Below are positions 1 through 64,000 of a stretch of 64,000 nt of DNA, in pieces; position 1 is the first letter of the stretch, and every line of letters starts with the position of its first letter. Where the stretch lies: assembly GCA_024642045.1 (NCBI GenBank), contig JAHEBX010000001.1, positions 17,590-81,589 of the forward strand, in the 5' to 3' direction. The position numbers were made by a program, and so were the translations under genes. The stretch is from Pseudorhodobacter sp. GTDB taxonomy: Bacteria; Pseudomonadota; Alphaproteobacteria; Rhodobacterales; Rhodobacteraceae. The notes under the pieces were generated by a model. That model ran no database searches. It worked only from the letters and a program-made list of their open reading frames with translations, and was not told the origin of the DNA.

Positions 1-42
1 GAGGTGACCGGATTAATCACTGGCGCCATCGAAACCGTCTGA
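1..42 (+). CDS. 3' end of a sugar ABC transporter ATP-binding protein (truncated by window edge)
   Basis: Frame 1 reads EVTGLITGAIETV-stop, resembling C-termini of single-domain sugar ABC ATPases; lies 21 bp before a permease. Confidence 0.45.
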   Translation, partial: EVTGLITGAIETV

Positions 43-63
43 CTTCTTTCGCAAAGGCCTCCA

Positions 64-1062
64 ATGACAAGCTCGCTGACACGTTCCATTGACCAAAAGC
101 AGCAGACATTTCTGTCCAGCATTCTGGCAAGCCAGACGTTTTGGGTTTTCATCGCGGTGATTTTGGCAAGTGTTGCCCTGTCTTTCGCGACGGACAGTTT
201 TGCCACCAGCAAGAACCTATACAACATCACCCGCAACGTTACTTTTACGGCCATCATCGCGCTGGGCATGACTTTGGTCATCATCACCGGCGGGATTGAC
301 CTGTCAGTCGGCTCGGTTCTGTGTCTGTGCAGCATGGTGCTGGCGGTCGTGATGCACGCAGGCTACTCGATTGAGATCGGCATTGCAGCCTCGATCCTTA
401 CAGCGCTGGTGGTGGGGGCCTTCAACGGGTTTTTGATCGCCTATATTGGCTTGCCGCCCTTTGTCGTGACGCTGGGGATGCTGTCGGTGGCGCGCAGTCT
501 GGCGATGGTTGCTTCGGGAAATACCGTGGTGTTCGAGTTTGGCCCTGACCATGACACTCTGTTGGCCTTGGGTGGAGGTGCTTGGTTTTTCGGAATCGCA
601 AATCCGGTGATGTACACAATCGTTCTGGCCCTTCTGACCGGCTTTGTGCTGCGCTGGACCCGCTTTGGCCGCCATGTCTTTGCCATTGGCGGAAATGAAA
701 GTGCCGCGACGCTGACGGGCGTTCCGGTCAAGATGATCAAGGTCGCGGTCTATATGATTTCGGCACTGTCCGCGGGAATTGCAGGGATCGTGCAGACGGG
801 CTGGCTTGGGGCGGTGACGACCAATATCGGGGCAGGGATGGAGCTTCAGGTGATCGCTGCTGCCGTCATTGGCGGCGCAAACCTTGCCGGCGGCGGGGGC
901 ACGGCCCTTGGCGCCATCATCGGCGCAATGCTCATCGAGGTGATCCGCAACAGCCTTGGCTTATTAGGCATTAACGCGTTTTGGCAGGGAACGTTTATCG
1001 GCGGTGCAATCCTGTTCGCCGTGTTGTTCGACCGTCTTGCAAACTATCGCAGAAACGTCTGA
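64..1062 (+). CDS. Ribose/CUT2-type sugar ABC transporter permease
   Basis: Hydrophobic 332 aa ORF with TGGIDLSVGS, PPFVVTLG and GRHVFAIGGNESAA motifs of the RbsC family. Confidence 0.9.
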   Translation: MTSSLTRSIDQKQQTFLSSILASQTFWVFIAVILASVALSFATDSFATSKNLYNITRNVTFTAIIALGMTLVIITGGIDLSVGSVLCLCSMVLAVVMHAGYSIEIGIAASILTALVVGAFNGFLIAYIGLPPFVVTLGMLSVARSLAMVASGNTVVFEFGPDHDTLLALGGGAWFFGIANPVMYTIVLALLTGFVLRWTRFGRHVFAIGGNESAATLTGVPVKMIKVAVYMISALSAGIAGIVQTGWLGAVTTNIGAGMELQVIAAAVIGGANLAGGGGTALGAIIGAMLIEVIRNSLGLLGINAFWQGTFIGGAILFAVLFDRLANYRRNV

Positions 1063-1202
1063 CCCGCGGCGCGCTGACCGGAATTGAGATTATTGAATAT
1101 GATGTTCGTCGCGGGTGGGCAGCAAGCTAGTGTTTCGGTGCGATGGCCCTCGAAGACCACGGCCTGGAGCAACCGATCCAACCTTGAGTGGAGAGTTAGC
1201 AG

Positions 1203-2093
1203 ATGAAACTTGGCGTTGTTGGGCTTGGATCAATGGGCTATGGCATCGCGGCCTCGCTGTTAAGGGCAGGGCACACGGTTTGCGGTTCTGATGTCAATGC
1301 CGATGCGATGCAGCGTTTGCAGGCGGAAGGTGGGTCTTCAGAGGCAATCGGCGACGCTGCGCAGGGTCTTGAGGCTCTGGTGGTGGTGGTTTTAAACGCC
1401 GCGCAAGTCGAGACGGTTCTCTTTGGGTCGCTGGCACTTGCGTCCCGCATGCCCAAAGGGGCGGTTGTGATCTGCTGCGTCACCGTCGCCCCCGAGTTCG
1501 CCCGCATGATGGGCGCGCGGTGCGAGGCTTTGGGGTTGCTGTATCTTGATGCACCGATTTCCGGCGGGTCGGTCAAAGCGGCCAGAGGCAAGCTGACGGT
1601 GATGGCCTCGGGCTCTGCAGCGGCCTTTGTGGCAGCTCAGCCGGTGCTCGCGGCCACGGCAGAAAAGGTGTTCGAGCTGGGCGACGGTGCTGGCATGGGC
1701 TCTGCGATGAAGGCGGTCAACCAGATGCTTGCAGGTGTGCATATTGCCGCCATGGCCGAGGCTGTAACGTTTGGCATTACGCAGGGAATAGCGCCTGAAA
1801 CCTTCCTCAAAGTCATCCCCGATTGTGCGGGCACCAGTTGGATGCTGGAAAACCGCGCGCCACATATTGTCTCGGGGGATTATACGCCCCATTCAGCGGT
1901 GGATATCTGGCCCAAGGATCTGGGGATCGTGCTGGATGCCGCGCGTGCCGCCAAATTCTCGGCCCCGCTGACCGCGGCCGCTTTGCAGCAGTTTGTGGCG
2001 GCCTCGAACATGGGTTTGGGGCGACAGGATGACGCTGCGGTTGCCAAGGTCTACGCCAGCATTGCGGGCCTTTCGTTGCCGGGCGAGACTTGA
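1203..2093 (+). CDS. ltnD: L-threonate dehydrogenase (beta-hydroxyacid dehydrogenase family)
   Basis: GVVGLGSMG Rossmann motif, DAPISGG, catalytic K in MKAVNQ, IWPKDLGIV; directly precedes otnK-otnC. Confidence 0.8.
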   Translation: MKLGVVGLGSMGYGIAASLLRAGHTVCGSDVNADAMQRLQAEGGSSEAIGDAAQGLEALVVVVLNAAQVETVLFGSLALASRMPKGAVVICCVTVAPEFARMMGARCEALGLLYLDAPISGGSVKAARGKLTVMASGSAAAFVAAQPVLAATAEKVFELGDGAGMGSAMKAVNQMLAGVHIAAMAEAVTFGITQGIAPETFLKVIPDCAGTSWMLENRAPHIVSGDYTPHSAVDIWPKDLGIVLDAARAAKFSAPLTAAALQQFVAASNMGLGRQDDAAVAKVYASIAGLSLPGET

Positions 2094-2096
2094 GGC

Positions 2097-3350
2097 ATGG
2101 CGTTCTTCGGTGCCATTGCAGATGACTTCACCGGCGCTACCGATCTTGCTGGGCTTTTGGCACGTTCAGGTGTGCCGGTGTCGCTGCGGATAGGCGTTCC
2201 GGTCGCGCCACCCGCAGACACAGCCCCGATCGAAATCATAGCCCTTAAGTGCCGCACAACTGCGGTGACAGAGGCAGTGGCCGAAACGCGGGCGGCATTG
2301 ATCTGGCTGCGCGAGGCTGGGGCGCAAAGGTTCTTTTGGAAGTATTGCTCGACTTTCGACTCGACGCCGCAAGGCAATATCGGCCCCGTCGCCGAGGCGC
2401 TTATGGCCGACCTTGGTGCGACCCAGACAATCTACTGCCCGGCCTTCCCGGAAAATGGCCGCAGCATTTTTATGGGCAATCTCTTCGTGGGCGAACAGCC
2501 TTTGTCGGAAAGCCCGATGAAGGACCACCCGCTGACGCCGATGCGCGATAGCAATCTCATGCGACTTCTGGCGCCTCAGGTCACCAAACCGGTTGGTCTG
2601 GCAAACCGTCATACAGTGGCAAAGGGCGCATTGCGCCAAAGGTTGGCCGAACTTGCCTCTGCGGGGGTTGCGCATGTTGTGGTGGATGCCGTCAGCAATG
2701 ACGATCTGCATAAGATCGCCGAGGCCTGCCAGTCGATGCCCTTGCTGACGGGTGGCAGCGCCATCGCCATGCCCCTGCCTGCGTTATGGTTGGCGCAAGG
2801 GTTGGTGCCAAAAGCCGATGACACCGCGTTGCCCCATGCCGAGGCTGGGCCGGCGGTTGTGTTGTCCGGATCTTGTTCGGATATGACCAATCGGCAAGTC
2901 GCGGCTTTCGTTAGTGGCCATCCATCGTTCCGACTGGATCCGGTGGACTTGGCCCAGCATGGCGCGGGTGCGGCGCTGGACTGGGTCGCGCGCCAGGATC
3001 TTGGCACCACACCGATTGTCTACGCCACCGCTGCGCCAAGCGCTGTCAAAAGGGCGCAATCGCTGCTGGGAGGCCATGAGGCGGGCAGACTGGTGGAGGA
3101 GGCACTCGCCGCCTGTGCTGTTGCTGCCCGCAATCGAGGGGCAAGGCGGTTCGTGGTGGCAGGTGGTGAAACCGCAGGCGCTGTCACCCAAGCGCTTGAC
3201 ATCAACCGCCTGAATATCGGGGCCGAGATTGCGCCCGGTGTGCCGTGGTGCTTTGCCACCAGCGCGGGTCATCAGGTTGCCATCACTCTTAAATCTGGCA
3301 ATTTTGGGCAGGAAGGATTCTTTACCGAAGCGCTGAGGGCATTGCCATGA
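2097..3350 (+). CDS. otnK: 3-oxo-tetronate kinase (DUF1537 four-carbon acid sugar kinase)
   Basis: GAIADDFTGATD, FWKYCSTFDST, GGETAG and LKSGNFG motifs. Confidence 0.88.
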   Translation: MAFFGAIADDFTGATDLAGLLARSGVPVSLRIGVPVAPPADTAPIEIIALKCRTTAVTEAVAETRAALIWLREAGAQRFFWKYCSTFDSTPQGNIGPVAEALMADLGATQTIYCPAFPENGRSIFMGNLFVGEQPLSESPMKDHPLTPMRDSNLMRLLAPQVTKPVGLANRHTVAKGALRQRLAELASAGVAHVVVDAVSNDDLHKIAEACQSMPLLTGGSAIAMPLPALWLAQGLVPKADDTALPHAEAGPAVVLSGSCSDMTNRQVAAFVSGHPSFRLDPVDLAQHGAGAALDWVARQDLGTTPIVYATAAPSAVKRAQSLLGGHEAGRLVEEALAACAVAARNRGARRFVVAGGETAGAVTQALDINRLNIGAEIAPGVPWCFATSAGHQVAITLKSGNFGQEGFFTEALRALP

Positions 3351-3994
3351 GCGAAGAAACCACCTTGCGCGAACAGATGTGCAGCTTGGCCAGATCCTTG
3401 TTCGATCGGGGTCTGACCGGTGGGTCCACCGGCAATATTTCGGCGCGTCTCTCCGACGGCAGCCTGTTGGTCTCACCCACGGGCACCAGTTTTGGCAGGT
3501 TGGATCCCGCGCGGCTCAGCCATTTTGACGCCGGTGGCAGGCTGATCGGTGGTGATCAACCCACCAAGGAAATGCCGTTACATACAGCCTTTTACGACAC
3601 GCGGGCTTGTGGGGCGGTGGTGCATCTGCACTGTTGTCACGCGGTTGCGTTGTCAACTTTGCCAGAGGTTGATGAAGACAACTTTCTGCCGCCGATCACG
3701 CCCTATGCTGTGATGCAACTGGGACGGGTCAAGCTGCTGCCCTACTTTCGCCCCGGCGATCCGGCGATGGGGCAGGCGGTTCGTGGGCTGGCGGGAAAAC
3801 GCAGTGCCGTGATGTTGGCCAACCACGGTCCGGTCGTGGCAGGGCGCGACATTGAGGCGGCTTGCAATGCGATCGAGGAACTTGAAGCGACCGCCCGACT
3901 TGCTCTTTTGACACGCGCTTTGCATCCAAGGCTTCTGACCGGAGCGCAAATAGGTGACGTCGTTACAACTTTTGATGTCGAGTGGGACACATGA
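3347..3994 (+). CDS. otnC: 3-oxo-tetronate 4-phosphate decarboxylase (class II aldolase family)
   Basis: GSTGNIS, PTKEMPLH, VVHLHCCH and LANHGPVV motifs; ATGA overlap with otnK. Confidence 0.85.
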   Translation: MSEETTLREQMCSLARSLFDRGLTGGSTGNISARLSDGSLLVSPTGTSFGRLDPARLSHFDAGGRLIGGDQPTKEMPLHTAFYDTRACGAVVHLHCCHAVALSTLPEVDEDNFLPPITPYAVMQLGRVKLLPYFRPGDPAMGQAVRGLAGKRSAVMLANHGPVVAGRDIEAACNAIEELEATARLALLTRALHPRLLTGAQIGDVVTTFDVEWDT

Positions 3995-4767
3995 AATTCT
4001 CGGCCAACCTCGGATTTCTCTGGACAGATCGCACATTGCCCGACGCCATCCGCGCGGCTCATGGCGCAGGCTACGATGCAGTGGAATGTCATTGGCCATA
4101 TGACACGCCTGCCGACCAAACCCTCGCGGCCTTGCAGGATACTGGCATGAGGATGCTTGGCCTGAACACACGTCGCGGCAATATAGCCATAGGCGAAAAC
4201 GGCCTCTCGGCCCTGCCGGGTCGTGAGGCTGAGGCACGCGCCGCTATCGACGAAGCGCTGAACTATGCTCGGGCGACGGGCACAGGCGGTGTGCATGTAA
4301 TGGCGGGCAATTCCAGCGGACCACGCGCAAGGGCGGCCTTCGTGGCAAATCTGCGCTATGCCTGCCAGCAGGCCCACGAGATCATGATCCTGATCGAACC
4401 GCTCAACCCCTACAACGCGCCGGGGTATTTCCTGAACTCGACCGGCCTTGCTGCAGATATCATCCGCGAGGTGGGTGAAGCCAACCTGCGGCTGATGTTT
4501 GACTGCTATCATGTCCAGATCATCGAAGGGGATGTGACGCGACGAATAGAGGCCTTGCTGCCGCTGATCGGTCATATCCAGATTGCTTCGGTGCCCGACC
4601 GGGGCAAACCCGATCATGGCGAGCTCGACTACGGCTATGTGTTGCAACAGGTCACGCGATTGGGCTGGCCGCATCCCATCGGTGCTGAATACATGCCCGG
4701 CCAAGACCGCGATATGGGCTGGCTGGCCCTCTTTAGACAACCCGCAAAGGAACCAGATGATGAGTGA
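3991..4767 (+). CDS. otnI: Hydroxypyruvate isomerase family TIM barrel, probable 2-oxo-tetronate isomerase
   Basis: KFSANLGFL, LIEPLN, FDCYHVQ, GHIQIASVPDRG and GELDY motifs; ATG at 3991 overlaps the otnC stop. Confidence 0.72.
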   Translation: MKFSANLGFLWTDRTLPDAIRAAHGAGYDAVECHWPYDTPADQTLAALQDTGMRMLGLNTRRGNIAIGENGLSALPGREAEARAAIDEALNYARATGTGGVHVMAGNSSGPRARAAFVANLRYACQQAHEIMILIEPLNPYNAPGYFLNSTGLAADIIREVGEANLRLMFDCYHVQIIEGDVTRRIEALLPLIGHIQIASVPDRGKPDHGELDYGYVLQQVTRLGWPHPIGAEYMPGQDRDMGWLALFRQPAKEPDDE

Positions 4768-5689
4768 CAAACCTGTAATCGGCTTTATCGGCCTGGGCTT
4801 TATGGGCCACGGGATGGCGCGGAATTTGCGGCTGAAGGGCTATGAGCTATGGGTCAAGGGCCGTGCCAACCGTGGACCCGTCGAGAGCCTGCTTTCCATC
4901 GGCGCACATGAGGCAGCAAGCCCACAGGAAATGGCGGAAAAGTGTGATATCATCCACATCTGTCTGTCGAACTCGGCTCAGATCGAGGCCGTGATGCGGG
5001 CGCCTGACGGCATTCTTGCAGGTGCGCGCCCCGGTCTGATCGTGATTGACACCTCAACCGCCAACCCCGGCTCGACCGAGGTTCTGGCCGCGGAACTTGC
5101 AGCCAAGGGCGGGCACTTTGTCGATGCACCGCTTGGCGGCACCCCCGTGCAGGCCGAGGCCGGGCAACTCAGCGCCATGGTCGGCTGCGAAGCGGCGGTC
5201 TTTGACCGTGTCGCGCCGGTCATTGGCAGCTGGGCTGCGCGCGCGACCCGCATCGGGCCGGTTGGCAGCGGCCATAAGATGAAGCTTTTGATGAACTTCA
5301 TCAGCCTGTCTTACGGAGCCCTGTTTTCGGAAGTCGTGGTGCTGGGGGCCAAGGTGGGCATCTCGGCCCAGACCATCCGCGAGGTGATCTCGCCAAGCCG
5401 GATGGGCAACGGTTTCTTTGAAACGTTCATGGGGTATGTTGTTGATCGCAATCGCGACAGTCACAAATTCTCGATCGCCAACGCGGCCAAGGATCTGCGC
5501 TATCTCAACGACATGGCCTCGGACGCCAACATGATGAACATTATGGCCGCCGCAGCCCAACACTACTACAGCCATGCGGTCGCAACGGGGCATGAACAAG
5601 ACTACGTCCCGATGCTCTCCGATCTCGTCGGCGCCCTGAACGGCGTCGATATGGAAGATGCCGTCGCAAAAGGGATGACAGGCGCCTGA
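4760..5689 (+). CDS. NAD(P)-dependent beta-hydroxyacid dehydrogenase (3-hydroxyisobutyrate dehydrogenase family)
   Basis: IGFIGLGFMG, DTST, DAPLGG and GHKMKLLMN motifs; start overlaps the end of otnI (4757 is an alternative start). Confidence 0.85.
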   Translation: MSDKPVIGFIGLGFMGHGMARNLRLKGYELWVKGRANRGPVESLLSIGAHEAASPQEMAEKCDIIHICLSNSAQIEAVMRAPDGILAGARPGLIVIDTSTANPGSTEVLAAELAAKGGHFVDAPLGGTPVQAEAGQLSAMVGCEAAVFDRVAPVIGSWAARATRIGPVGSGHKMKLLMNFISLSYGALFSEVVVLGAKVGISAQTIREVISPSRMGNGFFETFMGYVVDRNRDSHKFSIANAAKDLRYLNDMASDANMMNIMAAAAQHYYSHAVATGHEQDYVPMLSDLVGALNGVDMEDAVAKGMTGA

Positions 5690-6056
5690 GCCCAACGCGC
5701 GCCATACTTCGCATCGGTCTTGCAGCGCAAATGGGCGCAGCTGCAGGTTTTCCTGCCTAGCGCCCGCTTGGGCGCGCCGTCATCTTCACCTTCAAGACCG
5801 GCTATGATCGCATCGTCGCTTTCGTGATAACGCCGGATTGCCGGTATGTTACCTATGCGCTCGAGGCATCGGCGCTGAGCCTTCCCGATCGTTTGGCCCA
5901 GACGCCCAACCACGTCGCGGTCACGGACCACGGCATGCGCAGAGCGGTGTCAGCTTAGTGACCAGCACTGCGGCCGAGCTTTGCCACAGGCTTTGACACT
6001 CTGGCGCCCTTTCAGGGCACTGTTGAGACCATGGTGCGCGCAGAAATCGAATCAAG

Positions 6057-6085
6057 TTGACAGATATGGAACGTTCCATTAGTTA
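6057..6085 (+). promoter_or_regulatory. Sigma70-type promoter of the afr operon
   Basis: TTGACA (6057-6062), 17 nt spacer, TAGTTA (6080-6085); 32 bp before the ATG at 6118. Confidence 0.65.
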
Positions 6086-6100
6086 TTTTGGAACGTTCCA
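6066..6100. promoter_or_regulatory. Tandem LacI-type operators
   Basis: Perfect palindromes ATGGAACGTTCCAT (6066-6079) and TGGAACGTTCCA (6089-6100), central CG, centres 22 bp apart. Confidence 0.8.
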
Positions 6101-6117
6101 TAAATTGTGAGGCTTGG

Positions 6118-7122
6118 ATGATTTGGGCGCTGATCGGGGCAAGCACGATTGCCAGCCAGTATATGGTGGATGCTTTGCGCGCCCAGCCCGCGGGCACTGT
6201 CCGCTGGATTATATCTGGCACTGCGGTGCGGGCGGCCGAGTTTGCCGCGGCGCATGACATTCCATATTCAGACACCCATCTGGCGGCGGCTCTGGATGAT
6301 CCGGCCGTTCAGGCCGTCTATATCTCTTCTACCAACGATCGGCACATGGATCAGGCTTTGGGCGCTATTGCTGCTGGCAAGCATGTGCTGTGCGAAAAGC
6401 CGCTTGCGCTGACCGCAAAGGATGCCGCGCAGATCGTTGCGGCGGCAGAGGCTGCCGGTGTGGTCTTTGCCACCAACCATCACCTGCGTTGTGCGGGCAG
6501 CCATCAGGCGGTGCGCGCGCTGATCCACGCAGGACGGATCGGGCGCGTGTTGTCGCTGCGAATTCATCACGCCGTGCATTTGCCGGAAAATCTGCAGGGC
6601 TGGCGGATCAATTCGGCGGCTTCGGGCGGTGGTGTCGTGCCTGATATCACCGTGCATGACGCAGATGTCGCGCGGTTTCTGTTGGGCGAAGACCCGCAGA
6701 GCGTGGTGGCACAAGTGACGAGTTCCGGTTTGGGGCAGGGGGTGGAAGATTCCGCCATGTCAGTCTGGGCCATGCCTTCGGGCGCGATGGTGATGAGCCA
6801 TGAAAGCTTTACTCACCCCTTTGCGGGCTCGGGGCTTGAGGTCCACGGCACAGAAGGCTCGATCTTTGCGCGCGGGGTGATGACGCAGCAGCCGGTGGGC
6901 GAGATTGAGATGGTCACTGCCAAGGGCCGCGAGGTGGTGCGCTTTGAGGCGCATAACCTCTATCAATTTGGCGTTGCGCGGTTTTGTGACGCGGTTGCGG
7001 GCCGCGGGGGCGTGGCGGCGAGCGGATGGGACGGCGTAAAATCCCTTGCGGTGGCCGAGGCCGTACGCCAGGCCGCAGCGACGGGTGCCCAAGTTTCCGT
7101 GGGGTATGGGGTGGCGCCATGA
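6118..7122 (+). CDS. afr: Gfo/Idh/MocA oxidoreductase, 1,5-anhydro-D-fructose reductase-like
   Basis: WALIGASTIA, VYISSTN, GKHVLCEKPLA, TNHHLR, LQGWR, DITVHDAD and EVHGTEGS match the recalled Sinorhizobium Afr sequence along its length. Confidence 0.78.
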   Translation: MIWALIGASTIASQYMVDALRAQPAGTVRWIISGTAVRAAEFAAAHDIPYSDTHLAAALDDPAVQAVYISSTNDRHMDQALGAIAAGKHVLCEKPLALTAKDAAQIVAAAEAAGVVFATNHHLRCAGSHQAVRALIHAGRIGRVLSLRIHHAVHLPENLQGWRINSAASGGGVVPDITVHDADVARFLLGEDPQSVVAQVTSSGLGQGVEDSAMSVWAMPSGAMVMSHESFTHPFAGSGLEVHGTEGSIFARGVMTQQPVGEIEMVTAKGREVVRFEAHNLYQFGVARFCDAVAGRGGVAASGWDGVKSLAVAEAVRQAAATGAQVSVGYGVAP

Positions 7123-8690
7123 GCAAGCTGGTATCCGCAGCCCAGGCCGTTGCCCACATCGAAGACGGCGCGGTTGTCACGGTGTCGTCCTCCTCGGCCT
7201 TGGGCTGCCCTGACCTTGTGCTGAAGGCCATTGGTGCGCGCTTTGACGACAGCGGACATCCGCGTGGATTGACCACAATCCATCCGATCGCTGCGGGGGA
7301 TATGTACGGTGTCAAAGGCGTGGATCACATTGCCAAAGACGGGCTGCTCACCCGGATTTTGGGCGGGTCTTATCCGTCGGGGCCGTCGTCGAAACCGATG
7401 CCCGCGATCTGGCAGATGATCGTTGAAGACCGCGTTGCGGCCTATAACGTACCCTCGGGGATCTTGTTCGACATGCACCGCGAGGCGGCAGCGCGTCGCC
7501 CCGGTGTTTTGACGCGGGTGGGTTTGAAAACCTTTGCCGACCCGATCCGCCAAGGCTGCGCGATGAACGATCTCGCGGCCAAAACCCCGATTGTGAACCG
7601 CGTCGAGTTTCTGGGCGAGACCTGGCTGCACTATCCCAACATCATCCCGACGGTTGCGATCTTGCGCGCAACCACGGCCGATGAGCATGGCAATCTGACC
7701 TACGAGCACGAAGGCGCCTATCTGGGTGGGCTGGAACAGGCGATCTGCGTGCGAAATCACGGCGGTCTGGTGATTGCGCAGGTTTCCCGCGTCACCAAGC
7801 GCGGGTCGCTGCGCCCGCATGATGTGCGCGTGCCGGGCCATCTGGTTGACCTGATCGTGGTTGACGCGGATCAAAAACAGACCTGTGAGACGCCCTATGA
7901 TCCGGCAATTTCCGGCCAGATCATGCGGCCGTGGGAAAGCTTTTCCTTGGCCGAACACGGGGTTGAAAAAATCATCGCGCGGCGCGCGGCGATGGAGTTG
8001 CGGCCCGGCATGACAGCCAATCTCGGCTTTGGTATTTCAGCGATGGTTCCAAGGATCCTGCTGGAAGAAGGTCATCCAGAGGCGGTGACTTGGGCGATTG
8101 AGCAGGGCGCTGTCGGCGGAATGCCTCTGACGGGCTTTGCCTTTGGGTGTGCGTCGAACGCTGATGCCTATGTGCCCTCGCCGCAGCAGTTCATCTATTT
8201 TCAGGGCGCAGGGTTTGACGTGTCGTTCCTGTCGTTCCTTGAGGTGGATATCGAGGGCAACGTCAATGTCTCCAAGCTTGGCAAAAAGCCTTACCTGACA
8301 GCGGGTTGCGGTGGGTTTGTCGACATCACCTCACATGCCAGAAAAATCGTCTTCTCAGGCTGGTTCGAAGCGGGGGCGGAGATTGAGTTGACCGACAAGG
8401 GTCTGCGCGTTGTCACTCCTGGCAAGTTCACCAAGATGGTCGAAGCGGTCGAACATGTCACCTTTTCGGGCGAGCGCGCCCGCGAGCAGGGGCAGGATGT
8501 GATCTATATCACCGAGCGCTGCGTGATGCGGATGGGCGAGCGGGGCATGGTGGCGACCGAAATCATGCCCGGAATTGACCCCGAGCGCGACATCGTTGCG
8601 GCAAGTCAGGGCCGCGTGTCGATTGCGCCGGATGCGATCACTTTGCCACTGTCGCTGCTCCGTGATGAGCCGATGGGGTGGGGAAGATGA
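7119..8690 (+). CDS. Family I acyl-CoA:acetate/3-ketoacid CoA transferase (YdiF/Pct-like, fused)
   Basis: GLKTFADP, ADEHGNL, NLGFGIS, catalytic E in IEQGAVGG, GCGGFVDI and YITERCV motifs. Confidence 0.88.
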   Translation: MSKLVSAAQAVAHIEDGAVVTVSSSSALGCPDLVLKAIGARFDDSGHPRGLTTIHPIAAGDMYGVKGVDHIAKDGLLTRILGGSYPSGPSSKPMPAIWQMIVEDRVAAYNVPSGILFDMHREAAARRPGVLTRVGLKTFADPIRQGCAMNDLAAKTPIVNRVEFLGETWLHYPNIIPTVAILRATTADEHGNLTYEHEGAYLGGLEQAICVRNHGGLVIAQVSRVTKRGSLRPHDVRVPGHLVDLIVVDADQKQTCETPYDPAISGQIMRPWESFSLAEHGVEKIIARRAAMELRPGMTANLGFGISAMVPRILLEEGHPEAVTWAIEQGAVGGMPLTGFAFGCASNADAYVPSPQQFIYFQGAGFDVSFLSFLEVDIEGNVNVSKLGKKPYLTAGCGGFVDITSHARKIVFSGWFEAGAEIELTDKGLRVVTPGKFTKMVEAVEHVTFSGERAREQGQDVIYITERCVMRMGERGMVATEIMPGIDPERDIVAASQGRVSIAPDAITLPLSLLRDEPMGWGR

Positions 8691-9454
8691 GCATGCTTCA
8701 CCTAATTCTCCGGGGTCAGATTGCCGAGCTGCGGCTGGATAACCCGCAAAAGATGAACGCCTTTACTGTCGAGATGCTGACCCAGCTGGCCGGTCATCTG
8801 GAGGCGATAGAGCGCGACGCCGGAATTCGCGCGGTGATGATTACCGCCGAAGGCAACCGCGCCTTTTGCACCGGCGCTGACATCAGCGCCTGGGCCAACC
8901 TGTCAGCGGTGGAATTTGCCCGTCATTGGGTGCGCGATGGCCACCGCATTTTCGACCGGCTTGCGCGGTTGTCCAAGCCGACCATTGCGGTGCTGAACGG
9001 TCATGCCTTTGGCGGCGGGCTGGAACTTGCTGCGGCCTGCGATCTGCGGGTAATGGCGCCCGACGCCAGTCTCGCCCTCCCCGAGGCTGGCGTCGGGATC
9101 GTGCCGGGCTGGTCGGGAACCCAGCGTTTGCTTCGGCTGATGCCCGAAGCCGTGATCAAAGAAATGGCCCTGTTTGGGCATCGCATTACGGCCGCGCGCG
9201 CCTTGGCGATGGGCTTTGTCGCGGCGGTTGACCCAGACCCGCGCGCGGCAGCTAGCGCGTTGCTGGACCGTGCCATCGGGCTGTCGCCACGCGCGGTTGA
9301 GATCACCAAATCGATGATCCACGCCAGCGCGGGCGAAGACCGCGGCGCTATGGTCGAAGCTTTGGGCAGCGCTGCGATTGCTGCAAGCGACGACCGCGAG
9401 GAAGGTGTCAGCGCCTTTCTGCAAAAGCGCAAACCTGAGTTTAAGGGGAACTGA
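8687..9454 (+). CDS. Enoyl-CoA hydratase/isomerase family protein
   Basis: AFCTGADI, GGGLELAAACD and LPEAGVGIVPG motifs (both catalytic Glu present); ATGA overlap. Confidence 0.9.
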   Translation: MSMLHLILRGQIAELRLDNPQKMNAFTVEMLTQLAGHLEAIERDAGIRAVMITAEGNRAFCTGADISAWANLSAVEFARHWVRDGHRIFDRLARLSKPTIAVLNGHAFGGGLELAAACDLRVMAPDASLALPEAGVGIVPGWSGTQRLLRLMPEAVIKEMALFGHRITAARALAMGFVAAVDPDPRAAASALLDRAIGLSPRAVEITKSMIHASAGEDRGAMVEALGSAAIAASDDREEGVSAFLQKRKPEFKGN

Positions 9455-9455
9455 C

Positions 9456-10988
9456 ATGCTTGACCTTACGGTGATCACTGAAGCGACGATTGCGGTGCCA
9501 AATAAACCCTATCGCGCCAGACACTTCATTGCGGGGGCCTATTGCAACAGCGCCGACGGGGCGGTTTCTGAACGCATTTCGCCGTCGCATGGGGTCGTCG
9601 CCAGTATCTCTGCCAAAGGCGGCGCAGCAGAGGCCGAGGCGGCTATTGCAGCGGCAAGAACTGCCTTTGACGATGGCCGTTGGAGCGATGTGCCGGCGCG
9701 TGCACGGGCGAAAGTTCTGAACAAGGTGGCCGATCTGATCGAGGCGAATGTAGAGCGGCTTGCTTTGATCGAAACCATGGAAACGGGCAAGCCGATCAGC
9801 CAGTCGCGCGGGGAATGTGGCGGCGCGGCGGACCTTTGGCGTTACGCAGCCTCGCTTGCCCGCACGTCGCACGGCGACAGCCATAACACCTTGGGCAAGG
9901 ACATTCTGGCGGTCGTGACCAAAGAGCCGATCGGGGTTGTTTCCATCATCACGCCTTGGAATTTCCCGTTCTGGATCCTGAGCCAAAAGCTGCCCTTTGC
10001 GCTGGCCGCTGGTTGTACCTGCGTTGTGAAGCCTTCGGAAATCACCCCATCAACCACCGCGATGCTGGCCGAATTTCTGATCGAGGCGGGGCTGCCCAAA
10101 GGCGTGTGCAACATTGTTCTGGGCGCTGGAAACCCCATCGGCAGCCTGATGAGCACGCATAGCGACGTGGATATGATCACCTTTACCGGCTCGACAGGCG
10201 TGGGCAAGATCATCAGCCAAGCGGCGGCGAATACGCTCAAAAAGGTTGCGTTGGAGTTGGGCGGAAAAAACCCGCAGGTGGTGTTTTCCGATGCCGATCT
10301 GGATCAAGCCGCAGACGCGATTGCCTTTGGCGTCTATTTCAACGTCGGGCAGTGCTGCAATTCCTCGAGCCGCATTATCGTGCATGAGGATATCGCCAAG
10401 GATCTGGTCGAGCGGGTGGTGGCCCTCACGCGGCATGTGCGTTTCGGCAACCCTCTCCATCCTGACACGCAGGTGGGCGCGATTGTAACGCCGGAACATA
10501 ACGGCTCGATTGACGCCCATGTGCGCGCGGCGGTGCGCGCGGGGGCGACGCTGCGGTTGGGCGGCGCGCCGATGGTGGTCGACGGCCTTGGCCAGCAGTT
10601 CTATCAGCCGACCATTCTGACGGGGGTCACCGCAGAGATGCCGATCGCCAGCAGCGAAGTCTTCGGTCCCGTGCTGACCGTGCTGACCTTTCGCACAATG
10701 GACGAGGCGATCGCGCTGACCAATGGCACCACCTACGGCCTTTCCGCCGGGGTCTGGAGCGAAAACGTTCACACCTGTCTTGAATTCAGCCGACGCGCCC
10801 AAGCGGGCACGGTCTGGACCAACACCTGGATGGACGGGTTTCCCGAACTCGCCTTTGGCGGGGTTAAGCAATCCGGCCAGGGACGCGAGATCGGCTCTTA
10901 CGGTTACGACGAATTCCTTGAGGTGAAATCGCACGTCCTGCGCATCGGTCGCACGCGCGCGCCTTGGGTGAAGACCCCGTCGGCCTGA
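9456..10988 (+). CDS. NAD-dependent aldehyde dehydrogenase, sorbosone dehydrogenase-like
   Basis: [25 protein letters not shown] catalytic Cys and EVFGP motifs; subfamily assigned from recalled similarity. Confidence 0.88.
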
Positions 10989-11032
10989 ATGCCGACGGAC
11001 CAAAAGACATAGATCAACTGGGAGGAAGTCTA

Positions 11033-12283
11033 ATGCGTATTATTGGAAAGAAGATGTCGGTGGTTCTGGCGCTTATGGCCAGCACCTCTATGGCGCAGGC
11101 CGAGGATGTCGAGGTGCTGCACTGGTGGACCTCGGGTGGTGAGGCGGCGGCGCTGGGTGTGCTGAAAGACACGCTGAAAAGCCAAGGCATCGGCTGGATC
11201 GACATGCCGGTTTCGGGCGGCGGTGGCGAGGCGGCAATGACCACGCTGCGCGCGCGTGTCACCGCGGGCAACCCACCGACCGCCGTGCAGATGCTCGGCT
11301 TTGACATTCAGGACTGGGCCGCCGAGGGGGCGCTGGGCAATCTGGATGACGTGGCCGCCAAGGAAGGATGGGACGCCGTCGTGCCCCCCGCGCTTCAGGC
11401 CTTTTCCAAGTATGACGGCCACTGGATCGCGGCCCCTGTGAACGTGCATTCGACCAACTGGGTCTGGGCCAACAAGGCGGTTCTTGATGGTTTGGGGATC
11501 GCTCAACCAACCACCTGGGACGAGTTTGTTGCCGCGATGCAAAAGGTCAAGGACTCGGGTAAAACGGCCTTGGCCCATGGTGGCCAGCCTTGGCAAGAGG
11601 CCACCGTGTTTGACGGCGTGGTGTTGTCGGTCGGCGGCACCGAGTTCTACAAAAAGGCCTTTGTCGATCTGGACCCAGAGGCTTTGGGTGGCGCGCAGAT
11701 GGTCGAGGCGTTCAAGCGGATGGAAACGCTGCATTCTTTCACTGACGCCAACTTCTCGGGTCGCGACTGGAACCTGGCCTCGGCTATGGTGATCAATGGC
11801 GATGCGGCCTTCCAGATCATGGGTGACTGGGCCAAGGGCGAGTTCCTGAAGGCGGGCAAAGTGCCGGGCACCGATTTCCTGTGCTTCCGCGTGCCGGGAA
11901 CGGACGGCGATGTCAGCTTCAACTCTGACCAGTTTGCGATGTTCAAGGTCGACTCTGAGGCAGCCAAGGCCGCACAGGCGCAAATGGCCGCAGATATTAT
12001 GTCGCCCACCTTCCAATCCGCGTTTAACGTGGTCAAGGGCTCGGTCCCGGCGCGCACCGATGTGCCAAATACCGCCTTTGACGATTGCGGCAAGAAGGGC
12101 ATGGCTGACCTTGCTGCGGCCTCTGCCTCGGGCAATCTGGTGGGGTCAATGGCGCATGGCCACGCCAACCGTGCTGCGGTCAAGAACGCGATCTATGACG
12201 TTGTGACGGCTGCCTTCAACGGCGAATACGACGCGGAAACGGCAGCCAAAAATCTGGCTGATGCCGTGGCGGCCGCCAAGTAA
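11033..12283 (+). CDS. CUT1 ABC sugar-binding protein 1 (GtsA-like)
   Basis: Signal peptide; [21 protein letters not shown] and [11 protein letters not shown] motifs; RBS GGAGG. Confidence 0.88.
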
Positions 12284-12289
12284 GACTGA

Positions 12290-12318
12290 TTGGGAAAGCG
12301 GCCGGCCCGCTTTCCCAA
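12290..12318 (+). terminator. Perfect 12 bp stem-loop after the binding-protein gene (mRNA-stabilising or attenuating)
   Basis: TTGGGAAAGCGG-CCGGC-CCGCTTTCCCAA. Confidence 0.6.
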
Positions 12319-12387
12319 ACCTGCCGCCCCCAAGCGGGCTTTTCAATTGCAAAGACATCTGTGCCGCGCACAGAAACAGGAGGAACC

Positions 12388-13284
12388 ATGGCATTTTCGA
12401 CCTCTGGCGTGGATATCCGTACCCGCCTTCAGGATTTGATCCCAAAATTGGTTCTGTCTCCGTCCATCGCGGCGATGATGATCTTCGTCTATGGCTTCAT
12501 CGTGTTTACCGTCTATCTCAGCTTTACCAATTCCAAGATGCTGCCCAGCTATGATCTCATAGGTTTTGAGAATTACGCCAAGCTTTGGGCGCTGTCGGCC
12601 TGGTGGACGGCGGTGAGCAACCTTGCGATCTTTGCCTCGCTTTATATCGTGATCTGCACCGCAATCGGACTGACACTCGCCATCCTGCTGGACCAGAAAA
12701 TTCGCGGTGAAGGGGTCTTGCGCCCGATCTACCTTTACCCGATGGCGTTGTCGTTCATCGTGACCGGCACAGCGTGGAAGTGGTTTCTCGACCCCGGAAT
12801 TGGTCTTGAAAATACCATGCACCTTTGGGGCTGGCAGAGTTTCCATTTTGGCTGGATCAAAGATCGTAACATGGCGATCTATACCATCGTCATCGCTGCG
12901 GTCTGGCAAACCTCGGGTTTTGTGATGGCGATGTTTCTGGCCGGGTTGCGCGGGATTGATAACGAAATCCTCAGGGCTGCCCAGATCGACGGGGCCTCTA
13001 ACTGGCAGCTGTATCGCCGGATTGTGATCCCGATGCTGCGGCCGGCCTTCATGTCGGCTTTTGTGATCCTCAGCCATCTGGCGGTGAAATCCTATGACCT
13101 TGTCGTGGCACTGACGGGTGGGGGGCCGGGGCGGGCAACCGAGCTGCCTGCGACCTTCATGTATTCCTATACTTTCACGCGAAATTCGATGGGTATTGGC
13201 GCTTCGAGTGCGGTGATCATGTTGATGACCATCGCGGCGATCATGACCCCTTACCTCTATGCTGAATTGAAGGAGAAGCCCTGA
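12388..13284 (+). CDS. Carbohydrate ABC transporter permease (GtsB-like)
   Basis: PKLVLSPS, multiple TM segments, EAA loop RAAQIDGA; RBS AGGAGG. Confidence 0.9.
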   Translation: MAFSTSGVDIRTRLQDLIPKLVLSPSIAAMMIFVYGFIVFTVYLSFTNSKMLPSYDLIGFENYAKLWALSAWWTAVSNLAIFASLYIVICTAIGLTLAILLDQKIRGEGVLRPIYLYPMALSFIVTGTAWKWFLDPGIGLENTMHLWGWQSFHFGWIKDRNMAIYTIVIAAVWQTSGFVMAMFLAGLRGIDNEILRAAQIDGASNWQLYRRIVIPMLRPAFMSAFVILSHLAVKSYDLVVALTGGGPGRATELPATFMYSYTFTRNSMGIGASSAVIMLMTIAAIMTPYLYAELKEKP

Positions 13285-14162
13285 TGTCTGGAGCAACCCA
13301 AGATACGGCGGTGCGGACCTCTGGCTTCTCCCGGACCCTGATTTACCTTGTGCTGTTGCTGTTTGCGCTGTTTTTCCTGCTGCCGTTCTTTGTGATGCTG
13401 GTGAATTCGCTGAAACCTTTGTCCGAGATTACCGGCGGCAATATGATGGCATTGCCGCAGCATTGGACGATCGAGCCGTGGCTTTCAGCGTGGTCCACAG
13501 CACAGATCGGCGTAGAGCCGACGGGGTTGAAACCCTATTTCGTGAACTCGATCATGATGGTGGTGCCGGCCGTCGCAATCTCGACCGTGTTTGGCGCGCT
13601 GAACGGATATGTGCTGACCAAATGGCGCTTTCGTGGCGATAGCATCCTTTTCGGCCTGATGCTCTTTTCCTGCTTTATCCCGTTTCAGATCGTGCTGATC
13701 CCGATGGCGATGGTCTTGGGCAAAATCGGCCTGGCCGGATCGGTGCAAGGCCTGGTGCTGGTCCATGTGGTCTATGGCATTGGGTTCACCACGCTCTACT
13801 ACCGCAACTATTACGCCTCGTTCCCGACCGAGCTGGTTCGCGCCGCGATGATCGACGGGGCAGGGTTCTTTCGCATCTTTTGGCGGATCATGCTGCCCGT
13901 TTCTGGCCCGATCACTGTGGTCTCGGTGATCTGGCAGTTCACCAATATCTGGAATGACTTTCTGTTCGGGGCCTCATTCGGCGGGCAAAGCCAGCCGATG
14001 ACCGTGGCCCTGAACAACCTCGTGCAATCCTCGACGGGCGTTAAGGAATACAACGTCCATTTCGCAGGTGCGATCCTTGCCGCAGTGCCAACCCTCTTTG
14101 TTTACATCGTTGCAGGCCGCTACTTTGTGCGTGGTCTGATGGCAGGAAGCGTCAAAGGATAA
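13284..14162 (+). CDS. Carbohydrate ABC transporter permease (GtsC-like)
   Basis: ELVRAAMIDGAG EAA loop, WQFTNIWNDFLF, GLMAGSVKG. Confidence 0.9.
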   Translation: MSGATQDTAVRTSGFSRTLIYLVLLLFALFFLLPFFVMLVNSLKPLSEITGGNMMALPQHWTIEPWLSAWSTAQIGVEPTGLKPYFVNSIMMVVPAVAISTVFGALNGYVLTKWRFRGDSILFGLMLFSCFIPFQIVLIPMAMVLGKIGLAGSVQGLVLVHVVYGIGFTTLYYRNYYASFPTELVRAAMIDGAGFFRIFWRIMLPVSGPITVVSVIWQFTNIWNDFLFGASFGGQSQPMTVALNNLVQSSTGVKEYNVHFAGAILAAVPTLFVYIVAGRYFVRGLMAGSVKG

Positions 14163-14261
14163 GGCGACCGTCAGGCAGTTGCAGCCGCCCGACGGTCTTT
14201 CGTTCAACCCTCAGCCCCGTTTGGAACAGACAAGGGCGAACTTTTGAAAAGGAACGACAAA

Positions 14262-15515
14262 ATGCGGCGAATGTCTATGGTCAGTTCACTTGTTTTTGGG
14301 GTGTTTGCCTCTCCCGCGCTTGCACAACCCTCTGTCGAAGTGATGCATTTCTGGACCAGCGGCGGCGAGGCGGCGGCCCTTGGCGCTGTGCGCGATAAGG
14401 TCGTGTCACAGGGCGTGGCATGGGTCGACGCCCCTATCGCAGGGGGCGGCGGCGATCAGGCCAAGACGGCGCTTCAGGCCCGTATTGCCTCGGGCAACCC
14501 ACCAGCGGCCATGCTGATGCTGGGTCAAAACATCATCGATTGGGCGCATGAGGGATTGCTTGGCAATGTCGATGCACTGGCCATGTCCGAAGGCTGGGAC
14601 GCGGTCTTGCCGCAGGCGGTCAAGGATTTCACCAAGATCGACGGCCACTATGTCTCGGTGCCGACCAACGTGCACCGCACCGATATGATCTGGGCCAGCA
14701 AAGCGGCCTTTGACAAGATCGGCGCGCCTTATCCGACAACATGGGACGAGATGAACGCGCTCGCCCCTCGGTTTCTGGCGGCGGGCATCATCCCCTTGGC
14801 GCATGGCGGCCAATCCTGGCAAGAGGCCTATATGTTCGAGGCCGTCGCAATGGGCATTGGGGGCGCCGATTTCTACCGCAAGGCGCTTGTGGATCTGGAT
14901 GACGCCAGCCTGCGCAGCGATACGATGGTTGCCGTGTTTGACGAGATGGCCAAGCTGCGCGGCATGGTCGACAGCAATGCCCCCGGGCGCGACTGGAACC
15001 TTGCCACCGCGATGGTCATCAAAGGTGATGCTGCCATGCAGATCATGGGCGACTGGGCCAAGGGTGAGTTTACCAACGCAGGCAAGACCCCCGGCACCGA
15101 CTACGCCTGCATCCCTGTGCCCAAGGCGAACGGCCAACCCGGCTTTGTGTATCTGGTGAACTCGCTGTCGCTCTTTGCCCAAACCAACCCCGAGGCGGTC
15201 AAAGCACAAGAGGTTCTGGCGAGTGCAATCATGGACAAGGATGTCCAGATTGCGTTCAATAAGGCCAAGGGTGCCATTCCTGCTCGCAATGACGTGGATA
15301 TGTCGGGACTGGATGCCTGCGCGCAAGCTACGGCAAAAGACCTGGCACAAGCTGATGCGGCTGGAACCGCGGTGCCAACATTTGCTGGCACCCATGCGGC
15401 CAACGCGGCCATCGTCGGGGCCGCGACCGATGCGATCACCGAGTTCTTCAACTCTGACGAGACGGCCCAAGAAGGTGCTGCCACTTTGGCGGATGCCATT
15501 CTGGCGGCAAAATAG
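14262..15515 (+). CDS. CUT1 ABC sugar-binding protein 2 (GtsA-like paralogue)
   Basis: Signal peptide; VEVMHFWTSGGE, GRDWNLA and [11 protein letters not shown] motifs. Confidence 0.86.
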   Translation: MRRMSMVSSLVFGVFASPALAQPSVEVMHFWTSGGEAAALGAVRDKVVSQGVAWVDAPIAGGGGDQAKTALQARIASGNPPAAMLMLGQNIIDWAHEGLLGNVDALAMSEGWDAVLPQAVKDFTKIDGHYVSVPTNVHRTDMIWASKAAFDKIGAPYPTTWDEMNALAPRFLAAGIIPLAHGGQSWQEAYMFEAVAMGIGGADFYRKALVDLDDASLRSDTMVAVFDEMAKLRGMVDSNAPGRDWNLATAMVIKGDAAMQIMGDWAKGEFTNAGKTPGTDYACIPVPKANGQPGFVYLVNSLSLFAQTNPEAVKAQEVLASAIMDKDVQIAFNKAKGAIPARNDVDMSGLDACAQATAKDLAQADAAGTAVPTFAGTHAANAAIVGAATDAITEFFNSDETAQEGAATLADAILAAK

Positions 15516-15525
15516 CCTGTCTGCT

Positions 15526-15549
15526 GGCCCCCGCCCTTCGGTGGGGGCC
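15526..15549 (+). terminator. GC-rich stem-loop after the second binding-protein gene
   Basis: GGCCCCCGCC-CTTC-GGTGGGGGCC (one G-U pair); no U tract. Confidence 0.45.
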
Positions 15550-15582
15550 GCTCAAATCGATCACCATAAGGACCGCAACATC

Positions 15583-16695
15583 ATGGGCTTTCTCGATATC
15601 AAAAACGTCACCAAATCCTATGGCAGCGTCAAAGTGCTGCACGAAGTGGATATCGAGGTGCAAGAGGGCGAGTTTCTGGTCCTTGTCGGGCCGTCTGGCT
15701 GCGGTAAATCCACGCTGCTGAACATGATCGCGGGGCTGGAGGTGATTTCCTCGGGCGATATTTCGATCAAGGGGCGGGTGATGAACGGCGTGCATCCGTC
15801 CAAGCGCAATATCGCAATGGTGTTCCAGTCTTACGCGCTTTACCCCAATATGACTGTGGGCCAGAACATGACCTTTGGTCTGGAAATGCACGGCGTACCG
15901 AAACCCGAGCGCGATGCGGCATTGGAGAAGGTCGCAGCGCTCTTGCAGATCACGCCCCTGTTAGAGCGTAAGCCAGGTCAGCTTTCAGGCGGTCAACGCC
16001 AGCGCGTGGCTATGGGGCGCGCGCTTGTGCGCAACCCGGATGTGTTTTTGTTCGACGAGCCGCTCTCCAATCTCGATGCCAAGCTTCGCGTCGATATGCG
16101 TACTGAAATCAAGAAGCTGCACGAGAAGCTCAAGACGACCATCGTCTATGTCACCCACGATCAGATCGAGGCCATGACGCTGTCGACCCGGATCGCGGTG
16201 ATGTATGCAGGCTATGTGCAGCAGCTTGGCACACCCAAGGAAATCTACGACACTCCTGCCAATGTCTATGTGGCAACCTTTATGGGCAGCCCCGCCATGA
16301 ACGTGTTGCCAGCGCACGTGCTGATGCAGGACGATGTTGCGCATGCACGGATCACTGATGCCAATGGGGCCGAGATACTGCTAAAAACGTCACAGCCCAA
16401 TTTGGCAGCTTGGGCGGGCAAAGAGATTTTGTTGGGCATCCGGCCAGAGGCAATCACTGATCCCGAAGGTGCGGACCGCAATTCCAAAAACATCGTGCCG
16501 TTGCGCAATCAGATCAGCGTGACCGAACCCGCCGGGGCGGATACCTTTGTCACCATGACACTTTGTGGCAAAGATGCCGTGGCACGGATGCGCGCCGATG
16601 TCAGCCTGCGCCCGAATGACAGCTTTGAGTTTGCGGTGAATATGGAAAAAGTCGTGGCCTTTGATCCCAAAACCGAAGACCGCATCAAGCCATGA
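15583..16695 (+). CDS. Sugar ABC transporter ATP-binding protein (MalK/GtsD family)
   Basis: GPSGCGKS, LSGGQRQR, FDEPLSNLDAKLR and YVTHDQ motifs, C-terminal TOBE region. Confidence 0.92.
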   Translation: MGFLDIKNVTKSYGSVKVLHEVDIEVQEGEFLVLVGPSGCGKSTLLNMIAGLEVISSGDISIKGRVMNGVHPSKRNIAMVFQSYALYPNMTVGQNMTFGLEMHGVPKPERDAALEKVAALLQITPLLERKPGQLSGGQRQRVAMGRALVRNPDVFLFDEPLSNLDAKLRVDMRTEIKKLHEKLKTTIVYVTHDQIEAMTLSTRIAVMYAGYVQQLGTPKEIYDTPANVYVATFMGSPAMNVLPAHVLMQDDVAHARITDANGAEILLKTSQPNLAAWAGKEILLGIRPEAITDPEGADRNSKNIVPLRNQISVTEPAGADTFVTMTLCGKDAVARMRADVSLRPNDSFEFAVNMEKVVAFDPKTEDRIKP

Positions 16696-18161
16696 CCCCG
16701 GATGTGATCATCATCGGGTCGGGCATGGGCGGGGCCACGCTGGCCGCAGCGCTTGCTCCTACGGGGCGGAGGATTCTGATCCTCGAGCGGGGCGCGCCCT
16801 TGCAACCCTCTGCTGCCGACCGCGACGCAAACGCAATCTTTGGGCGCGGGCAGTTTCGACCGAATGAGACTTGGTACGACGGCGAGGGGCGCGGTTTCAA
16901 TCCGGGCAACTATTATAACGTCGGCGGCAATTCGAAATTCTTTGGTGCGGTGTTTCTGCGCTATCGTTCTGAAGATTTCAGTCCGATCCAGCACCTTGAG
17001 GGGCGCACCCCCGGCTGGCCGATCAGCTATGATGATCTGGAGCCCCATTATCAGCGCGCCGAGACGATGTATCAGATCCGCGGCCAGTTGGGCCAAGACC
17101 CGAGCGAGCCTGCGCACTCGGGCCATTATCCCTATCCACCCGTTCCCGATGAACCCGCGATCGCTGATCTGCGCGCCAGATTGCAACGGCTGGGGCTGCA
17201 CCCCGCCTCATTGCCGCTTGGTGTGGATTTGGAAAAGTGGCTTGCAGGTGGGCAGACGACTTGGGACGCCTATCCCAACACGACCCAAGGCAAGATGGAT
17301 GCCGAAACCATCGGCATCGCCCAGGCGCTTCAGCACGCGAATGTGACGCTGCGCACGGGGCAGGCGGTGCGACGGCTGCTTGCTGACGCCTCGGGTCGCA
17401 TCAGTGGGGTCGAGCTTGAGGGCAGCGGCGAGGTCTTGCAGGCGCCCATAGTGGTGCTAGCCGCGGGTGCGGTGCAATCGGCCGTGCTCTTGCTGCGCTC
17501 GGGGCTTGCGAATTCATCCGATCAGGTCGGCCGCAATTTCATGAACCACAACACCTCGGCTGTGCTGGCGTTTCATCCGTTGCGGCGCAATCGGTCGGTT
17601 TATCAAAAGACGCTGATGGTCAATGATTTCTACCTCGGCGGCGGGCCGAAAAACGCGCCTTTGGGCAACATCCAGATGCTGGGTAAGATCACAGGCCCGA
17701 TTTTGACTGCGAATGCCCGCTTGCCTCGGGTTCTGGCGAACTTCATCTCGCACAGGACATTGGACCTTTATGCGATGTCCGAAGACCTTCCCGACCCGGA
17801 AAGCCGCATCATGCTGCAAGGCGAGCGGATCGTGATGGATTGGCGGCAAAAGAACTGGGCGGCGCATCTGGTGCTTGTGGCTAAGCTCAAGGCACTGCTG
17901 CGGCGGGCGGGCTATCCGGTTGTGCTTTCAAAGCCCTTTGACAGCCGCACGCCCTCGCATCAATGCGGCACCGCGCGGATGGGGCGCGACGGCACCGGCA
18001 GCGTTGTTGATATCTTTTGCCGCAGTCACGACCACCCCAATCTGTTTATCACCGATGCCTCGGTGTTGCCGACCTCGGCCGCCGTCAACCCGGCGCTGAC
18101 CATTGCCGCGCTGGCCTTGCGCGCGGCCGATCACATCATCGCTACCGATTTTGCTGCCTGA
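16692..18161 (+). CDS. GMC family FAD oxidoreductase 1 (sugar dehydrogenase/oxidase-like)
   Basis: IIGSGMGG, VGGNSKFFG, SHQCGTARMG and VNPALTI (His/Asn pair); no signal peptide. Confidence 0.85.
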   Translation: MTPDVIIIGSGMGGATLAAALAPTGRRILILERGAPLQPSAADRDANAIFGRGQFRPNETWYDGEGRGFNPGNYYNVGGNSKFFGAVFLRYRSEDFSPIQHLEGRTPGWPISYDDLEPHYQRAETMYQIRGQLGQDPSEPAHSGHYPYPPVPDEPAIADLRARLQRLGLHPASLPLGVDLEKWLAGGQTTWDAYPNTTQGKMDAETIGIAQALQHANVTLRTGQAVRRLLADASGRISGVELEGSGEVLQAPIVVLAAGAVQSAVLLLRSGLANSSDQVGRNFMNHNTSAVLAFHPLRRNRSVYQKTLMVNDFYLGGGPKNAPLGNIQMLGKITGPILTANARLPRVLANFISHRTLDLYAMSEDLPDPESRIMLQGERIVMDWRQKNWAAHLVLVAKLKALLRRAGYPVVLSKPFDSRTPSHQCGTARMGRDGTGSVVDIFCRSHDHPNLFITDASVLPTSAAVNPALTIAALALRAADHIIATDFAA

Positions 18162-18177
18162 AGACTGGAGACGCCTC

Positions 18178-19764
18178 GTGCCCGAAGGATTTGATTTCAT
18201 TGTGATCGGCGGCGGATCGGCAGGCTCGGTCGTGGCGGCACGGCTGACCGAGAACCCTTTGGTCAGCGTGTTGCTGATTGAGGCAGGCGGGCGCGACCGC
18301 CATCCGTTTTATCACCTGCCTGCGGGCTTTGCCAAAATGACCAAAGGCATCGGGTCGTGGGGCTGGGAAACCACGCCGCAAAAGCACATGCAAAACAAGG
18401 TGTTCCGCTATACCCAAGCCAAGGTGATCGGCGGCGGGTCTGCGATCAATGCGCAGATCTATACCCGTGGCAACGCCCAGGATTATGACGAGTGGCGGCA
18501 GATGGGCTGCACCGGTTGGGGCTATGACGACGTGCTGCCCTATTTCCGCAAAGCCGAGGATAACGACACCTTTGACAATCGCTTTCACGGCAAGGGCGGC
18601 CCGCTGGGAGTCAGCCAGCCGATAGCACCCCTGCCGATCTGCGAGGCTTATTTCGAGGCCGCGGCCCAGATCGGCATTCCGCGCAACATGGATATCAACG
18701 GCGAGACGCAGGACGGCGTTTGCTATTACCAACTGACCCAACGCCACGCGCGCCGCTCTTCGGCGGCGATGGCCTATCTTGCGCCGAACCGTGGCAGGCC
18801 GAACCTGACGGTGAAAACCGGAGTCGAAGTCCGCCGCCTGATTGTGACTGCGGGCCGTGCCACTGGGGTGGAACTGATGGACGGCCGTCAGTTGATGGCG
18901 GCGCAAGAGGTCGTGCTGTCCAGCGGTGCTATCGGCACGCCGCGCCTGTTGCAGCTTTCGGGGATTGGACCCGCCGATCATCTCCAGGCCCTCGGGATCA
19001 AGGTCGTTTTCGATCAGCCGCAGGTCGGTGAAAATCTGCAAGACCATCTGGACCTTTACTGCATCGCCGAGCTTTCTGGGCCCTACAGTTATGACCGCTT
19101 TGCCAAGCCGCATCTGGCGGCACTGGCGGGTCTGCAATATCTTTTGCAACGCAAGGGGCCTGTGGCCTCGTCGCTGTTTGAAACCGGTGGCTTTTGGTAT
19201 GCCGACCCCGATGCGCGCTCGCCGGACATTCAGTTTCATCTTGGCCTTGGCACAGGGATCGAGCATGGCGTGGTTGCCATGCCGCAAGGGGGCATCACAT
19301 TGAACTCGTGCTATTTGCGCCCGCGTTCACGCGGGTCGGTGCGGCTGCAATCGGCGGATCCTGCGCAGATGCCGTTGATCGATCCGAATTATCTCTCTGA
19401 TCCCGTTGACCGCGAGATGTCGATCCGTGGCCTGAAACTGACCCAGCAAATCCTGTCGCAACCTGCGCTGAAAGACTTTGTCCTTGCCCAACGGTTGCCC
19501 GGCCCCGAGGTGAAAACCGAGGCGGATTACTTCAACTTTATCAGCCAACATTCGAAAACTTCGCACCATTGCGCCGGCACTTGCCGCATGGGCGCTGATG
19601 CGGCGGCAGTGGTTGATCTGCAGTTGCGCTTTAACGGCATTGCGGGGCTGCGCATTGTCGATAATTCAATTATGCCAAAGGTGATTTCGTCCAATACCAA
19701 CGCGGCAGCGATCATGATCGGCGAAAAGGCTGCCGATATGATCAAAGCCCAGCATGGAGCCTGA
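18178..19764 (+). CDS. GMC family FAD oxidoreductase 2 (choline/sorbose dehydrogenase-like)
   Basis: IGGGSAG, GGGSAINAQIYTRG, VGENLQDH, HHCAGTCRMG and SNTNA motifs; GTG start with GGAG RBS. Confidence 0.88.
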   Translation: MPEGFDFIVIGGGSAGSVVAARLTENPLVSVLLIEAGGRDRHPFYHLPAGFAKMTKGIGSWGWETTPQKHMQNKVFRYTQAKVIGGGSAINAQIYTRGNAQDYDEWRQMGCTGWGYDDVLPYFRKAEDNDTFDNRFHGKGGPLGVSQPIAPLPICEAYFEAAAQIGIPRNMDINGETQDGVCYYQLTQRHARRSSAAMAYLAPNRGRPNLTVKTGVEVRRLIVTAGRATGVELMDGRQLMAAQEVVLSSGAIGTPRLLQLSGIGPADHLQALGIKVVFDQPQVGENLQDHLDLYCIAELSGPYSYDRFAKPHLAALAGLQYLLQRKGPVASSLFETGGFWYADPDARSPDIQFHLGLGTGIEHGVVAMPQGGITLNSCYLRPRSRGSVRLQSADPAQMPLIDPNYLSDPVDREMSIRGLKLTQQILSQPALKDFVLAQRLPGPEVKTEADYFNFISQHSKTSHHCAGTCRMGADAAAVVDLQLRFNGIAGLRIVDNSIMPKVISSNTNAAAIMIGEKAADMIKAQHGA

Positions 19765-19765
19765 T

Positions 19766-20086
19766 ATGATCCGTCACATCGTTCTGATTAAATTTTCCGA
19801 AGGAGTCAGCGAGGCAAAAATCGCCGACCTTTTCACTGAATTGAAGCAGATTGAGAGCAAACTTGCCGGTCTGCGTGCCATAACGGCAGGGCGGAGCGAA
19901 AGCCCCGAGCAGATGGAGCGCGGCTATATGCACGGCTTTGTTGCTGATTTCGACAGCTGGGCGGATTTGCAGGCCTATCAGGACCACCCAGACCATCAGC
20001 TTTTGGGCAGCAAGCTGGTGGCCCATGCTGTGGGGGGCAAGGATGGGATCTTGTGCTTTGACCTTGAGGTGAACGAGACACGCTAA
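19766..20086 (+). CDS. Dabb family (stress-responsive alpha/beta barrel) protein
   Basis: MIRHIVLIKF, GYMHGFVADF and AYQDHPDH motifs; start 1 bp after the GMC2 stop. Confidence 0.8.
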   Translation: MIRHIVLIKFSEGVSEAKIADLFTELKQIESKLAGLRAITAGRSESPEQMERGYMHGFVADFDSWADLQAYQDHPDHQLLGSKLVAHAVGGKDGILCFDLEVNETR

Positions 20087-20191
20087 CAGGCCAGAAAGTA
20101 TTTCGTTACTCAGGTTGTTGTTTCACCCAAGAACAAAAAGCGTCACAGTCAGTCTGAGAACCTGAGCGACGTGACCGGAGGCCGACGATTC

Positions 20192-21208
20192 ATGACTGCT
20201 GATCGCAGACCGACCATCATAGATGTCGCGCATAAGGCGGGGGTTTCAAAATCGACAGTCAGCCTCGTGCTGCAAAACAGTGCATCGGTGCGCGAAGAAA
20301 CCCGTGTCTTGGTGCGGCAAGCTATGGCGGATCTGAGCTATGTCTATAACCGCGCAGCGGCCAATATGCGGATGTCGAATGCAGGCCTGATTGGTCTTGT
20401 GATCAATGACTTGCGCAACCCCTTCTTTACTGAATTTGCAACATCCTTGCAGATGGCGCTTTCGGCGCGCGGCTATGCCGTCGTGATCGCCAATACCGAT
20501 GAAGACGCCGGTTTGCAGGCGCGCACCATTGGCACAATGATTGAACATGGCGTGTCGGCCTTTATCATCTCGCCTGCCTACGGCGAAGTCGTGCCCGCCT
20601 TTGACGCGATGTTGCGCGCGGGCGTTCCGACAATGCAGGTCCTGCGTAAGGTTGATGGCCGAACCGGGCAGTTTCCCTTTGCCGGGCCCAACTACCCAGA
20701 GGGCAGCACGCTTGCAACGCGGCATCTTTTGGCGCAGGGCGCACGGCGGATTGCCTTTGTCGGCGGGCTTGCGGGGCGCGCGGTAACTCAGGAACGCATG
20801 TCGGGGTATCTGGAGGTGCTGCGCGCCGAAGGGATAGAGCCGCTGGTTCTGTCTGGAAAATCCTCACGCGCCTTTGGCCGCGAGATGGCGCATCAGCTGG
20901 CGCAGCAACACCCCGACTGTGATGCGGCACTTTGCTTTAACGACCTGGTGGCGCTGGGCATGTTGGTTGGGTGTAACGAGCTGGGTCGCAAGGTTGGGCC
21001 AAATTTCAAGATCGTCGGCTTTGACGACATCGAAGACGCAGCGCAAGCCTTTCCAACACTCAGCTCGGTGCGCTGCGATGTGGCGGGGTTTGGTCGACAG
21101 ATCGCAGCGACCGTCTTGGACTGGCTGGAAAACGGCGTGGTGCCCGCCGCCGAAAGCCGATCTGTCGTGCAATTGATCGAGCGGCAGTCCAGCACCACTG
21201 GGGCCTAG
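20192..21208 (+). CDS. LacI family transcriptional regulator
   Basis: PTIIDVAHKAGVSKSTVSLVL HTH, YVYNRAAANMR hinge, NPFF and VGFDDI motifs; RBS GGAGG. Confidence 0.93.
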   Translation: MTADRRPTIIDVAHKAGVSKSTVSLVLQNSASVREETRVLVRQAMADLSYVYNRAAANMRMSNAGLIGLVINDLRNPFFTEFATSLQMALSARGYAVVIANTDEDAGLQARTIGTMIEHGVSAFIISPAYGEVVPAFDAMLRAGVPTMQVLRKVDGRTGQFPFAGPNYPEGSTLATRHLLAQGARRIAFVGGLAGRAVTQERMSGYLEVLRAEGIEPLVLSGKSSRAFGREMAHQLAQQHPDCDAALCFNDLVALGMLVGCNELGRKVGPNFKIVGFDDIEDAAQAFPTLSSVRCDVAGFGRQIAATVLDWLENGVVPAAESRSVVQLIERQSSTTGA

Positions 21209-22146
21209 ACCACCATGCCCGACAGCCGCGCGCCCACCTCTTTCGGCACGCGGGCCCCATAATGCTGCAGCACTTCAGCCGCGACGCGCTGCCCAAGCCC
21301 TATCGCCTGTTCGGCACCCAATCCGCGCATCCGTCCGGCAAGGTAGCCTGCATTGAACGCATCGCCCGCACCCGTGGTGTCGCGGATGTTTGCAACGGGC
21401 GGGGTAGGGACCGCGCCTTGGGTCTCGGGCGTGCGAAAATGCACCGCTGCGCTGCCATTCTTGACGACGATCTCTCGCACCCCCGCCCGCGCGAGCCGTG
21501 ACACCGTCGCCGCTGGGTCGGCATCCAGAAAATGCGCGGCCTCGTCGTCGAAACTGGGTAGGGCGATATCGGTCAAGATGAGCATCTGCTGCACCGTATC
21601 GCGGATCTCTTGCGTCGAGCCCCACAGACGCGGGCGGATGTTGGGGTCAAATGCAATCACGGACCCCGCCGCCCGTGCTGACTGCAAAACCGCAAACAAC
21701 CTGCTGCGCGCCTCTGGTGCAAGAATGGCCAGCGTGATCCCCGAAAGATGGATCAAACCCGCCCCGTCGATGGCCGCCGAAAGCGCTGCTGCGTCATTGG
21801 CTAGATGACGCGCCGCAGACTGGCTGCGCCAATAGTGAAAGCTGCGCTCGACCCCATCCAGTTCAATCAGATAAAGCCCCATTGTCCGCGTGCTGTCGCG
21901 CATCAGGCCCGCGGGGTTCAGCCCATCCGCCGCCAGCTCTGCGGCAAAGGCATCGGAAATGGCATCGCACCCCAAGCCGCTGACAAAGCCCAGATCGGCG
22001 CGCGGGCCCAAAAGCTTGGCCATATGCCAGACGGTGTTAAAGGTATCGCCTGCAAAGTTCCGCCGAAAGAGCCCATCGCCCACCGGCGCAAGTTCCACCA
22101 TAGCCTCGCCGATCGCGACCATTTTGGTATTCGCAATCGTGATCAT
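21205..22146 (-). CDS. kdgK: PfkB sugar kinase, 2-keto-3-deoxygluconate kinase-like
   Basis: IGEAMVEL, AGDTFNT, ERSFHYWRSQSAAR, FDPNIRPRLW and DTTGAGDAFNAG motifs typical of KdgK. Confidence 0.75.
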   Translation of the reverse strand: MITIANTKMVAIGEAMVELAPVGDGLFRRNFAGDTFNTVWHMAKLLGPRADLGFVSGLGCDAISDAFAAELAADGLNPAGLMRDSTRTMGLYLIELDGVERSFHYWRSQSAARHLANDAAALSAAIDGAGLIHLSGITLAILAPEARSRLFAVLQSARAAGSVIAFDPNIRPRLWGSTQEIRDTVQQMLILTDIALPSFDDEAAHFLDADPAATVSRLARAGVREIVVKNGSAAVHFRTPETQGAVPTPPVANIRDTTGAGDAFNAGYLAGRMRGLGAEQAIGLGQRVAAEVLQHYGARVPKEVGARLSGMVV

Positions 22147-24224
22147 ACTGCAGAATCCGTCTGTTGTGATTTATAGATGCACCCCATCAGCCAGTCGGGC
22201 CAATCACGCTCGAAAAACGACTTGTCGGCTGCCAAGGTTCGGTTCGGGCGCACCGAAACCTCGATCTTGCCGCTGCGCAGGCGAACCACAAGTTGCTCGG
22301 CCTTGTCCTGCACCTGTTCGTTGCGAAAGCGGAACTCTGTCAAGGCGCCGGATGCTGCCTCGGGCAGGCTCTCGCCAGCGGGATCACAGATCGCCCTTGC
22401 CCCACGACTGCCTCCACCTTTGGCAATATAGGCATCAAGCGCAGCCAGCACGGCCTCTGACGCCAAAGCCATGTGCTGGCGCTGGATCAGCCGCGCACCT
22501 TCGCCCGCGCGATCTGGCCGCAAGCCCTGGCGGCGGATCCGGTCGTTCAGCGCGCGCGCCTCATCCAGCGCCGCCGCGACAGAGGCGGGCGTGCACATGA
22601 TGCCGGCATGTTCACTCATGCGGGCCTGAACGGTATCGCGCAACGTCTGCGCATCCAGCGGGCTATCGGCGCGCAACACTGATTTAAGGTCGGTCACCGC
22701 GCGCAGGTCAGCTATCTGTTCCGGCTTGCCCATCACGGCGCGGCCACTGGCGGCGATATGCTCGGCCACGCGGGTGCCAAAGACCTGGCCCGCATTCAGC
22801 GCAGCACCTCCGGGTCGCGTCACCCCATGAGTGCCCGCAGCCTCGCCAATCGCATAGCAGCCCGCGAGCGTCGTTTGCCCCCAGATATCAACCGAAATAC
22901 CACCATTCATATGCTGGTGATTCACCGCGAATTCCAAAGGCGCCGTGGCAATATCCACCTTGTAGCGGCGGTAAAGTTCAATCGCCAAAGGGTTCATATG
23001 GCGAAGGCGCTCAATCGGTATCGGTTGCACCGCGCCCGCATGTTTCAGATAGCTGCGCACATCATCGTCCAGCCGATCAAGGCTGAACGCCTGATCCCCC
23101 GGCACCGCGACAGGGTTGCGGTTGAAATCCATATACACGCGCCGCCCGGCCTCGCCTTCACGCCAGATTGCCAGATCAATCAGGCTTGATCCGAAATCCA
23201 GCATCCGCGTCGCGTGGAATGGCCATTGATAGCCCTTGCGAAAGATGTTCGAGGCCAACTCTTGCGTCGTGCGATAGTAGGCGGCCAGAAAGTTATGCTC
23301 GCCCCCTTCGGCATCGACCGAATAGATATAGGGGATGGTCTGCACATAGGTGCCCGACAGGTTCCACGGAAAGCCCTCGCGCCGCGTGCCGATACCGAAC
23401 TGGCTCTCGGTCAGATTGATCAGATCCAGCCCCGCCTCCAGCGCCAGACCCAGACTGCCAAAACAACCGTTCGGAAAGACCGAGTCGCGGTAGAGCTCGC
23501 CCGGCCCACCCGCGGCCAGCACCAGAACCGGCGCATGAAACAGCGCCAGACCCAAGGGATTGGCCTCATGGCGGTCTTTCGGGCGAATGGTCAGAACCCC
23601 TTGGGTCTGACGGTCATCGCCCTCGGTGGTGATAATCTTGACGACCGTGGTTTGATTGAAAAACGGAATGCCAAGACGCAGGGCCTCTGCCGCCAAGACC
23701 TTGACCATCAAGCGCGAGGTGCGCGGCCCGCAACTGGTCGCGCGGCCGACCTCGTCATGGTCGGTCTGATAGCGTAAGGTGCCGCCCAGCCTGTCCTGAG
23801 GCAGGGGCAAGCCCAGATATTGCAGCGACGCCATCGCCCGCGCAGAGCCCACTGCCTCGACATAGGCGGTGTCCTCATCCATCGCGCCGCCAGCGCGGAT
23901 CGCACGTGCCATCGCCTGATAGTTGTCGCCTTGGTCTGCAGTGTTGGCCGTGTGCAACGTCTGCTTGTCCGACCCCGAACAAGCCGAGGTTCCCCCCCAT
24001 GCGCTTTGTGAGATGATCGCGACCTTCACCCCGCGCCGATGCAGCTCGACCGCCGCGCGCAAGCCTGCGGCCCCGCTGCCGACAACCAGACACTCGGCAT
24101 TATAGGTGGGCAATGTGTGGCCATCCAAAACGGTCCGGCTGTCTGGTCCGGGCTCTGCCCCAAGGCGGGGCATGTCAATATCGGTCAGTGAATCCAGAAC
24201 CTCTTGCGAAACTTCCGTTTTCAA
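22143..24224 (-). CDS. FAD-binding protein of the succinate dehydrogenase/fumarate reductase/NadB flavoprotein superfamily, unknown substrate
   Basis: VVGSGAAG, HQHMNGG, YAIGEAAGTHGVTRPGG motifs; TTG start with AAGGAG RBS; ATGA overlap with kdgK. Confidence 0.82.
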   Translation of the reverse strand: MKTEVSQEVLDSLTDIDMPRLGAEPGPDSRTVLDGHTLPTYNAECLVVGSGAAGLRAAVELHRRGVKVAIISQSAWGGTSACSGSDKQTLHTANTADQGDNYQAMARAIRAGGAMDEDTAYVEAVGSARAMASLQYLGLPLPQDRLGGTLRYQTDHDEVGRATSCGPRTSRLMVKVLAAEALRLGIPFFNQTTVVKIITTEGDDRQTQGVLTIRPKDRHEANPLGLALFHAPVLVLAAGGPGELYRDSVFPNGCFGSLGLALEAGLDLINLTESQFGIGTRREGFPWNLSGTYVQTIPYIYSVDAEGGEHNFLAAYYRTTQELASNIFRKGYQWPFHATRMLDFGSSLIDLAIWREGEAGRRVYMDFNRNPVAVPGDQAFSLDRLDDDVRSYLKHAGAVQPIPIERLRHMNPLAIELYRRYKVDIATAPLEFAVNHQHMNGGISVDIWGQTTLAGCYAIGEAAGTHGVTRPGGAALNAGQVFGTRVAEHIAASGRAVMGKPEQIADLRAVTDLKSVLRADSPLDAQTLRDTVQARMSEHAGIMCTPASVAAALDEARALNDRIRRQGLRPDRAGEGARLIQRQHMALASEAVLAALDAYIAKGGGSRGARAICDPAGESLPEAASGALTEFRFRNEQVQDKAEQLVVRLRSGKIEVSVRPNRTLAADKSFFERDWPDWLMGCIYKSQQTDSAV

Positions 24225-24282
24225 CGTGCACTCCTTGGGATTGAGTTCGGTTTTGTCATCGTTTTGGTGGAATCCAGTCTTA

Positions 24283-24326
24283 TGGAACGTTCCAATTGCT
24301 ATAGACGCGATAACACATCAGGTCAA
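24283..24326 (-). promoter_or_regulatory. Sigma70-type promoter plus third LacI-type operator for the flavoprotein-kdgK operon
   Basis: Minus strand TTGACC (24326-24321), 17 nt, TATAGC (24303-24298), then TGGAACGTTCCA (24294-24283). Confidence 0.75.
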
Positions 24327-24382
24327 CATGCTACCATGTCGTTTGCGGGTTCAATGGCCGGTGATTTCACGTTGTTTCGTGA

Positions 24383-25105
24383 TCATTTGGTGTCGGACAG
24401 ATCGGAAAACCGAAACCGCGCTTTGATCGGCAAATGGTCAGAGGCTTTGCGTGCCAAGGGGCTGTCGTGCGGGGCTACATCCTGCAGCAGGCCCTTGTGA
24501 CAGCTCATAATCCGATCATAGGGCAGCAGGGGGTAACGCGATGGAAAACTGGGGGGCGGCGCGCTGACCGAAAACTGCTCAGCAAAGGTGCGAAACATCG
24601 TGGCAGTACGCGACCATTCATTCAGATCGCCCATCAGCAGCGTTGGACGGTCGGGCAGCGAAGCCACTTTATCAAGGATCGCGCGCGCCTGTGCTGCGCG
24701 CGAGCGGGGCAGCAGGCCAAGATGGGTATTCACCACCCGCAAAGGTTGGCCGTTGACCTTAAGATCGGTGATGATCGCACCGCGCGGCTCAAAACCGGGC
24801 AGGATCAGCTTGTGAACCTGCTGAACAAGCGCATTGCGCACCAAAAGCAGGTTGCCGTGCCAGCCATGTGCCGGGCCTGTCTGGTCCAGCGGAATCGGGA
24901 TCAGGCCCAGATCGCGGCGGATGCTGTCCAGATCCAGAAGGCCGGTCCGGGTGCCAAACCGCGTGTCCACCTCTTGCAGCGCCAGAATATCCGCGCCGAT
25001 TTCGGCAATGACGGCAGCGGTGCGGTCCAGATCGCGGCGCCGGTCGGTGCCGACGCCCTTATGGATGTTGTAAGAGGCCACCGAGAGGTCTTCAGGTTGC
25101 GGCAT
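24383..25105 (-). CDS. Endonuclease/exonuclease/phosphatase family protein (YbhP-like)
   Basis: SYNIHKGVG, ALQEVD, HLGL, MGDLNEW and SDHLP motifs; AGGAG RBS. Confidence 0.87.
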   Translation of the reverse strand: MPQPEDLSVASYNIHKGVGTDRRRDLDRTAAVIAEIGADILALQEVDTRFGTRTGLLDLDSIRRDLGLIPIPLDQTGPAHGWHGNLLLVRNALVQQVHKLILPGFEPRGAIITDLKVNGQPLRVVNTHLGLLPRSRAAQARAILDKVASLPDRPTLLMGDLNEWSRTATMFRTFAEQFSVSAPPPSFPSRYPLLPYDRIMSCHKGLLQDVAPHDSPLARKASDHLPIKARFRFSDLSDTK

Positions 25106-25113
25106 CGGCCCTC

Positions 25114-26703
25114 CTAAAGCAGCCATTGGATCGGCAGCGTGCCAAGGAGTTTGATCAGCAATCGCAGAGGCAGCGTTGTATTCGGCTCGATCTCGAAGCG
25201 CTGTTCGTCGCCATCGCGGTCTTGTGCCGTCCAGACCAATTTCTGACCCTCTTCCAGACTGACGCGATAGGCGAGCGTGGCGAGGTTTTCATCCAGCCAG
25301 TCCGATATACGGTCGGCGATTTTGGGGCTGTCGATCAACAGCCCCATCTCGGTGTTCAGTCTGCGTGAGCGCGGGTCAAAATTGAGAGAGCCGACAAAGA
25401 TGCGCCTGCGATCAATCGTGAAACCTTTGGCGTGCAGGGCGGCTTTGGACAGATCGAAAAGCTCGACCTCGCGCACGGATTGCTTTTGGCCGCCATCGCT
25501 CTTCAGCTCGTAAACTTCGACCCCGCCCGCGACCAAGGCCGCCCGATAAGAGGCATAGGCGCCGTGAACGACGGCGACATCGGTGGCCTCCAGCGCATTT
25601 GTAAGTGTGCGTACCCGAATGCCTTTGGCGACAAAGGCGTTAAATTGGGCAGTGGCGGTCCTGCCGGGCACGAAATAGGCTGAAATCACATCAAGACTGC
25701 GCTCTGGTGTGCCAATTTCGGCAAACAGGCGCTGGATCATCAGATCGCCACCGTCGTCAAGGCCAAGCACTTTGCCGGGGTCATCGCTGAACAAAATCGC
25801 GGGCACCCATTCCATCGGCATGCTCATCGCGATCAGCGCATCCGAAAAGGCCGAACTGTGAACGTATTCGGCATAGCGGCGGCCCTCGGCGGTGTCTCGC
25901 AAGGCGGCATCGCGCCGTTCTAACTGGGTTTCTGCGCCCGGCAAAAGCGTGATCAGGCTGGCGGCGGGATAAGCGGACTGGCTGGTCCAATAGCGCGAAA
26001 ATTCGCGGCTGACATCACGCGCCGCAGGGCCCGCCGCCATAACGTCGAGGTCAATATAGCTGAGGGGCCCACCCGTCTCGAAATAAATGTCACCAATATT
26101 GCGGCCGCCAACAACGGTTACGGCCCCGTCGACAGTGAAGGATTTGTTGTGCATCCGGCGGTTCAGGCGAAAGAAATCAAAGAGGTAGTTCACCCGCCTG
26201 TAGCTGCGCAGGGTAAAGGGGTTAAAGATGCGGACCTCTGCGTTGGGCAGCGCGTCCAGAGCCGCAAGCTCCTGATCCAACCCCAATGCGCCATTGTCAT
26301 CGACCAAGAGGCGAACCCTGACGCCGCGCTTGGCTGCGTCTTGCAGTTCTGTCAGCAAGCGCAGACCCGTCAGATCATCGTTCCAGATGTAATATTGCGC
26401 ATCAATCGACTGGGTCGCTGCGCGGGCAAGGTGGATGCGGGCGGCAAAAGCATCAGCACCGTTTTGCAAGGTCACAATCCCCGAAAGGCCCGGATGCAGG
26501 GCCGATAGCTCGGCCACCGTTTCGCCCAAGCCCGCCGATGGCGTGCTATCTGGCGCAAGGAAATCGGCCGCAGACGTCGATCTTTCCGGCAGCGGAAAGG
26601 ACATGCGCATTGCCAGCAATGCGGCGGAAACGCCACCAGCCAAAACGCCGAGACCCTTTGCCGCCTTTCGCAACACTGCGGATGATTTGGTCTGTTTACG
26701 CAC
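25114..26703 (-). CDS. Phospholipase D family protein, cardiolipin synthase ClsC-like
   Basis: Two HKD motifs (RMHNKSFTVD, LHAKGFTID), GGRNIG, GSLNFDPRS...NTEMG, N-terminal TM helix. Confidence 0.85.
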   Translation of the reverse strand: MRKQTKSSAVLRKAAKGLGVLAGGVSAALLAMRMSFPLPERSTSAADFLAPDSTPSAGLGETVAELSALHPGLSGIVTLQNGADAFAARIHLARAATQSIDAQYYIWNDDLTGLRLLTELQDAAKRGVRVRLLVDDNGALGLDQELAALDALPNAEVRIFNPFTLRSYRRVNYLFDFFRLNRRMHNKSFTVDGAVTVVGGRNIGDIYFETGGPLSYIDLDVMAAGPAARDVSREFSRYWTSQSAYPAASLITLLPGAETQLERRDAALRDTAEGRRYAEYVHSSAFSDALIAMSMPMEWVPAILFSDDPGKVLGLDDGGDLMIQRLFAEIGTPERSLDVISAYFVPGRTATAQFNAFVAKGIRVRTLTNALEATDVAVVHGAYASYRAALVAGGVEVYELKSDGGQKQSVREVELFDLSKAALHAKGFTIDRRRIFVGSLNFDPRSRRLNTEMGLLIDSPKIADRISDWLDENLATLAYRVSLEEGQKLVWTAQDRDGDEQRFEIEPNTTLPLRLLIKLLGTLPIQWLL

Positions 26704-27059
26704 TAAAACAAAACTCTCCGATGCAGCTTGTGAAAGCGTGACGTCCTGTGGCCTGCTTGCCTTGGGTTATCAAAACACGGCTTCGGGAAAAGCCAGGCAT
26801 GCTATGGGGCATAAAAACGGCCAATGGCGCTTGCTCTATGTTTGTTAACGCGAAACGTTCTCGGCACGACCCTTCTGACCAAAGTGGCATAGGCCCTTCG
26901 TGCATTAAACACAAACCTCGCCAAACGCTTTGATCTTGATCATCCAAAGCTGGCCGAAACCCTTGGCCGCAAATCTGATCAAGGGTTGACTCAGATCAGT
27001 GCCGCGCTGACGGCCAGCCAATAGGGTCACGGAGGTCTGAAACCGAAAAGAGCCGCCAG

Positions 27060-28133
27060 ATGCCGCATGAACAAAAGCCCAAGCAACAAGTATGGCTTGC
27101 ACGGTGGCGCCGGGCTTTGATCACGGGCGTCATCATTGTGGGGGTTGGTGGTTATTGGGGCTGGCAAAGCCTGCGCGAGGGCCCGCACGAGGTTTTAAGT
27201 GAAGTGGCAACACTTGGCCCTGTGACGCGATTGCTTGCGGTCAACGGCAAGATTGCGGCGCAAACGTCGGTACAGATCCGCGCCTCGGTCAGTGCGACGG
27301 TGCTGGATTTGCTGGTGCAGGAGGGTGATGCGGTGACCAAAGGGCAGGTCTTGGCACGGCTTGATGATACTCAGCAACGCGCCGTGGTCCAACAAGCGAT
27401 TTCGACGCTGCAAGGTGGCCAGATTCAACAGGCACAGGCCGAGGCCACCTATTCGCGCAGTCTTGAGTTGGGCAGCTTGATCGCCCGCTCCAAGCTGGAG
27501 GACGCCCAGCGGTCGCTGGATGGCGCAGAGCAAGAGGTGGCGCGGCTGTCAGCGATCCTGGAACAGGCCAAGATCCAACTGGCGCGTTACACCGTCCAAG
27601 CCCCGATCGCGGGGACTGTCATCGCCAGATCCGTCGATCTGGGGCAGTTGGTAGATGCCTCGACAGCCCTGTTCACGCTGGCCGATCTGTCCGAGTTGAT
27701 TGTTGAGACGGATGTTGATGAAAGCTATGGCACCCAGATCGCGCTGGGTCAGGCTGCCAAGATGCGGCTTGTCGGGAGCCGCACCACGCTGGAGGGCGCG
27801 GTGACCTTTGTGTCCCCCAAGGTTGACGCCGCGACGGGTGGGCTGGCGGTGAAGATCGGCTTTGCCGCGCCGCTAAGCGCACCCGTGGGGCTTACGGTGA
27901 CTGCGAATATTGTTGTGGACCAAAGAGATGGCATTACCGTGCCGCGCGCCGCCCTGATGGGCGATGCGGTGTTTCTCTATGTGGACGGCAAGGCCAAACG
28001 GACACCGGTTAGCTACATCGACTGGCCTGCGGCGCGGCTGATCGTGACCGACGGGCTGAAGGCCGGCGATCTGGTAATCATGGATAGCACCGGATTGAGT
28101 GACGGGTTGACGGTTAAGCTGGGTAAACTCTGA
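27060..28133 (+). CDS. Efflux periplasmic adaptor (membrane fusion protein)
   Basis: N-terminal TM, biotinyl-lipoyl-like VQEGDAVTKGQVLARLD, coiled hairpin, APIAGTV. Confidence 0.87.
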   Translation: MPHEQKPKQQVWLARWRRALITGVIIVGVGGYWGWQSLREGPHEVLSEVATLGPVTRLLAVNGKIAAQTSVQIRASVSATVLDLLVQEGDAVTKGQVLARLDDTQQRAVVQQAISTLQGGQIQQAQAEATYSRSLELGSLIARSKLEDAQRSLDGAEQEVARLSAILEQAKIQLARYTVQAPIAGTVIARSVDLGQLVDASTALFTLADLSELIVETDVDESYGTQIALGQAAKMRLVGSRTTLEGAVTFVSPKVDAATGGLAVKIGFAAPLSAPVGLTVTANIVVDQRDGITVPRAALMGDAVFLYVDGKAKRTPVSYIDWPAARLIVTDGLKAGDLVIMDSTGLSDGLTVKLGKL

Positions 28134-29335
28134 TGCTCTACGCGCTAAAAATCGCAAGCCGCTATTTGACTGCCTCCAAGGCGCAGACCGCACTCTTGGT
28201 GACAGGCGTCGCAGTGGGGGTGTTCATCTTTATCTTTATGTCGGCGCTGATCGGCGGATTGGCCGAGTTTATCCTCGCGCGCACTGCCGGGGATATGGCG
28301 CATGTCAGCATTCAGGCCGAGGCGACCAACCCTGCGCAGCTTGGTGAATTTCCCGGCACGACACTGTTGGTTCAAGCTGCCACGGATGAGACCGCAACCT
28401 TGCGCGATGCGACCAATTTCCAGCCGTTGATCGAGGCCTTACCCGAGGTCAAGGCGGTCTCGCCTCAGGTCAACGGCGCGGGTGTTTTGCGGCGCGGCAC
28501 ACAGGTGGCGCAGGTCTCGATTATCGGGCTGGAGCCGGGGCGCGAGTCGGCGATCACCAATCTGGCAAAGTATATGGTTGAGGGCGATGCGGGGTTGCGC
28601 ACGGGGGCGCTGCTTTTGGGCAAAAGTCTCGTTGATGATCTGGGCCTGAGCCTTGGTCAATCGGTTCTGGTGCAGTCAGCCAACGGCATTGATGCGGCGC
28701 TGACCCTGACGGGGATTTATCAGATTGGCTCTGGCGGACCGGACCGTCGCATGGCCTATGTAAGCCTGTCCACCGCACGCACGCTGTTTGCGATGCCACA
28801 GGGGCTGACCAAGGTCGAGATCAAACTCAATGACCTCTATGCCGCCGATGAGGTGGCGGCGCATATCAGGGCACTGACGGGATTGCCGGCGAAATCATGG
28901 ACAGTGGACGGCGCGCAATTGCTTGAGGCGCTCAAGGCTCAGGCGCAGACGGGCTATTTTCTCAAGACCTTTGCGATGATCACCATCGTGATTGGCGTGG
29001 CTTCGGCGCTGCTTTTGTCGACCTATCGCCGCAGGCCCGAGATCGGCATCATGCGCGCGATGGGGGCGTCGCGGAACTTTGTGATCGTGGTGTTTGTGCT
29101 GCAGGGTGCTTTGGTCGGGGTGATGGGCGGGCTTGTGGGGGCTGGGCTGGGCTACCTTGCGCTGCTGCCATTTCCGACGCGGGACGCCTTTCGACCGGGC
29201 ACCTTGCCGATGGATATCACCCAAGGCTCCTATGGGCTTGCGATCATCCTGACCGTGATCGGTGCAATTTTCGCCTCTATCCTGCCGGCGCGGTCAGCGG
29301 CAAGGGTGGACCCGGTGACGGCGATTGGCCAATGA
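28133..29335 (+). CDS. FtsX/MacB/LolE-like ABC permease
   Basis: TM1, large periplasmic domain, EIGIMRAMGAS and PARSAARVDPV motifs. Confidence 0.87.
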   Translation: MLYALKIASRYLTASKAQTALLVTGVAVGVFIFIFMSALIGGLAEFILARTAGDMAHVSIQAEATNPAQLGEFPGTTLLVQAATDETATLRDATNFQPLIEALPEVKAVSPQVNGAGVLRRGTQVAQVSIIGLEPGRESAITNLAKYMVEGDAGLRTGALLLGKSLVDDLGLSLGQSVLVQSANGIDAALTLTGIYQIGSGGPDRRMAYVSLSTARTLFAMPQGLTKVEIKLNDLYAADEVAAHIRALTGLPAKSWTVDGAQLLEALKAQAQTGYFLKTFAMITIVIGVASALLLSTYRRRPEIGIMRAMGASRNFVIVVFVLQGALVGVMGGLVGAGLGYLALLPFPTRDAFRPGTLPMDITQGSYGLAIILTVIGAIFASILPARSAARVDPVTAIGQ

Positions 29336-30006
29336 CGCTGTTGACTGTCACCGATCTGGTCAAGACCTTCGGCTCGGGTGAGACCGCAACCCATGTGCTG
29401 CGCGGGCTGGATCTGACGCTGCAAACAGGTGAGATGGCTGCGCTCTTGGGGCCGTCGGGATCGGGTAAAAGCACGCTTTTGACCATATTGGGTACGCTCA
29501 TGCAGCCAAGCTCCGGCCGTCAGACCATGTTGGGTGTTGATCTGACCATCGCCACGGATGCAGAGTTGACGCAGTTTCGCAACTTGCACATCGGCTTTGT
29601 CTTTCAGTTTCATAACCTGTTGCCCGACTTTACCGCGCTGGAAAACGTGATCTTTCCGACTGCCATCCGCGAGGGCCGCGAGACACTGGCCGCGCGCAAT
29701 CGTGGAGCGGATCTGCTGACCCGCATGGGGCTGGCGGATCGCATCAATTTCCCCTCGGCCAATCTGTCGGGCGGGCAAAAGCAGCGTGTGGCCGTGGCGC
29801 GCGCGCTGATGAATGCGCCCGAGTTGGTGTTGGCCGACGAGCCGACAGGCAACCTTGACCGCGCCTCGGCCATGCAGGTGATGCAGTTGATCGGCCAGAT
29901 CAACCGAGACGAAGGCACGACCTTTCTGATCTCGACCCATGACGAAAAGATCGCCGCCACCTGTGCGCGCCAGATTGTCGTCGCAGATGGTAAGGTGAGC
30001 GGCTAA
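29332..30006 (+). CDS. LolD/MacB-type ABC ATP-binding protein
   Basis: GPSGSGKS, GFVFQFHNL, LSGGQKQR and LADEPTGNLD motifs. Confidence 0.9.
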   Translation: MTLLTVTDLVKTFGSGETATHVLRGLDLTLQTGEMAALLGPSGSGKSTLLTILGTLMQPSSGRQTMLGVDLTIATDAELTQFRNLHIGFVFQFHNLLPDFTALENVIFPTAIREGRETLAARNRGADLLTRMGLADRINFPSANLSGGQKQRVAVARALMNAPELVLADEPTGNLDRASAMQVMQLIGQINRDEGTTFLISTHDEKIAATCARQIVVADGKVSG

Positions 30007-30021
30007 AGGCGGGCCGAGTTG

Positions 30022-32385
30022 TCATGCCATCTGCCACGTCCCTCCAGGCCTGTAGCGCGCGGCGATCTGTCCGGATTCCAGTGCAAAAAGATGCAGCCAG
30101 CCATGGTCGAAAAGTGCTTGCAGGCCGTTGTGGCGGGCAATCACATCCGTAATGGCGGTTTGCGGCGCTTCTATCATCACCGACAGGCGCAAAGGGTCGT
30201 GAACCAGCTGCGCGCCGTCATGCACCGCTTGCCAGGGCAGGCCCGCCCGCAGCCGCCCGCCATTGCCCTCGACGACGCCAATGCCGCCTGTGACGTTGTG
30301 GATCAGCTTGTTGCCGCCCCCAAAGACCGCCGGCGCCACGGCAGAGCCGTAATATTGCAGGCTGATCCAGCTGGCCACCACCACGGGCGCGGTCAGGATC
30401 AATTCGAGCGTGGCAAAACCCGCATCGGCTTGCCAGTCATAGCTGTGCAGAAAGGCCCGCCCGCCAAGGTTGGCCCCGCAACTCGCCCCCCGTGGCGCCG
30501 CGATAAAGGCAGAACACCCCGCAAGACCCCATTCGGGCCGCACCTCGGCCCAGTTCGTGGCCCGCCCGGCAATTGTGGCCGCACAGGCCCCCGGCAGCCG
30601 CAGAGCGCGCTCGGCCCGAGCCCGCTCGCCCGCCGCGTCAAGCCAGCGCTGTGCCTGCGCAAGCTCGGCCGCATGATCAGGTGCCGCAGTATCAGGATAG
30701 AGCGTCACGCCGTCGGTCGTGGTGTTGTGCAGCCCCGCCACAAACAGCGTGTCCGGGGCAAGGTCGATACCATGAACCGACAGACCCGCCCGCGTTTCGG
30801 GGTCGTTGAGCAATCCTGCCAGCAGTCGTGCCGAAACCTCACCCGTGTAGCCGCCACAGGCACCGCAGTTATAAGAGCTTGCATGCGGATTGTTGGCGAC
30901 CTGCGCGCCATGACCGACCAGCAGCACCAGCCGTGCATGCCGCTCGGTCAGGCTCATCGCTTTCAAAACTGCGGCGGCGTGCGTGGCCTTTTGCGCGGGC
31001 GTCAGCGCCACGTCAAGCTGTGGTGCGTGGTCTGGATCATGGCGCTTTGCCGCAATCCCCAGCGCATCCCTCGCCAGTTTCCAGCCATAGAGGGGTCCCG
31101 CCGCCTCGACGAAAGCGAAAGAGGACACCGCAGCTTGCCGGAATCGGCCCAAGGCGCGGGTCGTGCGGGCCTTGATGCGGGTGGACTGTTCGCACGCGGG
31201 CGTGCCAGAGGCATGCGTGGTCATGCCGGGGTTCAGCAGCACCGGCAGATGCGCCTCGACCACGTCAGACCCAAAGCTGCGATGCGCCACCGGCAGGCCG
31301 AAGAAGCCCGCAAAGCCGAGTGTCTCGATCCCCGCATCCACACCTTCCAACGCGCGCCGGAACACTTCCGACCGCACATCAATACAAAAGGCTGCCTGAA
31401 GTGTCGCACGCCCGCTCACCGGGCGCGGTGCCGCTTGGCTCAGCATCGACCCCAGTTGCCGCTGATGGGCGCGCTCGGCCGCCTCTTGCAGCAGGATGTC
31501 GATCACTTGATCGGGGGTCGGGGTCAGCGGATGCGCATGCGCGGCCACTGTTTGCTCCCAAGCCTTGTGGACGTGCGGGGCATTGGCAAAGATGGCCTCT
31601 TCCCAGATCAGCCGTATCGCCAGCAGGTCGGTTAACGTGGCGTCCGACTGCCCTGCCATCTCTGCCTGCCACAAGAGCCAGCGCGCATGCTGTGCCCAAC
31701 CGCCCAGATCGACCAGCAGCCGGTGAAACACCGTCTCGGCCGCCGCTTCGGTGATCCCAAGCGTCTCACACGCGCGCAGCACAGCGCGCTCGGCTGTATC
31801 GGGGGCAGAGGCCACATGCGCGCAAAATCCCGAAAGACCCGCCAGTTCCGGCGTCAGATCATGGCTGGCCCAAGCCCGCCAGGCGGCAAAAGTGCTTTGT
31901 CCCGGCGCGGGGGTCCAAAGCGCCTGACCTTGGTCGAAATGCCCCGCCGCCCAGAGGCCGATGGTCCGCTGGATGACCGCGGGCCAATCCCGCCCCGTCT
32001 TGGGCGCAGCAAGTTCGGCCAACGTCGGCAAGGCCTGAACCTCGGGGCTGGGCGCATCGAGTTGGCGCTTTAGCGCGGCCAGATCGGCGGGCCTGTCTGC
32101 CAAGGCACAGACGATCAGGGCCTGTGCAACATCGTCGTCCGTGATCGCTCCGGATGCCATCTTGGCGGCATAGTCGGCGCGCGGGCGTGTCAGCCGCACC
32201 CCCGCCACACGCGCGAGCCGGGCCGAGGCCATGGCAAGATCCTCGCCGGTCTGGCCGAGCAAGGGGTTTACGGCCACGGTCGCCTCCAGCGGAAAGGCGG
32301 GCGGGATGGCGCGGGCCGCAGCCTCGGCAGCTTGAAGCAGGCCAGTCACCCGGACCGGGGCAATTTGAGCGTGTTTGATGAACAT
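30022..32385 (-). CDS. dabA: Inorganic carbon transporter subunit DabA (DUF2309)
   Basis: AVNP, FCIDVRSE, GHG, CGACGG (Zn-ligand C/D/H/C set), RPEWGL and HDP motifs; AGGAGA RBS. Confidence 0.9.
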   Translation of the reverse strand: MFIKHAQIAPVRVTGLLQAAEAAARAIPPAFPLEATVAVNPLLGQTGEDLAMASARLARVAGVRLTRPRADYAAKMASGAITDDDVAQALIVCALADRPADLAALKRQLDAPSPEVQALPTLAELAAPKTGRDWPAVIQRTIGLWAAGHFDQGQALWTPAPGQSTFAAWRAWASHDLTPELAGLSGFCAHVASAPDTAERAVLRACETLGITEAAAETVFHRLLVDLGGWAQHARWLLWQAEMAGQSDATLTDLLAIRLIWEEAIFANAPHVHKAWEQTVAAHAHPLTPTPDQVIDILLQEAAERAHQRQLGSMLSQAAPRPVSGRATLQAAFCIDVRSEVFRRALEGVDAGIETLGFAGFFGLPVAHRSFGSDVVEAHLPVLLNPGMTTHASGTPACEQSTRIKARTTRALGRFRQAAVSSFAFVEAAGPLYGWKLARDALGIAAKRHDPDHAPQLDVALTPAQKATHAAAVLKAMSLTERHARLVLLVGHGAQVANNPHASSYNCGACGGYTGEVSARLLAGLLNDPETRAGLSVHGIDLAPDTLFVAGLHNTTTDGVTLYPDTAAPDHAAELAQAQRWLDAAGERARAERALRLPGACAATIAGRATNWAEVRPEWGLAGCSAFIAAPRGASCGANLGGRAFLHSYDWQADAGFATLELILTAPVVVASWISLQYYGSAVAPAVFGGGNKLIHNVTGGIGVVEGNGGRLRAGLPWQAVHDGAQLVHDPLRLSVMIEAPQTAITDVIARHNGLQALFDHGWLHLFALESGQIAARYRPGGTWQMA

Positions 32386-32409
32386 GTCAGTCTCCTGCAA
32401 GACAAAGGG

Positions 32410-33963
32410 TCAGAGCGATCCAGAGGCCCGAAAGCCGCCGATCAGCCGGTCAAGAAGCGCGTTGAGATAAAGCCCGTTGGCCAGATGCACGCGAAGGCCC
32501 GCCGTTGCAGGATGATGCGCCCACAGTGGGAACAGCGCCTGCGCCACAGCCACCAGACCAAACGACACGATCGCCAGCACGATCAGACCCCATTCCAGCG
32601 CATCAGGGGCAGGTGGGGCCGGGAGGGATGCGCCCCAAAGGGCGGCGGCCGTCAGTTGAAAACTGAAATAGGCCACGGCCGCCCCGAGCGAGGCAAGGCC
32701 CGTGCGCCGGGTCAGCGCCGCAGGTGCCGCATCGGCAAGCCCCTGCGCCACCAGATAGGCCACGCCAAAGATCAGGATCGCGCCCAGCGCCACAGCTTGC
32801 GCTGATTTCGGTCCAGAGATGGCTTCGAACCCGACTGCAACCACCGCGTAAAGCGCGAGGGCCAGTGCAAATGCCTTGGCCACAGCACCCGGACCGGGCG
32901 CCGCCACCGGCCCTGGCCGACGGATAGAGGCCACCGCCTGAACGGCAGTTCCCGACGACAGGAAAGCATGTGCCTTATAGAGCGAATGGGCCACGATATG
33001 CAGCAGCGCCAGAGGCCAAAGCCCAAGCCCGCATTGCAACAACATAAAGCCCATCTGCGCTACGGTGGACCACGCAAGCGCTGTCTTGACGGCACTTTGT
33101 GTCAGCATCACCGCCGCGCCGAAAAGCGCCGTTAGCCCGCCCAGCATCACCAGTGACGCCATCGCGGCAGGGCTCGTCTGCACAACCTCGGCCAGCCGGA
33201 TTAGCAGGAACCCGCCGCCGTTGATGATGCCCGCGTGCAGCAAGGCCGAGACGGGAGTTGGCGCCTCCATCACCTCGGTCAGCCAGCCGTGGATCGGAAA
33301 GGTCGCGGTCTTGAGCGCCGCCGCCAGCACGATCAGCACGACGGCGAGTTGTGCAGACAAAGGCAGGCCGGATTGCGCGGCAAGCCCCAGCTCCGCAAGA
33401 TCCACGCTGCCAAAGGCCAACCAGAGCAGGCTTGCAGCGAGGAACAGCGCAACATCGCCGGCGCCCCAGACAAGCGTGAACTTGGCCGCCGCCCGCCGTG
33501 CCTCGGGGCGATCGGGATAGAACAGCAACAGCTGCCGCAATCCAAGCCCGACCGCACCAAAGGCCAGCACCAACACTCCCAGGCTGCCCGCCTGCACCAG
33601 CGTCAGCACGGCTGCGAGCGTGGCCAGCAAAATGCGGTGAAACGCCCCCTCGCGGGGTTCTGCGTCGAGGTAGCTGCGCGCATAACGCACCACAACCCAG
33701 CCGACAAAGCTGACCAGAAGTGTCATGGTCGCGCTGATTGCGTCAAGACGGAAAGCCAAGAGCGCGGCATTCCTACCGAAAGTCAGCGTCATGGCACCCG
33801 CGGCAAAAAGCTGGATGACGCCCGCCAGTGCCAGCCCCAGAGCGACAAGGGCTGCGGCCTCGGCCAAGCGCGGCAGCGGGCCGGGGCGGCGGTTCGGGTG
33901 GCTTGTGGTAATCGCTGCGACAGCCAACAGCAGGATCGGGGCGAGTAGGGGCAGGGGGGGCAT
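32410..33963 (-). CDS. dabB: Inorganic carbon transporter membrane subunit DabB (NuoL/MrpA-like)
   Basis: HGWLTEVMEAPTPVSALLHAG, WSTVAQMGFM and HSLYKAHAFL motifs; directly upstream of dabA. Confidence 0.88.
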   Translation of the reverse strand: MPPLPLLAPILLLAVAAITTSHPNRRPGPLPRLAEAAALVALGLALAGVIQLFAAGAMTLTFGRNAALLAFRLDAISATMTLLVSFVGWVVVRYARSYLDAEPREGAFHRILLATLAAVLTLVQAGSLGVLVLAFGAVGLGLRQLLLFYPDRPEARRAAAKFTLVWGAGDVALFLAASLLWLAFGSVDLAELGLAAQSGLPLSAQLAVVLIVLAAALKTATFPIHGWLTEVMEAPTPVSALLHAGIINGGGFLLIRLAEVVQTSPAAMASLVMLGGLTALFGAAVMLTQSAVKTALAWSTVAQMGFMLLQCGLGLWPLALLHIVAHSLYKAHAFLSSGTAVQAVASIRRPGPVAAPGPGAVAKAFALALALYAVVAVGFEAISGPKSAQAVALGAILIFGVAYLVAQGLADAAPAALTRRTGLASLGAAVAYFSFQLTAAALWGASLPAPPAPDALEWGLIVLAIVSFGLVAVAQALFPLWAHHPATAGLRVHLANGLYLNALLDRLIGGFRASGSL

Positions 33964-34046
33964 CTGGCGGGCTCCTGTTCAAGTCGGATGGCCGTAGAGA
34001 TACCGCTTGCACAACTTCTATAAAATTACATATTTTAGCATTAATC

Positions 34047-34063
34047 GTTCGATTTTGTGGAAC
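34047..34063. promoter_or_regulatory. Candidate LysR recognition box
   Basis: GTTC-N9-GAAC containing T-N11-A, in the AT-rich dabB/lysR divergent gap next to the lysR start. Confidence 0.5.
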
Positions 34064-34065
34064 AT

Positions 34066-34938
34066 ATGGACACCCTGAACCTGCATCACCTGCGACTGTT
34101 TCGCGCTGTTGCCACGGATGGCACGCTGACGGGTGCCGCGCGGTGGCTGAACCTGTCACAATCCGCGCTTTCGACTCAGATCAAGGCGCTGGAGGCTTCT
34201 TTGGGCCACGATCTGTTTGAACGCCGTGGCCGCGGCCTGGTGCTGACCGAGGCCGGACGCATCGCGCTTGACCACGCAGAGGCGATCTTTCGCACGGCCA
34301 ATGATCTGACCGCGACCCTGCGCGAAACACGTCAGACGCGTCGACCCTTGCGGGTGGGCGCGCTTGCGACACTCTCGCGCAACTTTCAAATGCAGTTTGT
34401 GCGTCCGCTGATCGGGCGCGTGGATGTCGAGGTGGTGCTGCGGTCGGGCAGTCAGTCGGAACTTTTGCGCGATCTGGATGCGCTTGCGTTGGACGTTGTA
34501 TTGACGAACCTTGCGCCAAGCCGGGATTCGGGCAGTCTATGGCTGGTGCATCAGTTGGCCTCGCAACCCGTCAGCCTGATCGGAACGCAGTTTCGGGTGG
34601 GGGCGCAGCCGCGCCCTTTGCGCGATCTGCTGGCCGAAGAGCCGTTGATCCTGCCCGCACCTGGCACATCGTTGCGTCTGGCCTTTGATGCCTTGGCGGC
34701 ACGCCTGCAACTGGCTCCGGTCATCGCCGCCGAGGCGGATGACATGGCCATGCTGCGCCTTTTGGCGCGTGAAGATGCAGGACTGGCCGTGATCCCGCCC
34801 ATCGTGGTGCAGGATGAACTGACGACGGGTCAATTGGTCGAGGCCGCGCAGATCGAGGGAATGTTTGAAACTTTTTATGCCATTACGCGAGAGAGGCGGT
34901 TTCCCAACCCGCTGCTGGTGCTGCTGCTGAAGTCGTAA
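34066..34938 (+). CDS. LysR family regulator (NhaR-like), divergent from dabBA
   Basis: LNLHHLRLF, LSQSALSTQIKALE and LFERRGRGLVLTEAG HTH motifs. Confidence 0.92.
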   Translation: MDTLNLHHLRLFRAVATDGTLTGAARWLNLSQSALSTQIKALEASLGHDLFERRGRGLVLTEAGRIALDHAEAIFRTANDLTATLRETRQTRRPLRVGALATLSRNFQMQFVRPLIGRVDVEVVLRSGSQSELLRDLDALALDVVLTNLAPSRDSGSLWLVHQLASQPVSLIGTQFRVGAQPRPLRDLLAEEPLILPAPGTSLRLAFDALAARLQLAPVIAAEADDMAMLRLLAREDAGLAVIPPIVVQDELTTGQLVEAAQIEGMFETFYAITRERRFPNPLLVLLLKS

Positions 34939-34961
34939 CGCCATATTTCGGCCCGGCTCAT

Positions 34962-35720
34962 TCAAGCTGTCTTGTGCTGTGCGATCTTCAACAAGCGCCC
35001 TGGTGCGTCTGCGGCAAGAGGGGCTGTTGTCGCCGATGCCATATGCCACGCAAGGACCTGATTGCTGCTCAGAACGGGCACTCCCAGTTCGGCCTCAAGG
35101 TCGTCGATGAGATCAAGCGTGCGCAGGTTGGTGCAGGACAGGAACACCGCCTCGGCCCCCTTTGCCGCAGCCCGCGCAGCCGCCTTGATCGAGGCGGGGG
35201 CGATCCTTGCGACGCGGGCCTCGACCTCTTCGCCAAAGGTCAGCGTCTGCCCGAGAGAAAAGCCAGCCGCGGCAAAAGCGTCACCCACCGGCGCCGCAAT
35301 GCTTGCGACATAGGGTGTCACCAGACCCAGCCGCTCGATACCCAGCACCTTGAGTGCCGCCAGCGCCGCGCTCAACGGATCGGTGACCATCGCAGTCTCG
35401 ACCCCTTGCCGAACCATGCGTGCTACAGCGTCGGCCCCGATCAATGTAGTGCCCGAAGTGCAGCCATAGCCCACCGCATCAAAGCGCGCCGCCCGAGGCA
35501 ACAGCTGCGCCGCGCGCGGCAAGTCTGCTTTCATCGCCGCAATCGAGTCGGTCGTAAGCTCGTCTCCAGACGGAATGCGGCTGACATAAAGGGCGATCTC
35601 ACGATCCGGGAACAGCCTGCGGAAGTCTTGCTCAAGCGTTTCATCGGCCTGAAGAACCACGAGGCCCAGCGTCGCCTTGGACCCAATCGGGCCTACCAGA
35701 TCAAAGCTGATTTGCCTCAT
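34962..35720 (-). CDS. Asp/Glu racemase / maleate isomerase family protein (EutA-like)
   Basis: Two catalytic Cys motifs GYGCTSG and FLSCTNL, LVTPY, SSNQ. Confidence 0.85.
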   Translation of the reverse strand: MRQISFDLVGPIGSKATLGLVVLQADETLEQDFRRLFPDREIALYVSRIPSGDELTTDSIAAMKADLPRAAQLLPRAARFDAVGYGCTSGTTLIGADAVARMVRQGVETAMVTDPLSAALAALKVLGIERLGLVTPYVASIAAPVGDAFAAAGFSLGQTLTFGEEVEARVARIAPASIKAAARAAAKGAEAVFLSCTNLRTLDLIDDLEAELGVPVLSSNQVLAWHMASATTAPLAADAPGRLLKIAQHKTA

Positions 35721-36883
35721 CCCATGATCTCGGGCAACTGTTCGGGCGCACGCCGCGACAAGAGTTCGGGGCCCTCGGGCCGCAACACGATATTCTCCTC
35801 ATGCACAAGAATGCGCCCAAGCGCGATTTCAACTCCCGGCTCCAGCGTCAAGACCATCCCCTCGCGTAATTCAGTCGTATCAAGCGGCGTAAAGGATGGC
35901 CATTCGGTCAGCGTGAGCCCCAGCCCGTGGCCCAGCCGGCCGCCGCCCGGTGTCGCGCCCTGACGCAGCAAGGCGTCGGTCAAGACCCGGTGGACATCCC
36001 GCGCCAGCATACCCGGACGCAGTTCGGCCAAAGCGGTATCGGTTGCCGCATAGAGAGCCGCATGCGCGCGGCGCACCTCATCACTGGCCCGCCCGATCGC
36101 AAAGTTTCGGTCAAAGTCGCAGAAATACCCATCGCGCACAGCACCGGTATCCAGCATCAGCACATCGCCTGCCTGCAAGGGGCGCTCATCGGCGGGTGAG
36201 ATCACATCGCCATAGCCGCCTTTCCCTGCACCGCCCGCAATATAGCTGACCCAATCGGCTCCCTCTTGCAGCAAGGCTACCTGAAAATCGCGAAACACCT
36301 TTGCCAAGGGCAGGCCTTGGCGCACGAACTCTGGCACGCGGGCAAAGGCTGCGTCCGCCACCGCGCAGGTCGCGCGGATCTTGGCGATTTCTGCCGCGGA
36401 TTTAATCTCTCGGACGCGATAGACCGCGCGCGTGCCGTCATCAAATCTGCGCGGGGCAATACGGTCTTGCAGGCGCATGAAATCGCCAATCGGCATGCGC
36501 AGATGGCTTTCCAGCCCCATCGGGATGCCAACTTTGCCCGATGCCGGCACGGTTTCTGACAGGGCATCCGCCAGCAGGCTAACCCCATCGTCAACCGGAT
36601 CAGGTGCGCTCCAGGTGCGTATATCCTTGATCCAGCACCGCCCCATCAGGGCGGCACCGATTGCGGGAATGACCGCGATCGGATCGCCCGTCGCGGGCAC
36701 GACGATGAACCATGGCCGCGCTGGGCTCTCCCAAAATCGGGTCAGGAAACCAGTGGTGTAATACACATCTGCCGGCGTGGTCAAAAGCAGTGCGTCAAGC
36801 CCGTCCCGCGCCATTTCGGATTGCAGGGCCCGGATGCGGCGCCGAAATTCGCTGGCCGGAAAGATCAAAGAGCGGTCAGACAT
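35717..36883 (-). CDS. M24 (Xaa-Pro peptidase/creatinase/ectoine hydrolase-like) family hydrolase
   Basis: Metal ligands in MLDTG, FCDFDR, GHGLG, LEPG and HEEN; N-terminal creatinase domain. Confidence 0.85.
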   Translation of the reverse strand: MSDRSLIFPASEFRRRIRALQSEMARDGLDALLLTTPADVYYTTGFLTRFWESPARPWFIVVPATGDPIAVIPAIGAALMGRCWIKDIRTWSAPDPVDDGVSLLADALSETVPASGKVGIPMGLESHLRMPIGDFMRLQDRIAPRRFDDGTRAVYRVREIKSAAEIAKIRATCAVADAAFARVPEFVRQGLPLAKVFRDFQVALLQEGADWVSYIAGGAGKGGYGDVISPADERPLQAGDVLMLDTGAVRDGYFCDFDRNFAIGRASDEVRRAHAALYAATDTALAELRPGMLARDVHRVLTDALLRQGATPGGGRLGHGLGLTLTEWPSFTPLDTTELREGMVLTLEPGVEIALGRILVHEENIVLRPEGPELLSRRAPEQLPEIMG

Positions 36884-37919
36884 CTTCTGGCCCTTCGCTG
36901 AGAATACACAGCACATGCGACTGCGGACCAATCCCGTCGAGCCCTACCAGCAGGGCCGCAACCCCCGCCGCCCCCGAGGGGGTCGAAGCCAAGCCAACCG
37001 ATACTACAGCCGCAGCCCCCGCCGCCGCCTCAGCCTCGGTGATGGTGACAAACAGATCGGCATCTTGGGCAAGGTAGGCAAGCGCCAGCATTGAGGGCGT
37101 CTTGCAATCCAGCCGCCCCATGATCGAGACGGGGCCTTGGGTTTCCACAACCGCCCCCGCCCGGATGCTTTCGATCAAGGCAGGTGCGGCCTCGGGTTCA
37201 ACCACGATCATCTGCGGCGCGTCTGCCCAGCGGCGCCTCAGCTCCGATGCCACCGCCGCCGCAAGCCCCCCGACACCGGCCTGCAACAAAATATGGCTCG
37301 GCACTTCCGCCATTTGCGCCGTGATTTCGGTGGCGATTTGGCGATAGCCTTCCATCACCCTGAAGGGCATTTCTACATATCCGGGCCAAGAGCCATCCGA
37401 AAGCAATGTCCAGCCTTCGGCCTCTGCCGCCTTACCTGCCGCCGCCATACTCGCCTCATAGTTTTCGCCCGCGCGCACCACCCGCGCCCCCTTGGCTTTG
37501 AGCCGCGTGGCAAAGCTTTCCGGCACGGTATTCGCCAGATAAATCACCGCGTCTGCGCCAAAAACCCGCGCGCCAGCCGCCACCGACATGCCATGATTGC
37601 CCGCGCTTGCGGTGACATACGTCCGGCCCCGTAGTGCGGTTTGCAGATCGCCCCCCGCGGCCGCCGCCTCACGCGCAATCGCATAGGCGGCCCCCAGCGC
37701 CTTGAAGCTGCCAAGCCCCATCCGCGACCGTTCATCCTTGAGCGTCAGTCTGGCAATTCCTGCCTGAGCAGCCAGTTCCGGGCAATCCAGCAACGGTGTC
37801 GGGCGATGCGCCGGGCATTGCGCCAAGAGGGCTGCAACCGCCTCAGCATGCGCGCCCGACAGGGGCGGAAGATCCGGCAAACCTCTGCCACGAAATTCGT
37901 TGTGCAGTCTTTCGGTCAC
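36876..37919 (-). CDS. PLP-dependent fold-type II enzyme, diaminopropionate ammonia-lyase-like
   Basis: LKDE...GLGSFKALG, ASAGNHG, LSDGSWPGY and QAGVGGLA motifs; GTG start with AGGGGG RBS. Confidence 0.82.
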   Translation of the reverse strand: MTERLHNEFRGRGLPDLPPLSGAHAEAVAALLAQCPAHRPTPLLDCPELAAQAGIARLTLKDERSRMGLGSFKALGAAYAIAREAAAAGGDLQTALRGRTYVTASAGNHGMSVAAGARVFGADAVIYLANTVPESFATRLKAKGARVVRAGENYEASMAAAGKAAEAEGWTLLSDGSWPGYVEMPFRVMEGYRQIATEITAQMAEVPSHILLQAGVGGLAAAVASELRRRWADAPQMIVVEPEAAPALIESIRAGAVVETQGPVSIMGRLDCKTPSMLALAYLAQDADLFVTITEAEAAAGAAAVVSVGLASTPSGAAGVAALLVGLDGIGPQSHVLCILSEGPEDV

Positions 37920-38092
37920 ATGCGCCCCCTTTGTCCTTGGCGCCACGATAGCCCGAACGACTCACAAATTTCCCGGAATAATCCTGCCACATGGCGCTGA
38001 TTTCTTGACAAACCCACCCATTTTTTGCGGAAATTCGGACCGCGAGCATTCAATTGGCTGGCCTCGCTCTGAAGATAAGACAATGTTGTGGC

Positions 38093-38572
38093 ATGGACAG
38101 ATTCGACGCAGCCATTCTTGACGCCATTCAGACCAACAACCGCCTGACAGCTGAGGCGCTGTCGAAACTTGTGTTCCTGTCGCCCGACAGTTGCCGCAAG
38201 CGTCTCGCTCGCTTGCGGGCTGACGGCTATATCGCTGCCGATATCGCGGTGCTTGATCCCGGCAAGTTGGGGCGCGGACTATTGGTCATCGTCGAGGTCG
38301 CGCTCACCTCCGAGCGCCCCGCCGATCTGGACCGGTTTCGCGAAAAGATGAAGGCCGCGCCAGAGGTGATGCAATGCTATTACATCACCGGCAACAGCGA
38401 CTTTCTGCTGATCCTTTCGGCCAGCGACATGGCCGACTATGAAGCGTTCACCCGTCGGTATTTCTTCGCTGAAGAAAACATCATGAAGTTCCGCACAAGT
38501 GTTGTGATGGACCGCGTCAAGATGGGGTTTACGATACCGCTGCCATGCGTCGAGGCCGGTTCAGAGGCTTAA
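38093..38572 (+). CDS. Lrp/AsnC family regulator
   Basis: N-terminal HTH (LSPDSCRKRLARL), PEVMQCYYITGNSDFLL. Confidence 0.9.
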   Translation: MDRFDAAILDAIQTNNRLTAEALSKLVFLSPDSCRKRLARLRADGYIAADIAVLDPGKLGRGLLVIVEVALTSERPADLDRFREKMKAAPEVMQCYYITGNSDFLLILSASDMADYEAFTRRYFFAEENIMKFRTSVVMDRVKMGFTIPLPCVEAGSEA

Positions 38573-38904
38573 TATGTCTTTATGGCGCGGCGTGCCGTTT
38601 CGTTTCAGAACAGGGCACGCTATTGATCATTGGTACAATTTCTGCACTGCAGCATCAAAACCCGTCCAAAATATAGGCATCCAGTATTTTCACCTGTGAA
38701 TCCGGGGCCTCGCATCGTCACGCCGGTTGAAGCCTGTTCGATTCGGGTCTTCCCATAGTCAGGCTTGGACCCTTCAGCGCGGAAACAGACCGAGCATCGT
38801 TTGAACTCCTTCTTTCCGGCGCAACGCAATAGAAACAAAAGAACCGCTCTAATCCATTGTATTTGTTTTAAAAATGGCACGGGCGATCATCAGGGGATGT
38901 GAAC

Positions 38905-40191
38905 ATGAAACTGACCAGACGCGCACTTTTGGCATCCGGCATTGCATCGCTAGCCGTGCCGCGCATTGCATTTGCTGCAGGTGAGACGATCAAGATCGGG
39001 GTGCTGCATTCGCTTTCCGGCACTATGGCGATTTCGGAAACCACACTGAAAGACACCATGCTGATGCTGATCGAGGCTCAGAACGCCAAGGGCGGGCTCT
39101 TGGGCAAACAGATCGAGGCGGTGGTGGTGGATCCGGCTTCGGACTGGCCGTTGTTTGCCGAAAAGGCCCGCGAACTGCTGACGGTAGACAAGGTTGACGT
39201 GATGTTCGGCTGCTGGACGTCGGTATCACGCAAATCGGTGTTGCCGGTGATCGAGGAACTGAACGGGTTGCTGTTCTATCCCGTTCAATACGAAGGCGAA
39301 GAATCGTCGAAAAATGTCTTTTACACCGGCGCAGCGCCGAACCAGCAGGCCATTCCTGCGGTCGACTATTATCTGAACGAGTTGGGCATCCAGAAGTTCG
39401 CGCTGTTGGGCACTGATTATGTCTATCCGCGCACCACTAACAACATTCTGGAAGCCTATCTGATCTCGAAGGGCATTGCCAAAGAGGACATCTTTGTCAA
39501 CTACACCCCGTTTGGCCACTCGGATTGGTCGAAAATCGTCAGCGACGTTGTGGCCTTGGGAGCAGATGGCAAAAAGGTTGGGGTGATCTCTACCATCAAC
39601 GGCGACGCCAACATCGGCTTTTACAAGGAGCTGGCGGCGGCGGGTGTGACCGCGGACAAGCTTCCCGTTTGCGCCTTTTCGGTTGGCGAGGAAGAGCTTT
39701 CGGGTCTGGACACCTCGAACCTTGTTGGCCATCTGGCTGCATGGAACTACTTTATGTCAGCGGATACACCTGAAAACAAAGCGTTTATTGACCAGTGGCA
39801 CGCCTTTATCAAAGACGAAAAGCGCGTAACCAATGACCCGATGGAAGCCCATTATATCGGCTTTAACATGTGGGTGAATGCGGTGACTGCGGCGGGAACA
39901 ACAGATGTCGATGCCGTGTCCGATGCGATGATCGGGCAAAAGTTCCCCAACCTGACCGGCACCGTCGCCGAGATGTTGCCCAACCATCATCTGACCAAAC
40001 CGGTCTTGATCGGCGAAATTCGCGCCGATGGGCAATTCGATATCATCAGCCAGACTGAGCCCGTCGCGGGCGATGCCTGGACAGATTTTCTGCCGGAATC
40101 TGCGGTGCTCGAGTCGGATTGGAAGGACCTGAAGTGCGGCATGTACAACAAGGAAACCAAGACCTGCGTGCAGCTGACCTCCAACTATTGA
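38905..40191 (+). CDS. urtA: Urea ABC transporter substrate-binding protein
   Basis: HSLSGTMAISE, GCWTSVSRK, YPVQYEG, GTDYVYPR and AWNYF motifs. Confidence 0.92.
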   Translation: MKLTRRALLASGIASLAVPRIAFAAGETIKIGVLHSLSGTMAISETTLKDTMLMLIEAQNAKGGLLGKQIEAVVVDPASDWPLFAEKARELLTVDKVDVMFGCWTSVSRKSVLPVIEELNGLLFYPVQYEGEESSKNVFYTGAAPNQQAIPAVDYYLNELGIQKFALLGTDYVYPRTTNNILEAYLISKGIAKEDIFVNYTPFGHSDWSKIVSDVVALGADGKKVGVISTINGDANIGFYKELAAAGVTADKLPVCAFSVGEEELSGLDTSNLVGHLAAWNYFMSADTPENKAFIDQWHAFIKDEKRVTNDPMEAHYIGFNMWVNAVTAAGTTDVDAVSDAMIGQKFPNLTGTVAEMLPNHHLTKPVLIGEIRADGQFDIISQTEPVAGDAWTDFLPESAVLESDWKDLKCGMYNKETKTCVQLTSNY

Positions 40192-40198
40192 TCCTTGA

Positions 40199-40222
40199 GT
40201 GAGGGGCCGTCTGGCCCCTCAC
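40199..40222 (+). terminator. Perfect 10 bp stem-loop after urtA
   Basis: GTGAGGGGCC-GTCT-GGCCCCTCAC. Confidence 0.55.
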
Positions 40223-40242
40223 ATTTCCCGACCGGATATGAA

Positions 40243-42174
40243 ATGCGAACTTTGTTGATCTGCCTCTTCGCGTTGCTGTCAGTGACGCCCCTGCGCGCGC
40301 AGACCGTGGCGGAGATCCTTTCGGCCAATGCGGGCCTGATCGAAAAATCCTCGCGACAGACGATTGCCCCGGTGATCGATGCACTTGCGGCAAGCGGCGA
40401 TCCGATGGCAGCCGAAGTTCTGGCGGCCTGGCAGGAAAAGGCCTTGGCAATCCGCAAGGGTGACGGGGCCTTTGTTCTGCTGAAAACCACATCTGACGGC
40501 TATGAGGTGCGCGATCTGACGGGGGCGACGTTAGGCACAGCCACGAAAACCGACGTTACGGAACTGAAGCCCAATGCCGGCGTGCGTGCGATGATCGCAA
40601 CGGCACTGGTTCAGTTCACCCTTTCTGATCCAGATATCTCAAAGCGGCAAGCGGCCCTCGATTCCATCGCAAAAGACCCCAAACCTGAGGCCCTGCTGCC
40701 GTTGCGGGCGGCGATCAAGTTGGAAAAAGCACCTACGATTCTGGCTCAGAAACAACGACTTGAACAACTGCTGACGCTGCGGTTCGATGCTGATCCTGCC
40801 GCCCGTGTCGCCGCAATTACTGGATTTGGTGCCGATTTAGGACTTGATCTGCGTGCCGCGCTCAATCCTTTGGTCGTGACCAAACGCCTCGCTGCGTCGA
40901 GCCCGCCAGACGGCAATATTGCGCGCGCGTTGCAGCCAGGGCGCGATCTTTCGCAAACCGAGGCTTATGATCTTTTGGTCGCGGCCGGGCTCGCTTTGCC
41001 GCGTCTGACCATCGAAGCAGAGCGTGCAGCCCTGCTGGCCAATCTGACCGATGGTATGGTTGGCGGCGTAGCTTTGGCGGATCTTGCCAGTCAAGCCGCC
41101 CGCGACCGCGCCTATACCGCGCTGGAAGCCGAGGGCCGGGTGCCGCAAGCGATGACCGACGCGGAGGCAAAGGCCGCGGTGAACGATTTTCAGTTTTACG
41201 ATGTTTACGTGGAACCTGATGCCGCCGTAACGTCTGCAGCCAGTGCTGCCTTGACGTCGATTGGTTACCGGGTCGATTTCATGCAGGCGGCAGACCTCGC
41301 CCTGGACGGGCTATCGCTTGCCTCGATCTACTTTCTGGCTGCCATAGGGCTTGCCATTACCTTTGGCGTGATGGGGGTGATCAATATGGCGCATGGCGAG
41401 TTCATCACCCTTGGCGCCTATACGGGCTATGTCGTGCAGCAATGGGTGCCCAATTACACTGCCTCGATCCTGATCGCACTGCCTTTGGCCTTTGCGGTGA
41501 CCTTTGCCGCCGGTGTGGCGATGGAGCGGCTGGTGATCCGGCATCTTTACAAGCGGCCACTTGAGACGCTGCTTGCCACCTTTGGAATTTCCATCGCGCT
41601 GCAGCAGATATTCAAGAATATCTTTGGCACGCAAGCGCGGCCCTTGACCTCGCCTGCATGGTTGGACGGCGCGCTTAGTTTCAATGACGTCGTGTCGATC
41701 AGCTATATCCGCATTGCGATCTTTGTGCTGGCGCTGGTCTTTCTGGGCTTTTTCCTATGGCTGATGAAACGCACGCGCCTTGGTCTGGAGGTGCGCGCCG
41801 TGACGCAAAACCCCGGAATGGCGGCAAGCATGGGCATCAATCCCGACCGTATCAACATGCTGACCTTTGGGCTTGGCTCTGGCATCGCGGGCATTGCGGG
41901 GGTGGCGATCGGACTGTTTGCCAAAGTGACGTCAGAGCTTGGCACTGACTATATCGTGCAATCCTTCATGACGGTCGTGGTCGGTGGCGTCGGCAATATC
42001 TGGGGCACGCTTGCGGGGGCGACGATGATCGGCGGTTTGCAAAAGATGATTGAGTTTCTCAACCCCTCGAACACCTTGGCAGCGCAAACCTACATGATCT
42101 TATTCATCATTCTGTTTATTCAGTTTCGACCGCGTGGCATCATCGCTTTGCGTGGTCGCGCCGCAGGAGACTGA
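40243..42174 (+). CDS. urtB: Urea ABC transporter permease with long N-terminal periplasmic extension
   Basis: GLAITFGVMGVINMAHGEF, RPLETLLATFG and QFRPRG motifs. Confidence 0.88.
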   Translation: MRTLLICLFALLSVTPLRAQTVAEILSANAGLIEKSSRQTIAPVIDALAASGDPMAAEVLAAWQEKALAIRKGDGAFVLLKTTSDGYEVRDLTGATLGTATKTDVTELKPNAGVRAMIATALVQFTLSDPDISKRQAALDSIAKDPKPEALLPLRAAIKLEKAPTILAQKQRLEQLLTLRFDADPAARVAAITGFGADLGLDLRAALNPLVVTKRLAASSPPDGNIARALQPGRDLSQTEAYDLLVAAGLALPRLTIEAERAALLANLTDGMVGGVALADLASQAARDRAYTALEAEGRVPQAMTDAEAKAAVNDFQFYDVYVEPDAAVTSAASAALTSIGYRVDFMQAADLALDGLSLASIYFLAAIGLAITFGVMGVINMAHGEFITLGAYTGYVVQQWVPNYTASILIALPLAFAVTFAAGVAMERLVIRHLYKRPLETLLATFGISIALQQIFKNIFGTQARPLTSPAWLDGALSFNDVVSISYIRIAIFVLALVFLGFFLWLMKRTRLGLEVRAVTQNPGMAASMGINPDRINMLTFGLGSGIAGIAGVAIGLFAKVTSELGTDYIVQSFMTVVVGGVGNIWGTLAGATMIGGLQKMIEFLNPSNTLAAQTYMILFIILFIQFRPRGIIALRGRAAGD

Positions 42175-42177
42175 CTG

Positions 42178-43383
42178 ATGCGCAACCAGAAATCTCGGCT
42201 GATCTTTGTGCTAGTCCTGGCTTTGTTCACCATCCTTGTCACTATTGGCGCGCAGAACGGGCTGGTTTCAACCTCGTTCGTCAAGACCTTGGGCAAGACG
42301 CTGTGCCTGTGCATCGCCGCGCTCGCGATGGATTTGATCTGGGGCTATGCGGGTATCCTGAGCCTTGGCCACATGGCGTTTTTTGCGCTTGGCGGCTATA
42401 TGATCGGCATGTGGCTGATGTATGCCCGAACCGAGGAAATTGTGGTTGCTTCGCTGGCCAATGCGGGTCTGCCTGCCACACCCGAAGAGATCAGCCAAGG
42501 CATCGCCTCGCAGATCTTTGGCGTGGTCGGGGCCTCGGATTTGCCCATGATCTGGGGCTTTGCGCATAGCCTGCCGCTGCAATTGATGCTTGTGGTGCTG
42601 CTGCCCGGACTGCTTGCGCTGGCGTTCGGCTGGCTTGCGTTTCGGGCGCGGGTCACGGGGGTTTATCTTTCGATCCTGACCCAAGCCATGACCTTGGCAC
42701 TGGCGCTGTATCTGTTTCAAAACGACTCTGGGTTGCGGGGCAACAATGGTCTGTCGGGTCTGCAAAACCTGCCGGGGGTGACAGCGGGGCAGCAGGAGGT
42801 ATCGCTGTGGTTCTTTTGGGCGGCGGCGGCGGCGCTTTGCATCACCTATATCGGGCTTTCTGCAATCGTGTCGGGCAAGTTCGGATCGGTGATCCGCGCT
42901 ATTCGCGATGACGAGGCAAGAGTGCGATTTCTGGGCTATTCGGTTGAGGCCTATAAGCTTTTCGTCTTTACCTTGACGTCCGTGATCGTGGCGCTTGCCG
43001 GGGCGCTCTACTATCCGCAGGCGGGCATCATCAACCCTGCCGAACTCGCCCCAATAGCATCGATCTATCTTGCGGTTTGGGTCGCGATCGGGGGCCGTGG
43101 CAAACTTTATGGCGCGGTCATCGGGGCTGCGGTTGTTTCGCTGTTGTCCAGTTGGTTTACCGGCGGACGCGCACCCTCGATCCCCTTGGGCTTTGCCACA
43201 ATCGACTGGGTGAACTGGTGGCAGGTCTTGCTGGGGCTGTCGTTCGTCTGTGTTACCCTGTTTGCCCCCAAGGGCATCAGCGGCATCTTTGATTGGGTCG
43301 CCGGTGCCGCGTCACCAGATCGCAAAGGCGCACCGCTGGGGCGCGACGACGGATCGTTGCAGGAACAAGAGGCGTTGAAATGA
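42178..43383 (+). CDS. urtC: Urea ABC transporter permease
   Basis: DLIWGYAGILSLGH, GVYLSILTQA and AIRDDEARVRFLGY motifs. Confidence 0.88.
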   Translation: MRNQKSRLIFVLVLALFTILVTIGAQNGLVSTSFVKTLGKTLCLCIAALAMDLIWGYAGILSLGHMAFFALGGYMIGMWLMYARTEEIVVASLANAGLPATPEEISQGIASQIFGVVGASDLPMIWGFAHSLPLQLMLVVLLPGLLALAFGWLAFRARVTGVYLSILTQAMTLALALYLFQNDSGLRGNNGLSGLQNLPGVTAGQQEVSLWFFWAAAAALCITYIGLSAIVSGKFGSVIRAIRDDEARVRFLGYSVEAYKLFVFTLTSVIVALAGALYYPQAGIINPAELAPIASIYLAVWVAIGGRGKLYGAVIGAAVVSLLSSWFTGGRAPSIPLGFATIDWVNWWQVLLGLSFVCVTLFAPKGISGIFDWVAGAASPDRKGAPLGRDDGSLQEQEALK

Positions 43384-44123
43384 GCGCGCTGTTGGAGGTT
43401 TCGGGTGTGAGCGTCAGCTTTGACGGCTTTCGCGCGATCAACAATCTGACCTTTTCCATCGGGACGGCAGAGCTGCGCGCGATTATCGGGCCGAATGGGG
43501 CGGGCAAAAGCACATTCATGGACATCGTGACGGGTAAAACCAAACCTGACAGCGGTGCGGTCACGTTTGGCGAGAAGTCGACCTCGTTGCTGAAGCTGTC
43601 CGAAGCGCAGATTGCACGGGTCGGGATCGGGCGGAAGTTTCAGCGCCCGACGGTGTTTGAAGATCAAACCGTTGCCGAAAACCTGATCCTTGCCCTGAAG
43701 GCCGCGCGCAGCCCTTGGAAGGTGCTGGCATGGCGGATCAAGTCGATTGATCTTGAGAAGGTGCAACGGTTGGCGGTCCAAGTTGGCCTTGCCGACCACT
43801 TGCCGCGCAAAGCTGGCGAGTTGAGCCACGGGCAAAAGCAATGGCTCGAGATTGCAATGCTTCTGGCGCAAGAGCCGCGGCTTTTGCTGGTGGATGAACC
43901 CGCTGCCGGAATGACTCTGGCCGAACGCGAGCGCACGACCGAACTTTTGACCCAGATCGCGCAGACGCGGGCCGTGGTGGTGGTGGAGCACGATATGGAC
44001 TTTGTCCGCCGCCTGAATTGCCGTGTGACGGTGCTGCACGAAGGCGCGGTTTTGGCCGAGGGCAGTCTCGAGCATGTCACCAAGAACCAAGATGTCATCG
44101 ACGTCTATCTGGGGCGCGGATAA
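43380..44123 (+). CDS. urtD: Urea ABC transporter ATP-binding protein
   Basis: GPNGAGKS, GIGRKFQRP, LSHGQKQWLEI and VEHDM motifs. Confidence 0.9.
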   Translation: MSALLEVSGVSVSFDGFRAINNLTFSIGTAELRAIIGPNGAGKSTFMDIVTGKTKPDSGAVTFGEKSTSLLKLSEAQIARVGIGRKFQRPTVFEDQTVAENLILALKAARSPWKVLAWRIKSIDLEKVQRLAVQVGLADHLPRKAGELSHGQKQWLEIAMLLAQEPRLLLVDEPAAGMTLAERERTTELLTQIAQTRAVVVVEHDMDFVRRLNCRVTVLHEGAVLAEGSLEHVTKNQDVIDVYLGRG

Positions 44124-44818
44124 TGATCAAAGTCAAAGACCTGACCTTACACTACGGCGGCACTCAAATTCTACACGGCATTGATTTTGAAGCAAAATCT
44201 GGCCAGATCACCTGTATCATGGGCACAAATGGCACCGGAAAGACCAGTTTGCTGAAGGCGCTGTCCGGCACGCATCCGCGCTCTGGCGGTAGGATGGAGT
44301 TTGACGGCGAAGCCATAGGCATCGTGCGAGCGCAAGTCATGGCGCAGCGCGGGCTTGCGCTTGTGCCGCAGGGTCGGATGATCTTTCCGCTGCTCAGCGT
44401 GCGCGAGAATTTGGAAACGGCCTTCGCGGTCTTGCCAAAATCCGAACGTCGAATTCCGGCCGAAATCTATGATCTGTTTCCGGTCCTGAAAGACATGACA
44501 CAGCGACGCGGCGGCGATCTTTCGGGTGGCCAACAGCAGCAACTTGCAATCGCGCGCGCCATGATCATGAAGCCAAAGGTTCTTTTGCTGGATGAGCCGA
44601 CCGAGGGCATTCAACCAAATATCATCCAGCAAATCGGCCATGTTCTGGAATATTTGAAGGGCAAAGGCGATATGGCAATTGTTCTGGTCGAGCAGTACTT
44701 CGAGTTTGCCTATGCTTTGGCCGATCATTTCTATGTCTTGCGGCGGGGCCTCGTATCGACATCCGGCCCGCGCGCAAGTTTCGAGAAGGCTGCACTGCGG
44801 TCCGAAGTGGCGCTTTAG
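44123..44818 (+). CDS. urtE: Urea ABC transporter ATP-binding protein
   Basis: GTNGTGKT, LSGGQQQQLAI, DEPTEGIQP and VEQY motifs. Confidence 0.9.
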   Translation: MIKVKDLTLHYGGTQILHGIDFEAKSGQITCIMGTNGTGKTSLLKALSGTHPRSGGRMEFDGEAIGIVRAQVMAQRGLALVPQGRMIFPLLSVRENLETAFAVLPKSERRIPAEIYDLFPVLKDMTQRRGGDLSGGQQQQLAIARAMIMKPKVLLLDEPTEGIQPNIIQQIGHVLEYLKGKGDMAIVLVEQYFEFAYALADHFYVLRRGLVSTSGPRASFEKAALRSEVAL

Positions 44819-44865
44819 CGAAGATCAATCGCATCTGGGCTTGGCGACGTTCGGGCAACGCCAGC

Positions 44866-45642
44866 CTAGAAAGACTGCCAGCCCTTCCACAGCATGTAGA
44901 ATGCCACGACGAAGATCAGCAGCGCGAACACCGTCGTCAGTGTGCCGCGCCCAGACAGGCGGCGTGCAAGACGGGTGCCCAGCAAGCCGCCCCCGATGCC
45001 GCCCAAAATGAAGACGGCGGCCAAGCCCCAATCCACCAGCCCCGAAAAGGCATAGTTCAGAGCCGTGGTCAGACCGAAAGCCGCGACGGCGACAAGGCTG
45101 GTGCCGACCGCATTAATGATCGGCATGTGGGTCGAGGCCACCAAGCCCGGCACGATCAGAAAACCGCCGCCGATACCGAAAAAGCCCGAAAATCCGCCTG
45201 TTGCCACGCCGAAACTCATGACCTTAGCAGCATTCTCGCGTCCGCATTGCGCGCCCGGAATGCCTTCGGCCCGGCGGTTCTTGAGCATCAATACACCGAC
45301 AACCAGCATCACCAACGCGAACAGGAACAAAAGCTTCTGACCGTCAAAGGATTTGCCAAGCGTTGACCCCGCGAACGCCCCCAGAACACCCGACACCGCA
45401 TAGAGCCCGCCGCAGCGCCATTTCACATTTCCGGCGCGCGCATGTTGCGCCAGGCTGGACATCGCGTTCATGGCCACTGCCAGCGCGCTGGTCCCGATCG
45501 CCACATGCGGATTTGTCACCCCTACCACATAGACCATCAAAGGCACCGCAAGGATTGACCCGCCTCCGCCCACGAGGCCCAAGGTCAGTCCAACCAATCC
45601 GCCAGAAAGCGTGCCGAGAAAATAGTGAAAGCTGTCGATCAT
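44866..45642 (-). CDS. Sulfite exporter TauE/SafE family protein
   Basis: GLVGGGGSILAVP repeated as GFFGIGGGFLIVP, AIGTS/AVGTS. Confidence 0.88.
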   Translation of the reverse strand: MIDSFHYFLGTLSGGLVGLTLGLVGGGGSILAVPLMVYVVGVTNPHVAIGTSALAVAMNAMSSLAQHARAGNVKWRCGGLYAVSGVLGAFAGSTLGKSFDGQKLLFLFALVMLVVGVLMLKNRRAEGIPGAQCGRENAAKVMSFGVATGGFSGFFGIGGGFLIVPGLVASTHMPIINAVGTSLVAVAAFGLTTALNYAFSGLVDWGLAAVFILGGIGGGLLGTRLARRLSGRGTLTTVFALLIFVVAFYMLWKGWQSF

Positions 45643-45757
45643 CGTTGTTTGTCCAAATCAGGTGGTCCTGACACGAGGATCGTGTCAGCGAAGCAGCCAC
45701 ATCACAGTGCAATTCTTGGATCTGAAGCTGCCAAGTCAGGGCGCGCCATGCCGGCGG

Positions 45758-46135
45758 CTAGTCGCTGTTCATCTGCTCCGAGGTCTTTGCAATCATCATG
45801 TCCAGAAATCCCCAAAAGAAATCTTCTCCGGGATAACCTTCGATGCGATCAACTTCGACGCCGTCCTGAACCAGAACAAAGGTTGGGGTGAAAACGGGTG
45901 CGGACCGCAAAGTGATGCCGTCCGGAAGCGTGGCGTGAATGTCGATCCGCATCAGAGGGGCCTGCTGGCCTTCAGTCGTCAGTGGATACTTTGGGCCAAT
46001 TTGGCGATTCCACTGCGCGCAATAACGGCAGCCAGGCTGTTCGAACATCAGCAATTGAACCTCCGCTTGGGCGGTGAGTGGCCAAAATGGCAACAGGCTA
46101 AGGCCGAGAACTGCGCCTTGCAGAGACAGTCTCAT
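45758..46135 (-). CDS. soxS: Periplasmic thioredoxin SoxS
   Basis: Signal peptide, EQPGCRYC, FTPTFVL, GYPGEDFFW; divergent from soxV. Confidence 0.8.
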   Translation of the reverse strand: MRLSLQGAVLGLSLLPFWPLTAQAEVQLLMFEQPGCRYCAQWNRQIGPKYPLTTEGQQAPLMRIDIHATLPDGITLRSAPVFTPTFVLVQDGVEVDRIEGYPGEDFFWGFLDMMIAKTSEQMNSD

Positions 46136-46230
46136 TGACGGACCTCGATTCATATAGATACATTGTAATATATCCAAGTTAGACGTGTTGCGAACCCCCT
46201 TTTCTTGGCCAAGCAGGACTGCGAGGTAAA

Positions 46231-46968
46231 ATGTTCGAAATTTCATATGGAGGGGCAGTACTTGCAGGTATTTTGTCATTCCTGTCGCCCTGCATTTTGC
46301 CCATGGTGCCGTTTTATCTGAGCTATATGGCCGGGCTTTCGATGCAGGAATTGCGCGCCGAGGGTGGAATCGTTCCGGGGGCGCGGCGCAGGTTGGTGTT
46401 TTCCGCTATCGCCTTTGCGCTTGGTGTGACCACGATTTTTGTCTTGCTGGGCTTGGGGGCAACGGCGCTGGGACAGGTCTTTTTGCAATGGAAGCAGCCG
46501 CTTTCCTATGTTGCGGCCGCTGTTCTGATGGTGTTTGGATTGCACTTTCTGGGCATCTTCAAGATCGGCTTTCTGTACCGCGAAGCGCGGCTGGATGCGG
46601 GCAAGCCGTCCGCGGGGGTGCTTGGGTCCTATGTCATGGGTCTTGCGTTTGGCTTTGGTTGGACGCCGTGCGTTGGGCCTGCCTTGGCGGCAATTCTGAT
46701 GGTCGCAAGCGGTATGGGCGATTTGTGGCGCGGGGCGAGCCTGCTGTTCGTCTATGGCGTTGCGATGACCTTTCCCTTCGTCATCGCCGCCTTTTTCGCG
46801 CAACCCTTTCTGGGCTGGATCAGCCGGAACAGGAAATATCTGGTCTATGTTGAAAAGGTCATGGGCGGTATGCTGATCGTGTTTGCTCTGCTCATCGCTA
46901 CAAATTCTGTCAACTATATCGCGGACTTTATGATCCGCCATTTTGATTTCAGCGGTACGCTGCAGTAA
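46231..46968 (+). CDS. soxV: CcdA-type thiol-disulfide transporter SoxV
   Basis: SFLSPCILPMVP and GFGWTPCVGP motifs. Confidence 0.87.
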   Translation: MFEISYGGAVLAGILSFLSPCILPMVPFYLSYMAGLSMQELRAEGGIVPGARRRLVFSAIAFALGVTTIFVLLGLGATALGQVFLQWKQPLSYVAAAVLMVFGLHFLGIFKIGFLYREARLDAGKPSAGVLGSYVMGLAFGFGWTPCVGPALAAILMVASGMGDLWRGASLLFVYGVAMTFPFVIAAFFAQPFLGWISRNRKYLVYVEKVMGGMLIVFALLIATNSVNYIADFMIRHFDFSGTLQ

Positions 46969-46981
46969 CAGGGAGGTTGGG

Positions 46982-47539
46982 ATGAAACGCTTGATTTTGG
47001 CAGCACTGTTGACGGTGTTTGCGGCGTCGGCGCAGGCCGTTACTCTGGGCGATGATGGCCTGCACAAGACCGAATGGCAGCATGATACCTTCAAAGACCT
47101 GCGCGAGGATTTGGCCGAGGCCAATGCTGAAGGCAAGCGACTGCTGATCATGATCGAACAGCGCGGCTGCATTTATTGCACCAAGATGCATGAAGAGGTT
47201 TTTCCCGACCCAAAGATCGATGCGCTGTTGAAGAATGACTATTTTGTAATTCAGATCAATATGTTCGGCGATGTGGATGTGACCGATTTTGACGGCAAGG
47301 TTCTGCCCGAAAAAGATATGGTGGTGCGTTGGGGCGCTTTGTTCACACCGACATTGATCTTTCTGCCGGAAGAGGTTCCTGAAGGTAAGACGGCTTCTGA
47401 GGCCGCTGTGGTGACCATGCCGGGCGCTTTTGGCAAGGGGACGACCGAGGCTTTGCTGACATGGGTGAAAGACCACGGATATGAGAGCGGCGAGCCTTTC
47501 CAGAAATATGTCGCGGCGCGGATGGGTGCGGGAAACTGA
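46982..47539 (+). CDS. soxW: Periplasmic thioredoxin SoxW
   Basis: Signal peptide, EQRGCIYCTKMH, FTPTLIF, PGAFG. Confidence 0.85.
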   Translation: MKRLILAALLTVFAASAQAVTLGDDGLHKTEWQHDTFKDLREDLAEANAEGKRLLIMIEQRGCIYCTKMHEEVFPDPKIDALLKNDYFVIQINMFGDVDVTDFDGKVLPEKDMVVRWGALFTPTLIFLPEEVPEGKTASEAAVVTMPGAFGKGTTEALLTWVKDHGYESGEPFQKYVAARMGAGN

Positions 47540-47557
47540 AAAGACCCTCCGGAAATT

Positions 47558-47577
47558 ATATTCACGTAATCGTATAT
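47558..47577. promoter_or_regulatory. Candidate SoxR/SqrR/BigR-type operator upstream of soxX
   Basis: ATATTC-N8-GTATAT, one mismatch from a perfect ATATTC-N8-GAATAT inverted repeat. Confidence 0.45.
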
Positions 47578-47641
47578 CAATGTTGCCAGCTTCACCTTTC
47601 TTCGCCTAGACTGTGAGTCGGAGAGACGAGGGAGGACTAAA

Positions 47642-48115
47642 ATGCAGAGCAGAGTCATGCTCGGCCTGACTTTGGCCACGCTTGCGGCGCTACCCGCCGC
47701 AGCCCAAACTGCCCCAGCCGATGTCGTGTTCAATGAAGGCGCGATCGAAACAAGCCTGACGGGTGCACCGGGCGATGCCGCCGAAGGTGCAAAGGTCATG
47801 GCAAGCCGTGCGATGGGCAATTGTGTTGCCTGTCATGTGGTCACGGCGATGCCCGAGGCGTCGTTTCAGGGCAACGTAGGGCCCGCACTCGATGGTGCGG
47901 CCGGTCGGTGGTCAGAGGCGCAGCTGCGCGGCATCGTTGCCAATGCGAAGATGACCTTTGACGGCACAGTGATGCCCGCTTTCTATAAGACAGAGGGCTA
48001 TATCCGCCCGGGCGACGCCTACACTGGCAAGGCACCGACGGGACCGCTGCCTCCGATTTTGGATGGCACGCAGATCGAGAATGTCGTCGCGTATCTGATG
48101 ACCTTAAAGGACTAG
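47642..48115 (+). CDS. soxX: Sulfur oxidation c-type cytochrome SoxX
   Basis: GNCVACH, GNVGPAL, TVMPAFY motifs. Confidence 0.92.
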   Translation: MQSRVMLGLTLATLAALPAAAQTAPADVVFNEGAIETSLTGAPGDAAEGAKVMASRAMGNCVACHVVTAMPEASFQGNVGPALDGAAGRWSEAQLRGIVANAKMTFDGTVMPAFYKTEGYIRPGDAYTGKAPTGPLPPILDGTQIENVVAYLMTLKD

Positions 48116-48146
48116 GGGCCCAGCCCGAATGAACGAGGAGTCGATG

Positions 48147-48566
48147 ATGAAACTTTCAAGACGTGAAGCGATCGCTCTTGGCTTTGGCAGTGTTGCGGCA
48201 ACTTTGCTGCCGATGCCAGTGCTGGCTGATGCGGCCGAAGACGCGATTTCGGCCTTTACCGGAGGCGCGGCAGTCGGGACGGCAGGGGTCACGCTGACGG
48301 CACCGGAGATCGCCGAAAACGGAAATACGGTGCCGGTTTCAGTAAATGCGCCGGGCGCCTCGGCGATTATGCTCTTGGCAACGGGCAACCCGACACCCGC
48401 AGTGGCCACCTTCAAGTTTGGACCCGCGGCCGGGTCGCAAAATGCCGCTACCCGCATTCGTTTGGCTAAAACGCAAAAGGTCGTAGCGATCGCGAAGCTC
48501 GCCGATGGAACCTTTGCTCAAGCTGAATCCACCGTAAAAGTGACCATCGGCGGCTGCGGCGGCTGA
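48147..48566 (+). CDS. soxY: Sulfur carrier protein SoxY
   Basis: Tat signal SRRE, APEIAENGNTVP, C-terminal VTIGGCGG swinging arm. Confidence 0.95.
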   Translation: MKLSRREAIALGFGSVAATLLPMPVLADAAEDAISAFTGGAAVGTAGVTLTAPEIAENGNTVPVSVNAPGASAIMLLATGNPTPAVATFKFGPAAGSQNAATRIRLAKTQKVVAIAKLADGTFAQAESTVKVTIGGCGG

Positions 48567-48589
48567 TCTGGTCTGATGAGGAGACGATA

Positions 48590-48919
48590 ATGGCAAACGA
48601 TGTCAAACCCCGCGTAAAGGTCCCTAAGTCGGCTGCTGTCGGCGAAGTGGTGACGCTCAAGACCCTGATCAGCCATCCGATGGAATCTGGTCAGCGCAAA
48701 GACGACAAGGGCGTGCTGATCCCGCGCGAGATCATCAACCGTTTTACGTGTGACTATCACGGCGTGAACGTGATCGAGATCGAGATTGATCCGGCCGTGT
48801 CGACCAATCCTTATTTTGAATTCGACGTCAAGATCGATGCAGCAGGGGAATTCGTCTTCACTTGGTACGATGACGACGGCTCTGTCTACACAGAGAAGAA
48901 ATCCATCGAAATCGCCTGA
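48590..48919 (+). CDS. soxZ: Sulfur carrier subunit SoxZ
   Basis: LISHPMESGQRKD, VSTNPYFEF, WYDDDG motifs. Confidence 0.93.
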   Translation: MANDVKPRVKVPKSAAVGEVVTLKTLISHPMESGQRKDDKGVLIPREIINRFTCDYHGVNVIEIEIDPAVSTNPYFEFDVKIDAAGEFVFTWYDDDGSVYTEKKSIEIA

Positions 48920-48983
48920 GGCGAAACTGCGGAGTGACCCAGCACCCCTTTCGGTGCCGGGTCTTGAAAAGGGAGGAATAGCA

Positions 48984-49847
48984 ATGCGTCTGCGTCTTGG
49001 CAGAACTCTAATCACCGCCGCCGCAATGGTCGTCACGGCGAGCTCTGTGGCCCATTCTGATGCCGTTGAAGGTGTCGATCTGGTGATCAACGAAGACATT
49101 ACCCTCGTCACCCGCGCAGCACCGCCAGCTTCACTGGATGGCGCGCTGCCGGAAATTCTGTCGGGCTGGCTCTTTCGCGAAGGCGAAACCCGTGCGATGG
49201 AAATGGACGATTTTTCCAACCCCGCTATGGTCTTTGTCGATCAGGGTATGGATATGTGGAACAAGGTCGATGGCACCGAGGGTAAATCCTGCGCCTCTTG
49301 CCACGAAGACATCTCCAGCCTGAAAGCGTCACGGGCCTCGATGCCCAAGATGAACGAAAAAGGCGACGATCTGTGGTCGATGGAGAACTTCATCAATAAC
49401 TGCCGCACCACGCGAATGGGTGCGGAAGAGTGGAAGTGGTCGGGCGACGATATGAAAAACATGACGGCCGCCATCTCGATGGCGGGGCGTGGTGAATTGG
49501 TGCATCCCAAGATCGACGGTGCGGCTGCTGACTGGTGGCAAAAGGGCAAAGACCTTTACTACACCCGTTTTGGTCAGCTGGAACTTTCGTGCGCCTCCTG
49601 CCACGAGAAGAACTATGGCCACATGATCCGCGCCGATCACCTGAGCCAGGGCCAACTGAGCGGCTTTCCGGTTTACCGGCTGAAGGATGCAGGACTGGTC
49701 TCTATCCAACAACGCTTCAAAGGCTGTGTGCGTGACACACGGGCTGAAACGTTCAAGGAAGGCTCGCCCGAATTCCGCGCGCTGGAGCTTTATGTCGCCT
49801 CGCGCGGTGACGGGCTTTCGGTCGAGGGCGTCGGCGTTCGCCCCTAA
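48984..49847 (+). CDS. soxA: Dihaem SoxA (L-cysteine S-thiosulfotransferase)
   Basis: Two CASCH haem motifs, RADHLSQG, RFKGCVRDTRAE, LELYVASRG. Confidence 0.93.
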   Translation: MRLRLGRTLITAAAMVVTASSVAHSDAVEGVDLVINEDITLVTRAAPPASLDGALPEILSGWLFREGETRAMEMDDFSNPAMVFVDQGMDMWNKVDGTEGKSCASCHEDISSLKASRASMPKMNEKGDDLWSMENFINNCRTTRMGAEEWKWSGDDMKNMTAAISMAGRGELVHPKIDGAAADWWQKGKDLYYTRFGQLELSCASCHEKNYGHMIRADHLSQGQLSGFPVYRLKDAGLVSIQQRFKGCVRDTRAETFKEGSPEFRALELYVASRGDGLSVEGVGVRP

Positions 49848-49958
49848 GATTGCGTGGCGCGGGGAGGCCCCTCGCGCCATAGCTTCGGCCAAGTGCCAAG
49901 ACAGCATTGCATCCTTGGCAATCGCCGGATGTCAGACTGAATGACATAGGAGATACCA

Positions 49959-51650
49959 ATGATTTCGCGCCGCGAGTTTTTGCAGGCCTCTGTTGCCGCA
50001 TCTGCAATTTTGGGGGCCTCGGGCATCGGCAATTGGTCGCGGCTTGCGGCCCAGCAGGTGCTGACGCAGGATCAACTGCTGCAGTTTGACGACTTCGGCA
50101 ACGTCACCCTGATCCATATCACCGACATTCATGCCCAGCTCAAGCCGATCTGGTTCCGCGAACCCGAGATCAATATTGGTGTCGGGGAGGCGCGCGGCAA
50201 ACCCCCGCATGTGACGGGCGCGGATTTCGTCAAGATGTTCAATCTGCAACCCGCCTCGCCCGAGGCTTATGCTCTGACCTACGAAGACTTTGCTGCGCTG
50301 GGGAAGACTTACGGCAAGATGGGCGGCTTGGACCGCGTGGCCACGGTGGTGAAAGCCATCCGCGCCGCACGTCCTGACAGCATTCTGCTGGATGGTGGCG
50401 ACACATGGCACGGCTCGATGACTTCGCTGCTCACCAAAGGGCAGGATATGGTCAATGTGATGAACAAACTGGGTGTCGAGGCGATGACCAGCCATTGGGA
50501 ATGGACCTATGGCACCCAGCGGGTCAAGGAAATCGTCGACACCTTGCCCTTCCCCTTCCTTGGCGCGAATATCTTTGATGCGGAATGGGATGAACCGGCC
50601 TTTGATCCCTACAAGATGTTCGAAAAGGGCGGCGTCAAGGTTGCCGTGATCGGGCAGGCCTTCCCTTATATGCCGATTGCCAATCCCAAATGGATGTTCC
50701 CCGAGTATTCCTTTGGGATCCGGCAAGAGCGGATGCAGGAAATGGTGGATGAGGTTCGCGCCAAGGGTGCCGAACTGGTGGTGTGTCTGTCGCACAACGG
50801 TTTTGACGTGGACCGCAAGATGGCCGCGCAGGTGCAGGGCATCGACGTGATCCTGACGGGCCACACACATGACGCGATCCCCGAGCCGGTGCTGGTGGGC
50901 CAGACGATCCTGATCGCTTCGGGCTCGAACGGCAAATTCGTCAGCCGCGTTGATCTGGACGTACGCGACGGCAAGATGATGGGCTTTCGCCACAAGCTGA
51001 TCCCGATATTCTCGGACGTGATCACCCCTGACGCCGAGATGGCCGCAGTGATCGACGGTGAGCGCGAGCCCTTCAAGGCGCAGTTGGAAGAAGAGATTGG
51101 CACCACGGAAAGCCTGCTTTACCGCCGCGGAAATTTCAACGGCACATGGGATGATCTGATCTGTGATGCCGTGCGCTCGGAACGCGATGCGCAAATCGCC
51201 ATGTCACCCGGCGTGAGGTGGGGGCCTTCGGTGATGCCAGGCGAGGCGATCACCCGCGAGGATATCCACAACGCCACCTCGATGACCTATGGACAGGTCT
51301 ATCGCACAGAGATGACCGGCGAAACGATCAATACCATCCTTGAGGATGTCGCTGACAATCTGTTCAACACCGACCCCTATTACCAGCAGGGCGGTGACAT
51401 GGTGCGCGTGGGTGGCCTTGGCTATCACATTGATGTGTCGCAGAAAATCGGCGCGCGCATCAGCAACATGACGCTGCTTGCAACGGGCGAGGCCATTGAT
51501 GCCTCCAAATCCTACACAGTCGCGGGATGGGCGAGCGTCAATGAAGGCACCGAGGGGCCGCAGATCTGGGATGTGCTGGAGAGCCATATCCGCAAGATCG
51601 GCACTGTGAAGATCGAACCAAATACTTCGGTGGTCGTCACAGGTGCCTGA
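49959..51650 (+). CDS. soxB: Thiosulfohydrolase SoxB
   Basis: Tat SRREFL, HITDIHAQL, DGGDTW, SHNG, GHTHD, YRRGNF and YYQQGGDMVR motifs. Confidence 0.95.
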   Translation: MISRREFLQASVAASAILGASGIGNWSRLAAQQVLTQDQLLQFDDFGNVTLIHITDIHAQLKPIWFREPEINIGVGEARGKPPHVTGADFVKMFNLQPASPEAYALTYEDFAALGKTYGKMGGLDRVATVVKAIRAARPDSILLDGGDTWHGSMTSLLTKGQDMVNVMNKLGVEAMTSHWEWTYGTQRVKEIVDTLPFPFLGANIFDAEWDEPAFDPYKMFEKGGVKVAVIGQAFPYMPIANPKWMFPEYSFGIRQERMQEMVDEVRAKGAELVVCLSHNGFDVDRKMAAQVQGIDVILTGHTHDAIPEPVLVGQTILIASGSNGKFVSRVDLDVRDGKMMGFRHKLIPIFSDVITPDAEMAAVIDGEREPFKAQLEEEIGTTESLLYRRGNFNGTWDDLICDAVRSERDAQIAMSPGVRWGPSVMPGEAITREDIHNATSMTYGQVYRTEMTGETINTILEDVADNLFNTDPYYQQGGDMVRVGGLGYHIDVSQKIGARISNMTLLATGEAIDASKSYTVAGWASVNEGTEGPQIWDVLESHIRKIGTVKIEPNTSVVVTGA

Positions 51651-51688
51651 GCCTGCGACCGCGAAGAATGACCGTGAGGGAGGAAGAC

Positions 51689-52969
51689 ATGAGCGAAAGA
51701 CCAACCGAGAAACCTGAATTCGGCCCAACGCGGCGCGGATTTTTGCGCGCGAGCGTCGCGGGTGGTGCGCTGGTTGCGACGGGTGGGGCGGCATTTGCGC
51801 AAACCCCCGATCCGCTGATCACCGAGGTGCAACCTTGGGCGCGGGTGTTTGGGGACGGGATAGACGCCACGCCTTACGGTATGCCGATCCGATTTGAGAC
51901 AGATGTGATCCGTCGAAACGTCCCATGGCTGACGGCCGATGTGACCAGTTCGATCAACTTCACCCCGATTCATGCGCTGGACGGCACCATAACGCCGGCT
52001 GGCTGCGGTTTTGAGCGCCACCATTCCGGCGCGATCGAGCTTGCCAAGGAAGACTATCGCCTGATGATCAACGGACTGGTCGAAACGCCTTTGGTGTTCA
52101 CCTACGCTGATCTTGAACGCTTTCCACGCGAAAGCCGCGTGCATTTTCTGGAATGTGCGGCCAATAGTGGCATGGAATGGGCGGGCGCGCAGCTGAACGG
52201 GTCGCAGTTCACTCATGGCATGGTCCATAATATGGAATACACCGGCATTCCTCTGCGGCTTTTGCTGGAAGAGGCGGGTGTAAAGCCCGAGGGTAAGTGG
52301 ATATTGGTCGAAGGTGCCGATGCCTCGTCCAATGGCCGCTCGATCCCGATGGAAAAGGCGTTGGACGACTGTCTCGTCGCCTTCAAGGCCAATGGCGAGG
52401 CGCTGCGCAAAGAGCATGGCTATCCGGTTCGACTCGTGGTTCCGGGCTGGGAAGGCAATATGTGGGTCAAATGGCTGCGCCGCATTGAGGTCGGCGACAT
52501 GCCCTGGGAAACGCGTGAGGAAACCTCAAAATACACCGACACGATGGCAGACGGTTCCGCGCGAAAATGGACATGGATCATGGATGCCAAATCCGTGGTT
52601 ACCAGCCCAAGCCCGCAGATGCCGATCAAATCGGGGCCCGGTCCGGTGGTCATCACCGGCCTTGCGTGGTCGGGACGCGGCACAATCACCCGTGTCGATG
52701 TCTCGATGGATGGTGGCAAGACGTGGCACGAGGCGCGGCTGCAACCGCATAGCCACGACAAGGCGTTGCACCGCTTCTACTTTGATCACGTCTGGGACGG
52801 CTCCGAGATGCTGCTGCAATCGCGCGCCACCGACAGCACTGGTTATGTTCAGCCGACCAAGAATGCGCTGAGAGCCATTCGGGGCCTGAACTCGGTCTAT
52901 CACAACAACGGCATTCAAACTTGGTGGGTCAAGTCGGATGGGGAGGCAGAAAATGTCGAAGTTTCCTAA
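51689..52969 (+). CDS. soxC: Sulfane dehydrogenase molybdoprotein SoxC
   Basis: Tat RRGFL, FERHHSG, Moco Cys in LECAANS, GYPVRL, PGWEGN. Confidence 0.93.
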   Translation: MSERPTEKPEFGPTRRGFLRASVAGGALVATGGAAFAQTPDPLITEVQPWARVFGDGIDATPYGMPIRFETDVIRRNVPWLTADVTSSINFTPIHALDGTITPAGCGFERHHSGAIELAKEDYRLMINGLVETPLVFTYADLERFPRESRVHFLECAANSGMEWAGAQLNGSQFTHGMVHNMEYTGIPLRLLLEEAGVKPEGKWILVEGADASSNGRSIPMEKALDDCLVAFKANGEALRKEHGYPVRLVVPGWEGNMWVKWLRRIEVGDMPWETREETSKYTDTMADGSARKWTWIMDAKSVVTSPSPQMPIKSGPGPVVITGLAWSGRGTITRVDVSMDGGKTWHEARLQPHSHDKALHRFYFDHVWDGSEMLLQSRATDSTGYVQPTKNALRAIRGLNSVYHNNGIQTWWVKSDGEAENVEVS

Positions 52970-53993
52970 GGTTGCGCTTGGCCTCGTGCTGACGACAGTT
53001 CTGGCTATGCCCGCATTTGCAGAAAAAATGGGCCTTGGCAGGCCTGCTCTTGCTGCTGAAATCGACGCTTGGAACCATGACGTGCGCCCTGATGGCCAAG
53101 GCTTGCCCGAGGGTTCGGGGGACGTCGCGACAGGCGAGACGCTGTTTTCTGCCAACTGCGCCGCGTGTCATGGCGAATTCGCCGAGGGTGTCGATAACTG
53201 GCCCAAACTGGCCGGCGGCGCCGGCACGCTGGCCGATCAGGACCCGTTGAAAACCGTGGGGTCATATTGGCCTTACCTCTCGACGACATTCGACTATGTG
53301 CATCGCTCGATGCCCTATGGAAATGCGCAAACACTTGAACCGAATGATGTTTATGCCATTTTGGCCTATATCCTTTATTCGAACGACCTTGTGGGCGAGG
53401 ATTTCACGCTGTCGAAAGAGAATTTCCTCGACGTGAAGATGCCCAATGCCGATGGCTTCTTTGTCGACAACCGCGAAACCGTTGAGTTGCCAGAGTTTTC
53501 CAAACCGGCCTGCATGGAAAACTGCAAGGATAAGGTCGAAATTACGGCCTATGCCTCGGTGCTTGACGTGACGCCGGATGAAAAGAAGGCAACCGAACCT
53601 GTGCCTGCGGTCGTCGCTGACGCTGTTCCCGCAGCCGAACCTGCACCTGCCGTTGAAGTGGCCAGCGTTGATCCCGCCCTGATCGCGTCTGGTGAAAAGG
53701 TCTTCAAGAAATGTGCGGCTTGCCACAAGGTCGGTGAGGGCGCCAAGAACGGGGTCGGCCCAATGCTGAACGGCGTTGTGGGGCGTGCGGCTGGGGCGGT
53801 CGAGGGATACAAATACTCGGCGGCGATGGCTGATGCGGGGGCCAATGGCACTGTCTGGGATCCGGCGACGCTTGATACCTATCTGACCAACCCCAAGACG
53901 GCTATTCCAAAGAACAAAATGTCCTTTGCCGGCCTTCCAAAGCCAGAAGATCGCGCGGCGGTGATAGCTTACTTGGGCAGTTTCTCGCAGTGA
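52953..53993 (+). CDS. soxD: Dihaem cytochrome SoxD
   Basis: Two CAACH motifs, SYWPY, SMPY, Ala/Pro linker, C-terminal c2-like domain. Confidence 0.9.
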   Translation: MSKFPKVALGLVLTTVLAMPAFAEKMGLGRPALAAEIDAWNHDVRPDGQGLPEGSGDVATGETLFSANCAACHGEFAEGVDNWPKLAGGAGTLADQDPLKTVGSYWPYLSTTFDYVHRSMPYGNAQTLEPNDVYAILAYILYSNDLVGEDFTLSKENFLDVKMPNADGFFVDNRETVELPEFSKPACMENCKDKVEITAYASVLDVTPDEKKATEPVPAVVADAVPAAEPAPAVEVASVDPALIASGEKVFKKCAACHKVGEGAKNGVGPMLNGVVGRAAGAVEGYKYSAAMADAGANGTVWDPATLDTYLTNPKTAIPKNKMSFAGLPKPEDRAAVIAYLGSFSQ

Positions 53994-54048
53994 ACCAGGC
54001 GGGCGGGCGGCCATTGGTCGCCCGTTTCGGCCTATCGGAGACGAGCCT

Positions 54049-55302
54049 ATGGCCCTGAACAGACGTCACTTTCTGAGCGTTGGTCTTGCTGGCACGGCTT
54101 TGCTGCAAGCGCCGATGCTATTGGCGCAGACGGTCTTTCATGTGGTTGTTGTCGGTGGCGGGGCAGGGGGCGCGACGGTCGCGCGCCTGCTTGCCAGTTC
54201 GGGTGTTCGGGTGAGCCTGGTCGAACCCAATCCCAAGTATCACACCTGCTTTTTGTCCAACCTTTTTTTGGGTGGGCTGCGCGATCATCAAGGCTTTGTT
54301 TTTGGCTATGAGGCCTTGGTCGCGGCAGGTGTGACGCTGGTGCAAAGCCGCGTCGTCGGGGTTGATCGGGACGTAAAGTCGGTCAGCCTCGATACGGGTG
54401 AGGTTCTGGCTTATGATCGGCTCGTGCTGGCGCCCGGCATTGATTTTCGGGAAGGCGCGGTGCCTGGGTGGTCGCTCGCTGATGCGCAACGCATGCCGCA
54501 TGCGTACAAAGAGCAAGATCAAACCCAGCTCTTGCGCGACCAGATCGATGCGATGCCGCGGGGCGGAACTTTTGCGATGCTGGCACCGCCCAATCCTTAC
54601 CGCTGCCCGCCTGCGCCATATGAACGCATCTCAATGATTGCGCATCGGTTAGAGCGAACCAACCCGACCGCAAAGATCCTGATCTTTGACCCAAAAGACA
54701 AGTTCACCAAGCAGACCCTGTTCGAGAACGCTTGGGGTAAATACTACAACGGCATGATCACCTGGTTTGGCCCCGATTTCGGTGCGGATGCTGTCGAAGT
54801 GCGTCCCGATGCGATGGAAGTTATTGTCGATGGTGACGTTCAGGCCGTCGATGTCTGCAACGTCATCCCCGCCCAGATCGCAGGTGCTGTCGCCCATCTC
54901 GCAGGTGTCACCGATGAGACCGGCTGGGCGCCAGTCGACGCCTTTTCCCTGCGCAGCAAGCTGGATCCGTTGGTCTCTGTGATTGGCGACAGTGCATCCC
55001 AAGGCGACATGCCGAAATCGGCCTTTGCCGCAAACAGCCACGCCCATGCTGCAGCAAGCGCAATCCTTGCCGAAATGGTGGGCAACGCGGCCCCACCGCC
55101 CAGCTATGCAAATGCCTGTTGGTCACTGCTGGCACCAAACGATGCGGTCAAGATCACCGAGACATTTCACGCCACCGCCGAAAAGATCGTGTCAGACGAG
55201 ATTTACATCAGCGCTCCAAACGAGCCCGCTGAAACCCGCCGCGCTACTGCCGAAGAAGGTTTGGCTTGGTATGAGGGCATAACAGCCGACATCTTTGGCT
55301 AA
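54049..55302 (+). CDS. soxF: Flavocytochrome c sulfide dehydrogenase flavoprotein (SoxF/FccB-like)
   Basis: Tat NRRHFL, VVGGGAGG, YRCPPAPYER, GDS...MPKSAFAANS, second Cys in ANACWS. Confidence 0.85.
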   Translation: MALNRRHFLSVGLAGTALLQAPMLLAQTVFHVVVVGGGAGGATVARLLASSGVRVSLVEPNPKYHTCFLSNLFLGGLRDHQGFVFGYEALVAAGVTLVQSRVVGVDRDVKSVSLDTGEVLAYDRLVLAPGIDFREGAVPGWSLADAQRMPHAYKEQDQTQLLRDQIDAMPRGGTFAMLAPPNPYRCPPAPYERISMIAHRLERTNPTAKILIFDPKDKFTKQTLFENAWGKYYNGMITWFGPDFGADAVEVRPDAMEVIVDGDVQAVDVCNVIPAQIAGAVAHLAGVTDETGWAPVDAFSLRSKLDPLVSVIGDSASQGDMPKSAFAANSHAHAAASAILAEMVGNAAPPPSYANACWSLLAPNDAVKITETFHATAEKIVSDEIYISAPNEPAETRRATAEEGLAWYEGITADIFG

Positions 55303-55314
55303 GAAGGATACATC

Positions 55315-56223
55315 ATGCAGATCACGCGTCGTCACTTTCTTACATCGGCTCTGGCTACCAGTGCTGCGCCACAATTGCTGTGGGCAAGCACTCAGGCACA
55401 GCTGGGCAACATGCAGATTGACTCGTTGTCTGATGGCAATCTGACGTTGCCAGCGGCGTTCATCTTGGGTGGAATGCCCACGGATGAGCTTGCGACGATT
55501 GTTGCCAAATATGGGTTGCAAGCTGGCAGTCTGACGCCACCTTGCAATGTGACCCTGCTGCGTTACGCAGATCGGAAGGTCATTTTCGATGTCGGCGCGG
55601 GTCCTGATTTCCAACCGACCGCGGGAAAGCTCGCCTCAGCATTCGATGCCTTGGGTGTAAGCGCCGATGAAATCACCGATGTTGTTTTTACTCACGGCCA
55701 TCCGGATCACCTGTGGGGGCTGCTGGATGAGTTTGACGAACCGGTTTTTGCCAATGCAGCGCATCATTTCGGGCAGGTTGAATTCGACTATTGGACCGAC
55801 CCCAATACGGTCAGCACAATTGGCACCGAGCGGACGACGTTTGCCGTAGGGGCTGCGCGCAGGCTGAGTGCCTTCGCAGATCACTTCAGCTTCTTTAACG
55901 ACGGAGAAGAGATTTTGCCTGGCGTGGCCGCTCGCGCCACTGTTGGCCACACGCCGGGCCATATGTCATTCGAGCTGCGCGATGGGTCGCAATCAATGCT
56001 GGTGGTTGGGGATGCTTTGGGCAATCACCATGTCGCTTTTGAGCGGCCCGGTTGGGTGTCAAATTCGGATCAGGACGGCCCAACCGCTGCAAAAACGCGG
56101 CTTGGCCTGCTGGATCAGCTAGCCGCCGAGCAGATGCCTTTTCTGGGGTTCCATCTGCCCGAAGGCGGCATCGGTCGCGCAGAACGCATGGGCGACAGCT
56201 ATCGCTTTGTCGCCGCCACTTAG
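55315..56223 (+). CDS. Tat-exported MBL-fold metallo-hydrolase
   Basis: TRRHFL, THGHPDHLWG, GHTPGH and GFHLP motifs. Confidence 0.85.
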   Translation: MQITRRHFLTSALATSAAPQLLWASTQAQLGNMQIDSLSDGNLTLPAAFILGGMPTDELATIVAKYGLQAGSLTPPCNVTLLRYADRKVIFDVGAGPDFQPTAGKLASAFDALGVSADEITDVVFTHGHPDHLWGLLDEFDEPVFANAAHHFGQVEFDYWTDPNTVSTIGTERTTFAVGAARRLSAFADHFSFFNDGEEILPGVAARATVGHTPGHMSFELRDGSQSMLVVGDALGNHHVAFERPGWVSNSDQDGPTAAKTRLGLLDQLAAEQMPFLGFHLPEGGIGRAERMGDSYRFVAAT

Positions 56224-57266
56224 GCCGGCTGGTCGATGAAATAGTCGGCGGCCATCGCGCCGGCCCACATGCAAAACAGTGCAAGCCAAGCGGTAGCGAC
56301 AAAGATCGACCCGCCGGTCACACCTGCGCCGATTGCGCAGCCGCCTGCCAGCATCGCGCCAAAGCCCATCATCGCCGCTCCTAACATCGAGCGACGCATC
56401 GCGCTTTCGGAATTGAAGCCTTCAAAGCGAAACGTGCCGGCAAACAGGGCCGAGGTTGCCGCCCCCGCAAAAACCCCGGCGATCAGACCTACGTCGAAAT
56501 CCAGCGCTGGCAGCGGCACCAGAAAAAACATGAGCGTCTTTGCTGAAGGCCCGCTGAATGTGACCGAGGTGATGGCGACGGGATCAAAGGCGATCTGCGC
56601 AAGTCGAAACGTCATGATCCATCCCAATGCCACCGAAAAGCCCACGCCAGAGGCAAAGATCAACACCTGCCAGCCAATCCGGTTCTTGCGCGCCAATAAC
56701 AATGCGATGGCGGCGATCAGAACGCCAATCGCAAGCCCGGCCTCATGAGGCAGCTGGACGAGTGTTGTCAGCTCTACATTCCTTCCGCCCGGCGTCACCC
56801 ATAGCCGCGCAATCCAGTCGCGCACTGGCGAAAGCCAGCCATGCAGACTCATTTGCGCAACCACCGCAAAGATCAGACCCGAAACGACCGAGCGCAAATT
56901 GCCAGAGGCCGCCAGTACCAAAAGCCGCCCCGAGCAGCCGCGAGCCAGCACCATGCCCACGCCGAACATGAGCCCACCAAAGATCGCGCCGGACCAAGAA
57001 CCCGCGACAGACATCATCCGCGACTGGTCTGCATTGAAGAGCCCCAACATCTGCGCGCTTTGAACCCAGATGACGGCGGTCGAAAAGGTCAAAAGCCAGA
57101 CGGCCATCCGCGTACCAAGTTGGCCTCGCGCAACCTCGACCGTTGCAGCGCGCAGGCAAAACGAAGAACGCTGCGCGGCCACGCCAAAGACAAGTCCGGT
57201 CAAGACCCCGAACAGCGCGGCTGTCGCAGGTTCGCCAAGGCTGTCTGCCAATATCTGGATATCCAT
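56220..57266 (-). CDS. YeeE/YedE (TsuA/SoxT-like) sulfur compound transporter
   Basis: Three Cys motifs SSFCLR, ARGCSGR and AGGCAIG; multi-TM. Confidence 0.87.
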   Translation of the reverse strand: MDIQILADSLGEPATAALFGVLTGLVFGVAAQRSSFCLRAATVEVARGQLGTRMAVWLLTFSTAVIWVQSAQMLGLFNADQSRMMSVAGSWSGAIFGGLMFGVGMVLARGCSGRLLVLAASGNLRSVVSGLIFAVVAQMSLHGWLSPVRDWIARLWVTPGGRNVELTTLVQLPHEAGLAIGVLIAAIALLLARKNRIGWQVLIFASGVGFSVALGWIMTFRLAQIAFDPVAITSVTFSGPSAKTLMFFLVPLPALDFDVGLIAGVFAGAATSALFAGTFRFEGFNSESAMRRSMLGAAMMGFGAMLAGGCAIGAGVTGGSIFVATAWLALFCMWAGAMAADYFIDQPA

Positions 57267-57638
57267 TCAAGGCTCCGCAAAAATACACCTCCAACAATGT
57301 CAGGCGCCGCAGCATAGGGCCTTGATACAGATCAGAGGCGTTATTGTTGAACGGACAAGCGCCCACATTAGCCTCGGTTTCGAGGCAGGATATGTCCCGG
57401 GGTGAAAGAAGTAATGCCGCTGACGCACCTCTTGCCGCGTGCAATCAGGGGTCAGGTCGTTCCTGTCTCATTTCCCAAACATCAAGTTGGCTGCAAGACG
57501 GGCCTTCGGGTTTGTTGCGTCGGGGCTGGCAGCTGAGCCCATAACGGCCCTAAGACTCGCAGATCAATTCCGCAGCGTGACAAAGTGTGGGGTCCGTGGC
57601 ATCACGCGTCCTAACCGTATTTGCCAGGAGCCTGTTCG

Positions 57639-58325
57639 ATGTCCTTTGACCGTTCCATCAAGATCGCCCCCTCGATCCTTTCGGCCGATTTCGCCGACTT
57701 TGGCCGCGAAATCCAAGCGATTGAGGCGCAGGGTGCCGACTGGGTGCATGTCGATGTGATGGATGGGCATTTTGTGCCCAACATCACCTTTGGCCCGCCC
57801 GCGGTTGCGGCCTTTCGCAAACATGTCCAGACCGTGATGGACGTTCACATCATGATCTCGCCCGTCGATGCCTATATCGATGCCTTTGCGGCGGCGGGGA
57901 CAGATATTCTGACGCCGCATGTCGAGGCGGGGCCGCATATTCATCGCACGCTTCAGGCCATTCGCGGCGCAGGAATGAAGGCGGGAGTAGCGCTCAACCC
58001 AGGCACTCCGGCAGAGGCGGTGAGGCATCTGTTGGATCTGACCGATCTGATCTGCGTGATGACCGTGAACCCCGGATTTGGCGGGCAGAAGTTCATCGAC
58101 ATGACAGCCAAGATCCGCGCCCTGCGTGAGATGATCGGGGATCGCCCGATTCATATTGAAATCGACGGCGGGATGACGCCAGAGACCGCGCCACTCGTGG
58201 CCGCTGCCGGGGCGGATGTTTTGGTTGCGGGTTCAGCGGTGTTTAAAGGTGGCTCTGTCGCCAATCCCGCCGCCTATGGCACGAATATCCGTGCGATCCG
58301 CGCGGCAGCCGAAGCGGCGCGGTAA
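57639..58325 (+). CDS. rpe: Ribulose-phosphate 3-epimerase
   Basis: IAPSILSADF, HVDVMDGHFVPN, MTVNPGFGGQ and EIDGG motifs. Confidence 0.96.
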   Translation: MSFDRSIKIAPSILSADFADFGREIQAIEAQGADWVHVDVMDGHFVPNITFGPPAVAAFRKHVQTVMDVHIMISPVDAYIDAFAAAGTDILTPHVEAGPHIHRTLQAIRGAGMKAGVALNPGTPAEAVRHLLDLTDLICVMTVNPGFGGQKFIDMTAKIRALREMIGDRPIHIEIDGGMTPETAPLVAAAGADVLVAGSAVFKGGSVANPAAYGTNIRAIRAAAEAAR

Positions 58326-58329
58326 ACTG

Positions 58330-58968
58330 ATGGCGCGGATTGTTTTCGATCTGGACGGCACTTTGGTTGACAGTGCGCCCGACATTTGCACAGCCGTAAA
58401 CCTGATGCTGGACCAAGAAGGTTTGGCGCGTCTGAGTTTGCCCGAAGTGGTGTCTTTTGTTGGCAATGGATTGCCGCATCTTGTGAGCCTGATTATGAGC
58501 GCGCGTGAGATTGATCTGGCGCGACACGGAGAGCTTACGTTGCGCGTGGCGGGTCACTATGATGCGGTGAACGGGCAGCAGACAGTACTTTATCCAAATG
58601 TTGCAGAGGCTCTCTCGGCCCTGAAACTGGCGGGCCACAGCCTTGCGCTTTGCACCAACAAACCCGAAGCACCCGCACGCCACTGCCTCTTGCAAATGGG
58701 GCTGAGGGATCATTTTGATCAGGTGATCGGCGGTGACAGCTTGCCGTACCGTAAACCCGACCCCCGGCCGCTGCGCGCCTGCACCCCCGATATCTTTGTC
58801 GGGGACAGTGACGTCGATGCCGAAACCGCGACCCGCGCGGGTGTGCCCTTTATCCTCTTCACCGAAGGATACCGCAAGACCGCGCTGGCTGAGTTGCCGC
58901 ATCGCGTCAGCTTTTCCGATTTTGCGGTATTGCCAGCGCTTGTTGAAAGCCTTGTCAGATCAGCCTAA
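58330..58968 (+). CDS. gph: Phosphoglycolate phosphatase (HAD)
   Basis: FDLDGTLVDS, CTNKP, KPDP, VGDSDVD, FTEGY motifs. Confidence 0.87.
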   Translation: MARIVFDLDGTLVDSAPDICTAVNLMLDQEGLARLSLPEVVSFVGNGLPHLVSLIMSAREIDLARHGELTLRVAGHYDAVNGQQTVLYPNVAEALSALKLAGHSLALCTNKPEAPARHCLLQMGLRDHFDQVIGGDSLPYRKPDPRPLRACTPDIFVGDSDVDAETATRAGVPFILFTEGYRKTALAELPHRVSFSDFAVLPALVESLVRSA

Positions 58969-59095
58969 GGGGGTTGATTTTCGCTCTGTAAGCCCCTCGG
59001 TATGGTGCGCGATACAATTTTAGTGCCCTGACTTGATTTGTGTCAGGATTTGCAGTGTCTTTTTCACTTTCGCCGTCGGGGCGCTGGAGGTTCAT

Positions 59096-59446
59096 TCACC
59101 CCGTGGCCAATCCCGCCTCGTCAATCGGGTTGAACTCGTCGGCCAAGAACCGCTCGAACGCGTCCAGATCGACCGGTTCAAATTGGCCAAAACCCTGCAT
59201 CCATACGCTTGCCGTGCGCAGCGCGTCGGGTTCCAGCTTGCACCAAATCACCCGACCGCGCTTTTCCCGCGCGATTAATCCCGCCTCGGACAGAATCCCC
59301 AAGTGTTTTGAGATCGCCGCGAGGCTCATCTCGAAAGGCTCTGCGACATCCGTGACGGCCATGTCATCTTCCAGCAGCATGGCCAGAATGGCCCGCCGGG
59401 TCGGGTCTGCGAGGGCCGAAAAAACCATGTCCAAACGCTCTGCCAT
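59096..59446 (-). CDS. ArsR/SmtB family regulator
   Basis: FSALADPTRRAIL, SLAAISKHLGIL..AGLI motifs. Confidence 0.9.
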   Translation of the reverse strand: MAERLDMVFSALADPTRRAILAMLLEDDMAVTDVAEPFEMSLAAISKHLGILSEAGLIAREKRGRVIWCKLEPDALRTASVWMQGFGQFEPVDLDAFERFLADEFNPIDEAGLATG

Positions 59447-59477
59447 GGCACAACTATCGCGCCTGGCCTGAGGATCG

Positions 59478-59493
59478 TCAACCAGATGGTTGA
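59478..59493. promoter_or_regulatory. Candidate ArsR autoregulatory operator
   Basis: Perfect inverted repeat TCAACC-AGAT-GGTTGA 31 bp upstream of the arsR start. Confidence 0.6.
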
Positions 59494-59583
59494 ATATAGG
59501 ATTGCATCAAATTGCCGAGCGGTGGTGCTGATACATTTGACGAAATATATATAATACAATGGGTTGCATAGTATCATCCCCGC

Positions 59584-59612
59584 TTGACTCGCAGGGCGCC
59601 GCTTCGTAGAAA
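59584..59612 (+). promoter_or_regulatory. Candidate sigma70 promoter of the atp F0 operon
   Basis: TTGACT-N17-TAGAAA. Confidence 0.5.
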
Positions 59613-59638
59613 ACCCAAGACCATTTGGGGGTTTTGCC

Positions 59639-59998
59639 ATGGTATCGGACGCGGATCGCGAGCGCCTTTCGGCCTTGGAGAAGCGGATTGATGCCGCCAA
59701 AGCCGCAGCGGCACCACGCCGTTCGGCCCAAGAGGATAAACATCGTCAGGCACAACTGGCTTGGCGCATGGTAATTGAGCTGGTGGCCGGTCTGCTGATC
59801 GGTTTCTGCATCGGATACGGGCTGGATACCCTGTTTGGGACCAAACCGGTGTTTCTGGTGTTGTTTGTGCTGGCTGGGTTTGCGGCGGGGGTGAAAACCA
59901 TGCTGCGCTCGGCGAAGGAAATGCAGGGCGACGCCGCGCCAGCGGTTGATCCAAAAGCAAACGCCGCAGTCGCGGCAGACGATGAAGAGGAATACTGA
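59639..59998 (+). CDS. atpI: AtpZ/AtpI family protein
   Basis: [24 protein letters not shown]; first gene of the F0 operon. Confidence 0.85.
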
Positions 59999-59999
59999 C

Positions 60000-60773
60000 G
60001 TGGCAGGCGAAGCGCAAAGCGAAGGTGGATTGTCGTTCCATCCGCTCCAGCAGTTCGAAGTTCACCCGCTGTTCGGCGAGGGGCCGATCCACTGGTATAC
60101 GATTACCAATGCCACGCTTTGGTTGCTGATCGCAGCCCTGGCCGTGATCGGTGTGTTTGCTTGGGGCTCTTCGGGCCGCAAGATTATTCCATCGCGGATG
60201 CAATCAGTTGGCGAGCTTGGGTATGACTTCGTGCACAATATGGTCGTTGACGTGACCGGCGAAGATGGCGCGAAATACTTCCCGATGATCATGACGTTGT
60301 TCCTGACCATCGCCTTTTCGAACATGCTTGGCTTGTTGCCCGGATCTTTCGCGCCCACCTCGCATGTCGCGGTGACGGCAATCCTCGGCTTTGGCGTGTT
60401 CCTGTTCGTGACGCTCTTGGGCTTTTACAAGCACGGATTGCACTTTCTCGGCCTGTTCTGGATGACGGACTCGCCGTTGGTGCTGCGTCCGATCATCGCG
60501 ATCATCGAGTTGATTTCCTACTTTGTGCGCCCGGTCAGCCATTCCATTCGTCTTGCGGGCAACATCATGGCGGGCCACGCCGTTATGAAAGTGTTTGCTG
60601 CCTTTGCGCCGATGATCCTGTTCTCAGGGATCGGCATTTTGGTGACGCCGGTGTCGGTTCTTGCCATCGCAGCAATCTATGCGCTGGAGGTGCTCGTCGC
60701 CTTCATCCAAGCCTACGTGTTTACAATCCTGACCTGCGTTTACCTGAAGGATGCTTTGCATCCGGGTCACTAA
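60000..60773 (+). CDS. atpB: F0F1 ATP synthase subunit a
   Basis: [30 protein letters not shown] motifs; GTG start. Confidence 0.95.
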
Positions 60774-60820
60774 CGCCTGTCTTAAACTCATCTAACCTAT
60801 TCCATCGTAAGGAGAATATC

Positions 60821-61060
60821 ATGGAACTCGCAGCAGCAGCCGCAATGGGCAAATTCATCGGTGCAGGCCTTGCCGCCATCGGTTCGGGCGCTTCGGCTAT
60901 CGGTGTTGGCAATGTGGCCGGCAACTTCTTGGCAGGCGCTCTGCGCAACCCTTCGGCAGCCGGCTCGCAGACCGCGACCCTGTTCATCGGTCTGGCTTTT
61001 GCAGAAGCACTGGGGATCTTCTCGTTCCTCGTCGCTCTGCTGTTGATGTTCGCAGTCTAA
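60821..61060 (+). CDS. atpE: F0F1 ATP synthase subunit c
   Basis: [19 protein letters not shown] motifs. Confidence 0.96.
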
Positions 61061-61082
61061 TCTGACCCGTCCATCCTTACGG

Positions 61083-61114
61083 TCAGGGGTGCCGCCAACG
61101 CGCGGCGCCCTTGA
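61083..61114 (+). other. 13 bp stem-loop after atpE
   Basis: TCAGGGGTGCCGC-CAACGC-GCGGCGCCCTTGA (two G-U pairs). Confidence 0.55.
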
Positions 61115-61144
61115 ACTTCAAAAAGGGTCCGACGGAGGGGCAAA

Positions 61145-61693
61145 ATGACAGCGACCACCACAACAGAAGCCGCAACCGAAGTTGCGCATGAGGCAGCCGC
61201 ATCAGGTGGCATGCCACAGCTTGATCCTACGCATTTCGCGAACCAGATCTTCTGGCTCGTCGTCACCTTGCTCGTGGTCTTTTTCGTGCTCAAACTCGTG
61301 GCTTTGCCGCGGATCGGTGGCACATTGGCAAACCGTAAAGGCACGATCATCAACGATCTCGCCGCCGCGGAAGAGCTGAAGCAAAAGGCCGTTGCGGCCG
61401 AGAAAGCCTATCAGGATGCGCTTGCGCAGGCTCGTGTCGAGGCGGCAAAGATCGTCGCTGATGCCAAGGCAGAAATTCAGGGTGACCTGAATAAAGCTAT
61501 CGCCAAGGCAGATGCCCAGATCGCCACCAAGTCAGCCGAATCCGCAGGCCGGATCGACGAAATTCGCGCAGGTGCGCAGGAAGCGATCAACGAGGTCGCC
61601 AAGGATACCGCCAAGGAATTGGTGGCAGCTTTGGGCGGCAAGGCGGATGCAAGGTCGATCACCGCTGCGGTGACCGCTCGGTTGAAAGGCTAA
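61145..61693 (+). CDS. F0F1 ATP synthase subunit b'
   Basis: GMPQLD, NQIFWL, LPRIG, coiled coil. Confidence 0.92.
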
Positions 61694-61697
61694 GATA

Positions 61698-62264
61698 ATG
61701 AGAAACGTATTTCTTATCATCGCTTTGGCAGGTATCGTTGCGGTCCTGACCGCCAACAGCCATGGCGCTGCGATGTTCAGCCTGCACAACACCAACTTTG
61801 TGGTGCTCATCTCGTTCCTGCTGTTCATCGGCGTGCTGATCTATACTGGGGTCCCGGGCGTGTTGGCGGGGGCACTCGATGCTCGTGCCGCGCGCATCAA
61901 GGCCGAACTGGAAGAGGCCAAGGCTCTGCGGGCAGAAGCATTGGCACTGCTGGCTTCTTATGAGGTCAAGCAAAAAGAAGTGCAGGAGCAATCTGCGCGC
62001 ATCATCGCGCAGGCCAAGGAAGAGGCGCAAAGCGCTGCCGCCAAAGCCAAGGACGATCTGAAGCTGTCGATTGCCCGCCGTCTTGCGGCAGCCGAAGAGC
62101 AGATCGCTTCGGCCGAGGCTTCTGCCTTGCGTCAGGTCCGCGAGAGCGCGATCTCGGTCGCTATTGCCGCAGCGGGCGAGGTGTTGGCCAAGCAAGCCAC
62201 CGCAGAAACCGCGACCGCTTCGATCGACGAAGCCATTGCTCAGGTTGACGCCAAGTTCCACTAA
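61698..62264 (+). CDS. atpF: F0F1 ATP synthase subunit b
   Basis: FSLHNTNFVV TM, LDARAARIKAELEEA coiled coil. Confidence 0.9.
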   Translation: MRNVFLIIALAGIVAVLTANSHGAAMFSLHNTNFVVLISFLLFIGVLIYTGVPGVLAGALDARAARIKAELEEAKALRAEALALLASYEVKQKEVQEQSARIIAQAKEEAQSAAAKAKDDLKLSIARRLAAAEEQIASAEASALRQVRESAISVAIAAAGEVLAKQATAETATASIDEAIAQVDAKFH

Positions 62265-62280
62265 GCGTTTGGAAATAAAG

Positions 62281-62309
62281 AAAGGCTCGGCAATTCGCCG
62301 GGCCTTTTT
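62281..62309. terminator. Bidirectional intrinsic terminator
   Basis: AAAGGCTCGGC-AATTC-GCCGGGCCTTTTT with A and T tracts, between convergent atpF and the FadR-type gene. Confidence 0.75.
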
Positions 62310-63075
62310 ATTTGCGGTTTTCATTCTCGAGCCGGAGTTTGGCAATAGACTCGTTATGATTGTATTTGATTTGCTCCAGCATGGCTGCTTGAACAAAATC
62401 CAGATGCACCTCGACCGCTTTGCGTGCCGCCAGCGCGTTGCGGGCCTGCACCGCTGAGTTAATCGCGCGGTGCTGATCCAGCAGCATGTCGCGCGTCACC
62501 CGGTTCTTGAACATGACCTGTCTGTTGTAGAAAACGCCTTGACGCAAAAGCTCATACATCGAGCGCATCATGTGCAGCATGATGACGTTGTGGCTGGCCT
62601 CGATAATCGCCATGTGGAAATGCGCATCCAGGTCGGATTCGTCCGTCGGGTCGCGCCTTTGGTGGGCCATTTCCATTTTGCCGAACACCGTGTCGATGAC
62701 TTTCAGATCGGTGTCCGAGCCAAGCCGTGCGGCCCTCTCGGCCGCAAGTCCCTCGATGTCACGTCGAAACATCACGTAGTCGAAAACCGCTTCTTGATGG
62801 GCCGCGAACAACCCGATCAGGGCAGGCGAAAAGGCAGACCCAAGCACCTCTGCCACAAAGATCCCAGAATTCGGGCGGCTGGTCAGCAGGCCGCGTTCCT
62901 GCAGGTCGGCAACGGCCTCGCGCAAAGAGGGGCGCGAGACGCCAAGCTGTTCTGACAGCTCGCGTTCCGAAGGCAGGCGTTCCCCGGGTTGCAATATACC
63001 GCGCAGGATCAGCAGCTCGATTTGATGAACCACGGATTGCGACAGTTTCTCGGCCTCGATCTTTTTGAATGGCAT
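62308..63075 (-). CDS. GntR/FadR family regulator with FCD domain (PdhR/LldR-like)
   Basis: PGERLPSERELSEQLGVSRPSLREA, DAHFHMAIIEASHN motifs. Confidence 0.92.
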   Translation of the reverse strand: MPFKKIEAEKLSQSVVHQIELLILRGILQPGERLPSERELSEQLGVSRPSLREAVADLQERGLLTSRPNSGIFVAEVLGSAFSPALIGLFAAHQEAVFDYVMFRRDIEGLAAERAARLGSDTDLKVIDTVFGKMEMAHQRRDPTDESDLDAHFHMAIIEASHNVIMLHMMRSMYELLRQGVFYNRQVMFKNRVTRDMLLDQHRAINSAVQARNALAARKAVEVHLDFVQAAMLEQIKYNHNESIAKLRLENENRK

Positions 63076-63094
63076 GATTTGCTCCGAACCGGTT

Positions 63095-63111
63095 AAGATG
63101 TATGACCAATT
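63095..63111. promoter_or_regulatory. Possible FadR-family autoregulatory site
   Basis: AAGATGT-ATG-ACCAATT, partial match (11 of 14) to the PdhR/LldR-type AATTGGT-N3-ACCAATT. Confidence 0.35.
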
Positions 63112-63178
63112 CTTTGCCGCCTCAACGAAAAACGAGCGGAGCCTGCGCCCCGCTCGAATTTAAGTTGCCTAAGGTCAA

Positions 63179-63832
63179 TCAGGCCGTGGGACGAATAATG
63201 ATCTCGACCCGACGGTTGGCCGCGCGGCCCTGCGGTGTCAGGTTCGAGGCGACGGGCTGATCTTCGCCGCGGCCATAGGCTGCAATCCGACCGCCCTGAA
63301 CGCCCGAGTCGCGCAGCACATTCGCCACGCTGTTCGCGCGCCGCTGCGACAGATCCTGGTTGTAGGCCGCAGATCCCGTGTTATCCGTGTGACCGATGAC
63401 TTCGATGGTGCTGTTTGGATAGCGGTTCAGCGACCCCGCGACCGCACGGATGTCCGAGGTCAGATCAGGGCGCAACGTAGCGCTGTCTGTGGCGAACAGC
63501 ACATCTTGCGGCATGTTCACGACCAGATACTGGCCGTTGTTCGTAACCGAGATATTCGAGTTGCCGATCGACGAACGCAGATCTGCCGCCTGTGCGTCAA
63601 GCGTCGATCCGATAGCGCCGCCCAGCGCCGCGCCGATCACGCCGCCGACAACCGCTTTGCCCAGCTTGTCGTCTTTGCTGCTTGCACCGGCAACGGCGCC
63701 AAGGAAACCACCCATCATCGCACCATTCTTGGCACGGGCATTTGGATCATCGGGATAGCTGTTGGGGTTCACGCAGGCGGTCAGCCCGATCAGGGCTGCG
63801 GTGGACAAAAGCACGGGAGTTTTGAGTTTCAT
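63179..63832 (-). CDS. OmpA family lipoprotein with glycine zipper (YiaD-like)
   Basis: Lipobox LTAC, Gly zipper, IEVIGHTD, LSQRRA..V, NRRVEI. Confidence 0.92.
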   Translation of the reverse strand: MKLKTPVLLSTAALIGLTACVNPNSYPDDPNARAKNGAMMGGFLGAVAGASSKDDKLGKAVVGGVIGAALGGAIGSTLDAQAADLRSSIGNSNISVTNNGQYLVVNMPQDVLFATDSATLRPDLTSDIRAVAGSLNRYPNSTIEVIGHTDNTGSAAYNQDLSQRRANSVANVLRDSGVQGGRIAAYGRGEDQPVASNLTPQGRAANRRVEIIIRPTA

Positions 63833-64000
63833 GGTTCGCCTCTGGGTATCATGGTTGGGCCTGATCCGGCCGATGCCCTTCTATAGGCTAACACGTCGGC
63901 AGCGGCATGGTTTCTTGCGGGCCTTAGCAAGTTTTCGCCCATGCTCACAGGTTCATTGCAACGTCGTCGCGGGCGGACTCGAAAGCAAGCATTGCGCGTT

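Follow-up and report, generated by a model that had tools for sequence, protein, structure and literature searches.

A conserved third operator very probably joins an orphan flavoprotein-kinase operon to the AfrR regulon of a Pseudorhodobacter afr cluster

We describe a third copy of a 12-bp palindromic operator, O3, in a 64,000-nucleotide stretch of Pseudorhodobacter sp. DNA (assembly GCA_024642045.1, contig JAHEBX010000001.1, positions 17,590 to 81,589; hereafter the window, in whose coordinates all positions are given). Judged from sequence, O3 is very probably a functional, conserved operator of the LacI-type repressor encoded at the same locus, predicted to be bound and to serve repression, and it would put the minus-strand flavoprotein/PfkB-kinase operon in the same regulon as the plus-strand afr operon. 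A preliminary description of this DNA had proposed such a common regulon with the afr-CoA transferase-GMC genes. The proposal is now backed by the genome-wide uniqueness of the motif, a conserved promoter/operator architecture, co-occurrence with the regulator and synteny.

O3 provides regulatory evidence, independent of gene order, that links an orphan fumarate-reductase-like flavoprotein and a PfkB kinase to the afr/CoA-transferase/GMC cluster. It also extends the computational AfrR regulog to a new genome and a new target promoter. The regulon itself would be an ordinary local one, repressed in the standard LacI manner. Its value is in the annotation of an uncharacterised pathway; one repressor with its three perfect operators offers a simple experimental route to the inducer and, from there, to the substrate.

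Architecture of the flavoprotein promoter

The core of O3, TGGAACGTTCCA, is a perfect 12-bp palindrome centred on CG, with half-sites TGGAAC and GTTCCA. It stands in front of the minus-strand operon, in the following arrangement:

24321..24326, minus strand: -35 box TTGACC, with its first base 32 nt 5' of the operator start
24298..24303, minus strand: -10-like hexamer TATAGC, weak against the E. coli consensus and placed by the conserved -35/operator spacing
24283..24294, no strand assigned: operator O3, TGGAACGTTCCA, with A/T-rich flanks (ttaTGGAACGTTCCAatt); the same site is kept 5' of flavoprotein units in other genera
24231..24236, minus strand: Shine-Dalgarno sequence AAGGAG, 6 nt 5' of the TTG start codon
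22143..24224, minus strand: flavoprotein of 693 aa, FAD_binding_2 (SdhA/NadB superfamily, Pfam), first gene of the operon
21205..22146, minus strand: PfkB-family sugar kinase, KdgK-like (Pfam), overlapping the flavoprotein gene by 4 nt

Read along the minus strand, the order is TTGACC (24326-24321), a 17-nt spacer, TATAGC (24303-24298), the trinucleotide aat and TGGAACGTTCCA (24294-24283). This is as the preliminary description had it, with an exact 12-mer just past TTGACC-N17-TATAGC and 5' of the flavoprotein gene. O3 lies 3 nt downstream of TATAGC, and a 46-nt leader separates it from AAGGAG. Outside the core, three positions on each side are biased towards A/T at low information (0.4-0.5 bit), which would bring the site to 18 bp in total; the length criterion for LacI-family operators is 16-22 nt in total.

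LacI-family operators are typically even palindromes, with a central CG in 1173 of 1303 motifs, and more than 75% of them fall between -140 and -30 relative to the start codon (PMC4052901). O3 has both the even palindrome and the central CG, and its position at -70 to -59 relative to the flavoprotein TTG start (24224) is inside that range. The operators of Cra/FruR and PurR are also even palindromes with a central CpG, and local sugar-catabolic repressors are encoded beside their targets. The present site resembles them in its even palindrome, in its central CpG and in the repressor gene beside the targets; in addition, its half-site TGGAAC aligns in register with TGAAAC, the half-site of Cra. 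It differs from the Cra/FruR and PurR operators in that a strongly conserved core of 12 bp is combined with weak A/T flanks, about 18 bp altogether.

A strict scan for E. coli-type sigma-70 promoters called neither the flavoprotein promoter nor the afr promoter, because both -10 hexamers are without the terminal T. We nevertheless retain the assignment, since the -35 box is conserved and its distance to the operator is fixed in orthologous loci. An RNA-level role for the O3 region appears unlikely: an Rfam search for RNA elements matched no family, and the 5' leader folds no better than its shuffled versions (z = 0.68).

The afr promoter and the plus-strand operon

The two other copies of the palindrome belong to the promoter of the convergent plus-strand operon, 18 kb away. 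The features on this side of the locus are:

6057..6085, plus strand: afr promoter, TTGACA (6057-6062), N17, TAGTTA (6080-6085)
6067..6078, no strand assigned: operator O1, within the 17-nt spacer of the afr promoter
6089..6100, no strand assigned: operator O2, 3 nt past the afr -10 hexamer and 32 nt from the TTGACA start
6118..20086, plus strand: operon of the genes from afr to the Dabb protein gene (Pfam), with conserved synteny
6118-7122, plus strand: afr, Gfo/Idh/MocA reductase, first gene of the operon
7119-8690, plus strand: fused family-I CoA transferase (Pfam)
8687-9454, plus strand: enoyl-CoA hydratase (crotonase; Pfam)
9456-10988, plus strand: aldehyde dehydrogenase (Pfam)
10964-16695, plus strand: sugar-type ABC transporter with two binding proteins (Pfam)
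16692-19764, plus strand: two GMC flavoenzymes (Pfam)
19754-20086, plus strand: Dabb protein (Pfam)
20171..21208, plus strand: LacI-family regulator, AfrR orthologue (Pfam LacI and Peripla_BP; probable start ATG 20192), last gene of the plus-strand operon

O2 and O3 have an identical geometry: in both, the gap to the -10 hexamer is 3 nt and the distance to the first base of TTGAC is 32 nt. The flavoprotein promoter is a single-operator version of the afr promoter, where O1 and O2 are centred 22 bp apart on the same face of the helix. Tandem operator pairs heading the cluster are conserved in other genera, with a spacing of 20-26 bp.

The afr product matches the structures of 1,5-anhydro-D-fructose reductase 2GLX (2e-92) and 4KOA (2e-90) over its full length; going by these matches, the regulated operon contains a predicted 1,5-anhydro-D-fructose reductase gene. 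None of the enzymes of the cluster reaches its curated NCBIfam cut-off.

A separate plus-strand gene set is found just 5' of the afr promoter (window 1203-5689) and is devoid of an AfrR site. It encodes a 3-hydroxyisobutyrate-type dehydrogenase, a DUF1537-type kinase (SBD_N and NBD_C), a class II aldolase, a xylose-isomerase-like TIM-barrel protein and a second dehydrogenase. We take it to resemble the gene sets for catabolism of four-carbon acid sugars (threonate/erythronate).

The 12-mer is confined to one locus of the genome

In the window, the 12-mer occurs at 6067, 6089 and 24283 only, in agreement with the earlier remark that it had been noticed only at the two outer promoters of the convergent locus. 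Across the assembly (3,485,874 bp in 265 contigs, 96% complete), exact TGGAACGTTCCA is found at these three positions, in the two promoters of the locus, and nowhere else, whereas base composition would predict 0.16 copies (Poisson P(>=3) = 6e-4). A motif frequent throughout the genome had been named in advance as a sign against a shared regulon; with three exact copies in 3.49 Mb, it is anything but frequent.

Near-matches are not enriched: copies with two mismatches number 69 against 105 expected, and there is one copy with a single mismatch against 6 expected. The latter (C27:44930) is within a coding region, and we set it aside.

Conservation of the operator in orthologous loci

We mapped synteny and motif occurrence across 80 flavoprotein loci and 18 further regions from genomes of the family. 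The flavoprotein gene is nearly always found within a cluster of the order coaT-ech-aldh-ABC-gmc1-gmc2-dabb-regulator-flavoprotein-kinase. Where it forms a separate transcription unit, the exact 12-mer stands at the head of that unit, in which a gene for a Gfo-type oxidoreductase additionally precedes the flavoprotein gene in some loci.

The exact 12-mer heads a flavoprotein-containing transcription unit in 22 loci (21 of them distinct). In 18 of the 22, TTGAC is present 30-33 nt upstream of the operator, with unrelated spacers in between; given a background frequency of TTGAC at that offset of 0.0046, the binomial p is about 1e-34. The remaining four operators have no TTGAC at the expected offset. 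Conservation of the motif in orthologous loci, which had been proposed as a check on the common regulon, is therefore seen both in the site itself (22 loci) and in its spacing to the -35 box (18 loci). The tandem version of the operator is also found at the flavoprotein promoter in four loci (L048, L075, L078 and L152).

Five loci (L011, L034, L056, L082 and L087) have the flavoprotein gene right behind the regulator gene and on the same strand; there it lacks an operator of its own, as expected for co-transcription with the regulator gene. A search for an operator directly 5' of the flavoprotein gene in the Rhizobium loci found none, and there the gene sits inside a long co-directional cluster. 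A recurrent CGGAACGATCCG, about 3.1 kb upstream of the Rhizobium flavoprotein start, falls in a stretch matching gmc2 and is probably coding; we do not consider it an operator.

Two variations of this arrangement deserve a description. In a Salaquimonas metagenome-assembled genome (L046, 8922-12145), the variants TGGATCGTTCCA and TGGAACGATCCA head both an afr-flavoprotein unit and the coaT unit, so regulation of the flavoprotein unit by this type of operator extends outside Rhodobacterales. In the close relatives of Jann_3927, with loci of the Roseicyclus type (L099-L125, L128, L133, L137, L142, L157 and L177), a single operator, either exact or with one mismatch, separates the ABC ATPase gene from gmc1. 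The division of the regulon into transcription units thus differs between lineages, with a new AfrR-controlled promoter at each cut.

Identity of the regulator

RegPrecise lists a LacI-family regulog named AfrR, annotated '1,5-anhydro-D-fructose utilization'; it is a computational prediction, with the effector given as unknown (Ravcheev et al. 2014, PMC4052901, supplement). The regulog is already known in this form, and the preliminary description lacked it. Its Rhodobacterales part (regulog 5551) comprises Jann_3927 of Jannaschia sp. CCS1, with 1 regulon and 3 sites, and its Rhizobiales part (regulog 5550) comprises RL1820, SMc04401 and others, with 6 regulons and 19 sites (PMC4052901).

The regulator of the present locus is 64% identical to Jann_3927 over the full length (331 aa) and is the best match to it in its own genome (422 against 146 bits, with at least nine other LacI-family paralogues present); we therefore regard it as the AfrR orthologue. 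Its identity to RL1820 is 39%. All regulators found together with the motif share an invariant recognition helix, AGVSKSTVSLVLQ, and hinge, GYVYNRxAAx(M/L)R. Both elements are the same even in the Rhizobium AfrR proteins, which are 36-39% identical overall and have TGGATCGTTCCA or TGGAACGTTCCA in their upstream regions. The unrelated LacI proteins of loci L088 and L067 differ at helix and hinge positions and are without the motif.

One hinge position varies. It is Met here and in many orthologues (AANMR) and Leu in others (AANLR, AATLR), while the operator is unchanged. In PurR and LacI, the same position of the hinge helix is occupied by the DNA-intercalating Leu; the Met found here, and the Leu of many orthologues, take the place of this CpG-inserting residue.

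The present locus resembles the AfrR regulog in its orthologous regulator with identical recognition helix and hinge, in the afr gene heading the regulated operon, and in the number of sites, three here as listed for Jannaschia. A difference is seen in the close relatives of Jann_3927, which have the extra site before gmc1 and no flavoprotein. It is therefore probable that the Rhodobacterales regulog does not include the site at the flavoprotein promoter.

Literature searches for the 12-mer and for the gene set of the cluster returned nothing. In searchable main texts, 'AfrR' gave unrelated matches only, and we found no experimental paper on AfrR or on the motif; searches by locus tag retrieved SMc04401 in a single context, a computational network study reusing the RegPrecise motif.

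Motif and regulator co-occur across the family

We surveyed 100 other genera of the family, with one genome each. The exact motif is present in 20 of the 100 genomes and a regulator orthologue in 19; 14 have both, five the regulator only and six the motif only (Fisher p = 7e-9). Of the 19 genomes with the regulator, 11 have the motif at least twice, which is the case in none of the 81 without it (p = 5e-10). Among the five genomes that have the regulator but no exact copy, four carry variants with one mismatch next to the cluster, singly or in pairs and mostly as TGGATCGTTCCA.

In the six genomes that have the motif but lack the regulator, a single copy is present each time. A control word was found once each in 11 of the 101 genomes searched, and the single copies match this rate. 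One genome, G089, holds eight exact copies of TGGAACGTTCCA (L179-L186), far above chance; they are apparently inside unrelated coding regions, and none of them adjoins the afr cluster of that genome. The 12-mer can hence occur without regulatory meaning.

Genome G075 serves as a negative control, having a flavoprotein cluster and a non-orthologous LacI protein (35% identity, different recognition helix) with no linked site. Its locus L088 (G075:C1:538001-558000) is a flavoprotein, gmc2 and ABC cluster with two LacI genes whose products are 34-35% identical to AfrR; these have a different recognition helix, and no TGGAACGTTCCA site is found. It seems that a non-orthologous LacI protein has taken the place of the regulator here.

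Proposed regulation of the two operons

We now propose a scheme for the control of both operons. We infer that AfrR binds O3 as a dimer, since the protein ends without the C-terminal tetramerisation helix of LacI. Placed just downstream of the -10 hexamer, the dimer would cover about -3 to +9 of the flavoprotein promoter, with the predicted transcription start (about 24291) beneath the bound repressor. Without inducer, repressor on O3 would block RNA polymerase binding or open-complex formation, and the same repressor on the tandem O1 and O2 would block the afr promoter 18 kb away. A pathway metabolite would then release it, and both convergent operons would be induced together. The result would be one small local regulon of two convergent operons, two promoters and three sites. 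Because the regulator gene is the last of the plus-strand operon, AfrR presumably also controls its own gene. DNA looping between sites 18 kb apart we judge unlikely, as no LacI-type C-terminal extension is evident.

We weighed this scheme against three others. AfrR might bind O3 without simple occlusion of the promoter, the site acting instead as a roadblock to read-through from the phospholipase-D/EEP genes, or having an activating or anti-activating function. Indeed, the genes upstream (24383-26703) run in the same direction, no terminator-like site is found between them and the operator, and the -10 element is weak. Read-through from them could add flavoprotein expression that is independent of the O3 promoter. 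However, the fixed distance of 30-33 nt between TTGAC and the operator points to a dedicated promoter, an overlap with -10/+1 is the classical position of a repressor, and other genomes keep the -35/operator module despite a different upstream neighbour. We consider a role other than occlusion unlikely.

It is very unlikely that the palindrome is read by another transcription factor in place of the LacI protein encoded at the locus. Binding by the latter is a prediction, and the genome does offer further paralogues of the family as candidates; the motif, though, is restricted in this genome to the locus of AfrR, follows its orthologues across genera, is absent where a non-orthologous LacI protein replaces it, and is accompanied by an invariant recognition helix. 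As for the third copy being a chance occurrence or a non-functional relic with no regulatory role, it is the explanation to which we give least credence, and we hold it to be highly improbable. The single exact copies in six regulator-lacking genomes, the coding-region copies of G089 and the occurrences of the control word speak in its favour. Against this, the genome has three copies instead of the expected 0.16, gathered in two promoters of a single locus, and the same site with the same -35 spacing recurs 5' of the orthologous gene in many genera with unrelated flanks.

The flavoprotein, the kinase and the pathway

Orthologues of the flavoprotein, 69-74% identical, are found in many Rhodobacterales and in Rhizobium, Devosia and relatives. 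Comparison with NCBIfam gives distant matches only, all below cut-off, and comparison with the PDB gives distant SdhA/FrdA matches only. The kinase scores 250 bits on the KdgK equivalog model NF052444, whose cut-off is 400; we therefore do not name it KdgK (2-dehydro-3-deoxygluconokinase) and treat it as a member of the PfkB family.

From the shared operator, the preliminary description had gone on to KDG-like chemistry as the end point of the pathway. This part is not supported: the kinase stays below the KdgK cut-off, no KDPG aldolase is encoded in the locus, and the kinase gene is missing beside the flavoprotein gene in the Rhizobium clusters and absent from many orthologous clusters. By contrast, regulation and synteny give good support to the flavoprotein and kinase being in the same functional unit as the afr/CoA-transferase/GMC genes. 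Since the flavoprotein is present in 8 of the 100 genera, against 19 with the regulator, the flavoprotein-kinase pair is a facultative module.

Tentatively, and as a reading that we would not quite call probable, the AfrR regulon may mark a catabolic pathway not yet described, which would be widespread in Rhodobacterales and Rhizobiales and go beyond the known 1,5-anhydrofructose reductase step. It would make use of a CoA transferase, a crotonase, an aldehyde dehydrogenase and two GMC enzymes, with the orphan SdhA-like flavoprotein and the KdgK-like kinase as a facultative module that gains its own AfrR-controlled promoter whenever it becomes a separate transcription unit. If this is true, the operator is a direct handle on the substrate, through inducer screening with an operator-reporter construct.

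Finally, the stop codons of the two convergent operons overlap in CTAG (window 21205-21208), the regulator ending with TAG at 21206-21208 on the plus strand and the kinase with TAG at 21207-21205 on the minus strand. There is no intergenic space and no terminator-like site between the regulator and kinase genes, and the two operons must therefore transcribe into each other.
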